From positions 12,168-76,167 of the forward strand of contig CANQVX010000009.1 of NCBI GenBank assembly GCA_947627355.1: a DNA stretch of 64,000 bases, written 5' to 3'. Within the stretch, counting starts at the first letter, position 1. Each line of letters opens with the position of its first letter. The notes under the pieces were generated by a model. It saw only the letters and a list, made by a program, of their open reading frames with translations. It did not search any database and was not told the DNA's origin. This document shows positions 1 through 64,000 of this stretch, one piece after another. This stretch comes from an uncultured Bacilli bacterium (GTDB lineage: Bacteria > Bacillota_I > Bacilli_A > RFN20 > CAG-631). A program made the position numbers and the translations under genes.

Positions 1-63
1 CTCAGATGGATTCATCTTTTCATAATCTTTTGAAAGTACTAAGTCTTTTAATTTTTGTATCAT
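1..63 (-). CDS. 5' end of a CDS that continues beyond the window start (N-terminus MIQKLKDLVLSKDYEKMNPSE); product unknown, possibly RNase R-like
   Basis: Open reading frame on minus strand from ATG at 63..61 running off the window; AAGGAG Shine-Dalgarno 7 nt upstream (plus 70-76). Product guess only from position next to secG. Confidence 0.35.
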   Translation of the reverse strand, partial: MIQKLKDLVLSKDYEKMNPSE

Positions 64-106
64 ATTTTTCTCCTTTTTTTCCAAAATAAAAGAGCATTTC
101 TGCTCT

Positions 107-355
107 TTAAACTGACATATTTTCAGCTAACTTAATCAGAATTGCAAGTGTCATAAATGCAATTCCACTTATCAATGTAATTCGAGAAACAACTTTTTCA
201 ATTCCTCTTTCTTTTACATTTGAAAACAAGTTCATACCGCCACCCATAATAGCTCCAGATGCACCAGCAGATTTACCACCTTGAAGTAGGGTAGAAACAA
301 CAAGAACAATCGCACTAATTAAAAATAAAATATTGAAAAAGGTTACCATAAACAT
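107..355 (-). CDS. secG: preprotein translocase subunit SecG
   Basis: 82 aa, two hydrophobic segments flanking Gly-rich loop (LLQGGKSAGASGAIMGGG) typical of SecG; AGGAGG RBS upstream. Confidence 0.8.
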   Translation of the reverse strand: MFMVTFFNILFLISAIVLVVSTLLQGGKSAGASGAIMGGGMNLFSNVKERGIEKVVSRITLISGIAFMTLAILIKLAENMSV

Positions 356-447
356 CCTCCTATTTTACTTGTTTTTTTCCTAAGCATTTAGCATTATATC
401 ACATCTAAAATCTAATGGAAACATTTTTTTAAAAAATCAGCACCATT

Positions 448-2430
448 TTAGTCGTCATCTTCGCTTTTTAACTCTAAAATGATATCTCTAAGCGTTGCAG
501 CTTGTTCAAAATCAAGTTCTTTAGCTGCTTGTCTCATTTCTTTTTCTAGTCTATTAATCAAGTCTTCTTTAGCTTTCTTTGAAAGCATCTTTTGTTTCTT
601 ATCAGACTTATTGCTATCTTCTTCAATCATTGATTTAAGACTAGCAGGTTCTTTGATTTCTTTAATAATAGTCTTTGGAATAATATTATGAACTTTGTTA
701 TATTCTTCTTGAATCTTTCTACGTCTATTGGTTTCATTAATAGCATTTTTCATAGAATCAGTCATTGTATCAGCATACATGATAACTTCACCATTAGCAT
801 TTCTTGCTGCTCGACCAATGATTTGAATTAAAGAACGTTCACCACGTAAAAAGCCTTCTTTATCAGCATCTAAGATAGCTATTAATGATACTTCTGGTAA
901 ATCAAGCCCTTCTCTTAGTAAATTAATACCAACTAAAACATCATATTTACCTTTTCTAAGTTCATATAGAATCTTTGTTCTATCAAGTGTTTTAATTTCA
1001 CTATGCATATAAACAACTTTTAAACCATAATTTTTTAAATATTGTGTCAATTCTTCAGCCATTCTAATGGTTAAAGTTGTTATTAAAGTTCTTTCTTTTC
1101 TTTCAATTCTTTCTTTTATCCGTGCTATCAAATCATCAATTTGACCCATGGTTGGTAGAACTTGAATCTTAGGATCAAGTAAACCTGTAGGACGTATGAT
1201 TTGTTCGACAAATTCATGATTAGTTTTATCAAGTTCATAATCTCCAGGAGTAGCTGAAACATAAATGACTTGATTTATCTTTTTTTCAAATTCATCAAAA
1301 CGAAGTGGGCGGTTATCTAAAGCACTAGGTAAACGAAAGCCATATTCAACAAGCGTAGTTTTTCTTGAGCGGTCTCCTTCATACATTCCTCTGATTTGAG
1401 GTAATGTTACATGTGATTCATCGATAACTAATAAGAAATCATCACCAAAATAATCAAATAAAGAATAAGGTGTTTCACCAGGTTTTCTACCATCAAGATG
1501 TCTAGCATAGTTTTCAATACCTGAGCAAATGCCAAATTCTGTTAAATATTCAATATCGTGTAAAGTTCGTTGCTTTAATCTTTCAATTTCAAGTAATTTA
1601 CCTTGTTTTTCAAATTCAGCAAGTCTTATATCTAATTCGGCTTTAATTGAATCACAAGCTTGTTTTATCTTACTACGTTGACTAATTCTTTCATAAGCTG
1701 GAAATAATGAAAAGAAATTTAGTCTTTGTTTAGTAAGTTTTGTTAATGGATCGATTACTGAAATTTGTTCGATTTCATCGTCAAAAAATTCAATTCGAAT
1801 TAATTCTTCATCATTATTAATAGGGGCTAGTTCTAAAGTATCTCCTTTAAATGAGAAAGTTCCTCTGCTTTGTTCAATATCATTTCTTGTATATTGAGCT
1901 TCAACTAAACTTTCAATTAATTTTTTTCTGTCATATTTTTCATTTAAACGAAAATCTAAAACTAAGCCTCGATAATCAACAGGATTAGATAAAGAATAAA
2001 TAGCAGCCACTGATGCCACTACAATGGTATCTTTACGAGACAAAACTGAACTAACAGCAGAACTTCTCATTAACTCAATGTCCATATTGGTTTTAGCTGT
2101 TTTATCAATATAAGTATCAGTTTGAGGTAAATAAGCTTCAGGTTGATAAAAATCAAAGTTGGATACAAAATATTCAACTCGATTATTAGGAAATAATTCC
2201 TTGAATTCAGCATATAATTGGCCGGCTAAAGTTTTATTATGAACAATTACTAATGTAGGCTTATTAACTTTTTCTATAACATTACCAATGGTAAATGTTT
2301 TGCCAGTTCCTGTTGCACCTAAAAGAACTTGAGCCTTTTTATTTTGGTTCAAGCCTTCTACTAATTTATTAATAGCTGTTGGTTGATCACCGGTTGGTAC
2401 ATAACTAGAAACTAATTCAAATTTTTCCAT
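448..2430 (-). CDS. uvrB: excinuclease ABC subunit B
   Basis: 660 aa; N-terminal helicase P-loop GATGTGKTFT, conserved UvrB length and C-terminal UvrB/UvrC-interaction helix. Confidence 0.95.
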   Translation of the reverse strand: MEKFELVSSYVPTGDQPTAINKLVEGLNQNKKAQVLLGATGTGKTFTIGNVIEKVNKPTLVIVHNKTLAGQLYAEFKELFPNNRVEYFVSNFDFYQPEAYLPQTDTYIDKTAKTNMDIELMRSSAVSSVLSRKDTIVVASVAAIYSLSNPVDYRGLVLDFRLNEKYDRKKLIESLVEAQYTRNDIEQSRGTFSFKGDTLELAPINNDEELIRIEFFDDEIEQISVIDPLTKLTKQRLNFFSLFPAYERISQRSKIKQACDSIKAELDIRLAEFEKQGKLLEIERLKQRTLHDIEYLTEFGICSGIENYARHLDGRKPGETPYSLFDYFGDDFLLVIDESHVTLPQIRGMYEGDRSRKTTLVEYGFRLPSALDNRPLRFDEFEKKINQVIYVSATPGDYELDKTNHEFVEQIIRPTGLLDPKIQVLPTMGQIDDLIARIKERIERKERTLITTLTIRMAEELTQYLKNYGLKVVYMHSEIKTLDRTKILYELRKGKYDVLVGINLLREGLDLPEVSLIAILDADKEGFLRGERSLIQIIGRAARNANGEVIMYADTMTDSMKNAINETNRRRKIQEEYNKVHNIIPKTIIKEIKEPASLKSMIEEDSNKSDKKQKMLSKKAKEDLINRLEKEMRQAAKELDFEQAATLRDIILELKSEDDD

Positions 2431-2431
2431 T

Positions 2432-3928
2432 TTAGTTATTAGCTCCTGAATTTATAATAGTTTCTACTCTATTTTGATATTGCATTTCATAATTATAAAC
2501 TTCTTTTGAAAAACCAAATGCTAAATAAAGTAATAAATCTTCATCAATAATACCAGTTTCTTCAATTTGATAAGAAGCTTGAAGTTGTTTAACAAATTCT
2601 TCCATATTAATATCAAAATAACCATCAGTTCTTATATCAGCGCCATATACTTCATTAAATAAATATTGAAGTAATAAGATGTTTTTAGTATCAACTTTGT
2701 CTTTTGTTAGTTTTAAATTGAAATCAAGAGATGTTTGTAAATATCTTTGATAATTACTAGCATAAGTCATAACATCAGCATCACTTGTAGGATTAAATCC
2801 AACATTATGAATCCATTTGTTATCTGGAGTAAACCATTTAGCAAAAGTATATTGAAAATCATACTTTGGTGAGATATTTATGGTACGTTGAGCAATGCCT
2901 TTTCCAAATGTTGTTGAACCAATCAAGGTTAAACTATCTTTAAAATAATAACCTAGACAGCCAATTAACATTTCTGAGGCTGAAGCAGTATTTCCATTGA
3001 TAAAGATAAAAATGTGATCAAAAGAATAAACTTCATCATCTTTTGTTTTATATTTAGATGTTGATTTATCTTTTACTTCAATTGTTGAAATAAGTTTCTT
3101 TTCAGGTAAGAATAAATCACAGATTTCAACAAGTGAATCAACAGCTCCACCACTATTATCTTTTAAATCTAGGATTAAATATTTACCATTTTGATTCTTT
3201 TTTAAGATTTGTTTTACTAAATCAATGGTATTTGTACCATTAATATCACTAACAAATTCATCTATTTTTAGATACAAAGTATCTTCTAAAGTGGTAGGAA
3301 TTTGATACGCTGTTGGAAAATTAAATCTTTTAAATGTTATAGGTAATTCAAGATAAGTTATTTTATTTTCAACAGTGTCATATCTAGCAACCAGTAAAGT
3401 AATAGAATGATTTACTTCTTGTTGTAAATAAATTTCATAATTATCTGTAACAACACTATTATCAGCAAGTTTTACACCATAAATTAAATCATATGGTAAA
3501 AGGCCTGCATCTTCAGCAGGTGAGTTAGGATAAATTACTTTAATTAATTGAAAATTGCGATTAAATAAGTTTTGTGATCTAACACCCATTTTTCCATATT
3601 CTTTAGTTGGAGTTGATGTTCCAGTACTTCTTTTAATTAAATATGTATACGGATCTAATTGTTTAGTAGTATCTAGACCAACAATACTTGATACAAATTG
3701 AGCAACTGGAGCATCTTCATAAGAATCATAATAAATTTCTGCATACCATTCGTTTTCTAAGATGTTTAAAACTTTGGTTAAAGCAGCATTTTCAGAGGCT
3801 GGAGTTCCAATTTTAAGACCAATTAAAAAGCCTAAAAAACTAGTGACCAAGCAAAAAACAAGCATAATTACAATGCGAGTCTTATTTTTATGAATTTTTA
3901 ATTGTTCTTGAAGTGATTCATTATCCAT
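2432..3928 (-). CDS. S41 family C-terminal processing peptidase (membrane anchored)
   Basis: 498 aa, N-terminal TM, S41 motif LDLKDNSGG and catalytic-region ASASE; CtpA/CtpB-like. Confidence 0.65.
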   Translation of the reverse strand: MDNESLQEQLKIHKNKTRIVIMLVFCLVTSFLGFLIGLKIGTPASENAALTKVLNILENEWYAEIYYDSYEDAPVAQFVSSIVGLDTTKQLDPYTYLIKRSTGTSTPTKEYGKMGVRSQNLFNRNFQLIKVIYPNSPAEDAGLLPYDLIYGVKLADNSVVTDNYEIYLQQEVNHSITLLVARYDTVENKITYLELPITFKRFNFPTAYQIPTTLEDTLYLKIDEFVSDINGTNTIDLVKQILKKNQNGKYLILDLKDNSGGAVDSLVEICDLFLPEKKLISTIEVKDKSTSKYKTKDDEVYSFDHIFIFINGNTASASEMLIGCLGYYFKDSLTLIGSTTFGKGIAQRTINISPKYDFQYTFAKWFTPDNKWIHNVGFNPTSDADVMTYASNYQRYLQTSLDFNLKLTKDKVDTKNILLLQYLFNEVYGADIRTDGYFDINMEEFVKQLQASYQIEETGIIDEDLLLYLAFGFSKEVYNYEMQYQNRVETIINSGANN

Positions 3929-4853
3929 TTATGTCACCACTTTTCAATAATTCAGCATATTTTTTTATTTTTATAAATAAGTGATTGATACCTGATTTAC
4001 TAATAGGTTTTGAGGTAACTTCACTATATTTAACAGCCAATTCTTTTAAAGAAATATCTTGATATTCTTTTCTAAGATTACACAATATTTGTAAATCATT
4101 ATCTAAAACACTTAAATTAGCTTTTTCTTCAATAATTTTAATATATTCAAGTTGAACTTTAGCAGAATTAGTAGTTCTAATATAATTTGCCATATCACAA
4201 TTAGTGATTCTATTTAAATTGTTTTTAACATCTTTATAGGCTCTTACATCTTCAAATTGTAAATATGATTGAACAGCCTTAATGTTACTTAAAAAATCAC
4301 CGATTTTATCGCTTTTTTTAACATAAACTACTTGTTGAGCACGACGTGTTACAATCTTAGCTGGGATATCAATTTTGGCTAATAATTTAACAATTTCTTT
4401 AGCAAAATCTAAATTTAAAACACAAAATTCAAGATGATAATAAGAAACTTTTAAATCATTAACACTACCACAACCTAAAAATAAACCAGCAAGATAAGCT
4501 TGAACTCTTGGTTTTGATTTACTTACCTCTTTGATATATTCTGTTTCATCCATGATACCTAAATCATGAATTATTTGATTGGCTTTTTCTCTTATAATTA
4601 TGATATATTGAGTCTTTTTTAATAATTTCATATTCTTAACAATAGCACTTTTGATTGGTATTTGATAAGTTTTTGAAATATATTTGAATACTTTTTGAGT
4701 TATTTTAGAGTTTTCACTTTTAAATTCAATAGCAAGTCCATGATTAGATAATTGAATATTACCAGCGCATCTTAAAAGAGCGGCAATTGTATCCTTTTCA
4801 TATTCATCATTCAATAAAGCAACTTCAGTTTTGATAGTTGATGAAAAAGACAT
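3921..4853 (-). CDS. whiA: DNA-binding protein WhiA
   Basis: 310 aa; WhiA-like N-terminal LAGLIDADG-derived domain plus C-terminal HTH; conserved neighbourhood with trxB. Confidence 0.8.
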   Translation of the reverse strand: MSFSSTIKTEVALLNDEYEKDTIAALLRCAGNIQLSNHGLAIEFKSENSKITQKVFKYISKTYQIPIKSAIVKNMKLLKKTQYIIIIREKANQIIHDLGIMDETEYIKEVSKSKPRVQAYLAGLFLGCGSVNDLKVSYYHLEFCVLNLDFAKEIVKLLAKIDIPAKIVTRRAQQVVYVKKSDKIGDFLSNIKAVQSYLQFEDVRAYKDVKNNLNRITNCDMANYIRTTNSAKVQLEYIKIIEEKANLSVLDNDLQILCNLRKEYQDISLKELAVKYSEVTSKPISKSGINHLFIKIKKYAELLKSGDING

Positions 4854-4875
4854 AGTCCCACTCCTTTCAAATCAA

Positions 4876-5796
4876 TTAATACGCGTTTTTATCGACAATA
4901 TTTTGACCAGCTATAGCTCCATCATTACAGGCCGTAATGATTTGTCTTAAATCTTTAACTCGAACATCCCCAACAGCATAGATGTTTTTCATATTGGTTT
5001 CCATTTGTTCATTTACTTTGATATAACCTTTACCATCGATATCGATAATATCTTTTACAAAATCACTAGCAGGATCACTACCAATAAATAAGAATAAGCC
5101 ATCGATGTATAAATAAGAAACCTCATTAGTTTCATTATTTTTTACTTTGATACTGTTTATTTTCTTATCGCCTTCTAAAGCAATTACTTCATAAGGTGTT
5201 TTAATAGTAATATTTGGTTTTTTCAATACTTTTTGTAATAAAGTATCACTGCCTCTAAATTCATTACGTCTATGAATTAAAGTAACATCACTTGCAAACA
5301 TTGATAAGTATAATGCTTCTTTTAAAGCACTATCGCCACCACCAACTACAGCAACAGTTTTATTTTCATAAAGTTTCGCATCACATACAGCACAAAATGA
5401 TAAGCCATTACCATAAAACTTATCTTCATTAGCAAGATTTAAATTGCGATATTTAGTGCCTGTAGCAATAATAATGTATTTTGTTTTATATTTTGAATCA
5501 TCCGTTATAACAACATAATAATCTTTTTTAGGTTGAATTTTGATAACTTTTCCATATTTATAATTAGCTTTTAAAGATAAAACTTGTTCAAACATGTTAT
5601 AAGCCAAAGTTGAACCTTCAATTGAAGCACTTCCAGGCCAATTAGTGATTTCACTAGTTCTTACCACTTTCCCACCTGGAGTATCATTTTCTAAAATCAA
5701 AGTTTTTAAATGACCTCTTAACGTATATATAGCAGCACTTAGCCCTGCTGGTCCAGCACCAATGATAACTACATCATAAGTTTCCATTTGGCTCAC
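4876..5796 (-). CDS. trxB: thioredoxin-disulfide reductase
   Basis: 306 aa; FAD motif GAGPAG, redox-active CAVCDA, NADPH motif GGGDSA. Confidence 0.9.
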   Translation of the reverse strand: MSQMETYDVVIIGAGPAGLSAAIYTLRGHLKTLILENDTPGGKVVRTSEITNWPGSASIEGSTLAYNMFEQVLSLKANYKYGKVIKIQPKKDYYVVITDDSKYKTKYIIIATGTKYRNLNLANEDKFYGNGLSFCAVCDAKLYENKTVAVVGGGDSALKEALYLSMFASDVTLIHRRNEFRGSDTLLQKVLKKPNITIKTPYEVIALEGDKKINSIKVKNNETNEVSYLYIDGLFLFIGSDPASDFVKDIIDIDGKGYIKVNEQMETNMKNIYAVGDVRVKDLRQIITACNDGAIAGQNIVDKNAY

Positions 5797-6780
5797 CTAA
5801 CTTTCGCTATTCGTCACATTGTTTTCTTGTCTTTGTTTTAAGATTTCTTCTGTTTTTTCTTTAATCATTTGTTCGCGTTTAGCTTGTAATTCTTTTTCTT
5901 TTTCAATTGAATATTTGTTGGTATATAGATTTGGATAAGTTTTATCTTTGTAATAAAATCTAGCAAATATCATAAGACCAACACCACAAACGATAAACAA
6001 AATAGATGTAAAAATACTTAATGGCATATTGCCAATTTTCATGATAAATTCTTCGTCTCTGAATGGTTCTAAAATAACGCGAACTAAACCATACCAAATT
6101 AAATAACATGCACATAAATCACATGGTTTACGATATTTTTTCCAGAAGTTTCTAAGAACAACGGCAATTAAAATAAAACCAATTAGATTTAAAACTGATT
6201 CATATAAGAATAATGGTTGATTTACTTCATTTAATGCACAAGCTCCACCACTTGAAATATTATTTAAAATAAACTTTGGTAAGAACCATAATTTAGATGC
6301 TCTAACACAACCACCATAAACTTCTTGATTCATAAAATTGCCCCATCTACCGATAATTTGACCGATTAAGATGCTTGGAACAATTGTATCTAGATGATAT
6401 GAAAAAGGAATATCTTTATATTTTTTATGTAAGAAAATCCAACCAAATAAAATACCAGCCATAACACCACCTTGAATGGCTAGTCCTCCACTTACTGGAT
6501 TTATGATATATAAAAAATCTTTTCCTTTAAATTGCTCTAAATCACCTAAAACATACCATAAACGAGCACCAATAATAGCAATTGGAATTACTAATACAAA
6601 AAATGTATCATACATTGATGCAATCTTATTATCTTTTTTAAGTAAATGTCTAGTCCATAAAAAAGCTAAAATGGCGCCAGTTAAAATAAATATAGCATAC
6701 CATCTAATTTCAAGTGAACCGATTCTAATTGCAATAGCTCGGTCATTTGTTGAATTTGGAAACCAAGCAAATGGAAACAT
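5797..6780 (-). CDS. lgt: prolipoprotein diacylglyceryl transferase, with ~45-aa Lys/Glu-rich C-terminal tail
   Basis: Lgt signature region (FPFAWF...IRWYAIFILTG, GRWGNF); start placed at ATG 6780 because GAGGTG RBS lies 6 nt upstream whereas ORF-track start 6813 has none. Confidence 0.85.
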   Translation of the reverse strand: MFPFAWFPNSTNDRAIAIRIGSLEIRWYAIFILTGAILAFLWTRHLLKKDNKIASMYDTFFVLVIPIAIIGARLWYVLGDLEQFKGKDFLYIINPVSGGLAIQGGVMAGILFGWIFLHKKYKDIPFSYHLDTIVPSILIGQIIGRWGNFMNQEVYGGCVRASKLWFLPKFILNNISSGGACALNEVNQPLFLYESVLNLIGFILIAVVLRNFWKKYRKPCDLCACYLIWYGLVRVILEPFRDEEFIMKIGNMPLSIFTSILFIVCGVGLMIFARFYYKDKTYPNLYTNKYSIEKEKELQAKREQMIKEKTEEILKQRQENNVTNSES

Positions 6781-6848
6781 AAAAACACCTCGTTTCAATA
6801 AGTATATTAGCACATTTTATTTATTTAATAAATAAAAGTTTTTTAAAT

Positions 6849-9680
6849 TCACTTTAAATAGTCTTTTAAGAATTTACCTGTATAACTCTTTTCACATTTT
6901 GCAACTTTTTCAGGTGTTCCAGTAACTACTACTCTTCCACCTTCATTACCACCTTCAGGTCCTAAATCGATAATATAATCAGCGACTTTAATAATATCCA
7001 TGTTATGTTCAATTAATAAGATGCTATCTTTATTATCAACAATACGATTTAAAACTGAAATCAATTTTTTAACATCATGAATATGTAAGCCAGTAGTTGG
7101 TTCATCTAGAATAAATAAAGTTTTACCAGTGGCTTTCTTTTGAAGTTCATAAGCAAGTTTAATACGTTGAGCTTCACCACCAGATAATGTTAAAGCATTT
7201 TGGCCAAGTTTAATATAATTAAGGCCAACATCCATTAAAACTTTTAATTTATTTCTAATAGCTGGTACATTTGAAAAGAATTCATAGGCTGTTTCAACAT
7301 CCATATCTAATACTTCATAGATGTTTTTACCTTTATAGGTAACAGCAAGAGTTTCTTCATTATATCTTTTACCATGACATTCTTCACAAGGAACATAGAC
7401 ATCTGGTAAAAATTGCATTGGTACACGAATAACGCCATCACCTTGACAACGTTCGCATCTACCACCTTTAACATTAAATGTAAAACGACTCTTAGTATAA
7501 CCTCTTTCTTTGGCTTCAATAGTTGATGCAAAAGCATCACGAATAGGATCAAAAACACCAGTATAAGTAGCTGGATTACTACGAGGAGTTCTACCAATTG
7601 GATCTTGACTTACATTTACTACTTTATCAATGTTTTCGATACCTAGAATTTGTTTACATTTACCAGGTTTAAGTTTCTTTTTATAAATAGTTGAATATAA
7701 AGTTTTATATAAAATTTCATTAACTAATGTTGACTTCCCACTACCTGAAACACCAGTTACAACACAAAATGTATTTAAAGGTATTTCAACATTAATATTT
7801 TTCAAATTATTCTCGGAAGCACCGACAATTTTTAATGTTTTACCATTGCCTTTACGACGTTTATTTGGTACTTCAATCTTATATTCTCCACTCAAATATT
7901 TACCAGTGATTGATTCTTTAGAGTTCATGATATCTTCAACTGTTCCTTGTCCAACAATTTTACCACCATTGATACCAGCAAGAGGACCAATATCTACGAT
8001 ATGATCGGCACTTCTAATGGTTTCTTCATCATGTTCAACAACAATCATAGTATTACCTAAATCTCGCATTTGTTTTAAAGTATCTATTAATTTTTGATTA
8101 TCTCTTTGATGAAGTCCAATACTAGGTTCATCTAAAACATATAAAACTCCAGTTAGTTTAGAACCAATTTGAGTGGCTAATCTAATACGTTGAGCTTCAC
8201 CACCAGATAACGTCGAAGCTGTACGATGTAAAGTTAAATAAGATAAACCAACATTAACTAAGAATTGTAGTCTATTTTTAATTTCAGCAATTAATAATCT
8301 TGATATTTCTTGTTGTTGAGGACTTAATTCAAGTTCATCAAAGAATTTAAGAATATCACTAATAGGCATTTTTGTTAATTCTGCAATGTTTTTATTGCCA
8401 ATTAATACTGCTAAAGCTTTTTCATTTAAACGATCACCATGACAAGTTTGACATTCTTTTTCAATAATAAAATTTTCATACCAATTTCTCATCAATTCAG
8501 ATTCAGTCTCACTATATAATCTTTCGATATGAACTTTAGCACCTTCAATATAACCATATTTTTTTCTAATTGTTCCACCACGTGAATGGGTTTCATATCT
8601 AATTGGTTCATCAGAACCATATAAAACATAATGTTTTTCTTTTTCAGTTAGATCTTTATATGGCTTATCGATATCGATATTGTAATGTTTACATAAATTA
8701 TCTAATTCTTGCCAGTCAAGATTTTCACCATTTTCGTTATATTTATAGAAAGCAATGGCACCTTGCTTAATTGATAAATTCTTGTTAGGAATTAATAAAT
8801 CAACATCCATTTCAAGTTTAACACCTAGCCCTTTACAATCTTTACATGCACCAATTGGGGCATTAAATGAAAATAATCTAGGTTCAAGTTTAGGAATTGT
8901 GAAACCGCATTCTTTACAAGCATAGTTTTCTGAAAAATGTACGATTTCATCAGCAATTTTTACATCTGCTATACCATTTGCTTCTTTTAAAGCCACTTCT
9001 AAAGCTTCAACAAGTCTAGTTCTATTTTCTTCATTTAGGGCCATTCTATCGACAATTATGTCAACGTTATGATTTTTATTTTTATCAATTTCTAAATCCA
9101 GAGCATCTTCAACACGAATCATTTCACCATCGATTTGAACACGTGAAAAACCATTCTTTAAACATTTTTCTAATAAATCTTTTTGAGTTCCTTTTTTTCT
9201 TATAACCACTGGAGCTAAAACTTGAATCTTACTTCCAAGAGGATATGTATAAATTGTTTTAACCATTTCAGTAATTGTTTGACCAACGATAGGGATATGA
9301 TGGGTAGGACAATAAGGAACACCAATACGAGCATAAAGCAACCTTAAATAATCATAGATTTCAGTAACTGTGCCAACTGTTGAACGAGGATTATGACTAG
9401 TAGTTTTTTGATCAATTGAAATAGCAGGGGATAACCCTTCGATAGATTCAACATCAGGTTTATTAATTCCACCTAAAAAAGTTCTAGCATAAGGTGATAA
9501 AGATTCAACATATCTTCTTTGTCCTTCACCATAGATGGTATCAAATGCTAAAGTAGTCTTTCCGCTACCAGAAAGACCAGTCATAACAATTAATTTATTT
9601 TTAGGAAGTTCTAAAGAAATATTTTTAAGATTGTTTTCTTTAGCACCTTTTATAATTATTTTATCGTTCATAAAACCCAC
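6849..9680 (-). CDS. uvrA: excinuclease ABC subunit A
   Basis: 943 aa; two ABC ATPase modules (GLSGSGKTTL / GVSGSGKSTL), zinc-finger Cys clusters. Confidence 0.95.
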   Translation of the reverse strand: MGFMNDKIIIKGAKENNLKNISLELPKNKLIVMTGLSGSGKTTLAFDTIYGEGQRRYVESLSPYARTFLGGINKPDVESIEGLSPAISIDQKTTSHNPRSTVGTVTEIYDYLRLLYARIGVPYCPTHHIPIVGQTITEMVKTIYTYPLGSKIQVLAPVVIRKKGTQKDLLEKCLKNGFSRVQIDGEMIRVEDALDLEIDKNKNHNVDIIVDRMALNEENRTRLVEALEVALKEANGIADVKIADEIVHFSENYACKECGFTIPKLEPRLFSFNAPIGACKDCKGLGVKLEMDVDLLIPNKNLSIKQGAIAFYKYNENGENLDWQELDNLCKHYNIDIDKPYKDLTEKEKHYVLYGSDEPIRYETHSRGGTIRKKYGYIEGAKVHIERLYSETESELMRNWYENFIIEKECQTCHGDRLNEKALAVLIGNKNIAELTKMPISDILKFFDELELSPQQQEISRLLIAEIKNRLQFLVNVGLSYLTLHRTASTLSGGEAQRIRLATQIGSKLTGVLYVLDEPSIGLHQRDNQKLIDTLKQMRDLGNTMIVVEHDEETIRSADHIVDIGPLAGINGGKIVGQGTVEDIMNSKESITGKYLSGEYKIEVPNKRRKGNGKTLKIVGASENNLKNINVEIPLNTFCVVTGVSGSGKSTLVNEILYKTLYSTIYKKKLKPGKCKQILGIENIDKVVNVSQDPIGRTPRSNPATYTGVFDPIRDAFASTIEAKERGYTKSRFTFNVKGGRCERCQGDGVIRVPMQFLPDVYVPCEECHGKRYNEETLAVTYKGKNIYEVLDMDVETAYEFFSNVPAIRNKLKVLMDVGLNYIKLGQNALTLSGGEAQRIKLAYELQKKATGKTLFILDEPTTGLHIHDVKKLISVLNRIVDNKDSILLIEHNMDIIKVADYIIDLGPEGGNEGGRVVVTGTPEKVAKCEKSYTGKFLKDYLK

Positions 9681-9959
9681 CTACCTTAAATAAACATCCA
9701 TCTTACGTTGGCCTCTAAAAAACAAAATGTTAATAAGATGAAACAACATAAAGGAAATAACTGCCCACCAAGTAACATTGCTAATAGCAACTAATACGAT
9801 ACTACCAACTAATATTAATATGGTTCGAAAAACTAATTTTAATATCGTTCGAAATCGGCAATCTTGTTTTTTTAAAAAGCCGATATAAATCATGATATAA
9901 GGAATAGCTAAAAGTATAACATTGCAAATAACAAAGATAATTTTTAAGGCAATAATCAT
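9681..9959 (-). CDS. small hydrophobic membrane protein, unknown function
   Basis: 92 aa, three predicted TM helices; AAGGAGG RBS 7 nt upstream; stop overlaps uvrA start. Confidence 0.4.
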   Translation of the reverse strand: MIIALKIIFVICNVILLAIPYIMIYIGFLKKQDCRFRTILKLVFRTILILVGSIVLVAISNVTWWAVISFMLFHLINILFFRGQRKMDVYLR

Positions 9960-9983
9960 ACTTTTTTCCTCCTTTTTACATAA

Positions 9984-10008
9984 AAAGATACCTCATAGAG
10001 GTATCTTT
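9984..10008 (-). terminator. intrinsic terminator downstream of tuf
   Basis: Perfect palindrome AAAGATACCTC-atag-GAGGTATCTTT followed on minus strand by T-rich run. Confidence 0.6.
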
Positions 10009-10029
10009 ATTATGCATTATTTTTATAAA

Positions 10030-11214
10030 TTATTCAATAATTTCTGTTACGTTTCCAGCGCCAACTGTACGTCCACCTTCACGAATAGAGAAACGAGTTC
10101 CTTTTTCTACTGCGATTGGGTGAATTAATTCTACAGTCATTTCTACGTTATCACCAGGCATAACCATTTCAACACCTTCAGGTAATTCGATTACGCCAGT
10201 AACGTCTGTAGTTCTGAAATAGAATTGAGGACGGTAGTTTTTGAAGAATGGTTTATGACGGCCACCTTCATCTTTAGATAGAACGTAAACATGAGCAGTG
10301 AATTTGTGATGAGGATGAACAGTTCCAGGTTTTACTAAAACTTGTCCACGGATAACTTCATCACGGTTAATACCACGAAGTAAAGCACCAATATTATCAC
10401 CAGCGCGAGCTTCGTCTAGTAATTTACGGAACATTTCAATACCAGTTACAACTGTTTTTTGAGTTTCACGAATACCAACGATTTCAACTGGTTCGCCAAG
10501 TTTTAAAGTACCTCTTTCAACACGGCCAGTAACAACTGTTCCACGACCAGTGATTGTCATAACGTCTTCAATTGGCATTAAGAATGGTTTATCTACATCA
10601 CGAACAGGTGTAGGAATAAATGTATCTACAGCTTCCATTAATTCAACGATTTTTTGTTTCCATTTTGGATCGCCTTCAAGAGCTTTTAATGCTGAACCAC
10701 GAATTACAGGTGCATCGTCTCCAGGGAATTCATATTCATTTAACATTTCACGAACTTCCATTTCAACTAAGTCTAGTAATTCATCATCATCAACCATATC
10801 ACATTTATTTAAGAATACTACGATGTAAGGTACTCCTACTTGACGTGATAATAAGATGTGTTCACGAGTTTGAGGCATAGGTCCATCAGTTGCAGCAACA
10901 ACTAGGATAGCTCCATCCATTTGTGCAGCACCAGTAATCATGTTTTTAACATAGTCAGCGTGTCCTGGGCAGTCAACGTGTGCATAGTGACGAGTTGCTG
11001 TTTGATATTCAACATGAGCTGTGTTAATCGTGATACCACGTGCTTTTTCTTCTGGTGCTTTATCGATTTGATCATAACGAGTGTATTCAGCACCACCAAC
11101 TTCAGCTAAAACCATTGTAATAGCAGCTGTTAAAGTTGTTTTTCCATGGTCAACGTGACCAATTGTTCCAATGTTAACATGTGGCTTACTTCTATCAAAT
11201 TTTTCTTTTGCCAT
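10030..11214 (-). CDS. tuf: elongation factor Tu
   Basis: 394 aa, [18 protein letters not shown] GTPase motifs; unmistakable EF-Tu. Confidence 0.97.
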
Positions 11215-11308
11215 ATTTTTGTTTTTCCTCCTAAATTTTTCTTTTCTTTTACTATTTTAATAAATTTTATAATGAAAATCAATATATTTAATAATTTATT
11301 GACTTTTA

Positions 11309-13375
11309 TTATTTTCCTTTGGTAAGTTTTTCAACTACTGAGGCTGGAGCTTGTTCGTAGCGTGAAAATTGCATTGAGAAAATTCCTCTACCTTGAGTGA
11401 TTGAACGTAAGGTTGTAGCATAACCAAACATTTCTGAAAGTGGTAATGAAGCATGAATGATTTGAGCATTTTCCTTGTTTTCAAAACCATCAATACTACC
11501 TCTTTTAGCCGAGATATTTCCCATTACATCACCCACATATTCTTGAGGAACAATTACTTCAACTGACATAATTGGTTCAAGAATAACTGGATTACATTTT
11601 CTAGCGGCTTCTTTTAAAGCTAGAGAAGCAGCGATACGATAAGCAGCTTCACTTGAATCGACATCGTGATATGAACCATCAAATAAAGTAGCTTTGATAT
11701 CAATTGCTGGATAGCCAGCAACTAGACCACCAGTCATAGCATCGATAAGTCCTTCTTTTGTTGGACGAATGAATTCTTTTGGAACTGTACCACCAACAAT
11801 GGCATCAACAAATTCAAAACCTTTGCCAGGGTTTGGTTCAAACTTAATCCAAACGTGACCATATTGACCTTTACCACCACTTTGACGAACATAACGTCCT
11901 TCACAATCAGCTGATTGTAAAATGGTTTCACGGTATGCAACTTGAGGAGCACCGATATTTGCTTCTACTTTAAATTCTCTTTTTAAACGATCAACGATAA
12001 TTTCTAGATGTAATTCACCCATACCACTGATAACTGTTTGACCTGTTTCGGCATCAGTTTTAGTTTTGAATGTTGGATCTTCTTCAGCAAGTTTTGCTAA
12101 AGCAATTGCTAGTTTATCTTGATCATTTTTAGATTTTGGTTCAATAGCTTGCGAAATAACTGGTTCTGGAAAGACCATAGATTCTAATGTAACTGGGAAA
12201 TTTTCATCAGTTAAAGTATCACCAGTTGAAACATCTTTAAAACCAATTGCAGCAGCAATATCGCCACTATAAACCTGGTTGATTTCTTTTCTTGAATTAG
12301 AATGCATTTGAAGTACACGACTGAATCTTTCTTTTTTACCTTTTGAAGAGTTATAAACATAACTTCCAGCAGTAATTGAACCAGAATATACTCTAAAGAA
12401 TGTTAATTTACCAACGAATGGATCAACCATGATTTTAAATGCTAAAGCAACGAATGGTCCTTCATCATTTGGAATACATTGAACTACTTCACCACTGCTA
12501 TTTAAAGTACCAGTTGCTGGTTGAATATCAAGTGGAGAAGGAAGGTAGTCAACTATTGCATCAAGTAATAATTGAATACCTTTATTTTTATATGAAGCAC
12601 CACATAAAACCGGGAAGAATTCGCCGGTCAAAACGCCTTTTCTGATAGCGTTTTTGATGTCTTGAATAGTTAATTCTTCGCCTGATAAATATTTTTCACA
12701 AAATACATCATCGAATGAAGAAATTGCTTCAAATAAAAGTGTTCTTAATTCTTCTACTTTATCATTAAATTCACTAGGAACTTCTTCAACACTGATTTTA
12801 GTTCCCATATCATCGTTGTAATAATATGCCTTTCTTTCGATAATATCGATAATTCCATGGAATTGATTTTCTCTTCCAATCGGATATTGAATCGCACAAG
12901 CATTGGCATTTAATCTTTTATGCATTGAAGCAACACACATTTCAAAGTCTGCTCCAATCGCATCTAACTTGTTTGCAAATACGATACGAGGGACATTATA
13001 CTTACTACCTTGGCGCCAAACGGTTTCAGTTTGTGATTCAACACCATTTTTACCATCTAAAACGGTAACAGCTCCATCAAGAACTCTTAGAGATCTTTCA
13101 ACTTCTGCTGTGAAATCTACGTGTCCTGGAGTGTCAATGATATTAATTCGATGACCTTTCCATTCAGCAGTAGTTGCTGCACTGGTAATTGTAATACCTC
13201 TTTCTCTTTCTTGTTCCATCCAGTCCATGGTAGCAGCACCATCATGTACTTCACCCATACGATGATTTACACCTGTAAAAAACAATATTCTTTCAGTTGT
13301 TGTTGTTTTTCCAGCATCGATATGTGCCATAATACCAATATTTCTTGTGTTTTCTAAACTAAATTTTCGCGCCAT
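11309..13375 (-). CDS. fusA: elongation factor G
   Basis: 688 aa; [17 protein letters not shown] motifs, full EF-G domain complement. Confidence 0.97.
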
Positions 13376-13405
13376 AATTTCCCTCCATCAACGACTAAAC
13401 TTAAA

Positions 13406-13876
13406 TTACCAACGATAGTGAGCAAATGCTTTGTTAGCTTCTGCCATTTTGTGAGTGTCTTCACGTTTCTTAACTGAAGCACCAGTTCCATTAGCAGCAT
13501 CAATGATTTCATTTGCTAAACGTTCTACCATTGTTTTTTCATTACGATTTCTTGAAAAATTAACTAACCATCTAAGGCCTAGAGTAATTTTTCTTTCTGT
13601 AGATACTTCAACTGGAACTTGATAGTTTTGACCACCAACACGACGAACTTTTAATTCAAGTGTTGGAGTAATGTTTGCTAATGCTTTTCCAAAAACATCA
13701 ACAGCATTTTCGCCAGTTTTCTTTTCTACTAATGCAAATGCATCATATAAGATGGTTTTAGCTGTACCTTTTTTACCATCTAACATTAATTTGTTAATTA
13801 ATTTTGTGACTAGTTTTGAGTTATACACTGGATCAGGTAAAACATCTCTTCTAGCAACTTTTCCTTTACGTGGCAT
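13406..13876 (-). CDS. rpsG: 30S ribosomal protein S7
   Basis: 156 aa, S7 signature; str operon position. Confidence 0.95.
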
Positions 13877-13898
13877 ATTTGTTTCCTCCTAATCCTTA

Positions 13899-14318
13899 TT
13901 ATTTAGCTTCTTTTGGCTTTTTTGTTCCATATAAAGAACGGCCTTGCTTGCGGTCTTTAACTCCCGCACAGTCACGAGTACCACGGATAATGTGATAACG
14001 TACCCCTGGAAGGTCCTTAACACGGCCTCCACGGATTAGAACAACTGAGTGTTCTTGTAGATTGTGTCCTTCACCACCGATATAAGCTGTAACTTCATAA
14101 CCATTACTTAAACGAACACGGGCATATTTTCTATTAGCAGAATTTGGTTTTTTAGGAGTCATAATACTTACACGTGTGCAAACACCCTTTTTTTGAGGTG
14201 AATTCACTTTGATTTCTTTCTTTTGTAGTGAATTGCGGCCTTTGCCAAGAGCAGGAGCTTTTGATTTTTCTTCAATTTGTTGTCTGCCTTGACGTACCAA
14301 TTGATTAATTGTTGGCAT
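13899..14318 (-). CDS. rpsL: 30S ribosomal protein S12
   Basis: S12 sequence (PTINQLVR..., PKKPNSA); start set to ATG 14318 (GGGGA RBS 9 nt upstream) rather than the TTG that opens the ORF-track frame. Confidence 0.93.
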
Positions 14319-14410
14319 GCTCAATTTTCCCCTTTCTTTTTAAACACACTTTACCAGGTGTTTCAATTATCTTCTTTAAAATAAAGTTTCGTTTCCGAAA
14401 CCAACATGCG

Positions 14411-14442
14411 AACTAATTCTAGCAAAGCAGTTTTTGAAAGTC
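14411..14442 (-). promoter_or_regulatory. sigma-A type promoter of the rpsL-rpsG-fusA-tuf operon
   Basis: On minus strand TTGACT-17 nt-TAGAAT about 90 nt upstream of rpsL; leader contains small hairpins (GTTTCG-gaaa-CGAAAC). Confidence 0.5.
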
Positions 14443-14532
14443 AACTTTTTTTTGAAAAAGTTTTTGTTAAGTACCTTTACAAAGTAAAAAGAGTGATTAA
14501 AACCTATCCTTAGTTCTAGTCACTCTAATACT

Positions 14533-14790
14533 TTAAGCGGCAAATTCTTCTTTAATAAATTTCTTATAAACTTGTTTTACTTGCTCTGCATTAGCGTTTT
14601 TTACTTGATAAAAGCCATTGTTTTGCATGAAGTTAAATACTTTTTGTTGATTGTCTTGAGTATCATCTAACATATCAAGCAATAGATTCTTTAATTTAAC
14701 GTTAGCACATTCTAAAGCAAAAGTATTAAGTAATGTTGCAAGTTCTTTTTCATCATTTAATAAATCTTCAAGTATTTCTTTATCTTGCAT
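14533..14790 (-). CDS. CotF-like (Coat_F domain) spore-coat family protein
   Basis: 85 aa; matches Coat_F pattern DLLNDEKELATLLNTFALECANVKLKNLL...QQKVFNFMQNNGFYQ. Confidence 0.55.
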   Translation of the reverse strand: MQDKEILEDLLNDEKELATLLNTFALECANVKLKNLLLDMLDDTQDNQQKVFNFMQNNGFYQVKNANAEQVKQVYKKFIKEEFAA

Positions 14791-14799
14791 AGCACACCT

Positions 14800-14988
14800 C
14801 TAATTTAAATGTTCAAGTAAATCTTGAAAGTTTACTTTGTTGCGGTTTAATAAATCATCGCAGATTTTTTTAATTTTTTTATCACTACAAATATCTTTAT
14901 AATACGCCGCTTTTTTAATAGCTACTGCAAAATGGGATAAAATATCCTCTACTCCTGAAAGTTCTTTTGTCGTTATTTGATTAGTCAT
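14800..14988 (-). CDS. small protein co-transcribed with CotF-like gene, unknown function
   Basis: 62 aa from ATG 14988 (AAGGAAGGA RBS); ORF-track start 15003 lacks RBS. Confidence 0.4.
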   Translation of the reverse strand: MTNQITTKELSGVEDILSHFAVAIKKAAYYKDICSDKKIKKICDDLLNRNKVNFQDLLEHLN

Positions 14989-15001
14989 ATTCCTTCCTTT
15001 C

Positions 15002-15019
15002 AAAGTGATTCATCACTTT
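15002..15019. promoter_or_regulatory. perfect 8-bp inverted repeat AAAGTGAT-tc-ATCACTTT immediately upstream of the RBS of the CotF-like operon (candidate operator or 5'UTR hairpin)
   Basis: Directly visible palindrome; position between putative promoter and RBS. Confidence 0.35.
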
Positions 15020-15056
15020 CTAAAAGAAGTATTGACAATAATTTTAAAAATATACC

Positions 15057-15566
15057 TTAAATATAATAAATATCAGTTACAACAATAATAATCATTAATA
15101 TGATTAAAATAAGACCATAAATAACATTATTAAATAAATTGTTTTTTTGTTTATTTTCATCGTTATTTAAACTAAAAATAATAAACATAGTTGCAACTAA
15201 TATGAATTCACATAGAAATCCATAAAAATTAAAATGTAAGATAAAAAAGAAACTAGAAAGCAGTTGAATAGTTAAACTAATCATAAATGCTAGATGAATC
15301 TTTTTATTAATAAATAAGGATATAATACTTAATGCTATGACACTAACTGAAGATAATAATAATAAAACTGTGGCAATTTGATGAAACAATGATAATGGAT
15401 GTGAATTAAAGATATTAACTAACCAATAATTACGATACCATTTATCAAATTCATCATGATAAACTTTTTCAAGAATTGGAAGGCTCAAGCATAAAACAAT
15501 TAAAAGACATTCTAAAGAAATTAAAACAATGTTTAATATTTGTGATTTAGTTAGTTTCTTATTCAT
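15057..15566 (-). CDS. polytopic membrane protein, unknown function
   Basis: 169 aa, about five hydrophobic helices; no recognisable motif. Confidence 0.35.
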   Translation of the reverse strand: MNKKLTKSQILNIVLISLECLLIVLCLSLPILEKVYHDEFDKWYRNYWLVNIFNSHPLSLFHQIATVLLLLSSVSVIALSIISLFINKKIHLAFMISLTIQLLSSFFFILHFNFYGFLCEFILVATMFIIFSLNNDENKQKNNLFNNVIYGLILIILMIIIVVTDIYYI

Positions 15567-16308
15567 TTAAGTCACCACTCTTTTTTTCTTTACGTTTATC
15601 ATTTATACTTAAAATCCATTGATAGATCTTTTTATTAAATACAATTCCTATAATAGAAATAACAACCATAACTCCCATAATAACTCCAGCAACCCATAGA
15701 TTATCACCTAAAATAGCATTGCCAGCAAAAGTGGAAGGAATAATTGAAGGAATTCTAGCAATTATGGATACTAAAACAAACTTATGAATACTAATTGTAG
15801 TAAATGGAATTAAAAAGACTACAAAATCTTTAGGTATTCCTGGAATTAAAAAGAAAAAGAATAAAATAATCAAAGCTCTACCAGGTTCATTTAAAAACTT
15901 AAACCTCGTGAATTCTTTTTCTTTAACATTTAGACTAGCAAATGGTTTTCCTAATAATTTAACCAAATAATAAATCAAATAATTAGCAATAGTAAGACCT
16001 AGTAAACACAATAAAGTGCCAACCCATGGACCAAACATAGCACCCGCAACAATTTCGACAATTTCACCTGGTATAAAAGCCACTAGAATTTGGAATATAT
16101 CGACTAATAGCAAGATTAAAAAGCCGACAAAACCGGTGTTTTTAATCTTTTTCATGATTTCTTCTTTACCATTTTTATCAGAAAACAACTTGAAAAAATC
16201 AGAAAAATAAAAACATAAAAAAATGATGATTCCAAGAATCAAAACAATGGCTGTTATATTGATAACAATCATAGCAATTTTTGCTTTTGAATACTTATTT
16301 TTTTCCAT
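15559..16308 (-). CDS. TVP38/TMEM64 (DedA/SNARE-associated) family membrane protein
   Basis: Motif region VAFIPGEIVEIVAGAMFG...G..IANYL.YYL typical of TVP38/DedA; start moved to ATG 16308 (GAGGA RBS). Confidence 0.55.
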   Translation of the reverse strand: MEKNKYSKAKIAMIVINITAIVLILGIIIFLCFYFSDFFKLFSDKNGKEEIMKKIKNTGFVGFLILLLVDIFQILVAFIPGEIVEIVAGAMFGPWVGTLLCLLGLTIANYLIYYLVKLLGKPFASLNVKEKEFTRFKFLNEPGRALIILFFFFLIPGIPKDFVVFLIPFTTISIHKFVLVSIIARIPSIIPSTFAGNAILGDNLWVAGVIMGVMVVISIIGIVFNKKIYQWILSINDKRKEKKSGDLNE

Positions 16309-16371
16309 TTTTTCAGTCCTCAAACTTATTATATACAAAATAAATAAATATAACAATTTTATTTTTATGCG

Positions 16372-16401
16372 TTGAAGTTTAATGTATTTAGACTTATAAT
16401 G
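16372..16401 (+). promoter_or_regulatory. sigma-A type promoter for the Big_2 surface protein gene
   Basis: TTGAAG-17 nt-TATAAT about 40 nt upstream of start codon 16442. Confidence 0.4.
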
Positions 16402-16441
16402 TATTTTACAGCGGGGACCTGGAAAGGGTGTTCAAATCCAT

Positions 16442-19357
16442 ATGAAAAAAGCTAAAAGAATAAGACACATAATTTTTAAATCCATGGTTTTAATTGCATA
16501 TGTTGCTTGTGCAACCACTATTGTTGTGGAATCATGCATGGCTGGTAATGATAGTGCAAAACAAAGCAATTCCGTTGGTCAATCTTTAGGTGGAATTATT
16601 AATAATTTTTCTAAGGATCAAACAAAATATGTTCCTGTGGCTGATGTTGCAGTTAAAAATAAGCCGATAGAAACGGATATTTTATATGTTGGTGATACAT
16701 ATCAAGTAGAAACCGATGTCTTTCCACAAAAAGCAACAAACCAATCATTAACTTATGAAAGTTCTAATTTAGATGTTGCAACTATCGATGACACTGGTTT
16801 GATTACTTTTCTTGAAAGTGGAACTAGTAAAATAACTGTTACAAGTGATGATAATAATAAAATAACTGATCATTTTGAAGTTTTAGTAAATGATGTTATT
16901 GCAACTGATATAAATGTTAAAATCGATAATGCTATTTATAATGAAACTGATGAGTTTTATACAATTTATTTAGGTCATAGTTATCCAATATTTGTAGATG
17001 TTTTACCAGATAATACAACTGATAAAAGTTATGAATATGAGTATAATAGTTCAAGCATTTCAATTCAAGAAGATACCATTACAGCTTTAAGTTATAATCA
17101 ATTACAACCTATTTCTATCACTGTTAAATCAACAGTTGATGATACAGTTAAAAAAGAATTTAAAGTTGTTGTTGACTTTGATGAAATAACTGAACCTACA
17201 AGTATGGAATTTAATGAAGGTTCTTCTTCAAGTCTATTAATTGGTCAAACTAAAAAATTAACCATTAAATATTTACCAGAAAACGTAAGTTTTACCAGGG
17301 CTAATTATACAAGCAGTAACATCAATGTGGCTACTGTTGATAGTACTGGTAAAATTAAAACTGTTGGCGTTGGTACAACTACAATTACAGCAACTAATGC
17401 TAGAAACAATTCATTTAAAGCCACTCATGAATTAACTGTTAATCCATTACCTAATGTAACTGGAATAAAAGTTACTTCAACAATTAACAATCTAGTTATT
17501 GATTCAACAAAAATAATAACAATTACACCTATTCCTTCAAACGCTAAAATTGATATGAAGTTAGCATCATTTACTTCAAATAATCCTGCCATTGCAACTG
17601 TTACAAATACTGGTAGAGTAAAAGGTATAAGTGAAGGAAGTGCATCAATTTCTGTTACTTATAATAATAAGTTTAATGCCACTGTTAAGGTTAATGTTAT
17701 CAGAAAAACTGAAACCAATGTTGTAAATATTTCCGTTAAAAACAAGAAAAATTCAATTTATAAAGGTGAAACAATAGCCGTTAATGATCTAGTTGACATT
17801 CAAGTTACTTCAAACAATAATGCCTTAAATATTGCTAATGAAGAATTTGAATTTGAACCATTGATAAGTAGTCAAGTATCAAGTAGTCTATATAATCCTG
17901 ATGATTATGATGGAATGGAATTTGATACTAATGAAATGGTTACTTTTAATGAAACAAATAAGACAATTACTGCTAAAAATAATGAAGGATTTGCTTTCTT
18001 TAGAGTTTATCATGTGGCCAGTGGTAAATATGCTAATTTCAAATTTGAAATACAAGAAAGACTTCCTGAAGATTTAAGCATTTTATATAACAATAAACCT
18101 GTTGAAGATAATATGGTTTCAATTTATGTTCCTTCTTTAATGCAATCTAACCATTTAGGAAAAGGCCAATTACATTATTTAAGTTTACAATTTGTCGATA
18201 AAAACGCCACTTTTAAAGAATATGAATGGTCAATGAAGACAATTGAAGGTAGTAATGTTTTACGTTATGAAAAACGTGAAGAAGAAAATAGTGTTACTCT
18301 TTATCCTATTAGTGAAGGTATTGTTGAAATCAAAGCAACCATTACTTCACCGATATTAAAATCAACAACTTCTACTTCACTTATTGTAAATGTAAGTCAT
18401 AATGATTTAGAAGAAATGTCCTTATTAGATTTAACAACATCTACTCCTCAATTAATTAATGATGAATTAATTGTTTATAAATCTCAATTAGTTGAACTTG
18501 GTGTTACTTCTACAAAAACTTATTCACGTGCTTTATTTAAATGGAGTTCATCAAATCCAAAAGTAGCTAAAGTTAATTCACATGGTATCATCAATACTAT
18601 TGAATCAGGAACTACTAAAATTACAGTAACTAATCTCTATGGTGAAAAAGCTACTAAATCATTTACATTAACAGTTATTAATCATTTAGGTTTTAATGAA
18701 TCTAAGCCATATGAATTAACTGGTATAAGTATCAAAGCAGTAGCAAAAGATACCTATGAAATGACTAACGGAACTAAAGCAAAAATTAAAATAAATTATG
18801 CTGATAATGTAACTTATACCAAAGTTAGTTATAAATCATCTAATGAAAAGATTTTAAAAGTAGGTAAAGATGGCATTATTATTCCTTTAAAAGTAGGAAA
18901 AGCAAAGGTTACAATTACTTATGATGATGGTATTAGCGTTGCTAAACCATTAACTCAAACAATAACAATTAATATTAAAAAACTACCATTAATTACTGAT
19001 TTTAGTAGTTTTGTCTTTTATGTTAGAAAAGGCCTTGGTCATTTTGGAGTTTTCTTTTTACTAGCAATTGTCTCATTACTTACTTATTTCTTATTCTTTG
19101 ATAAGGATCGTCGTTACATAGGTATTATATTCCATTTCATAATTGGTTATTTATTAGCCTTAGGTACAGAAATTATTCAAGCAACAGTTCCTGGTAGAGT
19201 TGGAAAATACACTGATGTCGATATTGATTTTTCAGGCTTTATGATAGGAACTGCAATCTTCTTTATCGTTTATTTGATTAAATATTTTGTTTCATTTATT
19301 CATAAAAAAATAAAACAAAAGAAAGAAGCAAAACTGCTGGTGAATAAAAATGAATGA
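16442..19357 (+). CDS. large cell-surface protein with multiple Big_2 (bacterial Ig-like group 2) repeats and C-terminal VanZ-like 4-TM domain
   Basis: 971 aa; N-terminal signal/TM; at least five about 80-aa repeats with Big_2 signature (SSN..VATVD.TG.I......GTTTITAT); C-terminal about 120 aa with VanZ-like motif GTEIIQATVPGR...D.D. Confidence 0.6.
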   Translation: MKKAKRIRHIIFKSMVLIAYVACATTIVVESCMAGNDSAKQSNSVGQSLGGIINNFSKDQTKYVPVADVAVKNKPIETDILYVGDTYQVETDVFPQKATNQSLTYESSNLDVATIDDTGLITFLESGTSKITVTSDDNNKITDHFEVLVNDVIATDINVKIDNAIYNETDEFYTIYLGHSYPIFVDVLPDNTTDKSYEYEYNSSSISIQEDTITALSYNQLQPISITVKSTVDDTVKKEFKVVVDFDEITEPTSMEFNEGSSSSLLIGQTKKLTIKYLPENVSFTRANYTSSNINVATVDSTGKIKTVGVGTTTITATNARNNSFKATHELTVNPLPNVTGIKVTSTINNLVIDSTKIITITPIPSNAKIDMKLASFTSNNPAIATVTNTGRVKGISEGSASISVTYNNKFNATVKVNVIRKTETNVVNISVKNKKNSIYKGETIAVNDLVDIQVTSNNNALNIANEEFEFEPLISSQVSSSLYNPDDYDGMEFDTNEMVTFNETNKTITAKNNEGFAFFRVYHVASGKYANFKFEIQERLPEDLSILYNNKPVEDNMVSIYVPSLMQSNHLGKGQLHYLSLQFVDKNATFKEYEWSMKTIEGSNVLRYEKREEENSVTLYPISEGIVEIKATITSPILKSTTSTSLIVNVSHNDLEEMSLLDLTTSTPQLINDELIVYKSQLVELGVTSTKTYSRALFKWSSSNPKVAKVNSHGIINTIESGTTKITVTNLYGEKATKSFTLTVINHLGFNESKPYELTGISIKAVAKDTYEMTNGTKAKIKINYADNVTYTKVSYKSSNEKILKVGKDGIIIPLKVGKAKVTITYDDGISVAKPLTQTITINIKKLPLITDFSSFVFYVRKGLGHFGVFFLLAIVSLLTYFLFFDKDRRYIGIIFHFIIGYLLALGTEIIQATVPGRVGKYTDVDIDFSGFMIGTAIFFIVYLIKYFVSFIHKKIKQKKEAKLLVNKNE

Positions 19358-20195
19358 AATTTATAAATGCCCAGTTTGTAATAAAGGATTGCATAAAGAT
19401 AATAACACTTATAAATGTGAGTTAAATCATAGTTATGATATTTCAAAACATGGCTATATTAATCTATTACTAGCTAATCAAATACATTCACTTTTTCCGG
19501 GTGATAGGCCTGAAATGATATTGGCAAGGAAAAGATTCTTACATGAAAATTATTATCATGTGCTAAGAGAAAAACTAGTAGAAGTCATTAAAAATTATTT
19601 AAGTGAAGTCACTGTTTTTTGTGATCTAGCCTGTGGTGAAGGATATTATACAAATTATATTCATCAAGAAATTTCAAATAATCATTCTTTTATTACCTAT
19701 GGCATAGATTTATCTAAACAAGGTATCATTGAAGCCTCAAAAGAAGCTAAAAGATTAAAACTTAATAATGTTTTCTATAGTATTGGTAACTTAATGTATT
19801 TACCATTTCTTGATAATAGTTTTGATATTATGCTCAATTGTTTTGCTCCAATGGTTAGTGATGAATTTAGTCGTGTTTTAAAAGAAAATGGCATCTATAT
19901 TCGCGTTTTACCCGGCAAAAATCACTTATATGAACTTAAAAAAGTATTGTATGAAAATGTTTTGTTTAATGAACCAAAAGAAAAAGATATAACTAATTTT
20001 TCTTTAATTGAACAGATATCTATTGAAAAAAAGGTGTTACTTAAAAACAATCAAATGATTCAAGATTTATTTATGATGACGCCTTATTATTACAAAACAT
20101 CAACTGAAGCTATTAAAAATTTAAATGCATTAAATGAACTTGAAACAACTATTGCATTTGAAATTTTAATTTATAGAAAAACTGGAGGTAAATAA
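19350..20195 (+). CDS. rlmA: 23S rRNA (guanine-N1)-methyltransferase RlmA-like
   Basis: 281 aa; N-terminal Cys4 zinc finger (CPVC...C..NH), SAM-binding motif DLACGEGYY. Confidence 0.55.
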   Translation: MNEIYKCPVCNKGLHKDNNTYKCELNHSYDISKHGYINLLLANQIHSLFPGDRPEMILARKRFLHENYYHVLREKLVEVIKNYLSEVTVFCDLACGEGYYTNYIHQEISNNHSFITYGIDLSKQGIIEASKEAKRLKLNNVFYSIGNLMYLPFLDNSFDIMLNCFAPMVSDEFSRVLKENGIYIRVLPGKNHLYELKKVLYENVLFNEPKEKDITNFSLIEQISIEKKVLLKNNQMIQDLFMMTPYYYKTSTEAIKNLNALNELETTIAFEILIYRKTGGK

Positions 20196-20196
20196 A

Positions 20197-20931
20197 ATGA
20201 AATATGCAGTGCAATTATATTCTTTAGCAAATTATATCAATCAAAATGGTTTAGAAAGTGCTCTTAAAATGGTAAGTGAAGCCGGTTATGAAGGTGTTGA
20301 ATTTGCCGGTTTCTATAACCTTGAGCCTAAAAAAATCCATGAATTACTCGACAAATATCACCTAAAAGCTATTTCTAGTCATACTGGTCTTGAAGCCATT
20401 AAAAATTCTCTTCCTTACTTTTTAGAACTAAACATTTCATATGTCATTGTTCCTTATATAGGTTTCGATAGTTGGTTAAATAATGGTAGTAATATCATTA
20501 ATCAATTTAAAGAACTTCAAGAATTTTTAAAGCCTTATGGTATTACTTTAGGTTATCATAATCACGCTCATGAATTTAAAGATGGTAATGATTTTATAGC
20601 TTATCTATATAAAAATTTATCGACAGTTTCATTAGAATTTGATGTTTGTTGGTTAACTATAGCAAGACAAGATATAGAAGTTATAATGGATACATATCAT
20701 GACAATCTAAAACTAGTTCATATTAAAGATGCTTCTAATTTTGATGATGTTTCCTTAGATGTTCCAGTTATTGGACACGGTATAGTTGATATGTATACAG
20801 TTTTTAAAAAGGTAAACCAATATGAACTTGAATGGGCTATCTTAGAAGCCGAAAATATAAAAGGTGATATTCTTAGCTATTTAAAAGATAGTTTAAAGAG
20901 TATGAAATGGTTTGAAAATGCCACTTTGTAA
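20197..20931 (+). CDS. sugar phosphate isomerase/epimerase (xylose-isomerase-like TIM barrel)
   Basis: 244 aa; typical N-terminal YAVQLYSL...AGYEGVEF pattern of AP-endo2/xylose isomerase-like family. Confidence 0.5.
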   Translation: MKYAVQLYSLANYINQNGLESALKMVSEAGYEGVEFAGFYNLEPKKIHELLDKYHLKAISSHTGLEAIKNSLPYFLELNISYVIVPYIGFDSWLNNGSNIINQFKELQEFLKPYGITLGYHNHAHEFKDGNDFIAYLYKNLSTVSLEFDVCWLTIARQDIEVIMDTYHDNLKLVHIKDASNFDDVSLDVPVIGHGIVDMYTVFKKVNQYELEWAILEAENIKGDILSYLKDSLKSMKWFENATL

Positions 20932-21014
20932 GTTTTTTTGCACATGAAACTTACATTTTTTTATTTAATATTAAATAAAAGTATTGTATAATAACAATGA
21001 AAGAGGTGACTTTA

Positions 21015-21962
21015 ATGGGTTTTTTCAGAAAACAATTAATTAATGTTATCGATTGGAACGAAGTCGATTCACAAGAAATGGTTTATCGTTTCCCATGTGA
21101 AGGTAGTGAAATTAAAAATGGTGCACAATTAACTGTACGTCCTTCACAAGTGGCTATTTTTGTAAATGAAGGTATTATTACTGATGTATTTAGTGAAGGT
21201 AGATATCAATTAACTACAGCTAATTTACCAGTGATGACTAAATTACTATCATGGAAATATGATTTCAAATCACCATTCAAAGCTGATGTATATTTTGTAA
21301 ATACACGTCAATTTCCTAATTTAAAGTGGGGTACTGCTAATCCTATTATGACTCGCGATAGCGAATTTGGTATGGTAAGAATTCGTGCTTATGGTAATTA
21401 TTCTATTCGCGTTGTCGATGCAGCAAAATTCTTAAAAGAAATTTTTGGTACTTTACCAAGTTATTCTACAAAAAATATTCAAGATCATATTAAAACTATC
21501 GTAGTTTCTTCATTTAGTGATTACATTGCTGAAACTAAAATGCCTATTTTAGACATTGCTAGAATGTATGATGAAATCGGTAAAGGAACTGCTGAAAAAG
21601 TTCGTGAACATTTAAATGAAATTGGTTTAACAACAACTTCAGTAATTGTTGAAAATATTTCTCTTCCTGAAGAAGTTGAAAAAGCTATTGATAAACGTTC
21701 TTCAATGGCTGCCATTGGTGATTTAAATGCTTATGCTAAATATCAAACAGCTGATTCTATTAAAGATGCTGCTAATAATCCTGGTGGAAGTGCAGGACTT
21801 GGCGTTGGTATTGGTGCAGGAGTAGGTATGGGTAGAATGATGAGCGAAGCTATGAATACTGCTAATTCAGCTGAGCCTAAAATCTATGTCCTAAATGTGG
21901 TAAAGAAAATCCAGCTAAAGCTAAGTTTTGTTCTGAATGTGGACAATTACTTCATCCTATGA
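21015..21962 (+). CDS. SPFH/band-7 domain protein of the YdjI type (COG4260), reading frame broken near 21879-21887
   Basis: Start at ATG 21015 (AGAGGTGA RBS). N-terminus MGFFRKQLINVIDW parallels B. subtilis YdjI. The frame shifts at run AAAA 21879-21882, and the expected zinc-ribbon tail is encoded in the -1 frame (see next feature). Confidence 0.6.
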   Translation: MGFFRKQLINVIDWNEVDSQEMVYRFPCEGSEIKNGAQLTVRPSQVAIFVNEGIITDVFSEGRYQLTTANLPVMTKLLSWKYDFKSPFKADVYFVNTRQFPNLKWGTANPIMTRDSEFGMVRIRAYGNYSIRVVDAAKFLKEIFGTLPSYSTKNIQDHIKTIVVSSFSDYIAETKMPILDIARMYDEIGKGTAEKVREHLNEIGLTTTSVIVENISLPEEVEKAIDKRSSMAAIGDLNAYAKYQTADSIKDAANNPGGSAGLGVGIGAGVGMGRMMSEAMNTANSAEPKIYVLNVVKKIQLKLSFVLNVDNYFIL

Positions 21963-22126
21963 TGGTTAAATGCGTTAAATGTGGTAAAGATATTCCTCAA
22001 GGAACTAAGTTCTGTCCTGAATGTGGGGCTGCTCAAGTGGTTTCAATGGTTGAATGTCCTAATTGCCATGCTAAAGTTCCTGACAGTGCAAAATTCTGTC
22101 CTGAATGTGGCAAAACTTTAAAATAA
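21887..22126 (+). other. out-of-frame 3' continuation of the YdjI-like gene encoding three CPxCG zinc-ribbon repeats
   Basis: Frame 2 reads NLCPKCGKENPAKAKFCSECGQ...CVKCGKD...FCPECGA...CPNCHAK...FCPECGKTLK* ending at TAA 22124-22126. One extra A in the A4 run would fuse it to the upstream ORF. Confidence 0.55.
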
Positions 22127-22171
22127 TCTTTAATGCAATCATTTGATTGCATTTTTTATGGAGGGGTTATC

Positions 22172-22699
22172 ATGGATGAAAATGTTACTCAAAATAAACA
22201 AGAGCAAATAAATGATGAAATTAAAAACCAAGATGATTTAATCATTGGCAAATGTATCAATTGTGGCTCTACTGTTAGATTTAATCCTGATAAACAATGT
22301 TTAGTTTGTGATAATTGTGGTTCTACTTTTAAAATTCCAAAATCACTTGAAAAATTAAAAGAAAATGATTTTTCAGATTATGTTCAAAAATTTAAACATA
22401 GCAATGATAATTCTTTATCAAAAGCTAATCAATATACTTTAACATGTGAAGACTGTGGGGCTACTATTACCATTGATAAATTTGATTTATCAGTTACTTG
22501 CCCATTTTGTGGTTCTCATAAAACTTTAAAGCAAGATGCTAATAAAGAAATAGTAATTCCTATTGAAGGAATTATTCCTTTTATGTTCTCTCTTGATGAA
22601 TGCAATAAACAATTTACATCTTGGCTTCACAATAAAGCTTTAGCACCTAACAAATTAAAAAAAGGCTTAATAAAGCCTGAATTTGTCGCTTGTTATTAA
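22172..22699 (+). CDS. zinc-ribbon protein, N-terminal part of a gene interrupted by an in-frame TAA (22697-22699)
   Basis: Start ATG 22172 (GGAGGGG RBS 5 nt upstream); two C-x2-C...C-x2-C ribbons; in-frame continuation after the stop. Confidence 0.5.
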   Translation: MDENVTQNKQEQINDEIKNQDDLIIGKCINCGSTVRFNPDKQCLVCDNCGSTFKIPKSLEKLKENDFSDYVQKFKHSNDNSLSKANQYTLTCEDCGATITIDKFDLSVTCPFCGSHKTLKQDANKEIVIPIEGIIPFMFSLDECNKQFTSWLHNKALAPNKLKKGLIKPEFVACY

Positions 22700-22744
22700 C
22701 CATTTTGGACTTATGATGCTAATACTTTTAGTTCCTATTCAGCC

Positions 22745-23335
22745 ATGAGAGGAACATATTATTATGTAACTGTTTCTAGATATAATCCTGCTACTAAACA
22801 AACTGAATACGATCGAGAAAGAAGAATTAATTGGGTTCCAGTTCATGGTACTTATGACTTTTTCTTTAACGACGTTGTTATTAGAGGATCTGAAAATAAA
22901 TTAGATGAATATATTAACAAAGTAACTAAATATGACCTTAAAAAGGTCGTTAAATACGATGAAAAATATGTTTTAGGATATCGTGCTGAACGTTCTTCAT
23001 TAGATTTAGTAGAAGGCTTTACTAGAGCTAAAAATGTAATGCAAAATCATTTAAGATATCTAATTAGATTACAAATTGGTGGCGATGAAGTTAGCAATTT
23101 AAAGATTGATACTAACTATCAAGATATTACTTTTAAACAACTGTTATGCCCTATCTACCTTGCGCGTTATAAAGTAAAAGGTAAAAAGAATTATTACTAT
23201 TATGTAATCAATGGTGAAAACGGTAATGCTTATGGTGATTATCCAATGTCTACTGCTAAGATATTATCAATTGTCTTTAGTATTTTAGCATTTATTCTAT
23301 TTTTAATTTTAGCAATTTATTTTGCAACTCGTTAA
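22745..23335 (+). CDS. C-terminal part of the same interrupted gene (open in the same frame from 22700), ends in one TM helix
   Basis: No RBS before ATG 22745. Codons 22700-22744 (PFWTYDANTFSSYSA) are open and in frame with the upstream ORF. C-terminal TM helix ILSIVFSILAFILFLILAIYF. Confidence 0.45.
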   Translation: MRGTYYYVTVSRYNPATKQTEYDRERRINWVPVHGTYDFFFNDVVIRGSENKLDEYINKVTKYDLKKVVKYDEKYVLGYRAERSSLDLVEGFTRAKNVMQNHLRYLIRLQIGGDEVSNLKIDTNYQDITFKQLLCPIYLARYKVKGKKNYYYYVINGENGNAYGDYPMSTAKILSIVFSILAFILFLILAIYFATR

Positions 23336-23405
23336 TAAGCAAAATCAAAAGAAATTACAAATCAGTTTCTTTTGTTATATAATACTAACTGAAAGTGGTG
23401 ATGTT

Positions 23406-24785
23406 ATGCCTAACTTTAATAAATATGGTTTAAAACAAGAAGTCTTAGAATCAATTAAAAATATTGGCTTTACTAAGCCAACAAAGATTCAAGATATTGT
23501 CATTCCAGTCGCATTAAAAAAGATAAATTTAATTGGTAAAGGTAAAACCGGCAGTGGTAAAACTCATTCTTTTTTAATTCCAATTGCAAATCGAATTGAA
23601 GTAGATAATCCTAATTTACAATGCATTGTATTACTTCCTACCAGAGAATTATCTTTACAAATTTATCAAACCTTTAAAGAATTCTTTAAAGATAATTTTA
23701 GTAATTTAAAAATAACTTGTCTTACTGGTGGAAAAGATTCTAAAAGAGATTTAACTAAGTTAAATGTTACTCCACAAATCTTAATTGGTACACCAGAAAA
23801 AATCAAAAAAATGACGGTCGATACGGGAGCTGTTAATCTTTCAACCGTTAATACTTTTGTTATTGATGAAGCTGATATGACCTTAGAAATGGGATTTTTA
23901 AATGAAGTCGATATGATTGCAAATTTAGTCGATAAAAAGGCGCATATTATGGTTTTCAGTGCTACCATTCCAGTTGGTATTAAACCTTTTTTAAAGAAAT
24001 ATTTAAGAAACCCTGTGTTACTAGAAGATCAAACTGCTGTTGATAATCAAGATATTGAACATATCTTGTTTCCATGCCGTGGTAAATCAACTAATGAAAC
24101 TTTAAAACTAGTCTTAGAAAACATTAATCCTTATGTCTGCTTAATCTTTGCTAATACAAAAAAAGAAGTTGAAGAAACATATAAATATCTAACCAGTTTA
24201 AATTATGATGTAGCCATGATTCATGGAAGTTTACAATCTAGAGAAAGAAAAAGAAGCATTAAGAAATCTTTAAATGGTGAATTCAAATACATTGTTGCTA
24301 GTGATATTGCTAGCCGTGGTATAGATATTCCAGGTGTTAGCCATGTTATTTCTTTAGGTTTTCCTAAAAATAATCTAGAGTTTTATTTGCATCGAGCTGG
24401 TAGATGTGGTAGAAACAATGTCACAGGTAAATGTATTTCCTTATACCACAATCAAGATAAGCAAACAATTCAAAAACTGATGAGTATGGGTATTCAATTT
24501 TCTCATCAAGAAATCAAAAATGATAAATGGGTTGTTTTAAAAGATTTTGATGCTAGAACTAGAAGAGTTAATAAAAAAGTAAGTGAAGTTGATTTAGAAA
24601 TCAAAAAAGTAGTTATTCAAAACAAAAATAAAAAAGTTAAACCTAACTATAAAAAGAAAGTAAAACAGCAAATCGATAAAATAAAACGTAAACATCGTCG
24701 TGAAGTAATTCAAAAAGATATTAAAAAAAGACAAATTAAACGTGCGATTGAAAATAATAAAAACAAAGGAAGTGATTTATCATGA
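23406..24785 (+). CDS. cshB: DEAD-box ATP-dependent RNA helicase (CshB-like) with Lys-rich C-terminal tail
   Basis: Q-motif, GKTGSGKT, DEAD (VIDEADMT), SAT, HRAGRCGR motifs; followed by nfo as in B. subtilis yqfR-yqfS; start at ATG 23406 (GGTGATG RBS). Confidence 0.85.
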   Translation: MPNFNKYGLKQEVLESIKNIGFTKPTKIQDIVIPVALKKINLIGKGKTGSGKTHSFLIPIANRIEVDNPNLQCIVLLPTRELSLQIYQTFKEFFKDNFSNLKITCLTGGKDSKRDLTKLNVTPQILIGTPEKIKKMTVDTGAVNLSTVNTFVIDEADMTLEMGFLNEVDMIANLVDKKAHIMVFSATIPVGIKPFLKKYLRNPVLLEDQTAVDNQDIEHILFPCRGKSTNETLKLVLENINPYVCLIFANTKKEVEETYKYLTSLNYDVAMIHGSLQSRERKRSIKKSLNGEFKYIVASDIASRGIDIPGVSHVISLGFPKNNLEFYLHRAGRCGRNNVTGKCISLYHNQDKQTIQKLMSMGIQFSHQEIKNDKWVVLKDFDARTRRVNKKVSEVDLEIKKVVIQNKNKKVKPNYKKKVKQQIDKIKRKHRREVIQKDIKKRQIKRAIENNKNKGSDLS

Positions 24786-25699
24786 TTATTGGCTGTCACG
24801 TAGGAATGTCTTCTCCTGAATATTTATTAGGATCTTGTAAAGAAGCGACTAGTTATAATGCTAACACATTTATGTTTTATACAGGTGCTCCTCAAAATTC
24901 AATTAGGACTGATTTAAAGTATTTAAAAATTGAAGAAGCAAGACAATATTTAAAAGAACATAACATTGATATTGAAAATGTTGTTGTTCATGCTCCTTAT
25001 TTAATCAATCTAGCTAATTGTGAAGACGTAGAAAAACTAAACCTATCAATGAATTTATTAGATACTGAAGTTAAAAGAACTTTAGCAATTGGTACTAAAT
25101 ATCTAGTTTTACATCCTGGATGTTCCTTAAAAGCCGATAAAAATGTGGCTATAAAACAAGTTTCAAATTGTTTAAACACAATTATTGATAACAATCCAGG
25201 TATTGTGATTTTAATTGAAACAATGGCTGGTAAAGGTAGTGAAATTGGCATTAACTTCAATGAAATAAAAACTATTATTGATGGAGTTAATAACAAAGAT
25301 GCAATTGGTGTTTGTTTAGATACTTGTCACATTAATGATGCTGGTTATGATTTAACAAAAATTGACGATTTACTCGACGAATTTGATAACATCATTGGTT
25401 TAAATAAATTAAAAGTTTGTCATATCAATGATTCTAAAAATGAACGCGGAGCTCATAAAGATCGTCATGAAAACATTGGTTATGGTACAATTGGCTTTGA
25501 TAACTTATGTTCATTTATCTATAACAAAAGACTTGAAGGTAAAATATTTATTCTAGAAACCCCATGGGTTCAATGTGTACGCAAAGATGTTTATCAATAC
25601 GTTGCTTATCCACCTTATAAATTTGAAATAGAAATGATAAGAAATAGAAAGTTCAATGAAAATCTAGAAAAAGATATTGATGAACTTTATAACAAATAA
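24782..25699 (+). CDS. nfo: endonuclease IV (AP endonuclease family 2)
   Basis: 305 aa; Nfo N-terminus IGCHVGMS, metal-binding His/Asp/Glu positions; AAGGAAGTGA RBS. Confidence 0.85.
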   Translation: MIIGCHVGMSSPEYLLGSCKEATSYNANTFMFYTGAPQNSIRTDLKYLKIEEARQYLKEHNIDIENVVVHAPYLINLANCEDVEKLNLSMNLLDTEVKRTLAIGTKYLVLHPGCSLKADKNVAIKQVSNCLNTIIDNNPGIVILIETMAGKGSEIGINFNEIKTIIDGVNNKDAIGVCLDTCHINDAGYDLTKIDDLLDEFDNIIGLNKLKVCHINDSKNERGAHKDRHENIGYGTIGFDNLCSFIYNKRLEGKIFILETPWVQCVRKDVYQYVAYPPYKFEIEMIRNRKFNENLEKDIDELYNK

Positions 25700-25728
25700 A
25701 AACGAGAGTTGAAAAACTCTCATTTTTA

Positions 25729-26673
25729 TTAATCATTTTCGTAAGCTTCAATAATTTTTCCTACTAATGGATTTCTTACAACATCACTGCTTGAAAACTC
25801 AATAAAGTCGATTCCATCGATAAATTTTAAGATTTTTTTGGCATGTAACAAGCCACTATTTCTAGGATCTTTTAAGTCAATTTGTGATTCATCACCTGTT
25901 ATAACCATCTTAGAACGATTGCCAAGTCTAGTTAAAAACATTTTCATTTGAATTGGTGTTGTGTTTTGTGCTTCATCTAGGATTACAAAGGCATCAGATA
26001 ATGTTCTACCTCTCATATAAGCAAGTGGAGCGATTTCTATGATTTCTTTTTCAAGATATTTAATGGTTGTTTCTTTTCCTAAGATATCATTAAGAGCATC
26101 ATAGATAGGAATTAAATATGGACCTACTTTTTCTTTAAGTTCACCCGGAAGAAATCCTAGATTTTCACCAGCTTCAACAATTGGTCTAGTAATAATAATT
26201 TTTTGAACTTTATTTTGTTTTAATTGTTCAATAGCATAAGCGACAGCTAGATATGTTTTTCCAGTACCTGCTGCACCGGTTGCAAATACTATGGTATTAT
26301 CTTCTAAAGCCTTATAATATTCTGCCTGGCTATATGTTTTTGGTTTGATTGGCTTTTTTTGATAAGTATGAACAAAAATAATGTTTTCTTGGATATTTTT
26401 TTGTTCATCTTCAATGGATTTAATCAATTGATTTAATAAAATTTCATCGATTTCTTCACCTTTTTTAATTGCACTAACCATCAAACCAAATAATTTACAT
26501 ACATTATTTAATGTATTTCCTTCGGCAACAACTACCATATTTTCATTATTGCCTTTGATTTGAATATTAAAATATTTTTCAATTTGTTTGATATTTCGAT
26601 CATTGACACCATAAAAATTAGCTATTTCATTTACTGTTAATTCAGAACCATTTAAAGAAACATTGCATTCCAT
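25729..26673 (-). CDS. phoH: PhoH-like ATPase
   Basis: 314 aa; Walker A GAAGTGKTYLAV, PhoH core; adjacent to yqfD as in Bacillus. Confidence 0.85.
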   Translation of the reverse strand: MECNVSLNGSELTVNEIANFYGVNDRNIKQIEKYFNIQIKGNNENMVVVAEGNTLNNVCKLFGLMVSAIKKGEEIDEILLNQLIKSIEDEQKNIQENIIFVHTYQKKPIKPKTYSQAEYYKALEDNTIVFATGAAGTGKTYLAVAYAIEQLKQNKVQKIIITRPIVEAGENLGFLPGELKEKVGPYLIPIYDALNDILGKETTIKYLEKEIIEIAPLAYMRGRTLSDAFVILDEAQNTTPIQMKMFLTRLGNRSKMVITGDESQIDLKDPRNSGLLHAKKILKFIDGIDFIEFSSSDVVRNPLVGKIIEAYEND

Positions 26674-26681
26674 TTAGTTTA

Positions 26682-27617
26682 TCATTCCTTTGTTATATCT
26701 TCGATACAGGTAAAATGAACTCTCATACTAATCATTTTGCCTTCTTTTTTAAATATTAACACATTTTCTTTTTGAATGCTTTCTTTTTTATCAAAGTTTT
26801 TAGAAATATCAATTCTTGCTTGCATTAATAGTTTGCTAAATATTTCAACTTCATCATATGGTTCGTTTTCTTTTAGGCTATAATTTAAATCAACAATGTA
26901 CCAAGTATAAGCATAAACTGCTCCATAAGTACCAACATAGACATCTTCGTTTTTATCAGTTGTTACAACATCACGAACTAGTAAATCACCTTTTTTAACA
27001 TAATCATTTATTTTTACTACTTTTTCACCATTTTTTATATCAAAAGCATAGATAACTCCATCTTTTGTTGCATATAAAGAATTATTTAGTAATACTGGCG
27101 GATTTGATTCTCTTTTGATTAAGAATTTAGCTGTGATGGCTGAACCATTGTTTCTTAATTCAAGCCATTCAATTTTATCTTTTAAATCATATAAAATCTT
27201 TTCTTCAATGATTAGTAAGGATTCGTTACTTATCTTACTCATACCAATTTTAATTTGATTCTTTTTCAAATTTTCTTCAATTAATGGATATAATTGTCTA
27301 GCATTTCCTGAGATATTTATTTTCCAGATGCGATTACTATATAAAAAGAATAAAACAATTGAAAAAATTAAAGCAATCAGCGTGGTCTTAAACTTAAAGA
27401 AATTTTCAAAAATATGAAATAAACCAACACTTTTAATAATTTTAGGATTAATAAAAACTTTTTTTATACGATTACGACAATAAGGTGACGCTAAGAATTG
27501 ATAAGTATAGGAATCTATTTTAGTTAGTTTATAAATGCTTACTTGATTTGCTTTTAATTGGTTGATGGAGTTACAAATATCAAAGACAACTACTTCATAT
27601 AAATCCAAAGATTTCAT
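26682..27617 (-). CDS. yqfD: sporulation protein YqfD-like
   Basis: 311 aa; TM plus NRIWKINISGN segment aligning with B. subtilis YqfD NMVWKIDVTGA, and ...GAVYAYTWY vs ...YGETWY; synteny yqfC-yqfD-phoH. Confidence 0.6.
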   Translation of the reverse strand: MKSLDLYEVVVFDICNSINQLKANQVSIYKLTKIDSYTYQFLASPYCRNRIKKVFINPKIIKSVGLFHIFENFFKFKTTLIALIFSIVLFFLYSNRIWKINISGNARQLYPLIEENLKKNQIKIGMSKISNESLLIIEEKILYDLKDKIEWLELRNNGSAITAKFLIKRESNPPVLLNNSLYATKDGVIYAFDIKNGEKVVKINDYVKKGDLLVRDVVTTDKNEDVYVGTYGAVYAYTWYIVDLNYSLKENEPYDEVEIFSKLLMQARIDISKNFDKKESIQKENVLIFKKEGKMISMRVHFTCIEDITKE

Positions 27618-27826
27618 GCTACTATTTCTCCTAAATCATGAAACTTTAATAAAACTATTTCCCCAACTATGATGATTTCTGTTTTTTCAAGATAGGTTAT
27701 ACAAAGTCTAACTCCTTCAATAAAAACTTTTTTGTTTTTTAAGGCTACTATTATACAATGGTCACTAACTCTTAAAATCTTAGTAAACATTTGAATCCTA
27801 ATTTCGTTTTCTTCTATATAAATCAT
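27614..27826 (-). CDS. yqfC: YqfC/YabP-family sporulation protein (short form)
   Basis: 70 aa; IYIEEN...LKF core matching YabP/YqfC beta-barrel family; AGGTGA RBS; position upstream of yqfD. Confidence 0.45.
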   Translation of the reverse strand: MIYIEENEIRIQMFTKILRVSDHCIIVALKNKKVFIEGVRLCITYLEKTEIIIVGEIVLLKFHDLGEIVA

Positions 27827-27859
27827 TTTATCACCTAATAAAAAATATGCATAAATTAT

Positions 27860-27888
27860 AAAAAAAATGAGTGTAATAAATTACACTC
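27860..27888 (-). terminator. intrinsic terminator of rpsU
   Basis: GAGTGTAAT-tt-ATTACACTC hairpin followed by T8 on the minus strand. Confidence 0.6.
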
Positions 27889-27908
27889 ACATTAGTTGTT
27901 TTTAAAAA

Positions 27909-28088
27909 TTAACGACCATAACCTTTACGACGAGCTTGTTCAGATTTTAATTTTTTGCGAATTCCAGGTTTCAAATAAAATTCTCTTTTTCGAGCTTCAG
28001 CGAGAGTTCCAGCTTTTGTAACTTGTCTTTTGAAACGACGTAAAGCATCATCAAGTGTTTCATTTTCACGAACAACAGTTTTTGGCAT
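27909..28088 (-). CDS. rpsU: 30S ribosomal protein S21
   Basis: 59 aa [21 protein letters not shown]... with strong GGAAGGGGGG RBS; ORF-track upstream extension has no RBS. Confidence 0.9.
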
Positions 28089-28282
28089 TTTATTTCCCCC
28101 CTTCCGAAGCAATAAATTTTACTACTTAAGTATAATTTTTTTTAAGGCTAATTGTCAAGATAAAATTCACATTTTAACGCATGAATTCCCTAAAATCTGG
28201 TAAATTTATCTTTAAGTGGCTAATTTTAAAAATAAAATTATAAAATTTTTATTAAAACACATACTATTTAAGAGGTGAGTTC

Positions 28283-28807
28283 ATGAAAGATACAGGAATA
28301 GTTAGAAGAATCGATGAACTAGGAAGAATCGTTATACCTAAAGAAATTCGTAAGAATTTAAGGATTAATACCGGTGATAATGTTGAAATCTATATGGATG
28401 AAAATAATAAAATCATTTTAAAAAAGTTTTCTAGTTTATTTGGTATGGAAGAAGAATTGTTTAACATAGCCAAAGTTATCAATGAATTTAGTGGGGCAAC
28501 AATTATTGTTACCGATATTGATAAAACCATTGTAAGTTATGGTAAAGATAACGAATTCTATATAGAACAATATATCGATAAAACATTATTAGAAGGTATT
28601 AATCAACAAAGTTTTATCAAAAAACAAAATTTTCATATTGTAACTAATCATGTTGAAAATCGTTTAGCCTATATCTTTCCTTTGTATTGTAAAGAGACTT
28701 TACATGGACTTTTTATCCTTCTTGAAAATGAACGTTCCTTACAAAATTGTGAAAATGATATCGCCCTTTATTTTAAAAAATTTATTGTAAAGCAACTCGA
28801 TAGTTAA
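28283..28807 (+). CDS. spoVT: stage V sporulation protein T-like regulator (AbrB/SpoVT N-domain plus GAF-like C-domain)
   Basis: N-terminus GIVRRIDELGRIVIPKEIRKNL (swapped-hairpin AbrB fold), 174 aa total; followed by S4/yabP/yabQ/spoIIE as in Bacillus. Confidence 0.7.
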   Translation: MKDTGIVRRIDELGRIVIPKEIRKNLRINTGDNVEIYMDENNKIILKKFSSLFGMEEELFNIAKVINEFSGATIIVTDIDKTIVSYGKDNEFYIEQYIDKTLLEGINQQSFIKKQNFHIVTNHVENRLAYIFPLYCKETLHGLFILLENERSLQNCENDIALYFKKFIVKQLDS

Positions 28808-28829
28808 TATAATAATTTTGGTGATGAAA

Positions 28830-29105
28830 ATGCGTCTTGATAAGTATTTAAAAGTCTGTCGGATTATAAAACGAAGGGTAATAAGTAAAGATATTATTTC
28901 CTTTGGTCAAGTTTTATTAAATGGTAGGAAAGCAAAGCCGGCTTCAACTGTTAATGTTAATGATGAAATCACTTTATTTCTAGGAAATAAAAAAATTACC
29001 ATTCAAGTGTTAAGTGTTGATAGTAAAATCAATTCAAAAGATGCTGTCACATCATTATATAAAATAATTAAAGAAGAAGTAATAACCTCTAATGAACCTG
29101 CATAA
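28830..29105 (+). CDS. S4-domain RNA-binding protein (YabO-like)
   Basis: MRLDKYLKVCRIIKRR... S4 signature; start codon choice uncertain (28818 TTG / 28824 / 28830). Confidence 0.55.
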   Translation: MRLDKYLKVCRIIKRRVISKDIISFGQVLLNGRKAKPASTVNVNDEITLFLGNKKITIQVLSVDSKINSKDAVTSLYKIIKEEVITSNEPA

Positions 29106-29128
29106 AGTTAATTAGGAGGTTTTTTATT

Positions 29129-29437
29129 ATGGAAGAACAATTTAATAATGTAGTTCAACAAAATCACTTGATTACTTTAAAAGATCGTAATCTTTTAGAC
29201 CTATCAGGAGTTAAAAACATTCAAAGTTTTGATAATCAAGAATTCCTAATTTCTAGTCCATATGGAACATTACACATTAAAGGAAAAGATTTAACTATTT
29301 CTAAAATGGATACTGATAATGGCGTTTTACAAATAAAGGGCCAAATTGATCAAATAAGTTATATCCAAGATAAAAAATCAGATGGCACTGATTCAAAGCC
29401 AAAAAAAGAAAACTTTTTTACTAAAATCTTTAAATAA
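29129..29437 (+). CDS. yabP: sporulation protein YabP
   Basis: 102 aa; YabP pattern (LTLKDRNLLDLSGVKNIQSFD...LHIKGKDL...LQIKGQI); AGGAGG RBS. Confidence 0.65.
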   Translation: MEEQFNNVVQQNHLITLKDRNLLDLSGVKNIQSFDNQEFLISSPYGTLHIKGKDLTISKMDTDNGVLQIKGQIDQISYIQDKKSDGTDSKPKKENFFTKIFK

Positions 29438-29883
29438 TGAGTCTAGGAAAGCAATTTCAAATCATTCTAATCTCATTTTTATTTGGAATGATATTTCTTG
29501 CGTGCTATGACATTTTTAATCGAACGTTTTATAAACTCAAAGGAAAATTAGTTCGTTTTGTCTTTGAACTAATTTTCTTTAGTGTTTTAGTAACGATTTA
29601 TTATTTTGTCATCTTTTTAATTAATGATGGTATTCTTAGCATCTATATGCCTTTGTTTTTAATTATCGGTGGTCTAGTTTATTTGAAGTTTGTTTCCTCT
29701 CCTTTACAATGTTTATATGAAAAAATTGTTGGTCGAATCGAACAAAAACTAACTAAATTGCATCTTTTCTTTTTAAAAAAATGTAATATAATGAAATTAA
29801 AGTTAAGAAAACTCAGAGGACAAATTAATGAAAAGATTAAAAACAAACGAAACACCAAAACTATCCAAAAAAAGCAAGATTAA
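29437..29883 (+). CDS. yabQ: YabQ-like spore cortex membrane protein
   Basis: 148 aa, 3-4 TM helices, ATGA overlap with yabP, positional equivalence. Confidence 0.45.
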   Translation: MSLGKQFQIILISFLFGMIFLACYDIFNRTFYKLKGKLVRFVFELIFFSVLVTIYYFVIFLINDGILSIYMPLFLIIGGLVYLKFVSSPLQCLYEKIVGRIEQKLTKLHLFFLKKCNIMKLKLRKLRGQINEKIKNKRNTKTIQKKQD

Positions 29884-30040
29884 GATTGGTATCTTTATTT
29901 CCATTAGTGTTATTTGTTTTTTAGTTGTTATCTTTTTATTAATTAGATATCTCGTTCCAGTTTTTTAAATTTTTAATCTTCTTATTTATTTCGACAATGT
30001 TTTTAACATTGTTTTTTTATACTTTTCTTGGGTGATAATT

Positions 30041-32278
30041 ATGACATTTGTAGAAACAGTATCAAAAAAGCAAAAATTATATCGAAATAGCATTTATATT
30101 TTTAAAATTCTAATTATCCTTATTTGTAGCTTACTTGCTCCATTATTTAGTTATAAAGGTCTCAATATTTTATTTATGATTCCTTTACTTTCGTTTTGTT
30201 TTTTTACTGGAATTGATTATTTTTTGTTTTCAATTGTAGGAATTTTAATTAGTTCAATTATAACTTATAATTCAAACACTTATTTTAGTGCTATTGCCAT
30301 ATGTTTATATTTTATTATCTATTTTTTATTTAAATTGTTTCATATTAAAAGCAGTCTAAATCATACTTTTAGTAGTACTTTTGCTATCTTTTTTAGTTAT
30401 CTTGCTTTTCAAATTATCAATCATAGTATGAATTATCTTGAACTAGCTATTGTTTTAACAATTGCTTGTCTTATAAGTGTTTTATTTGCTTTAATCATTC
30501 ATACCTTTCCTTTAAGAAGTATCATTTATCAAAATGAAAATTCTTTAATAATTTCATGTTTATTATTATCTTTGTATCTATCTTTTTTTAAAGTTTCTAG
30601 TGTTAGTATGATTATCATTAGGTTATTAATTTTAATATGCGCTATTAAGGTTAGTATTCAAGCAACTTTAGCTTTTTCATTTTCTTTATATTTAGCTTTT
30701 TTCTTACTTAATTATAATTATACTAATGAACTATTTATTATGATTCTACCGGCAATTATTGTTGGTTTCATGAAAGAAAATAAGAAATGGTTGATAACCT
30801 TATTGTATTTAATTTCAAGTATAATTTTTATCTTTCTTATAAATGGTAAAGATAGCAATTATCTATTACTTGAAGCAATTATAACAACCATTTTAATGAT
30901 TTTTTTACCTTCGTTTATATTTAAACCAGTACTTAAGGTAGATAATTACTATGAAATGTATTTACAAAATCAAAAAGATATTGAAAATAAATTAGAAGAA
31001 TTTTCTTTACTTTTTGATAGTTTAGCAAAACAATTTATCAAATCAAAACAAAGTAGAATTCTAGAACAAGCAAATGTTGAAGTCTTTGATAAACTATGTG
31101 CTAATTGTTTTAAAAATCAGTTTTGTCATCAAAATGGTAATCATCTTTTAATGAATTATGTTAAAGATGGTATTATGAATAACCTAAACGAAAACAAAAT
31201 TAATTATGTTAAAATGAATTGTTTAAAAGCTGATGCTTATTTAAAATTAATCGATAGATTCATGCAAAGTTATCTTTTAAAGCATTATGAAAACGATGAT
31301 TTATGTATCCTTAAAGACGTTGTTTCAAATCAATTTTTAGGCTTTAGTAAAATCATGAACAGTTATAAAGAACATTTAAAAGAAGACAAAATGATTGTTG
31401 CCAATATGTTTTATAAAAACATTAAACAAGAACTTGAGTGTTACAATTATGATGTTTTATATGTCAATAATTTTTCTACTATCAATCAATATTGTTTTGA
31501 TTTAGCAATTGCTAATTGTTCAATTAAAGAAATTAAAAATAATGTTATGCCAACTATCAGTCGATTGCTTAATTGTTATCTTGAAATCATTGATATTCAT
31601 TACAATAATCTTGTAAGCAATTATGTTGTTTTATCAATTCAAGAAACTAAAAAACAAACCATTAATTATTGTTATAAACAAAATGGAAAAGCAACCACTT
31701 ATTGTGGTGATTCCTTGCAATGCATTGATTATCAAAATAAATTCTATTTAGCAATTAGCGATGGTATGGGTAATGGAATAGAAGCCAATGAAGAAAGTAA
31801 GTTTACCTTAGATGTTTTACTATCAACCATTAAAACAGGATTAACTCCAAGTGAAGGTATAACAATTTCAAATTCCTTACTAAAACTTAAAAATCAATAT
31901 GATACTTATACAACTATTGATTTAATTGAAATAGATAAAACAACTTTAATTGCAAAGTTTTATAAAGCTGGAGCATTTTTAAGTCTAATTAGACACGATA
32001 ATGAAATTAAAGTGGTTGAAAATTATGCTCTTCCCATTGGTATAGTTGATAAAATTACTCCAAATGTTATGGAATATCAATTACAACCTGGTGATACTAT
32101 TTATATGATGAGCGATGGTTTAATTGATGAATATAACGAAGACATAAAAAATATAATTCTTAATAATAATGAAGAAAATTCAAACATTGCTATTAAAGAA
32201 TTATATGATAAATTTATGGAACTAAAACAAACAAAAGATGATGTTACTTTTGTAATAATTGATATTAAAAAAGATTAG
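30041..32278 (+). CDS. spoIIE: stage II sporulation protein E (membrane PP2C phosphatase)
   Basis: About 10 N-terminal TM helices, central regulatory region, C-terminal PP2C domain (AISDGMGNG...MMSDGL); start at ATG 30041 (GGGTGA RBS). Confidence 0.8.
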   Translation: MTFVETVSKKQKLYRNSIYIFKILIILICSLLAPLFSYKGLNILFMIPLLSFCFFTGIDYFLFSIVGILISSIITYNSNTYFSAIAICLYFIIYFLFKLFHIKSSLNHTFSSTFAIFFSYLAFQIINHSMNYLELAIVLTIACLISVLFALIIHTFPLRSIIYQNENSLIISCLLLSLYLSFFKVSSVSMIIIRLLILICAIKVSIQATLAFSFSLYLAFFLLNYNYTNELFIMILPAIIVGFMKENKKWLITLLYLISSIIFIFLINGKDSNYLLLEAIITTILMIFLPSFIFKPVLKVDNYYEMYLQNQKDIENKLEEFSLLFDSLAKQFIKSKQSRILEQANVEVFDKLCANCFKNQFCHQNGNHLLMNYVKDGIMNNLNENKINYVKMNCLKADAYLKLIDRFMQSYLLKHYENDDLCILKDVVSNQFLGFSKIMNSYKEHLKEDKMIVANMFYKNIKQELECYNYDVLYVNNFSTINQYCFDLAIANCSIKEIKNNVMPTISRLLNCYLEIIDIHYNNLVSNYVVLSIQETKKQTINYCYKQNGKATTYCGDSLQCIDYQNKFYLAISDGMGNGIEANEESKFTLDVLLSTIKTGLTPSEGITISNSLLKLKNQYDTYTTIDLIEIDKTTLIAKFYKAGAFLSLIRHDNEIKVVENYALPIGIVDKITPNVMEYQLQPGDTIYMMSDGLIDEYNEDIKNIILNNNEENSNIAIKELYDKFMELKQTKDDVTFVIIDIKKD

Positions 32279-32282
32279 AAGC

Positions 32283-32879
32283 CTAATCTTTCTTACGATA
32301 ATTTACTTTATGACACTTACGGCATCTTGCTTCATAGCATTCTTTTGCTCCTACTAAAATAATAGGATCATCATAATATGCCGCTTCACCATTGATAAGT
32401 CTTTGAGTTCTTGTAGCTGGTGCTCCACATTTACTACAAACTGCACTAAGTTTAGTAACAAATTCAGCTTTAGCCATTAAAGCTGCTACAACTGGAAATG
32501 GTTCACCTCTAAAATCAGTATCTAAACCAGCAACAATAACTCTTTTTTTAGCATCGGCTAGATTTTCACAGATATCAACGATTTCCATATCAAAGAATTG
32601 AACTTCATCAATAACTACAACATCAATATTAGGATCATTAATAACATTTTTAATTGGTGTTAAATCATTAGAAACAACATAACTTTGATAATGACTGCCA
32701 GCATGAGAAGCAATTTCATCAACGCTATAACGATCATCAATACTTGGTTTAAAAACATGAATTCTTTGTTTTGCATATTCAAGAACTCTAATTCTTTGAA
32801 TTAATTCTTCTGTTTTTCCTGCAAACATACAACCAGTAATAACTTCAATCCATCCTAAATTATAGCGTCTATACATCAT
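32283..32879 (-). CDS. tdk: thymidine kinase
   Basis: 198 aa; P-loop GCMFAGKTEELI, C-terminal zinc ribbon CxxC...CxxC. Confidence 0.9.
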   Translation of the reverse strand: MMYRRYNLGWIEVITGCMFAGKTEELIQRIRVLEYAKQRIHVFKPSIDDRYSVDEIASHAGSHYQSYVVSNDLTPIKNVINDPNIDVVVIDEVQFFDMEIVDICENLADAKKRVIVAGLDTDFRGEPFPVVAALMAKAEFVTKLSAVCSKCGAPATRTQRLINGEAAYYDDPIILVGAKECYEARCRKCHKVNYRKKD

Positions 32880-33411
32880 TTTTATTTTCCCCCTCAGCCA
32901 CTATTTTTTCATATTTTTGATACAATTCATGAACTGTTTCGTGATTAAATGGAAACTCATGATTGATAATCATTTTCTTAACTTGACTAAATTTTGCTTT
33001 GATTATGTGATGTAAATCAAGTGAATAATCATACATATGACGATGCTTACGATATTCAAATTCATCTAATGATTTTATTTCATATGTAGGACTAACCTTG
33101 AAATCCAAATCATAATCAATATATTTAATACATTCTTCATCATAGATACATGGTGAAGCTATATTAACATAATAAAAAATGCCTTCATCGCGGAGCATAC
33201 AAACAACGTTGTACCATGATTTTTTAAAAAAGATGGAGATAGCAGGTTCGTTAGCACGCCATCTTCTACCATCTGATTCAACAACTAATGAATGAGTACT
33301 ACCACAGACTATATAATCTTCATTATCTTCGATTAAATAGGTTTGATACCAGGTTCGATGCACTTTTCCATTATGTTTAAAAGATATAATAACTATTTCT
33401 TTCATTGACAT
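32869..33411 (-). CDS. DUF402 (YgaC/Ntdp-like) nucleoside di/triphosphatase family protein
   Basis: 180 aa; HNGKVHRTW...ESDGRRW...EPAI..F.KK.WYN...YIDYDLDFKV pattern matching B. subtilis YgaC; overlaps tdk by 11 nt. Confidence 0.6.
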   Translation of the reverse strand: MSMKEIVIISFKHNGKVHRTWYQTYLIEDNEDYIVCGSTHSLVVESDGRRWRANEPAISIFFKKSWYNVVCMLRDEGIFYYVNIASPCIYDEECIKYIDYDLDFKVSPTYEIKSLDEFEYRKHRHMYDYSLDLHHIIKAKFSQVKKMIINHEFPFNHETVHELYQKYEKIVAEGENKNDV

Positions 33412-33525
33412 ATTTTAAAACCTCACGACAAAAATTATACCATGCTTTTAAGGTCTTTTAAATAACAATTAAAAGAATTTTTTAAAACAATTTCAAACAT
33501 ATATTTTTTCTTTTAAATTACTTGT

Positions 33526-33639
33526 TTTTTCACAATTGCGACACACTTACAGACACCATTTTTCACAATTGCGAGGGGTTTTAGAGTGCCGTTTTTCACA
33601 ATTGCGGGCACTTTTTAGGTGTCATTTTTCACAATTGCG
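33526..33639. repeat. four perfect 15-bp direct repeats TTTTTCACAATTGCG at exact 33-bp spacing with nested inverted repeats in the 18-bp spacers
   Basis: Copies at 33526-33540, 33559-33573, 33592-33606, 33625-33639; spacers contain GACACC (33552-33557)/GGTGTC (33618-33623) and AGTGCC/GGCACT flanking copy 3. Confidence 0.85.
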
Positions 33640-33809
33640 AGATTACAATAAAATTTTTTATAATAAAAGTATCCATTCTATCGACAAATTTTAAAGTTAA
33701 TGAAAACATTTAATAAAACAATTATTCCAAGGCTACCATTAATAATTATTGATAACTTTAATTTGCTATTTTTTGTTTTTAAATTTTCAGTCAATTTAAA
33801 TATATTTTA

Positions 33810-33845
33810 TTGCATAATAAAACCCAGTGTTTTCATTTCACTGGG
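33810..33845 (-). terminator. intrinsic terminator of the BI-1 family gene
   Basis: ACCCAGTG-8 nt-CACTGGGT hairpin followed on minus strand by TTTATTAT. Confidence 0.5.
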
Positions 33846-33882
33846 TAAATAATGATCTATTGAATTTTTAATTGCTTTGTAA

Positions 33883-34593
33883 TTAGTTTCTATTAGTTGA
33901 AGCAAAAATTCTAACAAGGTAAACAAAGATATTGATGAAATCAAGATATAAATGGAACGCACCATAAATTGCAAGAGATGAAGCATTAGGTGAATTATCC
34001 ATCATATTTTTAATCCATCTAACATCAAATGCTGTAAGTCCGCCAAAAATAATCAAACCAACGATTGATACAGCAAGCATTAAAGTATTGTTATACCAGA
34101 AAATAGCACTAACTATTGACATAATTAACAAACAAGCTAAGCCAATTAAGAAAAAGTTAGAAGCTTTGCTTAAAGCATTTTTAAATAACGAACTTAAAGC
34201 AGCCATTAAGCCAAAATAGCCAGCACTAATTAAGAATATATAAAACAAATCACGAGCAGAAACAATATAGAATAAAAATCCAAAAGTTAAACCATTTAAA
34301 GCAGCATACAAGAAAAACAAAACAATTGTTTTAGTTGTATTTAATCTAAATAAAGCATTTTTACTTAAACTAATTGCAATAACTATTTGAACAATACCAG
34401 TAACAATAATAAACGGAAATGATATACTTGCCATAATAGCATTAGGACTAAGACTAATTAAAAAAGCAAATAGGGCTGTTACTAAAACACCAGCAAACAT
34501 CCATAAAAACACTTTACTAAAATAAAAATTGGAACGTACCCTTGATTGGCTTTGTTCATCATAACTTTCATAGAATTGATTATCGTTATACAT
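33883..34593 (-). CDS. Bax inhibitor-1/YccA family membrane protein
   Basis: 236 aa, 7 TM, family C-terminal motif ...AFHLYLDFINIFVYLVRIF. Confidence 0.75.
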   Translation of the reverse strand: MYNDNQFYESYDEQSQSRVRSNFYFSKVFLWMFAGVLVTALFAFLISLSPNAIMASISFPFIIVTGIVQIVIAISLSKNALFRLNTTKTIVLFFLYAALNGLTFGFLFYIVSARDLFYIFLISAGYFGLMAALSSLFKNALSKASNFFLIGLACLLIMSIVSAIFWYNNTLMLAVSIVGLIIFGGLTAFDVRWIKNMMDNSPNASSLAIYGAFHLYLDFINIFVYLVRIFASTNRN

Positions 34594-34678
34594 TTAAAAA
34601 CCTCCTTACGAACTACTACTATTATAATTAGTTTTTCTATATAAATCTATACAAAAAATAAAAATATTAATATTTTTA

Positions 34679-35416
34679 TTAACACTTATTTTCAAGAGCA
34701 CAACTTGCTATTTTTTTATTTAAATAATCGATGCCATTTTGATTGAATTCATAACTGTTTTCTTGATAATATTTTTTGTTTTCTAGTAAAGATATATCAA
34801 CAAATGAAGCATTACTTAATAAACAGACTTCTTTTAATGAATCATTTAAATTATTAAATACTTTTTCAAGTTCAGTTAATTTATTAAAACTAGCATTATA
34901 ATAAGGTAAATAAAAGCCAACTAACATAATTTTAGCTTCATCATTTTTTAATTTAATTTCATCTATTATATGATAGGTATTTAAACTTGTTATTTCAATT
35001 TGTCGATTTAAAATGTCTAAATCATATTTTAATTCCTGATTAGTATATTTAATTTTGTCGGTCAAATCATTATTTCCTAGAAAAATAGTAATATAATTAG
35101 ATAAATTAATAACATCTGATATAGCAATCATTTTTTGATTACTACTTTTCTTAATGTTTTCTTGTAACATTTTAAGTAAATTGCTACTGCTACAATTATT
35201 AAAGACAAATGTATCATCACCTTTGGTTATCTTTTTATTATCAACACTATCTAACATATATTTCATATGTTCCTTAACATATAATTTTTGACCTATAACC
35301 ATATAAGTGTTTCTACTAATATTTGACTTATTTATTATTAAGGTAATCATTAAAATAATGCCTAGAATACAAAACATTGATAATGAATTAAAGATCTTTT
35401 TCTTATATTTTTTCAT
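34679..35416 (-). CDS. membrane-anchored protein with degenerate SGNH/GDSL-hydrolase-like blocks, function unknown
   Basis: 245 aa; N-terminal TM; block III-like IFLGNNDL but block I Ser apparently replaced (VIGQK); overlaps murA start by 14 nt. Confidence 0.3.
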   Translation of the reverse strand: MKKYKKKIFNSLSMFCILGIILMITLIINKSNISRNTYMVIGQKLYVKEHMKYMLDSVDNKKITKGDDTFVFNNCSSSNLLKMLQENIKKSSNQKMIAISDVINLSNYITIFLGNNDLTDKIKYTNQELKYDLDILNRQIEITSLNTYHIIDEIKLKNDEAKIMLVGFYLPYYNASFNKLTELEKVFNNLNDSLKEVCLLSNASFVDISLLENKKYYQENSYEFNQNGIDYLNKKIASCALENKC

Positions 35417-36668
35417 TGTCTATTATCCTTTCTATATGAACACCTAAGCTAGATAAATTTAAAACAATATCTTGATAACCTCTTTCTATTAATTCAGCAC
35501 TTGTTAAATATGAAACACCTTTAGACATCAAACAAGCAAGAAGCATACCTGCTCCTCCTCTTAAATCATTACATTTAATAGTGTTTGCTATTAACTTATC
35601 ACTTTTATCAATAAGCATGAAGTTATCGACAATTTTTACATTTGCATTTAACTTTTTTAATTCTTCAATATGCGATATTCTTTTAGAATATATGGTATCT
35701 ATTATCATACTTTGACCATCTGCTTTTAGTAATAATGGACAAATAACTTGTTGTAAGTCTGTTGGAAATGATGGGTATGGACCAGTTACAATTTTTACTG
35801 GCTTTAAGTTATTGGTTTCATATATTGTTATTTCGTTTTCTCTTATTTCCATATGAATACCCATTTCAATAAAAATCGAAAGTAATGATCTCACTTGTCT
35901 AGAAATAATATTAGTAATCGTTAACTTTTTTGCTAATGCTGCTCCATAAATTAGGTATGTTCCACATTCAATACGGTCAGGCATAATGGTATAAGTACAA
36001 CCATGCAGTCGATTATTTTTATGAATTATTATTGTTTTAGTACCTTCTCCATCAATATTTGCACCCATTTTCTTTAAAAACATTATAAAATCAACAATTT
36101 CAGGCTCGGTTGCAACATTTCTTAATACTGTTGTATCTTCTAACAAAACTGATGCTAGTATTAAATTAATAGTTGCTCCAACAGATGGAAATGATAGATT
36201 TATTTGTCTTGCTTTTAAATGATTATCACAAGAAATACAAACTTCATTATCAGTTTCAATTATTTTTGCTCCCATTTTTTCAAAACCATTTAGATGTATA
36301 TCAATTGGTCTATTTTGAAAATTACAGCCACCAGGTTTACAAATATTTACTTTTTCAAACAAAGCCAGAAATGCTCCCATGAAATAATATGATGCTCTGA
36401 GTTTTTTAATCTTATCAATTCTTAAATCCTTATAAACAACGTTTCTACCGTCAATTTTTAAGATATGGTCATTATAATCAACTTTACAATTCAAATAACG
36501 TAAAATGTCGAGTAAATCATGAATATCTGTAATATTTGGCACATTATTTAAGATTACTATATCTTTAGCAAGTATTGCTCCTACAACAATAGCAAGAGAT
36601 GCGTTTTTAGAGCCATTTATTTTAATTGTCCCATTTAGTTTAGTATTGTTTTCTACTTTATATATCAT
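35403..36668 (-). CDS. murA: UDP-N-acetylglucosamine 1-carboxyvinyltransferase
   Basis: 421 aa; MurA N-terminus GTIKINGSKNASLAI, catalytic-loop region KPGGC. Confidence 0.9.
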   Translation of the reverse strand: MIYKVENNTKLNGTIKINGSKNASLAIVVGAILAKDIVILNNVPNITDIHDLLDILRYLNCKVDYNDHILKIDGRNVVYKDLRIDKIKKLRASYYFMGAFLALFEKVNICKPGGCNFQNRPIDIHLNGFEKMGAKIIETDNEVCISCDNHLKARQINLSFPSVGATINLILASVLLEDTTVLRNVATEPEIVDFIMFLKKMGANIDGEGTKTIIIHKNNRLHGCTYTIMPDRIECGTYLIYGAALAKKLTITNIISRQVRSLLSIFIEMGIHMEIRENEITIYETNNLKPVKIVTGPYPSFPTDLQQVICPLLLKADGQSMIIDTIYSKRISHIEELKKLNANVKIVDNFMLIDKSDKLIANTIKCNDLRGGAGMLLACLMSKGVSYLTSAELIERGYQDIVLNLSSLGVHIERIIDNEKI

Positions 36669-36779
36669 TGTTATTTCACCTCAATTCATTCTATGAATTG
36701 ATATGCCATAACATGAAAAACATTTTATTAATGTTTTTTTAAGGTTTTTTTGATATACTTTAAATCGAGGTGCAAATTT

Positions 36780-38531
36780 ATGAAAATTCAACGAGTCCTA
36801 CTATTGAGTTTATTTTGTGTTGCTTCCCTTACATCATGTAATGAAAATTCAAACGAAATAAGCGTTTTACCATCTGTTGAACCTTTTAAAAACCAAGCTG
36901 AAGTTCGCTTCAGTTCTACTTTAGAATACACAACAGAAGATACTATCGGATATAAGATGCTTGTTCCATATACTGATACTTATCAAGTTAACTTTGGTAG
37001 TGTTGTTAAAAGTTATACTATTTTTGATGAAATTGGCAACGAAATCGAACAATCAACTAAATCTTTTGTAACAACCGAACTTCAAAAAGATAGTAGGATC
37101 TATGTTGTCCTAGAAGTTTTAAAGAATCATATCATTGAAACAACTGTTAAAGCTGTTAACCATGAAGCTGTTTTACCATATGATGTTGAATTTAGTCATA
37201 AACCAACCGATTTTAAAACAACAGGGGCTGCTAGTAGAAAAGCCACTGAAATAAAATATGTTAAAAGACCTAATGCCACATATGTTAATTCAAACAATCC
37301 AGAATTATTAACTAATGCTGATTTAAATCAAGCATTAACTAGAAATAATGTTACTGGTGAAGTCTTTTTTACTTTTGAACATAACAATGGTCCAACTCAA
37401 GCATTTTATTATGGCTATCAAGTAAAAAATGTAAGTAAGAAAAATATTTATATCACAATTAAAAATGTTGGTTTTCAATTAAATGGACCCGGCAGTTGGC
37501 TAGGTGAAGATGAATGGATTCAATTTTATAATACTAAATTTAATTTTGATACTTTTAATTGGAACGAACAACAAATGAAAACATTTAATGATTATTATGG
37601 TTTTTGTAACACTTATGAACCAAATTTATATCAACCTCAAACCATAGTTTTACCACCAAATGAAAAGATTTATGTCATGGGTGGAACAACATATGATAGT
37701 TATTTAAACTTCAATGCTTTCAATACAGCAAATAAATTAGTAAATGGCGGTTGTTCAAATGGTGCTGTTTTGTTTGATGTTGCAGGAGGTACAGCCCAAG
37801 CAACATTCTATGTTTATACTAGATATGATTTAATTGCTTATGAAACAGTTCATCAAGGCTATGTGGTAGAAAGAAATGGTAAAAATTTTGGAAGTCAATA
37901 CATTGGTTATGATACATGTAATGGAATAGTTGATAATGAAATGGTATTTGAATTTGATGATTCAACAATTGCTCAAAAATTACCAGTTACATTTACAAAT
38001 TATTATCAAGATCGTGTAAGTTATAATGGTGAACCATATGCAAAAATAAATAGCACAGCTCATAAACAAACCTTAACAGCTTGGACTACCCATAGTAATC
38101 CACAATACAATAGCACAGCTGTTGGAACAGACATGACACGATATATAACAATTGATGCTGTTACTAAAGATGAAGTTGTAATTGATTCTAACCATTATGA
38201 TGGAAACGGAAACATTGCCAATATTGGTAATTGGATGATTGATTATCAAGACCGTTATAACTTTGTAAACAAAGGTGATAAAGATAGAAAGATAGTTCTT
38301 TCTGAAAATGATGGTGGTTCAATTGCTGTTATGATTCGTGATGTCACAGGTAAAATATTAGATAAAAAATATACTTTTACAAGTGTTGAAAAATTCCCAT
38401 TTAACAATGAATATTATTCTTATTTATATACCTTAGATGTTCCAGCTCATAGTGTTATTCAAATAGCAATGGAATATAATTTATTAGCTAATTCTAATGG
38501 TGGAATAAGACATACAGTAAACTTAATTTAA
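36780..38531 (+). CDS. large secreted lipoprotein, unknown function
   Basis: Signal peptide with lipobox LTSC (MKIQRVLLLSLFCVASLTSC); about 580 aa Asn/Tyr/Gly-rich beta-type sequence; no recognisable catalytic motif. Confidence 0.5.
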   Translation: MKIQRVLLLSLFCVASLTSCNENSNEISVLPSVEPFKNQAEVRFSSTLEYTTEDTIGYKMLVPYTDTYQVNFGSVVKSYTIFDEIGNEIEQSTKSFVTTELQKDSRIYVVLEVLKNHIIETTVKAVNHEAVLPYDVEFSHKPTDFKTTGAASRKATEIKYVKRPNATYVNSNNPELLTNADLNQALTRNNVTGEVFFTFEHNNGPTQAFYYGYQVKNVSKKNIYITIKNVGFQLNGPGSWLGEDEWIQFYNTKFNFDTFNWNEQQMKTFNDYYGFCNTYEPNLYQPQTIVLPPNEKIYVMGGTTYDSYLNFNAFNTANKLVNGGCSNGAVLFDVAGGTAQATFYVYTRYDLIAYETVHQGYVVERNGKNFGSQYIGYDTCNGIVDNEMVFEFDDSTIAQKLPVTFTNYYQDRVSYNGEPYAKINSTAHKQTLTAWTTHSNPQYNSTAVGTDMTRYITIDAVTKDEVVIDSNHYDGNGNIANIGNWMIDYQDRYNFVNKGDKDRKIVLSENDGGSIAVMIRDVTGKILDKKYTFTSVEKFPFNNEYYSYLYTLDVPAHSVIQIAMEYNLLANSNGGIRHTVNLI

Positions 38532-38569
38532 TAAACTAAAGATTTAAAAAAAAGATGATGCTTTTGGCA

Positions 38570-39691
38570 TCATCTTTTTACACTTTTCAAACAACTATAA
38601 ATAACTTCAAGTCGATTTTTATACATTCGTTTAAATTGGAGATAATTTTCTAAATATTTAGGCTCTTTTAAATGCTCTTTAGCATAATTGAAAAACAATG
38701 TTTCAATTCTAAAAAATGATTCATAAGTTATAACAATAGTAGCGTTGTAAAGATATTGTTTATTAGCATAAACTAGTAATGGTGTTGAATGAGTTACATC
38801 GCTAGCTATTTCATACCATTTACGATAACTAGTAAGACCAGCAAGTTTTTGTAAACCACCTAAGAAGTTAAACTTAATTGATTCATCATTAATAGTTTTA
38901 CTTACCCAATGTAACCAACCATAGTTAATAAACTTTTCTTTATTAGATTTACTTACTTGTAGTGCTTCCATATCTTTTTTCATATTTTCTTCAATTTCAG
39001 CTATTTTTGCTTCATCAGTTATTTCATTACGATGATAAGAACCATATTCTAGATGTCTAAAATAAGCTTTTGATACTTCTTCATTAGAATCGTAAATAAC
39101 TTTTAAAACACATTCAAGTTCATGAAGAGTACGCCATGAACTCATTGCTTCAGTTTCCAGGCCACTAGTTAATTGATTCAAAGTACTTTTAATTAATAAC
39201 AAACATTTGGTAAAAATATCCATTAATAATTTATCTTTTGTAGTTTCAATTTTTAACGAGTAAAACAAGGTAAATAGTCGATTTATAAACATATTAAGAC
39301 TTGATATTTCAACCGAATATTTGCTTCTTAAAGATTTACCAATTAAATTATCATAATCATTAAAAATCAATTTATCATAGACTAAATAAACTAGTTCCTT
39401 AATATAATCAGGATTATTTTCTAAATTTTCTATATCTTCTTTTTTTACAAATTGTAGATTAAAGATATGTTCTTCACAAATATAAACACAGATATCATAA
39501 ACACTTAAGTTTTTAACCATAATGCTTTGAATGGATGTTTCTGAAATGAATTTTTTATATTTGGTATCAACTTCAATAAAAATTTTTTTAATAAATTCTT
39601 TTTTTAAAGGAATATTTGAACCATAAGCTTCCCAAAAAGCTTCAAATAAATTAAGATCGACAGCTAAAACAATGTCTTTTGAATTATCCAT
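38570..39691 (-). CDS. cytoplasmic alpha-helical protein, unknown function (lineage-specific)
   Basis: 373 aa, no TM, no motif I can place; divergent from flaR-like gene. Confidence 0.4.
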   Translation of the reverse strand: MDNSKDIVLAVDLNLFEAFWEAYGSNIPLKKEFIKKIFIEVDTKYKKFISETSIQSIMVKNLSVYDICVYICEEHIFNLQFVKKEDIENLENNPDYIKELVYLVYDKLIFNDYDNLIGKSLRSKYSVEISSLNMFINRLFTLFYSLKIETTKDKLLMDIFTKCLLLIKSTLNQLTSGLETEAMSSWRTLHELECVLKVIYDSNEEVSKAYFRHLEYGSYHRNEITDEAKIAEIEENMKKDMEALQVSKSNKEKFINYGWLHWVSKTINDESIKFNFLGGLQKLAGLTSYRKWYEIASDVTHSTPLLVYANKQYLYNATIVITYESFFRIETLFFNYAKEHLKEPKYLENYLQFKRMYKNRLEVIYSCLKSVKR

Positions 39692-39793
39692 ATCAAAACC
39701 ATCCTTTCAAGAAGTAGTATACACTATTTAAATAAACTTTTAAACAATTGTTATTGTAAATTGAAATGGTTATAATATAACCGAGGTAAGCTT

Positions 39794-40306
39794 ATGAAAA
39801 AAATAGTAATCTTAGGAAATTCAGGTAGTGGAAAGTCTACTTTAACTAAAAAGTTAGCAGATCTTTTAAACATGCCTTATTTACATCTTGATACTATTGT
39901 TTGGAAACATAATTGGACTGAAAATGAATATCATGAAATAGAAAATAAAATTAAAGATTTTATCGGTCAAAGCGAATGGATTTGTGATGGAAACTTTTTA
40001 AATAAAGTACCTGAAAGATTTAGTTTATGTGATACATTTATCTTTTTAGATATTCCAAGTTATAAATGTTATTTTCGAGTTATAAAACGTTATTTTAAAT
40101 ATAAAAATAAGCCTCGCGAATCAAGAAGTATCTATTGTAATGAAAAATTAAGCCTTGATTATTTAAAATGGGTTAAGAAGGGCTTTAAAAAACAAAGCCG
40201 TCCAAGAATATTAGAAATGCTTAAAACTACCGATAAAAAGGTTATTATTTTAAAAAACAAAAAAGAGATTAAAAACTTTTTAATCTCCCTCAGTAGTGGT
40301 TTCTGA
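39794..40306 (+). CDS. P-loop NMP-kinase-like protein (topology modulation protein FlaR family)
   Basis: 170 aa; N-terminus KKIVILGNSGSGKSTL, AK-like fold signature DGNF. Confidence 0.55.
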   Translation: MKKIVILGNSGSGKSTLTKKLADLLNMPYLHLDTIVWKHNWTENEYHEIENKIKDFIGQSEWICDGNFLNKVPERFSLCDTFIFLDIPSYKCYFRVIKRYFKYKNKPRESRSIYCNEKLSLDYLKWVKKGFKKQSRPRILEMLKTTDKKVIILKNKKEIKNFLISLSSGF

Positions 40307-40633
40307 TTGAATTTCTTTATTAATTCCTAAGACATGTGAAATAGGAAGTGAAAAGATAATTCCTTGGCCTAGGCTTTCAAGACCAGCTGCTTCATAGATA
40401 GCATGTAAGATTTGATCTCTATTTTCTTTTTCAATAATTATCATAACAATTTCTTTATCTGGTGAAATAACTATGCCATAAAACTTTTCGGTTTCAGCAT
40501 TACCAGTTCCTCTAGCATTTATGATGGTGCCACCACGGGCACCATTTTGTTTTGCGGTTTCCATTACAATATCAGTAAAACCATAATTTACGATACAAAA
40601 GATTGCTTCATATTGTTGATTTAAATTATCCAT
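40280..40633 (-). CDS. PII-like (GlnB-fold) signal transduction protein, copy 2
   Basis: 117 aa from ATG 40633 (AAGGA RBS); T-loop-like RGTGNAETE and C-terminal GQGIIFSLPISHVLGI matching the PII GxGxxF...V pattern. Confidence 0.55.
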   Translation of the reverse strand: MDNLNQQYEAIFCIVNYGFTDIVMETAKQNGARGGTIINARGTGNAETEKFYGIVISPDKEIVMIIIEKENRDQILHAIYEAAGLESLGQGIIFSLPISHVLGINKEIQSETTTEGD

Positions 40634-41048
40634 TAGTTGTTCCTTCTTTCTTTTCATTTACATGGGTTAAAAATTTATACATTGTAACTCCTACCATACT
40701 TGACATAGGAATTGTAAAGGAAATACCTCTTCCTTCATTTTTTAAAACATCTTTAATTTCTTCATAAAGTGGTTCAATTAAAGATTCACTTATAACACTT
40801 AAGATGACATCTTTACTTGATTCAGCGATACCTAATAAGTTTAATAATTCAGTTGGTGCTGTTCCGCGTCCTAAAACAACCATCGAAACATGTGCGTTAT
40901 GTTCTTGAAAGATACTTATAAACTTATCGCTCTTTTTTCTTTCTACCACTGTTATCATTAATTCTAACTTATTAACTTTAACTTCAGGGTTTGGTTTTTC
41001 ATGTTTTCGTTTTAGAAATGTCGGTAGAATCGAATGTTTTTTATCCAT
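40626..41048 (-). CDS. PII-like (GlnB-fold) signal transduction protein, copy 1, with about 30-aa N-terminal extension
   Basis: Start ATG 41048 (GAAAGG RBS); core LELMITVVERKK...GRGTAPTE...GRGISFTIPMSSMVGV. Confidence 0.5.
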   Translation of the reverse strand: MDKKHSILPTFLKRKHEKPNPEVKVNKLELMITVVERKKSDKFISIFQEHNAHVSMVVLGRGTAPTELLNLLGIAESSKDVILSVISESLIEPLYEEIKDVLKNEGRGISFTIPMSSMVGVTMYKFLTHVNEKKEGTTNG

Positions 41049-41067
41049 AGTAACCATCCTTTCTTAA

Positions 41068-42576
41068 TTATTCAAAATAAATAATTTGATTTTCATTAGC
41101 AGCTTTAACTTTTCTTTTATGCAACTTAGCACGGACTTTTTCTTTCATAACCACATAGAATCCAAGTAGTTGAATAGTGATTAATGGTGTCATGGCAACC
41201 ATTGCTACGATACCAAAAGCACCAGCAAAAATATTAGTAGGATTAATAATCAAACAAGTGCCAATTGCAAAAGGTAAAATAAAGCCAGCAGTCATTGGAC
41301 CAGAAGCAACACCACCCGAGTCAAAAGCAATTGCAGTATAAACTTTTGGCACAAAAAAGCTTAATAACAAAGCAATAAAATAGCCAGGAACTAATAGCCA
41401 TAATAAACTAAAATCAAAGATAATTCTAACCATTGATAAAGCAAGTGATAAACCAACACCAATGGCTAGTCCAATAAACACAGACTTTTTAGTAATTGTT
41501 CCCCCACTTACTTCTTCAACTTGTTTATTTAAGGTATGAACCGCAGGTTCAGCAAGTACTACAAAGACACCAATAACAAAGCCAAGCGGAATCAAGAAAT
41601 ACTTAGCTTTATTTGCAAGTTGTCCACCAATATTAACACCAATAGGCATAAAGCCTACATTAACAGCAGTTAAAAATAAAACTAAACCAAAATAAGTATA
41701 TAAAATACCAATAAAGATTTTTAACAATCTCTTTTTAGGAAGTTTTACAGTACATGCTTGAAAGATATAGAAAAATACAAGTATTGGGGCTAAAGCAACA
41801 AAGACATCTTTTAAAGAATGTAACAAACCATAACATAAATCTTTAAAAATTGATCCTTTAGAAATCAAATTTAAACCATCCCAAGTTGGAGCATCTTTAA
41901 AAAAGAAACTCATAATAACTACCAATAGAATCGGACCAATTGAACATAAAGCAATCATACCAAAACTATCTTCACGATTGTTTTTTCCACCACTTACTGA
42001 AGCTATACCAACGCCTAAAGCAAGTAAAAATGGAACGGTTACTGGACCAGTTGTAACACCTCCAGCATCAAATGACAAAGGTAAATACAACTTTTTCATA
42101 AATATTACTAACAAAAATAAGATTCCATAGAAAATAAATAAAAGCAATCTTAAATCAATTTTGAAAATTATTCTAAGTAAAGATATAACTAAAAAGATAC
42201 CAACACCAACAGATACTATGATAATAAATTGAAATGTATTGATAGGTACTTGATTAGCAAGTACCGATAAATCTGGTTCAGCGATGGAAATTAATGTGCC
42301 TAGAATTAAAACAATTATGATAGCAAGCCATAACTTTTTTGATTTAATAACTTCTTCTCCAACGTGTTCACCCATTGGCGTCATTGCTATATCAGAACCT
42401 AAGGTAAATAAACCCATTCCAATAATTAAAAATAAGGAGCAAATCAAAAATTTGATAATATCTTTAGAATTACCAATGCTTACTAATCTAGAAATATGTA
42501 AAAATAAAACAATCACAACAATGGGTAATGTTGAAAAGATTGCTTCACGAATCTTTTTAAAGAATTCTCTAAGCAC
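41068..42576 (-). CDS. two-repeat polytopic membrane permease (DUF1538-like) co-encoded with two PII-like proteins
   Basis: 502 aa, GTG start with AGAGGGGAG RBS; internal duplication (MTPMGEHVGEEV / FDAGGVTTGPVTVPF / FDSGGVASGPMTAGF motifs), about 12 TM. Confidence 0.55.
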   Translation of the reverse strand: MLREFFKKIREAIFSTLPIVVIVLFLHISRLVSIGNSKDIIKFLICSLFLIIGMGLFTLGSDIAMTPMGEHVGEEVIKSKKLWLAIIIVLILGTLISIAEPDLSVLANQVPINTFQFIIIVSVGVGIFLVISLLRIIFKIDLRLLLFIFYGILFLLVIFMKKLYLPLSFDAGGVTTGPVTVPFLLALGVGIASVSGGKNNREDSFGMIALCSIGPILLVVIMSFFFKDAPTWDGLNLISKGSIFKDLCYGLLHSLKDVFVALAPILVFFYIFQACTVKLPKKRLLKIFIGILYTYFGLVLFLTAVNVGFMPIGVNIGGQLANKAKYFLIPLGFVIGVFVVLAEPAVHTLNKQVEEVSGGTITKKSVFIGLAIGVGLSLALSMVRIIFDFSLLWLLVPGYFIALLLSFFVPKVYTAIAFDSGGVASGPMTAGFILPFAIGTCLIINPTNIFAGAFGIVAMVAMTPLITIQLLGFYVVMKEKVRAKLHKRKVKAANENQIIYFE

Positions 42577-42737
42577 AAAAACAAACTCCCCTCTTCGTTT
42601 TTTATTATATTATAAAATGCTTAAAAGTTATATAACTTTTTTAGGTTTCCTTGAATTATTTTAAAATTATTTAAAAAATATATTTTTTAAATTTTATGTC
42701 GTGTTATAATAGTAACGGCAATAGGGGGATGAATTGT

Positions 42738-43370
42738 ATGAAACCTATTTTAATTATTGTTGCTGGTGGTAGTGCTTCTGGAAAATCTACCGTTGTAAAC
42801 GAAATAATAAACAAATTAAAATCAGTTCATGTGACAACTATTAGACATGATGATTACTATTGTGACTTATCTGATATGCCACTTGAAGAAAGAAAAAAAG
42901 TCAATTATGACCATCCAGATTCACTAGATAACGATTTATTATATGAACATTTAAAATTATTATTAAACAATCAACCAATTTTAAAACCAACTTATGATTT
43001 TATAAATCATAATAGAGCAAAAGAAGTTGAAAAAATTGAACCTAAAAAAGTTATTATTCTTGAAGGGATTTTAACCCTTGTTGATAAAAGAATTAGAGAC
43101 TTAGCTGATATTAAAATATTTGTTGAATTAGATGATGATTTAAGATTTATCCGGCGTTTACAAAGAGATATTAACGAAAGAGGACGAACAGTTGATAATG
43201 TAATCGAACAATACTTAAAAACAGTTAAACCAATGTTTCATACCTATGTAAAACCTCAAAAGAAATATTGTGACATCATAATTCCTAATGATAAAAGTCA
43301 TGATGTAGCTGTTGATGTAATCGTTTGTAAAATCAAAGATATTTTACAAAATTCTACTGTAAATAATTAA
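42738..43370 (+). CDS. udk: uridine kinase
   Basis: P-loop AGGSASGKST, uridine kinase core; start at ATG 42738 (GGGGG RBS 9 nt upstream). Confidence 0.85.
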   Translation: MKPILIIVAGGSASGKSTVVNEIINKLKSVHVTTIRHDDYYCDLSDMPLEERKKVNYDHPDSLDNDLLYEHLKLLLNNQPILKPTYDFINHNRAKEVEKIEPKKVIILEGILTLVDKRIRDLADIKIFVELDDDLRFIRRLQRDINERGRTVDNVIEQYLKTVKPMFHTYVKPQKKYCDIIIPNDKSHDVAVDVIVCKIKDILQNSTVNN

Positions 43371-43444
43371 TCTATGAATGGTATGAATTTAATTTTCTTA
43401 CCATTTTTTTAATAAATAAATCATATAGTAAAAAAGGTGATAAA

Positions 43445-44104
43445 ATGAAAAACATAATATTTATAACTCCTAGAATTAAAGACGGGAAAGCTTATTCAAA
43501 CTTAACTTATAATAATTTATGTGACGACAATGATATGCTTTTAATAACTTTACCATTTATAAAAGATAAAGATAAATTAGAAACTTTATTAAGACTTGCT
43601 GATGGTTTAATTATTAGTGGTGGTATTGATGTTGATCCAAGTTTTTATAATAAAAACTATACTAAAGCTATTTATAATCGTGAATTAGATGAATATGATT
43701 TTCTAGTACTTGATATTGCTATTAAACTTAATCTACCAATCCTTGGAATCTGTCGAGGAATTCAACTAATTAATGTTTATTTTAAGGGCACTTTATATGA
43801 AGATATTGCTTTACATAACATGACAACTCATAAAGTATTATTTACTAGTAAAGAAAATACAATCTTTAAAGATTTTCTAGATGAAGAAGAAGCAAATTCA
43901 CGTCATCATCAAGCAATTGAAAAACTTGGAGATAATATAAAAGCTATTGCAATCAGTGATGATTATTATGTTGAAGCAATTAAAGTCGAAAATAAAAATA
44001 TTTATGGAGTCCAATGGCATCCAGAATTAATATTAGATAATGCAAATCAAAAGAAAATGATTGAAAACTTTTTTGATATTTGTAAACAAAATAGTAATAA
44101 ATAA
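43445..44104 (+). CDS. class I glutamine amidotransferase-like peptidase C26 (gamma-glutamyl hydrolase family)
   Basis: 219 aa; GICRGIQL nucleophile motif, His near C-terminus (VQWHPE). Confidence 0.6.
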   Translation: MKNIIFITPRIKDGKAYSNLTYNNLCDDNDMLLITLPFIKDKDKLETLLRLADGLIISGGIDVDPSFYNKNYTKAIYNRELDEYDFLVLDIAIKLNLPILGICRGIQLINVYFKGTLYEDIALHNMTTHKVLFTSKENTIFKDFLDEEEANSRHHQAIEKLGDNIKAIAISDDYYVEAIKVENKNIYGVQWHPELILDNANQKKMIENFFDICKQNSNK

Positions 44105-44140
44105 AATTTCAGTTGCATATACATTAAAACAGGTGATGCA

Positions 44141-44593
44141 ATGAAAAAGAAAAACATAATTTTATTAATTCCTATTCTTGTTTTAATGGTATTTGGTTCA
44201 TTAATTGTTAAGTTTGCTAAAACTAGTTATACAAGTCTGAATTTACCAGCATTTGCTCCAAAAGGATTTGTCTTTTTTCTAGCTTGGACAATATTTTATT
44301 TAATCTTATATTATTCAGCTTGTAAAACAATAGAAACAATTAATATTAAAAATCGTTTATTTCAACTTTATAATTTGATTTTTGTTTTTCAATTCTTATG
44401 GTTAATTTTATTTTTTTGTTTTAGTTTCTATTTAGTTTCTTTATTTTGCCTAATAGTTTTATATTTTATAAGTGTTTCATATGTTTATTTATTATCAAAA
44501 AGCAATGTAAAACTTGCTTATCTAAATGTCTTTTATTTAATTTGGCTCTTATTTGCTTTCTTATTAAACTTATCAATTATGATCCTTAACTAA
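44141..44593 (+). CDS. TspO/MBR-like tryptophan-rich membrane protein (tentative)
   Basis: 150 aa, 5 TM, LNLPAFAPKGFVFFLAWTIFYLILY resembles TspO signature. Confidence 0.4.
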   Translation: MKKKNIILLIPILVLMVFGSLIVKFAKTSYTSLNLPAFAPKGFVFFLAWTIFYLILYYSACKTIETINIKNRLFQLYNLIFVFQFLWLILFFCFSFYLVSLFCLIVLYFISVSYVYLLSKSNVKLAYLNVFYLIWLLFAFLLNLSIMILN

Positions 44594-44705
44594 AGTAACT
44601 GAAAAGTTGCTTTTTTTATTAAAATCATTGATTCTACCGACAAAATATTTATTTAGCTTGGGTTTTACTTTTTTTCTTTAATTTTTTTCGATAGAATCAA
44701 TTAAA

Positions 44706-44731
44706 AAACCTAGTTTTACCTAGGCCAATTA
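44706..44731 (-). terminator. terminator downstream of gerM-like gene
   Basis: CCTAG-6 nt-CTAGG hairpin followed by T6 on minus strand. Confidence 0.45.
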
Positions 44732-45751
44732 TTAAATATAATATTCATTAAATACTATACTACTAACACTAAATGTTTCTTCTTTGTTATAACCATTTAC
44801 CATTACTTCTTGTTCATTTATTAGAAAGCTTACTTCTTGAATTTCTTGATAATTAATTAATGATGCCCTAATTAAATTATAAATATCAGTTTGAACACTT
44901 TTTTCATCAAATAAAGCTTTTTCATTAAGTGATACTTGTAAATTATTATCTTTTAAGGTTGAAGCAGTTTCAAGTTCAATTCCATCTAAACAAGCTGCTA
45001 CTTTTAATCTAGAAGTAATTGATGGCTTTTCAAGCATTTTAGAAATAGTTAAATCATAAACTGATAGATGATTATCATTATCAACATATTGACTTACAGG
45101 TATTAAATAGTCCTTTTTATCGATAATTTTACTATAATACGATAAGATGTTTGTAGCATTTAAATAATCTGTTGTATCTGATATTAGAAAATGATTTATG
45201 CCCATGCTCCTATCTAATATTTTAGCTACTGGTGTATTGCTTCTTGGCATTCTTGATAATGGATTTCCATCAACTGTTATACTTACGCCATCAACATCTT
45301 CAAATTCAGTCATTGTCCAAGTAATTGATTCAAGGATATTTAATTCATCTTTTTCATCATATTCAAATAAACCTTCGTCAAAATCAATATTTAAGATTTT
45401 GTTATCATTCAAACTTAACTCATTAACTTTAGCATCTTCAGGAACTAATCCATGAAAAGTATCACTATTTATTGGACTATCTTCTTTAATTAAATTTAGT
45501 ACCATTAATAAGTTTTCACCTAATGTATCTTTTTTATTATACTTAACTGTTAATGGTACTAATGTTCTATCCTCACTTGCTAGATAGATATTTGCTTGTT
45601 CTTGAACTAAATCTGGACTACTGACATTATTATTTGCCTCATATCTTTGTTTATTTTTGGTACCAATTAAAACTGTTACTAAAATCATAACAATCAAAAT
45701 TGGTATTGCAATAAACATAATTTTTTTAGCCTTTTTATTTATTTTTATCAT
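44732..45751 (-). CDS. gerM: GerM-like germination/sporulation lipoprotein (two GerMN domains), membrane anchored
   Basis: 339 aa; N-terminal TM anchor; two repeated about 120-aa modules with GerMN-like features. Confidence 0.45.
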   Translation of the reverse strand: MIKINKKAKKIMFIAIPILIVMILVTVLIGTKNKQRYEANNNVSSPDLVQEQANIYLASEDRTLVPLTVKYNKKDTLGENLLMVLNLIKEDSPINSDTFHGLVPEDAKVNELSLNDNKILNIDFDEGLFEYDEKDELNILESITWTMTEFEDVDGVSITVDGNPLSRMPRSNTPVAKILDRSMGINHFLISDTTDYLNATNILSYYSKIIDKKDYLIPVSQYVDNDNHLSVYDLTISKMLEKPSITSRLKVAACLDGIELETASTLKDNNLQVSLNEKALFDEKSVQTDIYNLIRASLINYQEIQEVSFLINEQEVMVNGYNKEETFSVSSIVFNEYYI

Positions 45752-45821
45752 AATCTCATTCCTTTCAATAAACTATACGTTTAAAGAAAACAAAAAATGA
45801 CTAAAAAATAGCCCAAATGGG

Positions 45822-46025
45822 CTATAATGAGATTTCTTTCATTTTGAGAAGTTCAACAACCGCCTGTGCTCTACCTTTTACGTCTAATTTAAGCATTACA
45901 TTAGAAATGTGATTACGCACAGTCTTTTCACTAATAAACAACATATTAGCTATTTCTTTAGTTGATTTATTGTTTACTAATAGTTCAAATATTTCCCTTT
46001 CTCGTTTAGTGAGTACTGATGTCAT
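45822..46025 (-). CDS. gerE: sporulation transcription regulator GerE (LuxR-type HTH)
   Basis: 68 aa; LTKREREIFELLVNNKSTKEIANMLFISEKTVRNHISNVMLKLDVKGRAQAVVELLKM nearly colinear with B. subtilis GerE; start at ATG 46025 (GGAGG RBS 5 nt upstream). Confidence 0.8.
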   Translation of the reverse strand: MTSVLTKREREIFELLVNNKSTKEIANMLFISEKTVRNHISNVMLKLDVKGRAQAVVELLKMKEISL

Positions 46026-46049
46026 ATTAACCTCCGTATTCCTCACTTT

Positions 46050-46058
46050 TATAGTATG
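46050..46058 (-). promoter_or_regulatory. sigma-K-type -10 element (CATACTATA) upstream of gerE
   Basis: Matches CATAnnnTA consensus about 25 nt upstream of gerE start inside a 40-bp intergenic gap. Confidence 0.35.
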
Positions 46059-46065
46059 CAATAAG

Positions 46066-47826
46066 TTAATTATTGCTCATATCATTTAATACTTTTAATA
46101 ATTCAATTGCTACATTTTCTGGAAGAATTTGTTTTAATTGAACTAAACTACATTTTTTAATTTCATCAAGTGTTTTATAAGCTTCAAGTAATCTTTTCTT
46201 TCTAGCAGGGCCTAAACCATTAACCTTATCAAGAATTGACGAAAACATTGATTTAGACTTGCGGTTTTTAAAAAATGAGATAGCATAACGATGGACTTCA
46301 TCTTGAATTTTCATTAAAAATAGAAATAACTTGCTATCTTTTTTAAGTTCAACTTCTTTGAAATCTGGAAGTATCAATGCTCTGGTATGGTGATGATCAT
46401 CCTTTGCTAGTCCACAAACAGGAATTGATACGCCTAAAGCATTTAAAGCATCTAATGCTGCATGCATTTGGTTAACGCCACCATCAACAATAAGTAAATC
46501 ACTAAAATCCAATTGATCTTTAAGTAAATTATAAAACCTACGATAAATAACTTCATAAGTCGAGGCTAAATCATCTTGTTTGTTTTCACCTTTAATAATA
46601 AACTTACGATATTTATTTTTAACAGGATAACCATTAGTAAAAACAACCACGCCACCAACAGCACTATCTCCACTTATATGACTAATATCACACATTTCAA
46701 TTGTACTGACTCTTGATAAATTTAAATAACTACCTAGTTCAATAAAAATGTCTTCATCTTTTGCCATAATTGAGACAAATTTTTCTTCTAATGATTTCTT
46801 AGCATTTTCAACAGCAATTAAAATTAAATCCATTCCTCTACCAAGTTTTGGATAAATAATATTGACATCTAATGTTTCATTTAATAAATCAAGATTAACT
46901 GCTTGACTTGAATATATCTCTTTTGGTATATCATGAGTTTGATAAAATTGCATTAAATAATCAAGTAATGGTTCAGTAATGTCATCTAAAATATCAATAA
47001 CCTCATTAACTTTGGCATTTAAATAACCATTACGATACATAAGAATAGTAACTGATAAATAACCTTCTTTTTGATAAAAACCTATGATATCACGATTAAC
47101 CTTATCATTGAATTCAATCATTTGTTTATCAGTAACATTTTTAATTTCTTGAATTAATTGCTTATATTCATTAGCTCTTTCAAATTCTAGATTCTCACTA
47201 GCATTATACATTTTGTCGGTCAAATCAGCAATTATTTTACTTGTATTGCCTTTAAAGAACTTATCAATTTCATTTACTATTTCTTGATATGTTTCATCCT
47301 CTATTTGATTAACACATGGGCCTAAACATTGATGCATATGGTAATATAAACATACTTCTTTTGGTAACACTTTACATTTTCTAAGTGGATATAAAGCATT
47401 TAAAAGATGAAGTGTACTATAAGCTGCTTTTGAATCAGGAAATGGGCCATAATGTTTATATTTCTTGTTTTTAGCATCTCTTGTTATCTTAAGTCTTGGA
47501 CATTTTTCTTTACTGATAGCAATATAAGGATAATGTTTATCATCTTTAAAGATAACATTAAATGGTGGATAATATTGTTTAATTAAATTGATTTCTAAGA
47601 CTAATGCTTCTTTTTCAGATAAGGTCACAAAAAACTCTAAATCATCGATTTGAGCGACAAGTTTAGCAGTTTTATTATTGTAAGTACGATTAAAATATTG
47701 ATTTACTCTGTTTTTTAGTTTCTTTGCTTTCCCAACATATAAAACATTTTTATCAACATCTTTAAAAATATAACATCCTGGTTGTAATGGTAAAATGGCT
47801 AATTTTTCTTTAAGTTTATCATTCAT
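46066..47826 (-). CDS. uvrC: excinuclease ABC subunit C
   Basis: 586 aa; GIY-YIG N-terminus (GCYIFKD...LYVGKA), RNaseH-like endonuclease and HhH C-terminus. Confidence 0.95.
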   Translation of the reverse strand: MNDKLKEKLAILPLQPGCYIFKDVDKNVLYVGKAKKLKNRVNQYFNRTYNNKTAKLVAQIDDLEFFVTLSEKEALVLEINLIKQYYPPFNVIFKDDKHYPYIAISKEKCPRLKITRDAKNKKYKHYGPFPDSKAAYSTLHLLNALYPLRKCKVLPKEVCLYYHMHQCLGPCVNQIEDETYQEIVNEIDKFFKGNTSKIIADLTDKMYNASENLEFERANEYKQLIQEIKNVTDKQMIEFNDKVNRDIIGFYQKEGYLSVTILMYRNGYLNAKVNEVIDILDDITEPLLDYLMQFYQTHDIPKEIYSSQAVNLDLLNETLDVNIIYPKLGRGMDLILIAVENAKKSLEEKFVSIMAKDEDIFIELGSYLNLSRVSTIEMCDISHISGDSAVGGVVVFTNGYPVKNKYRKFIIKGENKQDDLASTYEVIYRRFYNLLKDQLDFSDLLIVDGGVNQMHAALDALNALGVSIPVCGLAKDDHHHTRALILPDFKEVELKKDSKLFLFLMKIQDEVHRYAISFFKNRKSKSMFSSILDKVNGLGPARKKRLLEAYKTLDEIKKCSLVQLKQILPENVAIELLKVLNDMSNN

Positions 47827-50150
47827 GATTGTTTTTCCTTTTTAAGATTTACAATTGTAACGCCATAACCACCTTCACCATATTCACCATTACGAAAACT
47901 TACTACATATTTTTTAGTCTTTAAATGTTCTTGAATAGCCTTTTTTAAGGTGCCAGTTCCTGTTCCATGAATAATAGTAACACTTGCATAATTACATAAC
48001 ATTGCTTCATCTAAGTAATTATCAACCATTTCAAGTGCTTCTACTACTCGATACCCAACAACATTTAAAGATAAAGCCACTTTTTTAGATAATGTATCAG
48101 GTCTTTTAATTGATACTTTACTATCTTCTTTATTTTGTGGTTCTTTAACTTTTTTAACTTCACTTTTAGCTATTTTTATAGTGTTATTTTTACAATCAAC
48201 AACTACTTCTTTGTTTTTTATTTCCTTTAAGATTCCATAACGATGTAGTTTTTCAATGTAAACATAATCGCCAATCTTTAATTCTTGATTATCTAAATAA
48301 ACAACATTATCAGTCTTTTGCATTTCATCTAATTTTTTAAGAATTGTTGTTTTATGATGAAGTTTGAAGTCATCTTTATTTTTATTTTCTAGTTCACGAA
48401 TCATTTCTTCTATTTGAAGTCTTGATTCTTCTAACAATTGTTCTTGTTTTTGTTCATATTCTTTTAAGATTTTTTCTTGATCTCGTTCCATTTTTTGTTT
48501 GCTGATGGCTAGTTCTTGTTTCAAACCTTCTAGTTCTTTAGTTTTATTATTCAATTCATTTATTTTAGTTTCTTCAACTTTTAGTTGTTTATTTAATGAA
48601 TCAATTAATTGTTCTAAAGTTGCTGACATTTGGTTTTTATAAAGACGAGCTTTATTTAAAATTTTATCGCTCAAACCGAGTTTTTTTGATATTTCTAGGG
48701 CATAGGAACGGCCAACAATATTAAGTATCAATTTATATGTTGGTTCCATACTAGTTTCATTAAATGACATACTAGCAAGAATAATTGAACTTGATTCTTT
48801 GGCAAAATCTTTGATACCTACATAATGAGTAGTTACTAATGCTATAACTTTTTTATCATCGAGTTCATCTAAAATTGCTTTAGCTAAAGCTTCACCTTCA
48901 CTAGGATCAGTCTTTGAACCAAGTTCATCTAGAATCACTAAAGAATCTTTATCCATCTTATTTAAGATATGAGAAACATTGATAATATGGCTTGTAAATC
49001 CTGATAATGATTCTTCAATTGATTGATCATCACCAATATCAACAAAGATATTGCTAAACACTTTTAAAGAAGCACTTCTAACAGGAATAGGAAGTCCACA
49101 TTGATTCATATAAACTAATAAACCAACAGTTTTTAATGATACGGTTTTACCACCAGCATTAGGACCAGATATAACTAAAATATTAGAATTATCTTTACCT
49201 AAGATAAAATCATTACTAACAACTTTATTCTTATCAATTAAAGGATGTCTAGCATTTATTAATTCTAGATATGAATCATTTAAAGAAGCTATTTCATAAT
49301 CACTAGCAAGTCCATATCTACCTTTTAAAACAATAAAACTAATTTCAGCAAGTAAATCATTGTTTAATCTGATTTTATCGACAGATTTAGCAATTAATAA
49401 GCATAATGCTTTAATGATTCTTCTGATTTCTATTTCTTCTTCTTGATGTAATGATTCTAGTTCAAGATTTAAATTAACAACTTCATAAGGCTCAATAAAA
49501 TAAGTAAGTCCTGAATCACTTACATCAACTACTACACCTTTGATATTATTTTTATAACTTGCTTTTATTGGTAGAACCAATCTATTTTTACGGCTTGCAA
49601 CATATGAATCAGTTAACATATCACTATGTGAACTTAGAAATCCTTGCATTTTATTTTTAATTTCATCTTCATGAACTTTGATATTCTTACGAATCTTTTT
49701 TAAATCTGAGGAAGCATTATCTAAAATATTATAGTCTTCACCAATACAACTAGTGATTCTATCGACAATTTCATAAACATAAGCTAATTGATTAACATAT
49801 GAATCAAAATAATAAAATTCATCTTTTTTATTCTTATTAAATTCTTTTAAATCTTTTATGATATTAAAATGATATAAGAATTCATATATTTCAATAGTAG
49901 TTAAAGTTCCATTTTTTTCTAAGATTTCTAAATAACTACTTAAATCAACCAGTCTAGTTAGACTTGGTAAAGTTCCTAGGTTTACAATTTTATAGCCTTC
50001 ACTTGTTTTATTTAATTCTTCTTGTACTCTAACTTTATTATAAAAAGGTTCCATTTGTTCGATAATTTTTCTACTTAATGGATTAACGTTATATTTTAAA
50101 ATTTGATTTTTAATTTTATCAAATTCTAAGATTTGGCTAATATCTTTCAT
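47823..50150 (-). CDS. mutS2: endonuclease MutS2 (MutS domain plus C-terminal Smr)
   Basis: Walker A GPNAGGKT, C-terminal Smr (LNVVGYRVVEALEMVDNYLDEA); start at ATG 50150 (AGGTGA RBS). Confidence 0.9.
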   Translation of the reverse strand: MKDISQILEFDKIKNQILKYNVNPLSRKIIEQMEPFYNKVRVQEELNKTSEGYKIVNLGTLPSLTRLVDLSSYLEILEKNGTLTTIEIYEFLYHFNIIKDLKEFNKNKKDEFYYFDSYVNQLAYVYEIVDRITSCIGEDYNILDNASSDLKKIRKNIKVHEDEIKNKMQGFLSSHSDMLTDSYVASRKNRLVLPIKASYKNNIKGVVVDVSDSGLTYFIEPYEVVNLNLELESLHQEEEIEIRRIIKALCLLIAKSVDKIRLNNDLLAEISFIVLKGRYGLASDYEIASLNDSYLELINARHPLIDKNKVVSNDFILGKDNSNILVISGPNAGGKTVSLKTVGLLVYMNQCGLPIPVRSASLKVFSNIFVDIGDDQSIEESLSGFTSHIINVSHILNKMDKDSLVILDELGSKTDPSEGEALAKAILDELDDKKVIALVTTHYVGIKDFAKESSSIILASMSFNETSMEPTYKLILNIVGRSYALEISKKLGLSDKILNKARLYKNQMSATLEQLIDSLNKQLKVEETKINELNNKTKELEGLKQELAISKQKMERDQEKILKEYEQKQEQLLEESRLQIEEMIRELENKNKDDFKLHHKTTILKKLDEMQKTDNVVYLDNQELKIGDYVYIEKLHRYGILKEIKNKEVVVDCKNNTIKIAKSEVKKVKEPQNKEDSKVSIKRPDTLSKKVALSLNVVGYRVVEALEMVDNYLDEAMLCNYASVTIIHGTGTGTLKKAIQEHLKTKKYVVSFRNGEYGEGGYGVTIVNLKKEKQS

Positions 50151-50246
50151 AATAATCACCTAGTACTTTCACGTTTATTATATCAATTATTGGACAAAAG
50201 GGGTAGTTTTAAAATATAATAAAATCTGAAAGGAATGAAATTTATT

Positions 50247-51269
50247 ATGAAATATGCTCCCTTTTTAAAAGATAAAGATACTATTAAGTTAGTTGCCCCT
50301 TCTTATGGTTCACCTGTTGATCCTTATTATTCTCGTTTAAATAAGGCAATTGAAGTTTTGGAAGGCTTAGGTTATACAATCTTAAAAGATAAAAACTTAT
50401 ATAAACTAAATAAAGAAGCTAGCGCTAGTGCTAAAGTTAGAGCAAAAGAATTAACTGATGCTTATATTTCAAGTGATAATCAATTTGTTTGGTCTATTGC
50501 TGGTGGTGAAATAATGCTACTAATATTAGACTATCTTGATATTGATAAATTAAGAAGTGCTAAAGCAAAGTGGTTTATGGGTTATAGTGATAATACAACC
50601 TTTACATATTTTTTAACCACCGCTTTAGATGTGGCTTCGATTTATAGTTATCATATTGGTACTTTTTGTGCCACTCCATTTAAAAAATATCAAACTGATG
50701 TTTATGATTTAATAAGAGGTAATAAACTTAGTTTTAATTCTTATAGTAAATATGAAACATCAACTGAATATAAAAACGATAATCCAATTGCTCATTTAAA
50801 ATTAACTAATCCTGTTAATTATAGATATCTAAATGGAACTGATAAGTTAAATATCACTGGACGTTGTATTGGTGGCTGTATTGACGTTTTAGAACACATT
50901 GCTGGCACTAAATACGATTACACTAAACAATTTATTGATAAATATCAAAACGATGGCTTTATTTGGTATTTTGATGTTTGTGAATTATCATCAGTTGGTC
51001 TTACAAGAGTTTTATTTCAATTAAAAGCAACTGGCTGGTTTAAACATGTTAAAGCCTTTCTATTTTCAAGAATTCCTAATTATGATTTAAATCAATCTGA
51101 TTTAACTTATGAAGACGCTATTATGATGCAATTAAAAGAATATAAGGTACCAATTATTATGGACTGTGACTTTGGTCACGTAGCGCCTTGTATTCCAATT
51201 ATAAATGGTTCAATTATGAATTTTAAATATGATGATGGTAAAGCAAAAATAAAATTTATTTTAAAGTAA
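50247..51269 (+). CDS. LD-carboxypeptidase (peptidase S66, LdcA/MccF-like)
   Basis: IKLVAPS N-terminal motif, S66 catalytic region FMGYSDNTT, C-terminal His. Confidence 0.65.
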   Translation: MKYAPFLKDKDTIKLVAPSYGSPVDPYYSRLNKAIEVLEGLGYTILKDKNLYKLNKEASASAKVRAKELTDAYISSDNQFVWSIAGGEIMLLILDYLDIDKLRSAKAKWFMGYSDNTTFTYFLTTALDVASIYSYHIGTFCATPFKKYQTDVYDLIRGNKLSFNSYSKYETSTEYKNDNPIAHLKLTNPVNYRYLNGTDKLNITGRCIGGCIDVLEHIAGTKYDYTKQFIDKYQNDGFIWYFDVCELSSVGLTRVLFQLKATGWFKHVKAFLFSRIPNYDLNQSDLTYEDAIMMQLKEYKVPIIMDCDFGHVAPCIPIINGSIMNFKYDDGKAKIKFILK

Positions 51270-51316
51270 AAAAATGAGGTGGATTTAATTTCCATCTCAT
51301 TTTAATTTAGATTTGA

Positions 51317-53779
51317 TTAGTCATTGATTCCAGGAATCAATAATTCTTCAGTTTCAGTATTTGGTTTTTCTTTTGCTTTCTTAGCACGTTTAGTTGATTT
51401 TTCTTTTACTCTAACAACATGTTTTCTTTCAAGGAATAACCATACACGTGGAGCAATAAACATAGATGTAACTAAACCAGATAATAAACCAAATAGAATT
51501 GCTAATGTAAAGTTAAGAGTAGCAGATGTACCAATAATCATTAAGCATACAACTGGAAGTAAAGTAGTAATTGTTGTATAGATTGAACGATTGAAAGTAT
51601 TAGCAAGTGATCTGTTTACGATATCGAAACGATCATTTTGATTGATGTTACCATGATTTGTTTCTTTGCAAAGTTCACGGATTCTATCAAAGATAATAAT
51701 TGTGTTGTTGATTGAATAACCAATAATAGCAAGGATTGCTGATACAAAGACTACTGATACTTCAATTCTAAAGATTGCAAATAATGAAATTGTAACAATT
51801 ACGTCATTTAACAAAGCAAGAATTGCTGCAATAGCATATGTGAAGCGGAATCTAATTGCAATATAGATAACAATTAATAAAGCTGCAACTGCTAGTGATA
51901 ACAAAGCATTTCTAACAGTCATACGAGCAATCATAGGTGAAGTTACATTAGGAGTAATGGTAATGTATTCTGCCCAGTCACCTTCAAGTTGTAATTCATC
52001 TGGGAACAATTCCTCAATTAATGGCAATTTATCAAAATATTCTTTATATTCAACTTTGATATCAACACAGTTAATATCTACGCCTTCATCGTTTTCTTCA
52101 GTATAAGTTTCAACCATAGTATTTGATACTTTTACATCAGCGCCATTCTTTTCATTGAATTCATCAAAGAATCTTTCAACAGCTTTAACATCAAACTTAC
52201 CTTCGTTGTTTTGGAATACTTCAAGTTCACCACTATCGAAATGATCAGTATCTTTAATAGAAACTGTAATGTTAGCACCTTCAACAAAATCTAAGCCGAA
52301 GTTCATTGGTCTATTTCCACTAAAGCCAAAGGCCATCATGAAGATAACACCAACTAAGAATAAACTACCAACACCAATAAAGGCAAATTTTGATTTTTTC
52401 ATGAAATTAACATTGGCAACTTTACCAAAATATTTTTGGCCTTCACCTTTGTTAATATCAGGAATGTATTTTTCCTTAACACCAAACCAAGTCTTACGAT
52501 TATCTAAAACACCTGATTTAACGATTAGTTTTAATAACAAACGAGAGATTAATAACATTACAATTAAGGTTAAAACAATGGAAATAAGTAACATTGTAGC
52601 AAAACCTTTAACTGATCTTTGACCAAAGAAATACAATGCCAAAGCAGCAATCAAAGTTGTAATGTTAGCATCTAGAATTGAAGAAAATGATTTCTTCGTT
52701 CCTTCTTCATAAGCAGCTTTAACACTACGTCCTTTATATAATTCATCACGAATTCTTTCAAATAAGACAATACATGCATCGACTGCCATACCAATACCAA
52801 TAACAATAGCAGCAATGGTATCAGGACCATATTCACCACCAAGTAAGTTAAAGATTAGTAATGTGCCAACTGTATAAACAAGTAATGAAATTGCTGAAAT
52901 AATACCAGGGATACGATAGATAAGAATCATCATACCAATGATTAAAATTAAACCAACTAAACCAGCAATAACACTACGATTAAATGAATTGTTACCAAAA
53001 GTACCACTAACTCTTAAAATATCACCACGAGTTAAGTTGAACTTCATTGCACCAGCACTTAAAAGTTTTGAAATTTGTGTTGCTCTTTCAGCTGTAAAAC
53101 TTCCTGTAATTTGAGCGGTTGAACCAGTTAATGCTTCATTAACAGTAGCATTAACGATGATTTTTCTTGCTGCTTGTTCAGCTCTATCCATATCAACGTT
53201 AGGATTACTATAATAATAGAAATCACTACGACCATTAGGATCAGTAGTTCCATCATCATAACCAATCCAAACCATCATGTTTTTACCAACTAAATCACCA
53301 GTTACATCACCAAATGTAGCTGTATCTTGAATGTTTAATAAAACAACTGGTTGTCCTTGATCATAACTTAAAACGGCTCCATCTTTTTCTTTTAAAACGC
53401 TACCATCCATTAATACATTACCTTCGCCATCAGTGAAAGTAATAGTAGCATCTGTTTCAATTAAAGATGTAACTTCGTCTAAAGCATCATCATCACTAGA
53501 AGCAACAGCCACACGAATGTATTCACTATTTTGACCTTCAATTGAGATGTTAGGATTTCTAACACCAGCAATATCGATACGAGTTGCAATAACTTCAGCA
53601 GCAACATTTGCTACATCTCGTGAACTATTTCCTTCCTTATCAGTTACTTCATAAACGATTTCATATCCACCTTTAAATTCCAAGCCTAGATTAGGTGATT
53701 CCATTACAGATGGAACTCCTAAAAAGACAAGTGCAAATAAGGTTGCAACCATAGATAGAAATGACAAAATTCGACGCAT
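51317..53779 (-). CDS. secDF: protein translocase subunit SecDF (fused)
   Basis: 820 aa, 12 TM with two large periplasmic-type loops; SecD and SecF halves in one ORF. Confidence 0.9.
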   Translation of the reverse strand: MRRILSFLSMVATLFALVFLGVPSVMESPNLGLEFKGGYEIVYEVTDKEGNSSRDVANVAAEVIATRIDIAGVRNPNISIEGQNSEYIRVAVASSDDDALDEVTSLIETDATITFTDGEGNVLMDGSVLKEKDGAVLSYDQGQPVVLLNIQDTATFGDVTGDLVGKNMMVWIGYDDGTTDPNGRSDFYYYSNPNVDMDRAEQAARKIIVNATVNEALTGSTAQITGSFTAERATQISKLLSAGAMKFNLTRGDILRVSGTFGNNSFNRSVIAGLVGLILIIGMMILIYRIPGIISAISLLVYTVGTLLIFNLLGGEYGPDTIAAIVIGIGMAVDACIVLFERIRDELYKGRSVKAAYEEGTKKSFSSILDANITTLIAALALYFFGQRSVKGFATMLLISIVLTLIVMLLISRLLLKLIVKSGVLDNRKTWFGVKEKYIPDINKGEGQKYFGKVANVNFMKKSKFAFIGVGSLFLVGVIFMMAFGFSGNRPMNFGLDFVEGANITVSIKDTDHFDSGELEVFQNNEGKFDVKAVERFFDEFNEKNGADVKVSNTMVETYTEENDEGVDINCVDIKVEYKEYFDKLPLIEELFPDELQLEGDWAEYITITPNVTSPMIARMTVRNALLSLAVAALLIVIYIAIRFRFTYAIAAILALLNDVIVTISLFAIFRIEVSVVFVSAILAIIGYSINNTIIIFDRIRELCKETNHGNINQNDRFDIVNRSLANTFNRSIYTTITTLLPVVCLMIIGTSATLNFTLAILFGLLSGLVTSMFIAPRVWLFLERKHVVRVKEKSTKRAKKAKEKPNTETEELLIPGIND

Positions 53780-54092
53780 AAGGTTTCCCCCTTTAAAATA
53801 TTCATTTCAAAACATTTATATTTAATAAATATAAATATGCCGCTTTATTACTTTATCATTAATTTGTCTTTTTTTCAATAGTGAAAATATTTTTTTTATT
53901 AATAGTGTAACCCTGTTCTTACTAGGTTAAATTGATTTTTAAAAATTAAAAAATCAAAACACAAAAAAATTTGTAAAAATTAATTCAAAAAATTTAAATT
54001 TTTATCGGTCAAATCATATAAATTGAATTTTAAAAGTAAAGTCATGTTTTAATAAGTTAATTCATAGAATTATATAAACTAAGGGTGATTTT

Positions 54093-55427
54093 ATGAAAAG
54101 AAACATTGTTTTATCGGTGATAAGATTAATAATTATGGGCTTTTTAGCTAAAATAATTTCAACCTTAGCAAAGATAATTATTGCTAGAAAAATAGGTATT
54201 GAAAGTATGAGTATTTATTCTTTAACATTACCTACAATGGTTTTAATGATTAATCTTGCTCAAGCCGGATTTTCAACAGCAGTGGCTAAATTAATAGCTC
54301 AAAATCGTAAAAACACCTTAAAGATAATGATTAGTGCTATATTTTTATCGCTTGGACTTAATCTTATAATTGCACTTATCTATTTTCCATTAGTTCCTAC
54401 TATTGGAAAACATTTATTACATAACTCACTTACTATTCCAACCTTATATTGTATTGGTTGTATTGTTCCCTTAGTATCATTTAGTAGCCTGTTAAAAGGT
54501 TATTTTGTTGGTATCGAACAAGTTGAAAAAAGTAGTTATTGTCAAATAAGTGAAGAATTAGCAAGAATTCTATTTATAGTCGTTTTTGTCGACATTTTTA
54601 TCAATCAAGGCCCTAGTTTTCTTGCTTTTTTTGCAATGTGTGGTATGTTAGTTGGTGAAATTGCTTCAATCATTCATCTAATTTTATCACTTCATGTAAA
54701 CCTAAAACAAAAACTAAAAAATAGTAAATCTATCGATAAAAACGAGATAAAAGTATTTAAAAAACAAATTTTAGAAATAGCAATGCCAACAACATCAACT
54801 AGAATCATTGGCTCAATTTCGTATTTTATTGAACCAATATTATTTACTTTTTTGATGCTTAAAAGTGGTGTCAGTGTTTCAAAAACTACTATTGAATATG
54901 GAATAATAACAGGCTATATAATGCCTTTATTATTACTTCCGGGATTTTTTGCTAGTGCTTTTTCTCTTGCTTTGCTTCCTAGAATGTCAAAAGCAATTGC
55001 AAATAAGAACTATAATTATGCTAAAAAACTCTTAAAATATTTTACTTTAGCTAGTTTTATCATCGGTCTTTTGTTTTCAATTATTATCTTTTTAGCACCA
55101 AATTTTTTCATGAATTTGTTATACCATCATACCAAAGGTGCTAGTTACATTAAAAAATATGCCTTATTTATGGTTTTATATTATATTGAATCACCATTAA
55201 ATGTAGCTATGGTTTCATTATCTTTAGAAAAGAAAATCTTTTTAGAATCTATTACTTGTAACATTATTAAAATTATTACTTATTTAATTTTCATACCTTT
55301 GTTTAAGGCAGATGGTCTAATGATTGGCGTTTTAAGTGGTGTCTTTTCAACAGTTTTCAGTTATCTATATTTCATAAACAAAGGATTTAAAAAACTAACG
55401 AAAGATACAAAGCCTATCATCAGTTAA
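54093..55427 (+). CDS. MOP-superfamily flippase, SpoVB/MurJ-like
   Basis: 444 aa, about 12 TM; N-terminus IIARKIGIESMSIYSLTLPT...AQAGFSTAVAKLIAQ parallels SpoVB. Confidence 0.5.
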   Translation: MKRNIVLSVIRLIIMGFLAKIISTLAKIIIARKIGIESMSIYSLTLPTMVLMINLAQAGFSTAVAKLIAQNRKNTLKIMISAIFLSLGLNLIIALIYFPLVPTIGKHLLHNSLTIPTLYCIGCIVPLVSFSSLLKGYFVGIEQVEKSSYCQISEELARILFIVVFVDIFINQGPSFLAFFAMCGMLVGEIASIIHLILSLHVNLKQKLKNSKSIDKNEIKVFKKQILEIAMPTTSTRIIGSISYFIEPILFTFLMLKSGVSVSKTTIEYGIITGYIMPLLLLPGFFASAFSLALLPRMSKAIANKNYNYAKKLLKYFTLASFIIGLLFSIIIFLAPNFFMNLLYHHTKGASYIKKYALFMVLYYIESPLNVAMVSLSLEKKIFLESITCNIIKIITYLIFIPLFKADGLMIGVLSGVFSTVFSYLYFINKGFKKLTKDTKPIIS

Positions 55428-56024
55428 TAATAAAGCAACTCGGATATCCTTAAGTTGAATATTATATTCACTTAGTTTTTTATAAAGCCATTGCTCATCT
55501 TTATTACAGGCCTTTAAATTTTCATATTCTATTTTACCATCTATTATTAATGGATCAGGATAATTGCTACTTGATGCTTTTTTAGATATAACACTTAGTT
55601 TACCACTGGTTTCCAAAATAGCCCATCTGATATCAATTGGTGAGTCATAGCCTTTTTCTCTAAGTTGACTAAATAAATCATCAATAGTGTATCTTTGTTT
55701 TTTCATTTCATTGAAATCAAGATTACCATCATTAATGATTAAAGACATTTTTCCGTCGATAAAATCGCGTATTTTTTTGTTTTTCAAGGATATTTTTGAT
55801 AGTGTTATTTGCATTAAAGCAAGAAAGGTAACACTAACCACAGGTAACCATAATTCATTACGTTTATCAACAATTGACATTGTAACCAAATCACTAATTG
55901 TAAAATAAACAGCAAGATCTACGATACTTAAGTTACCAACTTCTCGTTTTCCCATTAAACGAATAACAACAATTAAAAATATATAAGCTAAAAAGGTTTT
56001 CAAAATGATTATTAAAACTTCCAT
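55395..56024 (-). CDS. DUF421 (YetF/YkjA family) membrane protein
   Basis: 209 aa; IRLMGKREVGNLSIVDLAVYF signature of DUF421. Confidence 0.65.
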   Translation of the reverse strand: MEVLIIILKTFLAYIFLIVVIRLMGKREVGNLSIVDLAVYFTISDLVTMSIVDKRNELWLPVVSVTFLALMQITLSKISLKNKKIRDFIDGKMSLIINDGNLDFNEMKKQRYTIDDLFSQLREKGYDSPIDIRWAILETSGKLSVISKKASSSNYPDPLIIDGKIEYENLKACNKDEQWLYKKLSEYNIQLKDIRVALLLTDDRLCIFR

Positions 56025-56088
56025 TAAATCACCTCATCATGGTCTATTTTGTGAAAAATAAACATATATATTCATGAGGTGTCACAAA

Positions 56089-56466
56089 ATGAATAAAATA
56101 TTAAAAGGATTTTTAATTGCTTTTGTATCATTGCTTGGTTTAAGTATTGTTTTTTCATTAATTCTTGCTAGTATCAATCTAAAAAGTTCTACTAAAATAC
56201 CTAGTTTAATTTCATTAATTTTATCTTTAGTATTGTTTTTTCTAGTTGGTACGATTTATGGCTTAATAAACAAAAAACAAGGCTTAAGTCGTAGTTTACT
56301 TTTATGCCTTGTTTATGTTTTAATAATTTGCATTTACTACCTTTTTATCGACAAAAATGCACAAACACCACTTACTTATTTAAAAGTTGCTGGTCGTGTT
56401 TTAATGTTAATTATTGGTAGTATTTTAGGAGTTAACCTAGCTTATAAAAAAGTTAAATCAAAATAG
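56089..56466 (+). CDS. small polytopic membrane protein, unknown function
   Basis: 126 aa from ATG 56089 (GAGGTG RBS), 4 TM. Confidence 0.3.
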
Positions 56467-57462
56467 TGAATTTTGATAAGGTATTTTTAGATGATGATAT
56501 GCTTTTTCAGTAACAATTCTACCTCTTGGAGTACGATTGATTAAACCTTGTTGTAATAAATATGGTTCATAGACATCTTCAAGGGTTACTTGTTCTTCAC
56601 CAATTGCTGCAGCAATAGATTCAATACCAACAGGTCCACCTTTGAAACGTTCAATAATACCTTTTAGATAACGAATATCAACATCATCTAAACCTAATGA
56701 ATCAACTTTTAATGCATCAAGGGCTTTTTTAGTAATAGCTGCACTGATATGGCCATCGTTATGAACTGTTGCAAAGTCTCTAACTCTTCTAAATAATCTG
56801 TTAGCAACACGTGGTGTACCACGGCTACGTTTTGCAAGTTCAATAGCAGCATCATTATCTATTTTATTTTCAAATACTCGAGCTGTTCTTTTAACAATTT
56901 GTTCTATTTCATTTTGGTTATAATAATTAAGTTTAATAATAATACCAAAACGATCACGAAGTGGAGCACTAACATCGCCAACTCTAGTGGTAGCTCCAAC
57001 TAATGTAAATGGTGGTAAATCAATACTTAGTGACCTAGCACTGCTATCTTTTCCAACTATTACATTGATAACATAATCTTCCATAGCAGCATATAACACT
57101 TCTTCAACCACTTTAGGAAGACGATGAATTTCATCGATAAATAAAATATCACCTGGTTCAAGGGTTGATAAAATAGCTGCTAAATCACCAGTCCGTTCAA
57201 TTGAAGGACCAGAGGCAACTTTAATGTTTGCCTTTTTTTCATTTGCTATAACATGAGCTAGTGTTGTTTTTCCAAGTCCTGGTGGGCCATAGATTAAAAC
57301 ATGGTCAAGGGCTTCGTTTCTAGCATTACTAGCACTAATAAAAACTGATAGATTTTCTTTGTTATCTTCTTGACCAATATATTCTTTTAAAGAAGTAGGT
57401 CTTAATTTTAATTCATCATCATCTTCAGTTGTTTGTGTTGCTTGTATTAGTCTTTGTTCCAT
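56458..57462 (-). CDS. ruvB: Holliday junction helicase RuvB
   Basis: 334 aa; [11 protein letters not shown], sensor motifs, winged-helix C-terminus. Confidence 0.95.
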
Positions 57463-57469
57463 ATCTATC

Positions 57470-58033
57470 CTACTTTCTTAATAATTTTAAACATTCTTTG
57501 ATTAATTGTTCAGTCTTTAATGAATCTGGGTTAGTAATTTTAGCAAATGCATTGTCAATTTCACTTGTTTTAAAGCCAAATGAACGCAAAGCATCATAAA
57601 CATCGCTAAACCGACTGCCATTATTTTTAATCGCATTAGCATCAATAATTAGTTTACCTTTTAAGTCTAAGACAATTTGTTGAGCAGCTTTAGGACCAAC
57701 TGCTGGAAGTTTCTTTAAAAAGGCAATATTTCCACCTTCAATAGCACTAATTAGGTTATTAACAGTTGTGGCACCTAAAATACCATTAGCAGTTTTAGGA
57801 CCAATACCATTAACATCAATTAATTTTAAGAATAATTCTTTTTCAGCCTTGGTTTTAAAGCCATATAAAAAGACACCGTCTTCTTTTTGTTGATAATAAA
57901 TATAGACTAGACATTTGCCATGACTAAAATCACTTGGTCTACTGATATAAACATGATATCCTACACCATTACAATCAATTACCAAACTATCATAAGAAAT
58001 TTCAACGATATCGCCATTTAAATAGGATATCAT
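57470..58033 (-). CDS. ruvA: Holliday junction DNA helicase RuvA
   Basis: 187 aa; OB domain, two HhH motifs (GIGPKTA), C-terminal domain III. Confidence 0.9.
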
Positions 58034-58045
58034 ACTACCACCCGC

Positions 58046-58531
58046 CTAAATCAATATTATTATACAATAAATAATCCCTGATATACAAATTAAAAATCCA
58101 TTGGTTACAAGGTGTCTAATTTTAGCTAAATACTTACATTTTGTAATCAAATTGATTAAAAAATAAAGGCCAGTAATACCTAAAAAGATAATTAAAAAAC
58201 CAAATATTCGATAAATACCTAAAAATGCACTAATGGCTAAAAACAAATAAAAGTTATATTTATTAATAAAACGAAGTAAACATAAGATAATGCCAATTAA
58301 AAACCCAATAGCTAAGCCAAAAAGCGAACTTCTAACACCAAGAATTGGATCAGTAAAGATATCAAAGAACAAGCAATTCAAACCAAGTCCTAGTAAAACA
58401 GTTGGAACATATAAAGAACTATTAATGCTTATCTTTCCATATTCATTTAATAAAGCAATCACTAAAACAACAAGTAGAATAAAAAACAAAATATATTCTA
58501 AGAAATAACTAATAATAAACATACGTTTCAC
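58046..58531 (-). CDS. polytopic membrane protein, unknown function
   Basis: 161 aa, 5 TM; no GGDxK prepilin-peptidase motif. Confidence 0.3.
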   Translation of the reverse strand: MKRMFIISYFLEYILFFILLVVLVIALLNEYGKISINSSLYVPTVLLGLGLNCLFFDIFTDPILGVRSSLFGLAIGFLIGIILCLLRFINKYNFYLFLAISAFLGIYRIFGFLIIFLGITGLYFLINLITKCKYLAKIRHLVTNGFLICISGIIYCIIILI

Positions 58532-58569
58532 CCACTACTACAATATATGTTAGAAGTAGGCTAATGTTC

Positions 58570-59040
58570 CTATTTATTATTTTTTACCGTGTAGTTTTTT
58601 TCGTGATCAATATGATACATTTGTTTATTAATTAAGATATTAGCGTCTTTAAATTCATAAGCAAAAGCTGATTTAGTATCATCATTTATAATAATACTAC
58701 CTTCAACTAAACCCATGACCTTAATGTTTTGATTACAAATAATTGTGTTTTCTTTGTTAATGTTTCCTATGAAAATAATATCTTCGTTATTAACAAAACT
58801 TGAAACAACATCATCTTTTTTAATATTTTTGATTTTAGATATCACGACATTTTGATGAATAACAAGTTCATCAAACAAACTATAAAACTCTTTAGCATTT
58901 AAATTAATGTTTTCAAAAATAAGTTCAATTGTTGGACATTTTTGATTTTCTTTAAACCTAATATCATCGATTTGACCGACAATTTTTTCAATAAAGTTAT
59001 CTTTTGTATCAACACAAATTGGATATATTTTATCATCCAT
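58570..59040 (-). CDS. short MinC-like protein (C-terminal beta-helix-like region only), tentative
   Basis: 156 aa; DIIFIGNINKENTIICNQNIKVMGLVEGSIIIN resembles MinC C-domain DLVVLGDVNPGAEVVADGNIIVMG; sits where the mre/min genes lie after radC in Bacillus. Confidence 0.3.
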   Translation of the reverse strand: MDDKIYPICVDTKDNFIEKIVGQIDDIRFKENQKCPTIELIFENINLNAKEFYSLFDELVIHQNVVISKIKNIKKDDVVSSFVNNEDIIFIGNINKENTIICNQNIKVMGLVEGSIIINDDTKSAFAYEFKDANILINKQMYHIDHEKNYTVKNNK

Positions 59041-59087
59041 TTAAATCACCTCAAAGTGATTATAAATAACATGATTTGAAATATTTG

Positions 59088-59786
59088 TCATTTATTGTCG
59101 ATATCATCAAAATATTTCTGGTTTCCTAAGATACTATAATAATTATCACTGCCAAAAATTATATGATCTAATAATGTAACTTTACAAACTTTCCCTAATT
59201 CAACAATGCTTTGAGTAACAGCATAATCTTCCTTGCTAGGTTTAGAATCACCACTAGGATGATTATGAAAACAAATAATTTTACAAGCATTACATAGTAT
59301 CGCTTTTTTAAAGATAACTTTTAAGTCAATGACTGACCGGTCAAGGCCACCAACAAAAAGTTTTTCTTCTTGAAGCACTTGTAGTTTAGTATCAAGATAG
59401 ATGACATAAAAGAATTCTTGACTGCTTTGTCTTGCAAATAAACGATATTGTTGAAACACTTGTTTTGTCGACTGAATCACTCTTTTTTTAGAGTTTTTGT
59501 TATCTTTGTTTAGTCGTGTTGCAAGTTCATAACAAACTTTTAAATCTAAGGCTTTAACTTTACTAATACCTTTTACTTTCATCAATAATTGAATATCAGT
59601 ATTAAACAAATTACTGAGTCCACCAAATTCAACTAATAATTGATTAGCTAATTCTAGTACTGAACAATTCTTAATGCCACTTCTTAAAAGTAACGCCACT
59701 AGTTCAGCATCAGATAGACTACTAACACCTTTTTGCATGGCCTTTTCTCTAGGACGTTCTGATATTGGAATATTTTTAAGTGGCAT
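59088..59786 (-). CDS. radC: RadC-like JAB/MPN domain protein
   Basis: 232 aa; HhH N-domain, JAMM motif HNHPSGDSKPSKEDYAVT. Confidence 0.8.
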   Translation of the reverse strand: MPLKNIPISERPREKAMQKGVSSLSDAELVALLLRSGIKNCSVLELANQLLVEFGGLSNLFNTDIQLLMKVKGISKVKALDLKVCYELATRLNKDNKNSKKRVIQSTKQVFQQYRLFARQSSQEFFYVIYLDTKLQVLQEEKLFVGGLDRSVIDLKVIFKKAILCNACKIICFHNHPSGDSKPSKEDYAVTQSIVELGKVCKVTLLDHIIFGSDNYYSILGNQKYFDDIDNK

Positions 59787-59980
59787 TAATTACCTAATTT
59801 AAATTTAAAGCCACCAGGTAAAGTTATATCAGTAGCTTTACTACTAAAGATCTTATAAATCAAAACACTAATAACTGATAAAATAGCAAATGCGGTTACT
59901 ACCTCTAGGCCTAAAAAGCCTCCTTTAATACTTTTAGTTTCTTCAAGTGACATTTCTTCATAATGTAATTTTTCTAGCAT
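59786..59980 (-). CDS. 64-aa peptide with double-glycine-type (or class III/prepilin-like) leader and hydrophobic core, translationally coupled to radC
   Basis: Strong GGGAGGG RBS 7 nt upstream. N-terminus MLEKLHYEEMSLEETKSIKGG followed by FLGLEVVTAFAILSVISVLIY. Stop TAA overlaps the radC ATG (TAATG). Confidence 0.4.
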   Translation of the reverse strand: MLEKLHYEEMSLEETKSIKGGFLGLEVVTAFAILSVISVLIYKIFSSKATDITLPGGFKFKLGN

Positions 59981-60080
59981 ACAATTTCCCTCCCTAGTAT
60001 TCTAAAAAGAATTTAAACCATCCTTTTTGTCGATAAAATAATAACATATAAAAAAAATAAATTGGTCTTAAGTTTGAACT

Positions 60081-60129
60081 AAGTTTGTAATAAAAAAATA
60101 GTAAATAAGATTTTATTTTAAGTAACTTA
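60081..60129 (-). terminator. intrinsic terminator of valS
   Basis: 13-bp stem AATAGTAAATAAG/CTTATTTACTATT followed by T-run on minus strand. Confidence 0.6.
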
Positions 60130-60158
60130 TTTACTATTTTAGTTTTGTAAATTTCTTA

Positions 60159-62768
60159 TTATTTGTTTTGTTTTAGTTCCTTTAATTTTTCTTCAATACT
60201 TGCTTTTCTTGATAAATAATTTTGAAGTTTTTCTTTTTCTTCTTTTATTTTATTTTCAGGAGCTTTTTCTAGAAATCTAGGATTAGATAACATTGCATTG
60301 CATCTATTAACTTCATTTATGAATTTTTCAAGTTCTGCTTCATATTTTTTAATTTCAGCTTCAACATCAACATCTTTATGGTAATTTATTAAATAATTTG
60401 CATTTTCAGTTGCTAGAATTGTGGCATTTTCATCCTTTTTATCGACAAATTTTAGATGATTGAATTGTTCAATAATAGTAGCATAATTGTCTAATAATTG
60501 TCCTATTAATGTTGATTTTTGTTCAACATTTACTTCTAATATTTCTTTATTTTTAATGTTATTTGTGTTTCGATAATTTCTAATAAATGTTGTAAGTTCA
60601 ATGATTTCATTCATTTGTTTATTAACATCTTTACTATCATTTACTTTTAAGATAGTAGGCCATGTTTCTAAACAAATTGATTTTTTAGCTTCTGGTAGTG
60701 CTTGATATAATTCTTCACTAACAAACGGAACAAAAGGATGAAGTAGGATAATAATAGCCTTTAAAGCATAATATAAAACTTGTTTGGTTGCTTCTTTAGT
60801 TTTATCATTTGCTAGATTTAACTTACTAATTTCAATATACCAAGAACAAAAATTATCCCATACTAAGGAAGTTAAATAACTACCAACATTAGCAAATTCA
60901 TATTTTTCAAGATTTTCTTCGATATTAGTTATAGCTTCATTTAATCTAACAACCATCCATTTATCCATCAAAGGTAACTTATCATAATCAAATCCAGTGA
61001 CTTTAAAATCAGCACCTAGATTCATTAAAACAAATCTAGCAGCATTCCAAATCTTGTTAATAAAGTTCCAACTAGATGATATCTTTTCACTTGAAAATCT
61101 AAAATCAATACCTGGTGCACTATTAGTAGCTAAAAAGAATCTTAAAGCATCAGCCCCATATTTATCGATAACTTCCATAGGATCAATACCATTGCCTAAT
61201 GATTTTGACATCTTACGTCCTTGTTCATCACGAATTAAACCATGAATCAAAACTTGTTTAAATGGAACCTTATCAGTAAATTCAATAGCTTCAAACATCA
61301 TTCTAGATACCCAAAAGAAAATAATATCATAAGCAGTAACTAATAAATCATTTGGATAATAACGTTTATAATCGTCTGTTATTTCAGGCCAACCTAAAGT
61401 TGTAAATGGCCATAAAGCCGATGAAAACCAAGTATCTAAAACATCTTCATCTTGAACATAGTTTTCGATATCTTTAGGAGGATTGAATGATACTAATATT
61501 TCATCGCTACCTTTTTTATAATAAGCAGGTATTCTATGTCCCCACCATAATTGACGAGAAACACACCAGTCTTCAATATTTTCTAACCATTGAATAAATA
61601 TTTTTTCAAATCTAGCTGGAAAGAATTGCACACCCTTATTATTTTTTTGTCTATCTAGAGTATTCTTTGCTAGTTTTTTCATCGAAACAAACCATTGTTT
61701 AGATAACATTGGTTCAACAATAGCATCACTACGTTCAGAATGACCCACTTGATGTAAATGAGTTTCAATCTTTTCAACTAAACCTTTGTTAGTTAATTCT
61801 TTTACCAATTCTTCACGGCATTTAAAACGATCCATACCTTCATACTTATTTGCTCTAGCATTCATAGTAGCATCTAGATTCATACAAACAATTTGTTTTA
61901 AATGATGTTTTTCACCTAGCATATAGTCATTAGGATCATGAGCTGGTGTACATTTCATAGCTCCTGTTGCAAATTCAATATCAACATATTCATCAAAAAT
62001 AATAGGTAGTAATTCATCATTAGCAGGATTTATAACCTTTTTATCTTTTAAATGTTGATATCTTTCATCCTTAGGATTAACAACAACGGCTACATCACCA
62101 AACATAGTTTCAGGTCTAGTTGTACCAACAATGATATAATCATTACTATTTTCAAGATAATAACGGAAATAATACATATGACCTTCTATTTCTTTATAGA
62201 TAACTTCAATGTTAGATAAAGCAGTCTTTAATACTGGATCCCAGTTAATTATCTTTTCTTTTCGATAGATATAACCTTTTTCATATAAAGATACAAAGAC
62301 TTTTCTAACAGCCACATTTCTTTTATCATCAAGGGTAAAGGCTTCTCTACTATAATCTAAAGACATTCCAATCTTTTTCCATTGACTACGAATAGTATTA
62401 GCATATTCTTTTTTCCATTCCCATGCTACTTTTAAGAATTCTTCACGGCCAATATCATATTTGTTGATACCTTGATCTCTTAATTTCTTTTCAATCTTTG
62501 CTTGAGTGGCAATGCCTGCATGGTCCATACCAGCAACCCATAAAACATCATAACCCTTAAGTCTTTTATAACGCATGATAACATCTTGTAAAGTGCCATT
62601 ATAAGCATGACCTAAATGTAACATACCAGTAACATTAGGTGGTGGTAAAACTACACAATAGGGCTTTTTAGTTATATCACCAGCCGTAAAATAGCCTTCT
62701 TTTACCCAGGTATCATATTTATTTTCTTCAACCTTGATATGATCATATTTAACATCTAATGTCTTCAT
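60159..62768 (-). CDS. valS: valine--tRNA ligase
   Basis: 869 aa; HLGH and KMSKS motifs, editing domain, C-terminal coiled coil. Confidence 0.97.
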   Translation of the reverse strand: MKTLDVKYDHIKVEENKYDTWVKEGYFTAGDITKKPYCVVLPPPNVTGMLHLGHAYNGTLQDVIMRYKRLKGYDVLWVAGMDHAGIATQAKIEKKLRDQGINKYDIGREEFLKVAWEWKKEYANTIRSQWKKIGMSLDYSREAFTLDDKRNVAVRKVFVSLYEKGYIYRKEKIINWDPVLKTALSNIEVIYKEIEGHMYYFRYYLENSNDYIIVGTTRPETMFGDVAVVVNPKDERYQHLKDKKVINPANDELLPIIFDEYVDIEFATGAMKCTPAHDPNDYMLGEKHHLKQIVCMNLDATMNARANKYEGMDRFKCREELVKELTNKGLVEKIETHLHQVGHSERSDAIVEPMLSKQWFVSMKKLAKNTLDRQKNNKGVQFFPARFEKIFIQWLENIEDWCVSRQLWWGHRIPAYYKKGSDEILVSFNPPKDIENYVQDEDVLDTWFSSALWPFTTLGWPEITDDYKRYYPNDLLVTAYDIIFFWVSRMMFEAIEFTDKVPFKQVLIHGLIRDEQGRKMSKSLGNGIDPMEVIDKYGADALRFFLATNSAPGIDFRFSSEKISSSWNFINKIWNAARFVLMNLGADFKVTGFDYDKLPLMDKWMVVRLNEAITNIEENLEKYEFANVGSYLTSLVWDNFCSWYIEISKLNLANDKTKEATKQVLYYALKAIIILLHPFVPFVSEELYQALPEAKKSICLETWPTILKVNDSKDVNKQMNEIIELTTFIRNYRNTNNIKNKEILEVNVEQKSTLIGQLLDNYATIIEQFNHLKFVDKKDENATILATENANYLINYHKDVDVEAEIKKYEAELEKFINEVNRCNAMLSNPRFLEKAPENKIKEEKEKLQNYLSRKASIEEKLKELKQNK

Positions 62769-63045
62769 AAATTAACCTCCTAAAAATAAAAAAACGCCCT
62801 AATTTAAGGACGCATAATATACGTGGTACCACCTTAATTTATTTGTAATAATTATTTTTACAAATACACTCATTTCCTATTAACGCTAGGACACGATTGA
62901 ACTACTTATTTTTCATTCAATGTACTCCAAGACTACCTTCAAATTGTTTCTTTATCATGTTTCAGCAAGCCATGACTCTCTAGAAAAGCAAACAATTTTA
63001 CTCCTTCTTTTCTTCGTACAAGTAAATACTACTGAAATTAATACT
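62769..63045 (-). promoter_or_regulatory. T-box riboswitch leader of valS (promoter, stem I, T-box sequence, terminator/antiterminator)
   Basis: On minus strand TTGACA promoter near 63040, AGAGA-GUC-A candidate specifier loop (GUC is a Val codon), T-box motif AATTAAGGTGGTACCACG (plus 62822-62839), terminator hairpin plus U7 (62790-62813) just before the RBS. Confidence 0.6.
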
Positions 63046-63059
63046 AATTGTCAAACATT

Positions 63060-63473
63060 TTATCCATAAATACCGAAATAAATGGTCATATTTTTGGTTA
63101 AATATTGCTCTGTTAAAATGTTTGTGGCAAGTCCAGTTTTTTTATCATATTTAGTCATAAATGGTGTATAAGCCCAAAAGCCATCACCATGTAGTGGTGG
63201 AACATGATAATTTAATGTATTCCATGTAAATCTATCAATATCTTCATATGATAAAAAATAACCCTTCTCATATTCACGTTTTGTTTCAGCAAGCACTTCA
63301 TCTTTAAAATAATATCCAGCAAAATGGCCATTTTCATCTACATGTTCAGTAATAAGTGTCAGTTGCAAAAACGTTAATACAACTGTTTTATCTTCTTCAG
63401 CTGTTGACTTATCACAGCCAGTAAACATAAGTAAGTTAGAAAGTAATAAAAAGAATGCAACTGTTTTTTTCAT
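63060..63473 (-). CDS. small lipoprotein, tandem paralog B (unknown function)
   Basis: 137 aa, lipobox LMFTGC; near-identical to upstream paralog; weak RBS. Confidence 0.5.
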   Translation of the reverse strand: MKKTVAFFLLLSNLLMFTGCDKSTAEEDKTVVLTFLQLTLITEHVDENGHFAGYYFKDEVLAETKREYEKGYFLSYEDIDRFTWNTLNYHVPPLHGDGFWAYTPFMTKYDKKTGLATNILTEQYLTKNMTIYFGIYG

Positions 63474-63479
63474 ATAATT

Positions 63480-63893
63480 CTATCCAAAAATTCCAAAATA
63501 AATGGTCATATCTTTTGTTAAATATTGCTTTTCTAAAATGTTTGTGGCAAGTCCAGTTTCTTTATCAAATTCTGTCATAAATGATGTGTAAAACCAATAA
63601 CCCCCACCATTTAATGTTGGAACATGATGATTTAATCTATTCCAACGAATCATTTCAATTTCTTCATGCGACAAAAAATAACCTTTTTCATATTCAAATT
63701 TGGTTTCAGCAAGCACTTCATCTTTAAAATAATAACCAGCAAAATGGCCATTTTCATCTACATGTTCAGTAATAAGTGTCAGTTGTAAAAACGTTAATAC
63801 AACTGTTTTATCTTCTTTTGCTTTTGACTTATCACAGCCAGTAAACATAAGTAAGTTAGAAAGTAATAAAAAGAATGCGACTGTTTTTTTCAT
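63480..63893 (-). CDS. small lipoprotein, tandem paralog A (unknown function)
   Basis: 137 aa, lipobox LMFTGC; GAAAGGAG RBS and TGnTATAAT promoter upstream (63915-63935). Confidence 0.55.
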   Translation of the reverse strand: MKKTVAFFLLLSNLLMFTGCDKSKAKEDKTVVLTFLQLTLITEHVDENGHFAGYYFKDEVLAETKFEYEKGYFLSHEEIEMIRWNRLNHHVPTLNGGGYWFYTSFMTEFDKETGLATNILEKQYLTKDMTIYFGIFG

Positions 63894-64000
63894 ATAATTC
63901 TCCTTTCTGAATCATTAAATATGTTTTAGACATCTATATTATACAATAAAAAAGAACAAATAATAAGCCTCTTATTATTTGCCCCCATTTACTTTATTAA

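Follow-up and report, generated by a model that had tools for sequence, protein, structure and literature searches.

A nonsense allele and a private frameshift in a conserved gene pair for an SPFH protein and its proposed membrane partner in a gut Bacilli clone

In the 64,000-nucleotide stretch of bacterial DNA analysed here (the window), two neighbouring genes are each interrupted by a minimal lesion: the first (gene 1), which encodes an SPFH protein, loses its reading frame ahead of a zinc-ribbon tail, and the second (gene 2), which encodes a zinc-ribbon membrane protein, is cut by an in-frame TAA. This arrangement raises the question of whether the pair is being lost, is switched on and off, is decoded in an unusual manner, or is intact in the organism and broken in the record. 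A sequence-only reading of the locus had entertained module loss, homopolymer-mediated phase variation and assembly errors. Comparison with contigs of the same species and with relatives leads to an answer that differs for the two genes: with a probability of roughly 0.78, the locus is a conserved module of an SPFH protein and its membrane partner in which the nonsense mutation of gene 2 is real and clonal, the deletion in gene 1 is private and either an error or a very recent mutation, and neither phase variation nor recoding is at work. The coordinates of the features are collected in Table 1.

Table 1. Features of the gene pair and its surroundings; positions are those of the window.
Feature	Position	Strand	Basis or content
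Promoter-like site TTAATA-16-TATAAT upstream of gene 1	20965..20992	+	Consensus scan, 10/12 matches; pattern match only
Gene 1, 5' part in the original frame	21015..21884	+	SPFH domain Band_7_1 (residues 23-232) and glycine-rich linker; codons 1-290
Frameshift site in gene 1, codon 291 (TTA, Leu, in conspecifics) minus one T	21885..21886	+	T21885 and A21886 remain
Gene 1, 3' part	21887..22126	+	Three zinc ribbons (six CxxC) in the -1 frame; terminated by TAA 22124-22126
Terminator-like intergenic hairpin with a trailing TTTTAT, adjacent to the gene 2 ribosome binding site	22132..22153	+	Pattern scan; 9-pair stem, 3 G-C pairs
Gene 2, N-terminal fragment	22172..22699	+	175 codons, then the premature TAA; covers both zinc ribbons and a helical region
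Premature stop in gene 2, codon 176, TAA from TTA (Leu)	22697..22699	+	TAA in the window and 6 same-clone contigs; TTA in 10 other-strain contigs
Gene 2, C-terminal remainder	22700..23335	+	Codons 177-387 in an open frame that lacks a translation start signal of its own; holds the core beta-sheet domain and the membrane helix
Gene 2, C-terminal transmembrane helix, residues ~364-384	23261..23323	+	Hydrophobic run ILSIVFSILAFILFLILAIYF

Gene 1 occupies positions 21015-22126; its open reading frame begins at 20997, and the actual start is the ATG at 21015, which follows a ribosome binding site (GAGGTG, 21003-21008) and is the very start that gene callers select in the conspecific contigs, where the product has 370 aa. 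The SPFH domain matches nearly the whole of the Pfam profile Band_7_1 (PF13421, positions 1-210 of 211; 289.5 bits against a cut-off of 24, E 1.9e-86), and the frame-restored protein additionally matches Zn_Ribbon_1 in three stretches (E 5.5e-24, 83.6 bits) and DZR (E 1.7e-22). The zinc-ribbon tail, present in the window but displaced into the -1 frame as the sequence-only reading had described, is fused in frame in all 13 of the other conspecific contigs. Homologues number 7,312 at E<=1e-30, the best 120 of which are all ~370-400 aa long with the identical fused SPFH/zinc-ribbon architecture, and some carry the annotation 'stomatin/prohibitin family, contains C-terminal Zn-ribbon domain'. By these profile matches, the gene 1 product belongs to the Band_7_1 / COG4260 / YdjI (SamI) type of soluble SPFH proteins and carries three zinc ribbons behind a glycine-rich linker, in agreement with the identity first proposed for it. 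Promoter-like sites such as the one upstream of gene 1 are no more frequent across the region than the shuffled expectation.

Gene 2 extends from 22172 to 23335 and is preceded by the ribosome binding site GGAGGGG at 22160-22166. Its start and the in-frame TAA had both been placed correctly, as a direct reading of the sequence shows. When translated through the stop, it aligns over its full length with single-ORF homologues of 365-410 aa, which cover ~90% of the read-through protein. Eight cysteines are invariant in the family and form four-cysteine ribbons (C28, C31, C46 and C49; C92, C95, C110 and C113); the Pfam zinc-ribbon matches of gene 2 itself lie under the curated cut-offs (24.1 bits against 29 for TF_Zn_Ribbon, PF08271), and the TF_Zn_Ribbon label is precomputed on many of its homologues. 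The hydrophobic stretch at the far C-terminus, which had also been recognised from the start, corresponds to helix 381-407 of the homologue P0001, modelled there at high confidence. The gene 2 product faces the cytoplasm and combines two zinc ribbons at its N-terminus with an alpha/beta core of uncharacterised kind and one membrane helix at its C-terminus. A homologue search seeded with a Sporosarcina member of the family returned no protein named YdjG and yielded Sporosarcina and clostridial proteins labelled 'hypothetical' or 'TFIIB-type zinc ribbon'. In homologues, each of the two genes is one unbroken ORF (~370 aa for gene 1, 365-410 aa for gene 2), so that the two lesions are disruptions and not a native arrangement; a two-ORF organisation conserved in relatives, which the earlier reading had held up as the case against disruption, is not what the relatives display.

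The association of the two genes reaches well beyond this species. A scan of GTDB genomes for gene 2 loci, seeded with a 6-sequence alignment, recovered 80 loci, 25 of which have a Band_7_1 gene directly upstream on the same strand; among these are the five nearest relatives whose sequence extends upstream of gene 2, with an intact copy of each gene and 1-55 nt between the two. The same type of scan with the single intact protein gave no match, from which it follows that the species is absent from the GTDB representatives. Gene 2 is a conserved downstream partner of Band_7_1 SPFH genes in several phyla, and the locus is a conserved two-gene chromosomal module of an uncultured, spore-forming, low-GC gut species of the Bacillota (class Bacilli), with an AP_endonuc_2-family gene and a DEAD-box helicase gene as its immediate neighbours. 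A third module gene, such as one of the YdjH type, occurs neither at the locus nor in the five nearest relatives, PspA_IM30 is not among the precomputed Pfam labels of the genes that span 14-64 kb of the window, and a crude composition filter applied to the whole 64 kb found no coiled-coil-like ORF of at least 120 aa. Scans of both intact proteins against PADLOC-DB models (E<=1e-3) and of the locus against Rfam were likewise negative. The designation 'Psp-like' that had been attached to the locus is consequently an analogy, with no PspA or YdjH-like gene at the locus and none detected in the window.

The premature stop in gene 2 is a genuine and recently derived mutation. The change of Leu176 from TTA to TAA is found in six further contigs, from 4-6 assemblies, whose identity to the window is 99.97-100%, whereas 10 contigs of other haplotypes, 99.4-99.8% identical and drawn from at least four accession series, read TTA; in more distant homologues this column holds I, M, L, V or T and never a stop. 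The TAA is linked with the clone-specific SNPs at 22188 and 21875, which identifies it as a marker of the haplotype, as opposed to a random error. It is of note that a single accession series (ERZ27249xxx / ERR106637xx) supplies every sample with the TAA allele, perhaps one cohort or even one host, so that 'fixed in the clone' may describe a single local population. The idea that errors of sequencing or assembly account for both lesions, with both genes intact in the organism, could draw on the metagenomic origin of the source contig, on the quality of the related assemblies, which are metagenome-derived, have 2-6x coverage and show ~6 private differences per 100 kb, and on the fact that the frameshift is confined to the window's record; it is refuted for the TAA by its recurrence in contigs from other samples or runs and by its linkage to the clone SNPs, and as an account of both lesions it is very improbable. 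The suspicion of assembly error can accordingly be dismissed for the stop and survives for the frameshift.

The stop removes 211 residues, including the invariant strand Y-x-P-x-W-T-x-D, the core sheet and the membrane helix, and this leaves a young pseudogene that could give, at best, a soluble stump of 175 aa. Gene 2 thus carries a disruption relative to intact orthologues that is seen in independent sequence data; in gene 1 the disruption is present in the record and recurs in no other sequence data. The possibility that the interruptions are read through by design, by a programmed -1 frameshift in gene 1 and by read-through or codon reassignment in gene 2, or that gene 2 is functionally split into two polypeptides, might be suggested by the fact that both downstream frames are fully open and that the C-terminal part of gene 2 contains a conserved Met at 22745. 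Single uninterrupted ORFs are nevertheless found in strains more than 99.4% identical and in all relatives, which implies that there is no conserved recoding signal, and the site CCU AAA AUC UAU offers no slippery heptamer of the form X XXY YYZ. TAA ends 30 of the 48 long ORFs of the window, of which it is the main stop codon, and TGA also serves as a stop; reassignment is thereby ruled out in favour of the standard bacterial code. With respect to a split, the ATG at 22745 is the earliest in-frame start after the TAA and, as had been noted of the frame downstream of the stop, lacks a Shine-Dalgarno sequence, while its Met is ancestral and internal; furthermore, in the AF2 model of a 54%-identical homologue the break falls within the first long beta strand, and the YxPxWTxD motif would be severed from the C-terminal piece. 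Recoding or a functional split is, as a result, highly improbable.

The frameshift in gene 1 proved to lie elsewhere than first mapped. At the site, 12 conspecific contigs read ATCTTATGT, one reads ATCATATGT and the window reads ATCTATGT: where 12 contigs have ATC TTA TGT and one has ATC ATA TGT, the window has ATC TAT GT, so that one T of the TT doublet at 21885 is gone. The sequence-only reading had assigned the break to the AAAA run at 21879-21882, which does not vary among the 14 conspecific contigs with sequence there, and had held that a fifth A would restore gene 1; insertion of that A in silico does produce a 370-aa ORF, but one with Asn-Leu in place of the Ile-Leu of the real protein. 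The in silico restoration is all that speaks for phase variation by slippage of the A4 run. The loss of a T three bases downstream of an invariant run, the shortness of that run, and the lack of a tract at this site in relatives (...NEAKIICPNCG... in L014) leave this mechanism without basis and make it scarcely credible. Tracts at contingency loci slip at useful rates from a length of ~7 or more bases, of which four falls far short.

The deletion is private to the window's record. The frame is intact in each of the 13 other contigs (T in 12, A in one), among them the five further same-clone contigs that span the site, and the frameshift is the sole private difference of the window over its 48.3-kb overlap with same-clone contigs. 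The 315-aa frameshifted product occurs once among ~15 billion proteins, from a 79,614-bp NCBI contig; an exact look-up of this product in a gene-position index and a scan of JGI metagenomes with a pattern across the site that allowed T, A or a deletion both returned no match. In these respects the deletion behaves like the other private, unselected differences of these assemblies, and a consensus error and a very recent, secondary mutation are about equally likely. T, A and a deletion are all found at position 21885, against a background that is clonal in other respects, and sample ERZ27249268 has two contigs that terminate exactly there, which hints at something site-specific. On a bolder and rather unlikely reading, the A allele might have arisen by a reversion that restored the frame, and ongoing selection on gene 1 would then be implied.

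A more far-reaching proposal is that of stepwise decay, in which both lesions are biological and linked: once the anchor encoded by gene 2 was lost, gene 1 would have become useless or harmful and been inactivated in turn, in a species that is shedding the module. The real and clonal TAA is consistent with such a course, as is the circumstance that the one private difference of the window strikes the partner of the gene already broken; if the source assembly is Illumina-based and built on a de Bruijn graph, the reads must contain a path with the deletion. Additional lesions point in the same direction, namely an independent Leu8 TTA>TAA at 21037 in gene 1 of strain L094 (sample ERZ27249386) and F112S, in the invariant CPFCGS motif, in the gene 2 stump of one contig of the clone; the dependence of YdjI on its membrane partners in Bacillus subtilis (see below) would supply the rationale. 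Set against this are the restriction of the frameshift to one record, with the same-clone contigs in frame, and the pattern of variation between haplotypes, which is mostly synonymous (7 synonymous and 2 missense changes in gene 1, 5 and 2 in gene 2) and shows both genes to be otherwise constrained by purifying selection between strains. Disruptive lesions are not significantly enriched in the module (exposure-weighted module share 0.30; P=0.028 for 3/3, uncorrected for the fact that two of the lesions had defined the finding), and in these assemblies of 3.5-5x coverage private nonsense calls also strike housekeeping genes, as in secDF (L106*, TTA>TAA at 53463, sample ERZ27249505) of the same-clone contig L113. 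Private SNVs in these assemblies are nonsynonymous in 6 of 6 cases, as expected of noise or of brand-new mutations. Stepwise decay is therefore best held tentatively, at somewhat below even odds. Recurrent independent loss of the module, a candidate suggested by the Leu8 stop in the other strain, was down-weighted because of the non-significant enrichment and the equivalent private change in secDF. The earlier argument that two lesions in adjacent genes speak against chance is weaker than claimed, since the gene 1 deletion is private and private variants such as the secDF nonsense call are similarly frequent elsewhere; the notion of a module in the process of being lost fits gene 2, in which a real nonsense allele has become fixed in one clone and other strains retain an intact gene. 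The comparison with strains and relatives that had been proposed as a check thus revealed intact versions of both genes.

The reading preferred here, that of a conserved module with a clonal nonsense allele and a private deletion, can be put in mechanistic terms by analogy. The soluble YdjI of B. subtilis, likewise an SPFH protein, depends on the membrane proteins YdjG and YdjH for its localisation at the membrane, and from this gene 2 may be regarded as a membrane anchor or partner that would recruit the soluble SPFH protein encoded by gene 1, a model taken from an operon of four genes and applied here to one of two, as neither a YdjH-like nor a PspA gene accompanies the pair. In the clone of the window, the Leu176 change has turned gene 2 into a young pseudogene, and the module is probably non-functional there and intact in other strains.

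Overall, the locus represents ordinary recent gene decay, and its biological significance is small: a real loss at the level of strains would suggest that the YdjI/SamI-type SPFH module is dispensable for one gut clone, and the matched intact and broken strains could be used to study SPFH-anchor pairs, which are poorly understood. The value of the case is also methodological, since independent metagenome assemblies can tell a genuine nonsense allele that segregates from a single-base indel that is private and unverifiable, and an apparent homopolymer frameshift read off one sequence alone can be mis-mapped. A bolder and rather unlikely reading would see in the gene 2 family a large, unnamed and structurally unsolved group of obligate membrane partners of Band_7_1 SPFH proteins in Bacillota, Bacteroidota, Pseudomonadota and other phyla, with 21885 as a possible mutational hot spot; were this partner-family view true, knock-out and intact alleles in gut strains 99.4-100% identical would constitute a natural experiment on the purpose of the SPFH-anchor pair.

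[quoted passage not shown] YdjI (SamI), like the gene 1 product, is a soluble SPFH protein with a low-complexity region (here glycine-rich) and a C-terminal zinc-finger region, without a membrane segment of its own, and is encoded beside a zinc-ribbon membrane protein; the N-termini are similar (MGFFRKQL in gene 1, MSFFRNQL in YdjI, the latter derived from a published ydjI primer). Set against YdjI, gene 1 has three zinc ribbons and ~370 aa, the order here is SPFH gene then partner whereas ydjI is last in its operon, and neither pspA nor a ydjH-type gene is found in the locus or the window. YdjG (SamG), which together with YdjH recruits YdjI and PspA, carries a TF_Zn_Ribbon domain and transmembrane segments (PMC9239133). 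Like gene 2, it is membrane anchored, genetically linked to a Band_7_1 SPFH gene and equipped with an N-terminal CxxC zinc ribbon (MIISYKCPNC in primer-derived YdjG, CPNCGS in the gene 2 family consensus), a likeness drawn from primer-derived termini, the Pfam label and the SPFH linkage; YdjG acts with YdjH, which has no counterpart beside gene 2. The HflK/C-FtsH and QmcA-YbbJ systems (the latter of the SPFH-NfeD operon type) likewise place the gene of an SPFH scaffold beside that of a membrane partner on or with which it presumably acts, but HflK/C and QmcA have membrane anchors of their own, their partners, the protease FtsH and NfeD, are unrelated to gene 2, and the match to HflK is marginal (19 bits against a cut-off of 159, E 6e-4). 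As to the lesions, the recent pseudogenes of host-associated bacteria show the same picture of a single-nucleotide lesion in a conserved ORF, with intact alleles in sister strains and no further decay downstream, and the present finding belongs, with no substantive difference, among the ordinary recent pseudogenes that segregate within a species.

Gene 1, which encodes an SPFH protein of the YdjI/SamI type, and the adjacent gene 2, which encodes a zinc-ribbon protein, represent an ordinary case in which a conserved SPFH-partner module has recently suffered gene inactivation: one verified nonsense mutation that segregates between strains (gene 2), and one private single-base deletion that is confirmed in no other record (gene 1). 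The surrounding window is AT-rich (28% GC), with densely packed long ORFs in the standard bacterial code as judged by an ORF scan, and the presence of yqfD, spoVT, yabP, yabQ, and spoIIE indicates that the organism is a spore-former. The species is absent among the GTDB r232 representatives searched; it is most closely related to Ca. Caccosoma-like 'Bacilli bacterium' MAGs from the guts of rabbit, human, and chicken.

Coordinates of the features discussed, in window numbering
Feature	Position	Strand	Remarks
Gene 1	21015-22126		start ATG 21015; codon 290, ATC 21882-21884; -1 frame from TGT 21887 to TAA 22124-22126
Terminator-like hairpin	22132-22153		between genes 1 and 2, directly before the gene 2 RBS
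Gene 2	22172-23335		TAA at codon 176, 22697-22699; frame then open to 23335; Met192, ATG 22745
Sporulation genes	26682-32278		yqfD, spoVT, yabP, yabQ, spoIIE
secDF	51317-53779	minus	private TTA>TAA (L106*) at 53463 in contig L113
valS	60159-62768
T-box leader	62803-63023	minus	Rfam RF00230, 136.7 bits; upstream of valS
Two tandem paralogous 137-aa lipoprotein-like genes	63060-63473, 63480-63893	minus	N-termini nearly identical

The real start of gene 1 lies six bases downstream of an RBS (GAGGTG), and the same start is chosen by gene callers on conspecific contigs; the ORF as such had been called from 20997. An ORF and frame check upheld the coordinates and frames of both genes in the sequence-only reading. 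Gene 1 remains in a single frame up to codon 290, with the remainder, carrying six CxxC motifs, in the -1 frame. Once restored, it matches Pfam Band_7_1 (PF13421) with an E of 1.9e-86, followed by a glycine-rich linker and three Zn_Ribbon_1/DZR ribbons. A protein database search identified 7,312 homologues at E<=1e-30, of which the best 120 are all ~370-400 aa, with ribbons fused as in restored gene 1, some being labelled 'membrane protease subunit, stomatin/prohibitin family, contains C-terminal Zn-ribbon domain'.

Gene 2 is preceded by its own RBS (GGAGGGG), and ~90% of the length of its read-through product aligns with proteins of 365-410 aa that are each encoded by a single ORF and occur in many phyla. 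In this family, eight cysteines, in two zinc ribbons, are invariant, as is a Y-x-P-x-W-T-x-D motif, and a transmembrane helix lies at the C-terminus; the core is not covered by any Pfam or NCBIfam family in profile searches. The hydrophobic helix at the far C-terminus of gene 2 and the lack of a Shine-Dalgarno sequence before Met192, the next in-frame start, had both been anticipated. The hairpin between the two genes is reminiscent of B. subtilis, in which a terminator has been reported to separate pspA from ydjG; with this hairpin, gene 1 and gene 2 could be expressed independently of each other.

The association of the two genes is conserved. Protein searches repeatedly recovered homologues of both from the same contigs and, among 80 loci with a gene 2 relative drawn from GTDB species representatives, 25 have a Band_7_1 gene directly upstream in the same orientation. 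Among the 25 are the loci of the five nearest relatives whose sequence extends upstream of gene 2 ('Bacilli bacterium' MAGs from rabbit and human gut); in these five, both genes are intact, as a comparison proposed from the sequence had sought, with a spacing of 1-55 nt and a wider neighbourhood syntenic with the window. In Pseudomonadota/Bacteroidota (loci L021, L026, L032, and L033, ~4700-5900), the SPFH partner lacks zinc ribbons and has a Trp/Gln-rich tail (…LVWxQGMxxW…PPPLP); the module is conserved, and its SPFH tail is exchangeable. PADLOC yielded no match for the locus, nor did Rfam at the two genes.

Conspecific metagenome contigs were recovered via exact-protein look-ups, and comprise a same-clone group (ERZ27249266, ERZ27249268, ERZ27249505, ERZ27249022, ERR10663718, ERR10663719, ERR10663721) that is 99.97-100% identical to the window, as well as other haplotypes (99.4-99.8%). 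The in-frame TAA that had been described in gene 2 is real: it is present in all six further same-clone contigs that cover codon 176, while ten contigs of other haplotypes (series ERZ27249xxx, ERZ27060311, DRR84900x, SRR27728189, SRR29273038, ERR10663787) encode Leu (TTA) at this codon, within a 387-aa ORF that runs without interruption. In more distant homologues, the column is occupied by I, M, L, V, or T, and the TAA is linked with two further clone-specific SNPs. The lesion is thus a T>A transversion that is derived and has become fixed in a single clone. Since TAA is the main stop codon of the window, read-through is unlikely and stop-codon reassignment is not supported; a functional split of gene 2 is also unlikely, because the break interrupts the first long beta strand of the core after five residues (structure model of a homologue), and a restart at Met192, which lacks an RBS, would leave out the invariant Y-x-P-x-W-T-x-D motif. 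Recoding is not supported for either lesion.

The frameshift in gene 1 had been assigned to the A4 run at 21879-21882, but this run is identical in all 13 other conspecific contigs. Twelve of these read ATC TTA TGT and one (L011) ATC ATA TGT, whereas the window reads ATC TAT GT; it thus lacks one T of the TT doublet at 21885. With the A run uninvolved, phase variation is not supported. The 315-aa frameshifted product is recorded once among ~15 billion proteins, on a 79,614-bp NCBI contig from which the window was evidently taken, while four contigs encode the intact 370-aa form of this clone. In a calibration against contigs of the same clone from elsewhere in the window (48.3 kb overlap, 14196-62524), the deletion was the window's only private difference; the other assemblies, with 2-6x coverage, displayed ~7 in 125 kb, one being a deletion in a T8 run. 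Their private SNVs were nonsynonymous in 6/6 cases, including the secDF nonsense change of L113 (6002-8464; sample ERZ27249505), which splits secDF into 105 + 697 aa, and such variants therefore look unselected, being either errors or brand-new mutations. Of the four private substitutions in sample ERZ27249505, three are A/T transversions and the fourth is C>A. The deletion at 21885 belongs with these private variants, consensus error and brand-new mutation being about equally probable.

Within an otherwise clonal background, nucleotide 21885 exists in three states: T in most contigs, A in the L011:604 region (sample ERZ27249505), and deleted in the window. In sample ERZ27249268, two contigs end at this site, L005 stopping at 21884 and L010 starting at 21874. 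Chance would be an unlikely cause of two hits on the same nucleotide at a private-variant rate of ~1e-4 per base or less; the site might be a local hot spot or subject to a site-specific artefact, the sample might be heterogeneous, or the A might be an insertion that restored the frame in a deletion background.

Recurrent loss of the module is a possibility rather than a result. In another strain (L094:3001-4050, ERZ27249386, 3.6x coverage), gene 1 carries an independent Leu8 TTA>TAA (window 21037), after which the gene caller restarts at Met22 (349 aa), and gene 2 is intact; in addition, F112S alters the invariant CPFCGS motif of the gene 2 stump in one contig of the window's clone. Both findings are suggestive. 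The module accounts for 30% of the coding bases sampled and for three of three disruptive events (P=0.028), two of which had, however, defined the finding. This possibility is further down-weighted by secDF L106*, which indicates that housekeeping genes in low-coverage assemblies are not free of disruptive private calls either, and by the mostly synonymous variation between haplotypes (synonymous:other 7:2 in gene 1 and 5:2 in gene 2, nonsense changes left out), with neighbours much alike. The species as a whole holds both genes under constraint.

Other strain differences were observed elsewhere in the window. Sample ERZ27249386 (L094/L096) carries a 9-bp in-frame deletion in the Big_2/VanZ surface protein gene (18889-18897; 971 to 968 aa). 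The lipoprotein-like pair differs by ~10-15% in other strains, with indels, and is fast-evolving or recombining. The DRR849007 strain (L097, L117) has 7 SNPs within 31 bp of the AP_endonuc_2 gene (20307-20337) and dozens of densely clustered substitutions in valS (61248-61422), resembling recombination tracts imported from a more divergent strain.

What value remains in the locus is modest: a gene 2 family that is uncharacterised, and a natural pair of intact and broken alleles. The term 'Psp-like', applied previously, holds for a similar working principle rather than for membership of the operon, since the locus contains neither a pspA nor a ydjH-like gene and none could be detected in the window. 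In B. subtilis, YdjI membrane foci and PspA recruitment require the membrane proteins YdjG and YdjH (PMC8581546; bioRxiv 10.64898/2026.02.06.704340). By analogy, gene 1 would be a good counterpart of YdjI (N-termini MGFFRKQL and MSFFRNQL, the latter from primer sequences, PMC8581546), and gene 2 a plausible one of YdjG, which has a TF_Zn_Ribbon domain (PMC9239133) and the N-terminus MIISYKCPNC (from primer sequences, PMC8581546).

Follow-up and report, generated by a model that had tools for sequence, protein, structure and literature searches.

Why should one 15-bp sequence occur four times without a mismatch, at exactly regular intervals, in the DNA upstream of a DUF402 gene and a thymidine kinase gene? 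The window, by which we mean the whole 64-kb stretch of DNA that was analysed, has a GC content of 28% and uses the standard genetic code. Gene content indicates that the source organism is a spore-forming member of the Bacillota, because spoVT, yabP/yabQ-like genes, spoIIE, yqfD and a Germane-domain gene are all present in the window. The nearest named relative of the DUF402 protein is found in a 'Candidatus Caccosoma' MAG (64% identity). On the minus strand the order is murA, GDSL-like, Bax1-I (33883-34593), terminator, gap, DUF402 (32869-33411, with its ATG at 33409-33411) and thymidine kinase (tdk, 32283-32879), the last two genes overlapping by 11 nt. The gap between Bax1-I and DUF402 (33412-33882) is the longest clean gap near the locus, and its description in the initial annotation as unusually long, at about 470 bp, was accurate (471 nt). 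At its upstream end lies the intrinsic terminator of Bax1-I (33814-33845, minus strand; CCCAGTG-loop-CACTGGG followed by TTTTATTAT), which marks the edge of the array-bearing DNA, and at its downstream end are the extended -10 box TGGTATAAT of the DUF402-tdk operon and the DUF402 ribosome-binding site GTGAGGT (33420-33426, minus strand). An extended -10 promoter had been predicted here and is indeed present, but at 33434-33442 (minus strand) and not at 33430-33438. The box is outside the array, and the distance between the two, earlier given as 90-200 bp, is corrected to approximately 85-205 bp. Between the box and the terminator lie the approximately 350 nt of lineage-specific intergenic DNA (33443-33813) that bear the array. 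The neighbours are Bax1-I, GDSL-like, MurA, DUF402, TK and SpoIIE, followed by more housekeeping and sporulation genes. A scan of 25 ORFs, made up of neighbours and others in the window, revealed no gene for replication, for partition, for an integrase, for a transposase or for a dedicated regulator.

An exact search agreed with the original description of four perfect 15-bp repeats in 33-bp phasing. The 15-mer TTTTTCACAATTGCG was found in four copies with no mismatches, starting on the plus strand at 33526, 33559, 33592 and 33625, and the distances from copy to copy are exactly 33/33/33 bp; TRF reported a 33-nt period with 3.5 copies. The sixteenth base is A in the copies at 33526, 33559 and 33625 and G in the copy at 33592, and the plus strand from 33526 to 33640 can be written as R-CACACTTACAGACACCA-R-GGGGTTTTAGAGTGCCG-R'-GCACTTTTTAGGTGTCA-R, in which R is TTTTTCACAATTGCGA and R' ends in G. 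Numbered in the direction of DUF402-tdk transcription and read on the minus strand, where the core is TCGCAATTGTGAAAAA, copy 1 is at 33625-33640, copy 2 at 33592-33607, copy 3 at 33559-33574 and copy 4 at 33526-33541. Copies 1 and 3 are identical to copy 4 as 16-mers and copy 2 as a 15-mer, its sixteenth base being the sole variable core column. All units are arranged head to tail in the same direction, and each core holds a 12-bp quasi-palindrome, TCRCAA joined directly to TTGYGA, with one transition mismatch. The spacers are all 17 nt long with no length changes, and their pairwise identities of 4-9/17 are near random. Spacer 1 (33542-33558) contains GACACC, spacer 2 (33575-33591) contains AGTGCC, and spacer 3 (33608-33624) contains GGTGTC and, using the preceding G, GGCACT.

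When the three complete units were aligned in register, variable columns numbered 1 of 16 in the core versus 14 of 17 in the spacer (Fisher p = 1.3e-5). The array has a GC content of 40% versus 19% in the rest of the gap, which places it at the 98th percentile among all 115-nt windows. Elsewhere in the 64-kb window there was no match to the 15-mer with up to two mismatches (0.48 expected), no copy of the 13-mer core or of the 12-bp quasi-palindrome TCRCAATTGYGA, and no other short phased repeat run; allowing up to three mismatches, the 16-mer gave one unrelated match, against 0-4 in shuffles. The array is real and far beyond chance. The statement that all copies lie on one DNA face holds only approximately, as 33 bp corresponds to 3.14 turns at 10.5 bp per turn; by arithmetic, copies 1 and 4 are about 150 degrees apart at that pitch and would line up only if the local twist were 11 bp per turn.

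With respect to the proteins that might recognize such a core, known motifs were compared by eye, using their consensus sequences. DnaA-box clusters need several 8-9/9 matches above background, whereas here TTTTTCACA matches 7/9 of the DnaA box TTATCCACA, and all four copies, in one orientation, score 7/9 with none better. Matches to the box with up to two mismatches numbered 267 in the window versus 298.5 +/- 15 in shuffles, and the array is not next to a dnaA gene within the annotated part of the window. The proposed DnaA-box cluster fails on this comparison, as 7/9 matches occur in the window at or below chance frequency. CRP/FNR proteins recognize TGTGA-N6-TCACA and Rex recognizes TTGTGAA-N4-TTCACAA. 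The suggested CRP/FNR site could not be sustained either: each core supplies only the TGTGA half-site, with no TCACA partner at N6 in all copies, and the second half-site position falls in the spacers, where 3/5, 3/5, 0/5 and 1/5 positions match. A Rex operator was rejected because each core gives only TTGTGAA, with the second half in the variable spacers. The NrdR box, LytTR/ComE-type 9-mers, the Spo0A box, CIRCE, the sigma-54 -24/-12 element and the parS half-site were also tried, and none fits all copies or the spacing. Neither the window scan nor this motif comparison yielded a partner protein or a known motif match for the core.

The position of the array is poor for an operator because its sites lie approximately 100-205 bp upstream of the only conserved promoter, counted from the transcription start implied by the conserved -10 box; the nearest repeat copy is approximately 65 bp from the -35 region. 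Further promoters can be predicted beside the array. On the plus strand, TTGCGA-18-TATAAT at 33635-33664 has its -35-like hexamer TTGCGA inside copy 1, and on the minus strand, that of the operon, a weak candidate, TTGTCG-16-TATTAT (33687-33660), is found upstream of the array. Promoter-like matches are at background level, with 7 found versus 4.9 expected.

The array is missing from six related species in which both the gene order and an extended -10 promoter are kept. Their equivalent TGnTATAAT boxes lie as far from the start codon as the box in the window does. In the P0002 type (DUF402 77% identical) the gap is 459 nt long and aligns with the window gap only over the promoter-proximal 120 nt; the approximately 350 nt of array-bearing DNA have no detectable homologue in this nearest species. 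A 15/16 match to the core in this species was dismissed as chance (BLAST E = 0.03 among many equal AT-rich matches). In the P0003, P0004, P0005, P0007 and P0009 types (DUF402 68-70%) the gaps are 75-120 nt and hold just a terminator hairpin, then TGnTATAAT, then a ribosome-binding site. As the promoter is kept in six species that have no array, it is conserved and appears to work without it. The array had been proposed to bind a dedicated regulator of nucleotide salvage; that six species have the orthologous operon and its promoter but not the array argues against this, and against the array as a conserved cis-regulator of DUF402-tdk.

For comparison among strains, exact matches to the protein sequence were looked up, which recovered this locus from many metagenome assemblies, and with the shared Bax1-I protein only two gap lengths were recovered, 471 and 400 nt. 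The window haplotype (DUF402 100%, gap 471 nt, four copies) is represented by nine independent metagenome contigs, across which the array is identical. The complete gap is identical in eight of them, and the ninth has two SNPs, both outside the array. In this strain, DRR848910, one SNP breaks a G-C pair of the terminator stem (CACTGGG to CACAGGG, equivalent to ~33827) and the other sits downstream of the array. In the sister lineage (DUF402 99%, gap 400 nt) there are two copies, each mutated, arranged as TAGCAATTGTGAAAAA-CGGTGCCTGTAAGTGTG-TCGCACTTGTGAAAAA with one substitution per core and a 17-nt spacer. Metagenomes yielded both haplotypes, in some cases within one run series.

Between sister and window, the genes differ at 6/543 nt in DUF402, 11/597 nt in tdk and 0/711 nt in Bax1-I, and third codon positions of the flanking genes differ at approximately 2%. 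The array is no better conserved than its surroundings between these two lineages of the same species, because the retained array differs at 4/49 positions overall and the cores at 2/32, compared with approximately 17/340 positions (5%), plus small indels, in the gap outside the array. Strong selection, one of the two causes earlier offered for the perfect identity, is not supported, as the array evolves no more slowly than the intergenic DNA around it and two units have been lost. Core changes amount to 1/64 positions in the window lineage and 2/32 in the sister, and the cores seem to have changed at about the neutral rate since the lineages split; zero changes in 64 nt would have a probability of approximately 0.2 under neutrality, and two haplotypes cannot separate drift from weak selection on the core. 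Comparison with relatives had been named beforehand as a check that could overturn the initial interpretation, and the array proved to be non-conserved in close relatives, with two mutated copies in the sister and none in the six species.

The sister spacer CGGTGCCTGTAAGTGTG starts like window spacer 2 and goes on like spacer 3. It looks like a chimera of the two, which fits deletion from a longer array; this deletion is in register with the repeats, and we infer that the change ran from four copies to two. The predicted plus-strand promoter is not kept in the sister lineage, where its spacing is destroyed. The gap as a whole (33412-33882 versus 1065-1464 of sister contig L093) differs by approximately 5% plus indels, with Bax1-I identical and DUF402/tdk differing by 1.1-1.8%. 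Divergence of the gap next to near-identical genes suggests that it evolves faster than synonymous sites, or that the locus is a recombination mosaic.

In some strains of the sister lineage the stretch that separates the array from the DUF402 promoter is interrupted by an inserted element. Its terminal inverted repeats, GTAACTTGACAAAGTAAAATATAGTTTTTTGAAAC, are 35 nt long and perfect, and it is accompanied by a 14-nt target duplication, TGTTTGAAATTGTT, whose equivalent in the window is at 33486-33499 (minus strand), likewise between array and promoter. The element was deduced from sister-type contigs that break 26 nt past the last repeat and from others beginning just upstream of DUF402. Its ends were read from L225 (3520-3566), L227 (3330-3400), L233/L236 (1-60) and L234/L235 (1-35), all contigs breaking inside the element, and they had no match in the window or in IMG/VR.

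Coding across the array was rejected, as its open frames of 52 aa (plus strand) and 32 aa (minus strand) are without ribosome-binding sites. A 50-aa hydrophobic ORF, MKTFNKTIIPRLPLIIIDNFNLLFFVFKFSVNLNIFYCIIKPSVFISLGK, runs from 33700 to 33852 on the plus strand through the Bax1-I terminator. It is not preceded by a clear ribosome-binding site, the sister lineage has a frameshift in it together with 4 non-synonymous versus 2 synonymous changes, and it is probably not a gene. The array resembles CRISPR arrays in having identical repeats, unrelated spacers of constant length and strain differences of whole units. CRISPR repeats, however, are approximately 23-50 nt and spacers approximately 26-72 nt, and they come with cas genes or a leader and match a CRISPR repeat family. 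Here the repeats (16 nt) and spacers (17 nt) are much shorter than any known, and the scan of 25 window ORFs revealed no cas genes. Rfam CRISPR models scored 15-16 bits versus the 44-45 needed (E ~7). Searched as protospacers, the three spacers gave 8, 2 and 1 viral matches, 7 of the 8 being from a single phage family, which is at chance level, and there were no spacer self-matches in the window. A CRISPR assignment was rejected on the repeat and spacer sizes, the absence of cas genes from the ORFs scanned and the chance-level viral matches.

Searches for the array elsewhere were also negative. Against PLSDB plasmids and INPHARED phages, blastn gave only chance fragments. A scan of IMG/VR with the 15-mer returned 74 single chance matches and no two-copy pattern, and a three-copy 10-mer pattern there led to two unrelated AT-rich giant-virus repeats, which were discarded. 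Among the matches listed in a GTDB scan of the 15-mer there were only single chance matches in unrelated taxa, no core copies were present in approximately 20 kb of related loci, and a literature search for the motif strings returned only primers and unrelated oligonucleotides. A JGI metagenome scan for two phased cores gave two loci, L217 and L218, both rejected as unrelated. At L217 (3400-3600; ERZ1034427 NODE-1069), from an unrelated organism of higher GC content, four tandem units of approximately 37 nt end in CTCAATTGTGAA(A/G)AAA and are flanked by genes for a MocR-like aminotransferase/regulator and an ArsR-type regulator. These units share the 13-mer CAATTGTGAAAAA with the window array, which was judged a chance match given the size of the database.

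The reading that we prefer, with a probability of about 0.4, is that the array is young, lineage-restricted and dispensable, and that it most likely consists of orphan or fossil phased binding sites that are now decaying neutrally. A strain-variable intergenic direct-repeat array is in itself a known kind of feature. Here it comprises four phased copies of a 16-bp quasi-palindromic site within approximately 350 bp of extra DNA that separates the terminator of Bax1-I from the conserved promoter of DUF402-tdk in this species. Invariant cores with unrelated spacers of fixed length cannot come from the uniform decay of a tandem duplication and fit a constraint on site and spacing, and the ordinary cause of a fixed core and spacing with a free spacer would be a protein that binds the core cooperatively at phased sites. 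Since kept cores with unrelated fixed-length spacers are not expected as a product of slippage, some sequence-specific partner probably existed at some time, and the 12-bp near-palindrome in the core suggests that this protein was a dimer. The sites would thus have originated as iteron- or operator-like targets of a sequence-specific, probably dimeric DNA-binding protein, with the core sequence and the 33-bp spacing once constrained and the spacer sequence free. The array may have arrived with the lineage-specific insert or arisen within it; both protein binding and a foreign or insertional origin are what we infer from sequence patterns. It would now be an orphan, with no partner gene nearby and not needed by the promoter. 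Since the lineage split, two units would have been lost through recombination or slippage between direct repeats, the cores would have gained point mutations, and the mobile element would have inserted next to the array.

The closest parallels are plasmid and phage iterons and centromere-like arrays (RK2/pPS10 iterons, pSK41 parC), which consist of at least three direct repeats of a 16-22-bp site. Like them, the array has a conserved core, free spacers, fixed spacing near a whole number of turns and AT-rich DNA on both sides, and its four copies with a conserved core keep a 33-bp register. It differs from them in that their usual spacing is 11 or 21-23 bp, and in that it lies in chromosomal DNA among housekeeping genes, with no adjacent rep or par gene (that is, no initiator or partition gene and no mobile context) and no plasmid or phage similarity. 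Nor did the searches of PLSDB plasmids, INPHARED phages, IMG/VR and JGI metagenomes turn up a donor element. The label 'iteron-like protein-binding array' given by the initial annotation survives as a statement of likely origin, being the best guess for identical cores, unrelated spacers and constant spacing.

The GC island and the invariant cores equally fit a site that still works in 4-copy strains, bound there by a putative regulator encoded elsewhere. Such a live operator or iteron array might modulate DUF402-tdk by looping or bending, block the weak same-strand promoter upstream, or block the plus-strand promoter. Constant spacing, identity in nine independent 4-copy contigs and predicted promoters adjoining the array on both sides speak for it, and we regard it as unlikely, at perhaps one chance in a handful, as the array is missing from the six species with the conserved promoter, the sister has only two mutated copies with a mobile element before the promoter in some strains, promoter-like matches are at background, the plus-strand promoter loses its spacing in the sister, and no regulator gene is nearby. 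Among known systems this possibility recalls the TTTTGAT heptads of Vibrio cholerae ctxAB, which are strain-variable tandem repeats upstream of a promoter. Both are arrays of a protein-recognisable motif upstream of a promoter with copy number varying between strains, but ctxAB-type repeats adjoin or overlap the promoter and are identical as whole units, whereas the array stands back from the -35 region and its spacers differ. A somewhat less probable account holds that the array never had a sequence-specific ligand and is simply a minisatellite (VNTR), in which slippage during replication at a hairpin-prone core amplified and contracted a 33-bp unit. Head-to-tail units with copy-number polymorphism (four versus two), a deletion that keeps to the repeat register, the location in a gap that evolves fast and accepts insertions, and the lack of conservation beyond the species speak for this account. 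Slippage, however, copies whole units, which should then be related over their whole length with even divergence, yet only the spacers have diverged and the cores are identical (p = 1.3e-5), and no spacer has changed in length. More doubtful again is that the window holds one locus of a dispersed short-repeat family of the STAR or REP/BOX/MITE type, with its other copies outside the window. The STAR elements of Staphylococcus aureus form such a dispersed multi-locus family, and like the array they are short, GC-richer direct repeats at regular intervals with variable spacers, intergenic and variable in copy number between strains; the array moreover adjoins the site of another mobile-element insertion. 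Unlike STAR, it occupies one locus only in the 64-kb window, with no further exact or degenerate copies there or in the approximately 20 kb of related loci, and no flanking inverted ends or target duplication are evident.

That the array acts as a structured RNA, either as a DUF402-tdk 5' leader or as a small RNA, we consider improbable. The minus-strand core UCGCAAUUGUGA is fully self-complementary via G-U pairs, and copies 1 and 4 could pair and enclose spacer stems. The predicted minus-strand fold reaches -36.5 kcal/mol (z = -4.8 versus dinucleotide shuffles; z = -3.4 for the plus strand), the array stands out as GC-rich in an AT-rich genome, and the candidate same-strand promoter lies just upstream. 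With the cores fixed and only the spacers shuffled, however, the fold energy is ordinary (z = +0.26 and -0.43), so that the stability comes from the palindromic repeat. The nested hairpins earlier read from this sequence are not supported: the complementary 6-mers are present (GACACC/GGTGTC and AGTGCC/GGCACT, 2 pairs observed versus 0.28 expected), but the pairs are only marginal (P ~0.06) and the fold is no better than in spacer-shuffled controls. Rfam 15 gave nothing at the locus at gathering level and nothing relevant at E up to 10 over 33350-33950, and a tRNA/tmRNA search found none. Moreover, the minus strand has no terminator after the array, each of the two core substitutions in the sister disrupts pairing without compensation, and the array is missing from relatives. 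Least probable of all, and a long shot by any measure, is either a miniature repeat-spacer locus that adds a 16-nt repeat with a new 17-nt spacer by an acquisition-like or templated process, in which case the 4-copy form could derive from the 2-copy form, or a chromosomal iteron array for a new DNA-binding protein with a role outside transcription, which could be, for example, chromosome organisation during sporulation near spoIIE.

The result removes a tempting wrong interpretation, namely a cluster of DnaA or CRP sites controlling thymidine salvage. The strain-variable repeat locus could serve as a typing marker for this uncultured Caccosoma-like lineage, and if more arrays or the binding protein were found they would offer a handle on a new DNA-binding system in poorly studied Bacillota.

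Several other features of the window were recorded. A dNK/AAA-like protein of 170 aa (39794-40306, plus strand) and a uridine kinase family protein (42696-43370, plus strand) are encoded less than 10 kb from tdk, and salvage genes are in this sense loosely clustered. The sole gathering-level Rfam match in the window is a T-box leader (62803-63023, minus strand, 136.7 bits) upstream of a gene for an 869-aa class I tRNA synthetase (60159-62768), which, with its Val_tRNA-synt_C arm, is most likely valS. Beyond the leader, 63057-63901 contains a 420-bp tandem duplication with 88% identity, which corresponds to a pair of neighbouring 137-aa ORFs (63060-63473 and 63480-63893, minus strand), both without a Pfam match.

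Follow-up and report, generated by a model that had tools for sequence, protein, structure and literature searches.

A conserved module of a DUF1538 permease and a PII pair as a candidate PII-gated secondary transporter

Does a pair of PII-type proteins encoded directly behind a DUF1538 membrane protein gate that protein? Few signal transducers are as widespread as the PII proteins. Just a handful of transporters (Amt, Nrt, Urt and SbtA) are established as PII targets, and the PII-regulated secondary transporters known so far are trimers (PMC10710835). If gating is true here, a whole transporter family would be added to this short list. The locus lies in the window, that is, the whole stretch of 64,000 nucleotides analysed, which comes from an uncultured gut bacterium, and consists of three translationally coupled minus-strand genes at 40280–42576, exactly where a preliminary description had placed three ORFs. 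The explanation that we favor, with a probability of roughly 0.6, is that a PII-type sensor complex gates a secondary transporter with a 7+7 inverted-repeat architecture, whose substrates are probably monovalent cations and protons. The conserved DUF1538/PII-pair module is uncharacterised and has never been studied; the six papers in which DUF1538 appears are silent on PII, and searches on PII-like proteins with transporters brought up no work on the module. Papers on Methanococcus and on Borrelia BB0017, considered as possible reports, concern other systems. The features of the locus are as follows.

42586 to 42596, minus strand: ribosome-binding site (RBS) GAAGAGGGGAG, purine-rich, 9 nt 5' of the permease GTG, from direct sequence reading
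41068 to 42576, minus strand: two-repeat DUF1538 permease, 502 aa, GTG start at 42576
41872 to 42576, minus strand: DUF1538 repeat 1, residues 1–235, from half-versus-half BLASTP and alignments
41071 to 41871, minus strand: DUF1538 repeat 2, residues 236–502, from half-versus-half BLASTP and alignments
40626 to 41048, minus strand: pA, A-type divergent PII-like protein, 140 aa, from profile comparison and AlphaFold2/Foldseek
40280 to 40633, minus strand: pB, B-type PII protein, 117 aa, from Pfam P-II

The GTG start behind a strong RBS had already been recognized and is borne out. The two small ORFs had been described as overlapping, which holds for the maximal ORFs (40626–41057, 143 aa, for pA and 40280–40657, 125 aa, for pB). 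The true starts lie slightly downstream, likely at the second ATGs, each 3' of an AGGA-type RBS. The 140-aa and 117-aa products are also called, exactly so, on independent assemblies, and the pB start ATG and the pA stop overlap by 8 nt (ATGGATAA). The permease leader is short, and Rfam at gathering thresholds found no riboswitch 5' of the permease in the window or at 11 related loci, empty scans on which riboswitch or leader control was discarded as an idea. Promoter and terminator scans gave no more sites than shuffled sequence and are therefore uninformative in this AT-rich DNA.

The permease belongs to the DUF1538 class, as the preliminary description had supposed, with 427.3 bits to Pfam DUF1538 (PF07556; gathering threshold 22.6, E 1e-128) in two stretches that span both halves. 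The internal duplication that it had reported is equally clear, with BLASTP of the N-half against the C-half giving E 5e-26 at 29 % identity over 211 residues, and the motifs quoted for it are found at residues 64–76 (AMTPMGEHVGEEV), 169–183 (FDAGGVTTGPVTVPF) and 418–432 (FDSGGVASGPMTAGF). Conserved columns were taken from an 83-sequence alignment and a cross-phylum alignment of halves. Repeat 1 carries E100, D102, R135 and D170 and the motifs AMTPMGEHVG, AEPD and FDAGGVTTGP; repeat 2 carries E343, E354, R384 and D419, the motifs GFMPIG, AEPAVH and FDSGGVASGP, and a basic C-terminal tail. Across phyla, each repeat holds an invariant, buried E, R and D. The topology is approximately 14 transmembrane (TM) segments, N-in/C-in, in a 7+7 inverted repeat, and no solved structure in the PDB is related to the permease model.

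The single characterised DUF1538 member is UmpAB of Halomonas zhaodongensis, a Na+(Li+,K+)/H+ antiporter (PMC5484666), so that the earlier statement that no substrate had been established for the class does not stand. The window permease is in the same Pfam family (PF07556), shares the AEP and FDxGGVxxGP motifs and likewise has two homologous 7-TM halves, which in UmpAB are needed together. However, UmpA and UmpB are separate polypeptides forming a heterodimer, and the window permease, as one 502-aa chain with two oppositely oriented 7-TM halves, would be their fused counterpart. Judged by the NCBIfam equivalog cut-offs it is not an UmpA or UmpB equivalog, scoring 157.9 against 490 (NF041627) and 136.2 against 500 (NF041628). 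Because these cut-offs are missed and identity to split-type DUF1538 halves is just 30–35 %, its substrate may differ from that of UmpAB. When UmpAB was cloned with no gene from behind it, E. coli acquired Na+(Li+,K+)/H+ antiport (PMC5484666); a PII partner, which that study did not consider, is therefore not needed for transport itself, in line with a role in regulation and not in the structure of the transporter.

Both small proteins had been called PII-like, and for the last one, pB, this is confirmed by Pfam P-II (PF00543; 33.9 bits, gathering threshold 25), which all 70 of 70 orthologs also match. Its PDB sequence matches are PII proteins, GlnK and GlnB included, and the best PDB profile match of the B family is NifI1 (9p1x_H, E 2.4e-7). 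The pA protein by itself has no Pfam match and no PDB sequence match; profile–profile comparison with the B family (hhalign, 98.6 %, E 1e-15) and the predicted structure place it in the PII fold. The AlphaFold2 model has a beta-alpha-beta-beta-alpha-beta core plus an extra C-terminal helix (118–135), and its Foldseek matches are nearly all PII-like proteins, with PstA, SbtB, CPII and GlnK on top. Among its orthologs, 27 of 71 match Pfam P-II at E 0.01 or better. By profile and model, pA is thus a PII member at the superfamily level, not via a family HMM. pA and pB are paralogous (BLASTP E 1e-8, 23 % identity) and have in common an RGT(A/G) loop base and the expected GxGxxF motif (GRGISF and GQGIIF); in each family, T-loop positions belong to the most strongly conserved ones (GTA...LGL for A, RGTA...F.I for B). 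The extra N-terminus noted for pA amounts to 26 residues before beta-1, basic and predicted to be disordered (pLDDT about 50), with a positive net charge in 83 of 83 homologs. An acidic C-tail was dropped as a B feature, being weak (net negative in 61 % of orthologs). Neither protein falls in the PG0541 transporter-associated PII-like family (NCBIfam NF045581), to which pB scores 15.5 bits against a cut-off of 45 and pA has no match.

The preliminary description had expected nucleotide ligands. At canonical positions R38, Q39, K58, G87-D88-G89-K90, R101 and R103, with E. coli sequences as the reference, pB has N, A, K, G-Q-G-I, G and N, and pA has P, T, K, G-R-G-I, G and T, leaving only K58, G87 and G89. 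R38, Q39, K90, R101 and R103 are thus missing from both, and with them the basic residues through which canonical PII binds ATP and 2-oxoglutarate. Direct reading of pA and pB finds no GGFL motif, the PstA motif that a legend in PMC6516651 describes as c-di-AMP-binding. Nucleotide ligands can therefore not be assumed for either protein. The canonical GlnB/GlnK test (NCBIfam PRK10858) gave 13.3 against a cut-off of 202. The partner is named “P-II family nitrogen regulator” in RefSeq, a label that is probably misleading, since the nitrogen-sensing residues are missing. PstA/DarA structures are the top Foldseek matches of the pA model (4d3h, 4wk1) and share the Firmicute context, but identity is only 12–14 %, the pA and pB loop lengths are closer to those of NifI1/GlnK than to the short T-loop and long B-loop of PstA, and PstA is not known to be linked to a transporter in an operon of this kind. 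A C-terminal PII-like domain without canonical ligand residues, physically coupled to a membrane protein, is also found in YitT/DUF2179 proteins such as Borrelia BB0017, in which, however, the membrane domain has 4 TM and the PII-like domain truncated loops (PMC6516651); they have no sequence relation to DUF1538.

Linkage of the permease to PII genes is conserved across bacteria. Behind the permease come A and B in this order, or an A-B tandem protein, at 72 of 72 genome loci with sufficient downstream sequence, and the same order holds at 28 of 28 fused-permease loci from metagenomes, scanned with an alignment of three sequences as the query. The three-gene arrangement was found in every relative that could be resolved, and these data rule out chance or an ORF artefact as its origin. 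Split DUF1538 pairs are instead followed by a single B-type PII gene (32/32 loci), and the same is seen on Methylocystis and Chelativorans plasmids, so that split-type loci carry one PII gene and the window locus two. The PII domain count hence co-varies with the permease form, one with split and two with fused. Tandem A-B proteins make up 128 of the best 150 representatives at the 50 %-identity level, and one is present in Paraclostridium bifermentans DSM 14991; Mobilisporobacter senegalensis DSM 26537 is a further culturable carrier of the module. Neither a non-PII fold, nor a well-characterised transporter family lacking PII, nor a loss of conservation, which the preliminary description had named as counter-evidence, was found. 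Beyond the module itself, fused-type loci share no conserved neighbour. On one 1415-bp contig, DUF1538-PII-PII forms a single ORF; as evidence for a permease–PII fusion this was set aside, being a single low-coverage instance that could be a lost stop codon.

We infer from the tandem A-B proteins and the 8-nt pA/pB overlap that A and B act in one complex. The preliminary description had proposed a hetero-oligomer, an idea that the widespread fusions strengthen and in which the two proteins would bind physically. Translational coupling would supply A and B in equal amounts, and the two would assemble into one hetero-oligomer, with B as the better-preserved sensing subunit and A as a degenerate partner that has lost the beta-2 glycine motif and gained the polybasic disordered N-tail and the C-terminal helix. 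A precedent is NifI1/NifI2, also adjacent PII paralogs, whose heteromeric pair forms one complex inhibiting nitrogenase (PDB 9p1x; PMC12439982); pA and pB are adjacent too and are translationally coupled, and NifI1 is, as noted above, what the B family matches best in the PDB. However, the NifI complex is a 2:1 heterotrimer that keeps ADP, ATP and 2-oxoglutarate as ligands (PMC12439982), whereas the ligand residues of pA and pB are lost; and it is encoded in a nif cluster and targets nitrogenase, whereas pA and pB adjoin a transporter gene, with nif genes absent from the window neighbourhood and from every related locus. The tandem fusions imply an A:B ratio of 1:1 and suggest a stoichiometry other than the canonical homotrimer; a covalent 1:1 unit would not fit a simple PII trimer, which speaks against the favored explanation. 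We consider it unlikely that A and B instead form separate homotrimers, or act alone, on different permease faces as two independent inputs. Inverted permease repeats would offer two non-equivalent cytoplasmic surfaces, the conserved T-loops differ between A and B, and a covalent 1:1 tandem is compatible with A3 and B3 trimers joined by tethers, but NifI1/NifI2, as the only structurally known paired PII, forms mixed trimers (PMC12439982), and A-only interfaces would have no nucleotide pocket given the lost beta-2 glycine motif.

In the PII-gated transporter that we favor, the A/B oligomer would dock on the cytoplasmic face of the permease via its conserved T-loops, and a small-molecule ligand at the subunit interfaces would make it turn transport on or off; ligand-dependent switching is assumed. 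The N-tail and C-terminal helix of A may tether or plug the transporter. By analogy, GlnK–AmtB and SbtB–SbtA (PMC10710835) provide precedents for gating and NifI1/NifI2 (PMC12439982) for the pair. In GlnK–AmtB and SbtB–SbtA, where the PII or PII-like protein plugs its transporter or locks it, a PII-fold gene likewise adjoins a secondary transporter gene and the T-loop is conserved, and the pA model matches SbtB structures while pB matches GlnK/GlnB sequences; the window permease, however, is outside the Amt and SbtA families. A reversed signal flow, with DUF1538 as a sensing transceptor in the membrane by which A/B is sequestered or released, and with another cytoplasmic target as the output, seems highly improbable. 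Sequestration of GlnK at the membrane by AmtB is established (references in PMC10710835), several targets are usual for PII proteins, and the lack of any other conserved gene in the module leaves room for a distant one. However, the strict co-variation of PII domains and permease form suggests that the PII part is closely fitted in structure to the permease itself, A- and B-type proteins stand next to DUF1538 only, at all loci examined, and UmpAB is an active transporter (PMC5484666).

The substrate of such a PII-gated permease would most likely be monovalent cations against protons. Weak hints come from the invariant E, R and D of each repeat, from P2-type cation ATPases and Usp proteins, which occur sporadically beside some split-type loci and are the only functional clue among the neighbours there, and from the place of DUF1538 among features that predict growth pH (PMC13255231). 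It is possible, if rather doubtful, that the same PII-gated architecture instead moves something typical of PII control, such as a nitrogen compound, a carbon compound or an anion, in which case UmpAB antiport would be a secondary activity or a peculiarity of the halophile clade. The wide margin by which the UmpA/UmpB equivalog models are missed fits this alternative, as does the fact that established PII–transporter pairs all move ammonium, nitrate, urea or bicarbonate (PMC10710835). In addition, the antiporter assignment comes from one heterologous complementation study in E. coli KNabc (PMC5484666), and papers citing it ascribe, by their titles, Na+/H+ antiport to several other unrelated protein families. 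On the other hand, B is not a canonical nitrogen sensor, because Q39 and the other 2-oxoglutarate/ATP ligands are missing, genes for nitrogen or carbon assimilation are not conserved near the examined loci, and the buried charged residues together with the cation-ATPase neighbours fit ion transport.

More tentatively, and with a low expectation that it is right, the DUF1538-linked PII proteins could be read as a distinct branch of PII signalling, with a six-domain A-B assembly that differs from homotrimers and from the 2:1 NifI heterotrimer alike, a ligand other than ATP, ADP or 2-oxoglutarate, a gated transporter of a new fold and the polybasic A-tail as tether or plug. If true, the rule of one PII with split and two with fused permeases would mean that regulator and transporter fit each other in a fixed geometry. 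For a permease family with no solved structural relative and one antiporter study as its sole functional datum, the module offers a concrete way to study cation and pH homeostasis, or other DUF1538 transport, tied to a metabolic signal, and a natural tandem or heteromeric PII for comparison with NifI1/NifI2. Gut Firmicutes carry the family very commonly, and it is also present in Proteobacteria; clusters number over 8000 for the permease and over 5000 for A-type proteins, many of them from human-gut assemblies.

The interval 40280-42576 (-) is filled by three co-directional ORFs that appear to encode a type of PII-regulated transporter, undescribed and unstudied in the literature searched. They specify a two-repeat membrane permease followed by two small PII-like proteins, pA (A-type) and pB (B-type), and the same three genes, of 502, 140 and 117 aa, are called on independent metagenome assemblies. 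The genes and their convergent neighbour are:

41068-42576, minus strand: permease gene, 502 aa, with a TAA stop and a GTG start 9 nt behind GAAGAGGGGAG
41048, minus strand: likely start of the pA gene, the second ATG, 8 nt behind AGGA
40633, minus strand: most likely start of the pB gene, an ATG 7 nt behind AAGGA
39794-40306, plus strand: P-loop kinase-like ORF, 170 aa, with weak dNK/AAA_18 matches, converging on the operon and overlapping the pB 3' end by 27 nt

The permease TAA stop lies 19 nt from the likely pA start, and the pB start overlaps the pA stop as ATGGATAA. No known riboswitch was found in the ~120-bp intergenic leader upstream of the permease, and no terminator-like hairpin between pB and the convergent kinase-like ORF.

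The preliminary description of an internally duplicated DUF1538-class permease is borne out by two Pfam DUF1538 stretches (E 1e-128) and by homology between the halves (BLASTP, 29% identity across 211 residues, E 5e-26). An AlphaFold2 model built on 83 homologs is confident (pLDDT 83.5, pTM 0.82). Loops high and low in K+R follow each other in turn across these homologs, which points to about 14 transmembrane passes, the N- and C-termini both lying inside. Corresponding loops of the two repeats end up on opposite faces of the membrane (K+R of 0.6 in loop 1-2 vs 4.3 in loop 1'-2'), so that, by the positive-inside rule, the permease would be a 7+7 inverted repeat. An invariant glutamate (AEP motif), arginine and aspartate (FDxGGVxxGP motif) in each repeat are kept between Firmicutes and Alphaproteobacteria, and the family is large, with at least 8000 clusters matched at 90% identity.

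The two small ORFs had both been called PII-like, and we reach the same assignment by different routes. pB exceeds the Pfam P-II threshold (33.9 vs 25 bits) and matches PII structures in sequence, its best solved relative being NifI1 (9p1x_H, E 2.4e-7 with a profile of 70 orthologs). pA alone has no match in Pfam or PDB sequence searches. The two are paralogs (BLASTP E 1e-8; family against family by hhalign 98.6%, E 1e-15), and 27 of 71 pA orthologs match Pfam P-II with E no higher than 0.01. The AlphaFold2 model of pA (pLDDT 75) has a beta-alpha-beta-beta-alpha-beta core with an additional C-terminal helix and a disordered N-terminus, and its Foldseek matches are PstA, SbtB, CPII, TTHA0516 and GlnK. 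Together, the pB score, the paralogy and the pA model identify both as PII-fold proteins, B falling properly within the Pfam family and A being divergent. The A-type N-terminal tail is always present (14–50 residues, variable in sequence) and is net positive in 83/83 homologs (median charge +5; lysine 23.5%). A-type proteins form at least 5069 clusters, labelled mostly "hypothetical protein" by NCBI.

Conservation of the arrangement, proposed as a check in the preliminary description, was confirmed by scanning a single genome for each species. All 80 loci found belong to Clostridia or Bacilli (permease identity 48–79%), and wherever downstream DNA suffices an A-type gene begins within ~20 nt of the permease and a B-type gene comes next; the exceptions are a single A-B fusion ORF in four loci and, in one more, an A gene hidden in an over-extended ORF. 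Flanking genes vary between loci. On annotated plasmids and chromids, Paraclostridium bifermentans carries a fused permease (both repeats in one chain) and then a 222-aa two-domain "P-II family nitrogen regulator", and Methylocystis and Chelativorans carry two separate DUF1538 genes and then one B-type P-II gene. In a metagenome scan seeded with such split-type DUF1538, exactly one B-type gene follows the pair in 32/32 resolvable loci, and fused permeases precede A+B in 21 loci and an A-B tandem in 7. Since split and fused loci both carry it, linkage to a B-type PII holds for the DUF1538 family as a whole, and PII domain number co-varies with permease fusion state. The 150 50%-identity representatives that most resemble pB comprise 128 two-domain tandems, 21 single-domain proteins and one with three PII domains.

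Some individual loci depart from this layout. P0262, a 357-aa protein representative, holds three PII domains in one chain, an A-like domain followed by two B-like ones. On a 1415-bp JGI contig (Ga0466735_117168; L166, 24-1277) a single ORF (P0324, 417 aa) runs through the C-terminal DUF1538 repeat and two PII domains; permease and regulator may truly be fused there, or this short metagenome contig may have lost a stop codon. A Candidatus Scatosoma MAG (L025) carries the A/B pair twice, inverted and with identical scores (6117-6913 (+) and 6992-7788 (-)), probably a palindromic assembly artefact.

Aligned to NifI1 and to E. coli GlnB and GlnK, B retains G27, T29, G35, G37, K58, G87, G89 and F92, with N, A, Q, I, G and N replacing R38, Q39, D88, K90, R101 and R103, respectively; A retains only G35, K58, G87, G89 and F92. 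On this alignment both lack the canonical PII residues for ATP phosphates and 2-oxoglutarate, and the nucleotide sensing suggested earlier cannot be assumed. The T-loop regions, ~5 residues shorter than in GlnB, show some of the strongest conservation in both proteins (A, GTA...LGL; B, RGTA...F.I).

We put at about 60% the probability that an A/B complex is a dedicated regulator of the permease. The complex would dock by its T-loops onto a conserved cytoplasmic surface of the permease, and a metabolite bound to it would set the transport switch; B would be the sensing subunit and A a degenerate partner that may add tethering or plugging contacts through its basic tail and C-terminal helix. Alternatively, A and B could form separate homo-oligomers. 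The only heteromeric PII of known structure, NifI1/NifI2, assembles as a 2:1 heterotrimer with canonical ligands kept (PMC12439982). PII targets in a 2023 review of post-translational transporter control are only Amt, Nrt, Urt and SbtA, and according to that review PII control seems limited to trimeric transporters (PMC10710835). Unlike these systems, this module has a permease from an unrelated family with no solved structure and PII domains in 1:1 pairs or tandems; A and B have lost the canonical ligand residues, and a strict rule ties PII domain number to permease fusion.

The substrate had been described as not established; the DUF1538 assignment stands, but one member is characterised, in the only functional study of DUF1538 in the literature searched. 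In E. coli KNabc, pH-dependent Na+(Li+,K+)/H+ antiport was conferred by Halomonas zhaodongensis UmpAB, a pair of DUF1538 proteins that form a heterodimer and have to be expressed together (PMC5484666). The cloned fragment ends with umpB (PMC5484666), so UmpAB transport needs no cognate PII protein, which would fit a PII partner as regulator; a reversed signal flow, in which the permease sequesters A/B, is a rival reading. PII is unmentioned in that paper and in the literature found on DUF1538. At 158 and 136 bits against cut-offs of 490 and 500, the window permease does not score as an UmpA/UmpB equivalog.

P2-type cation-transporting ATPases flank split-type loci L087, L093, L094, L116 and L120, and tandem universal stress proteins (Usp) flank L095, L097, L108, L117, L122 and L123, a weak hint at ion and stress physiology. 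DUF1538 is also among gene families predictive of pH (PMC13255231). On the indirect evidence of UmpAB, the invariant residues, these neighbours and the pH association, exchange of monovalent cations for protons is our leading, still tentative, candidate activity; the rival is that the permease carries a different substrate.

With two corrections, on UmpAB and on nucleotide sensing, what the preliminary description observed and how it was interpreted both stand. RefSeq annotation already covers the pieces, so the linkage is visible to anyone looking. The module is widespread and experimentally tractable, and its logic is in line with established precedent.

Among species-representative genomes, a rabbit-gut MAG of an uncultured Bacilli member is closest (permease identity 79%). 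The window has a G+C of ~28%, and its only G+C-rich stretch (0.35-0.37 vs ~0.28) is tuf and fusA, encoding elongation factors Tu and G, at 10030-13375 (-), where rRNA is absent. A T-box leader scoring 136.7 bits, over the gathering cut-off, sits at 62803-63023 (-) and immediately precedes a valyl-tRNA-synthetase-like ORF at 60159-62768 (-) (tRNA-synt_1 and Val_tRNA-synt_C), an ordinary Firmicutes arrangement. A 593-aa ORF at 36750-38531 (+) has an N-terminus resembling that of a lipoprotein (LLSLFCVASLTSC) and matches nothing in Pfam; it is a candidate uncharacterised surface protein.
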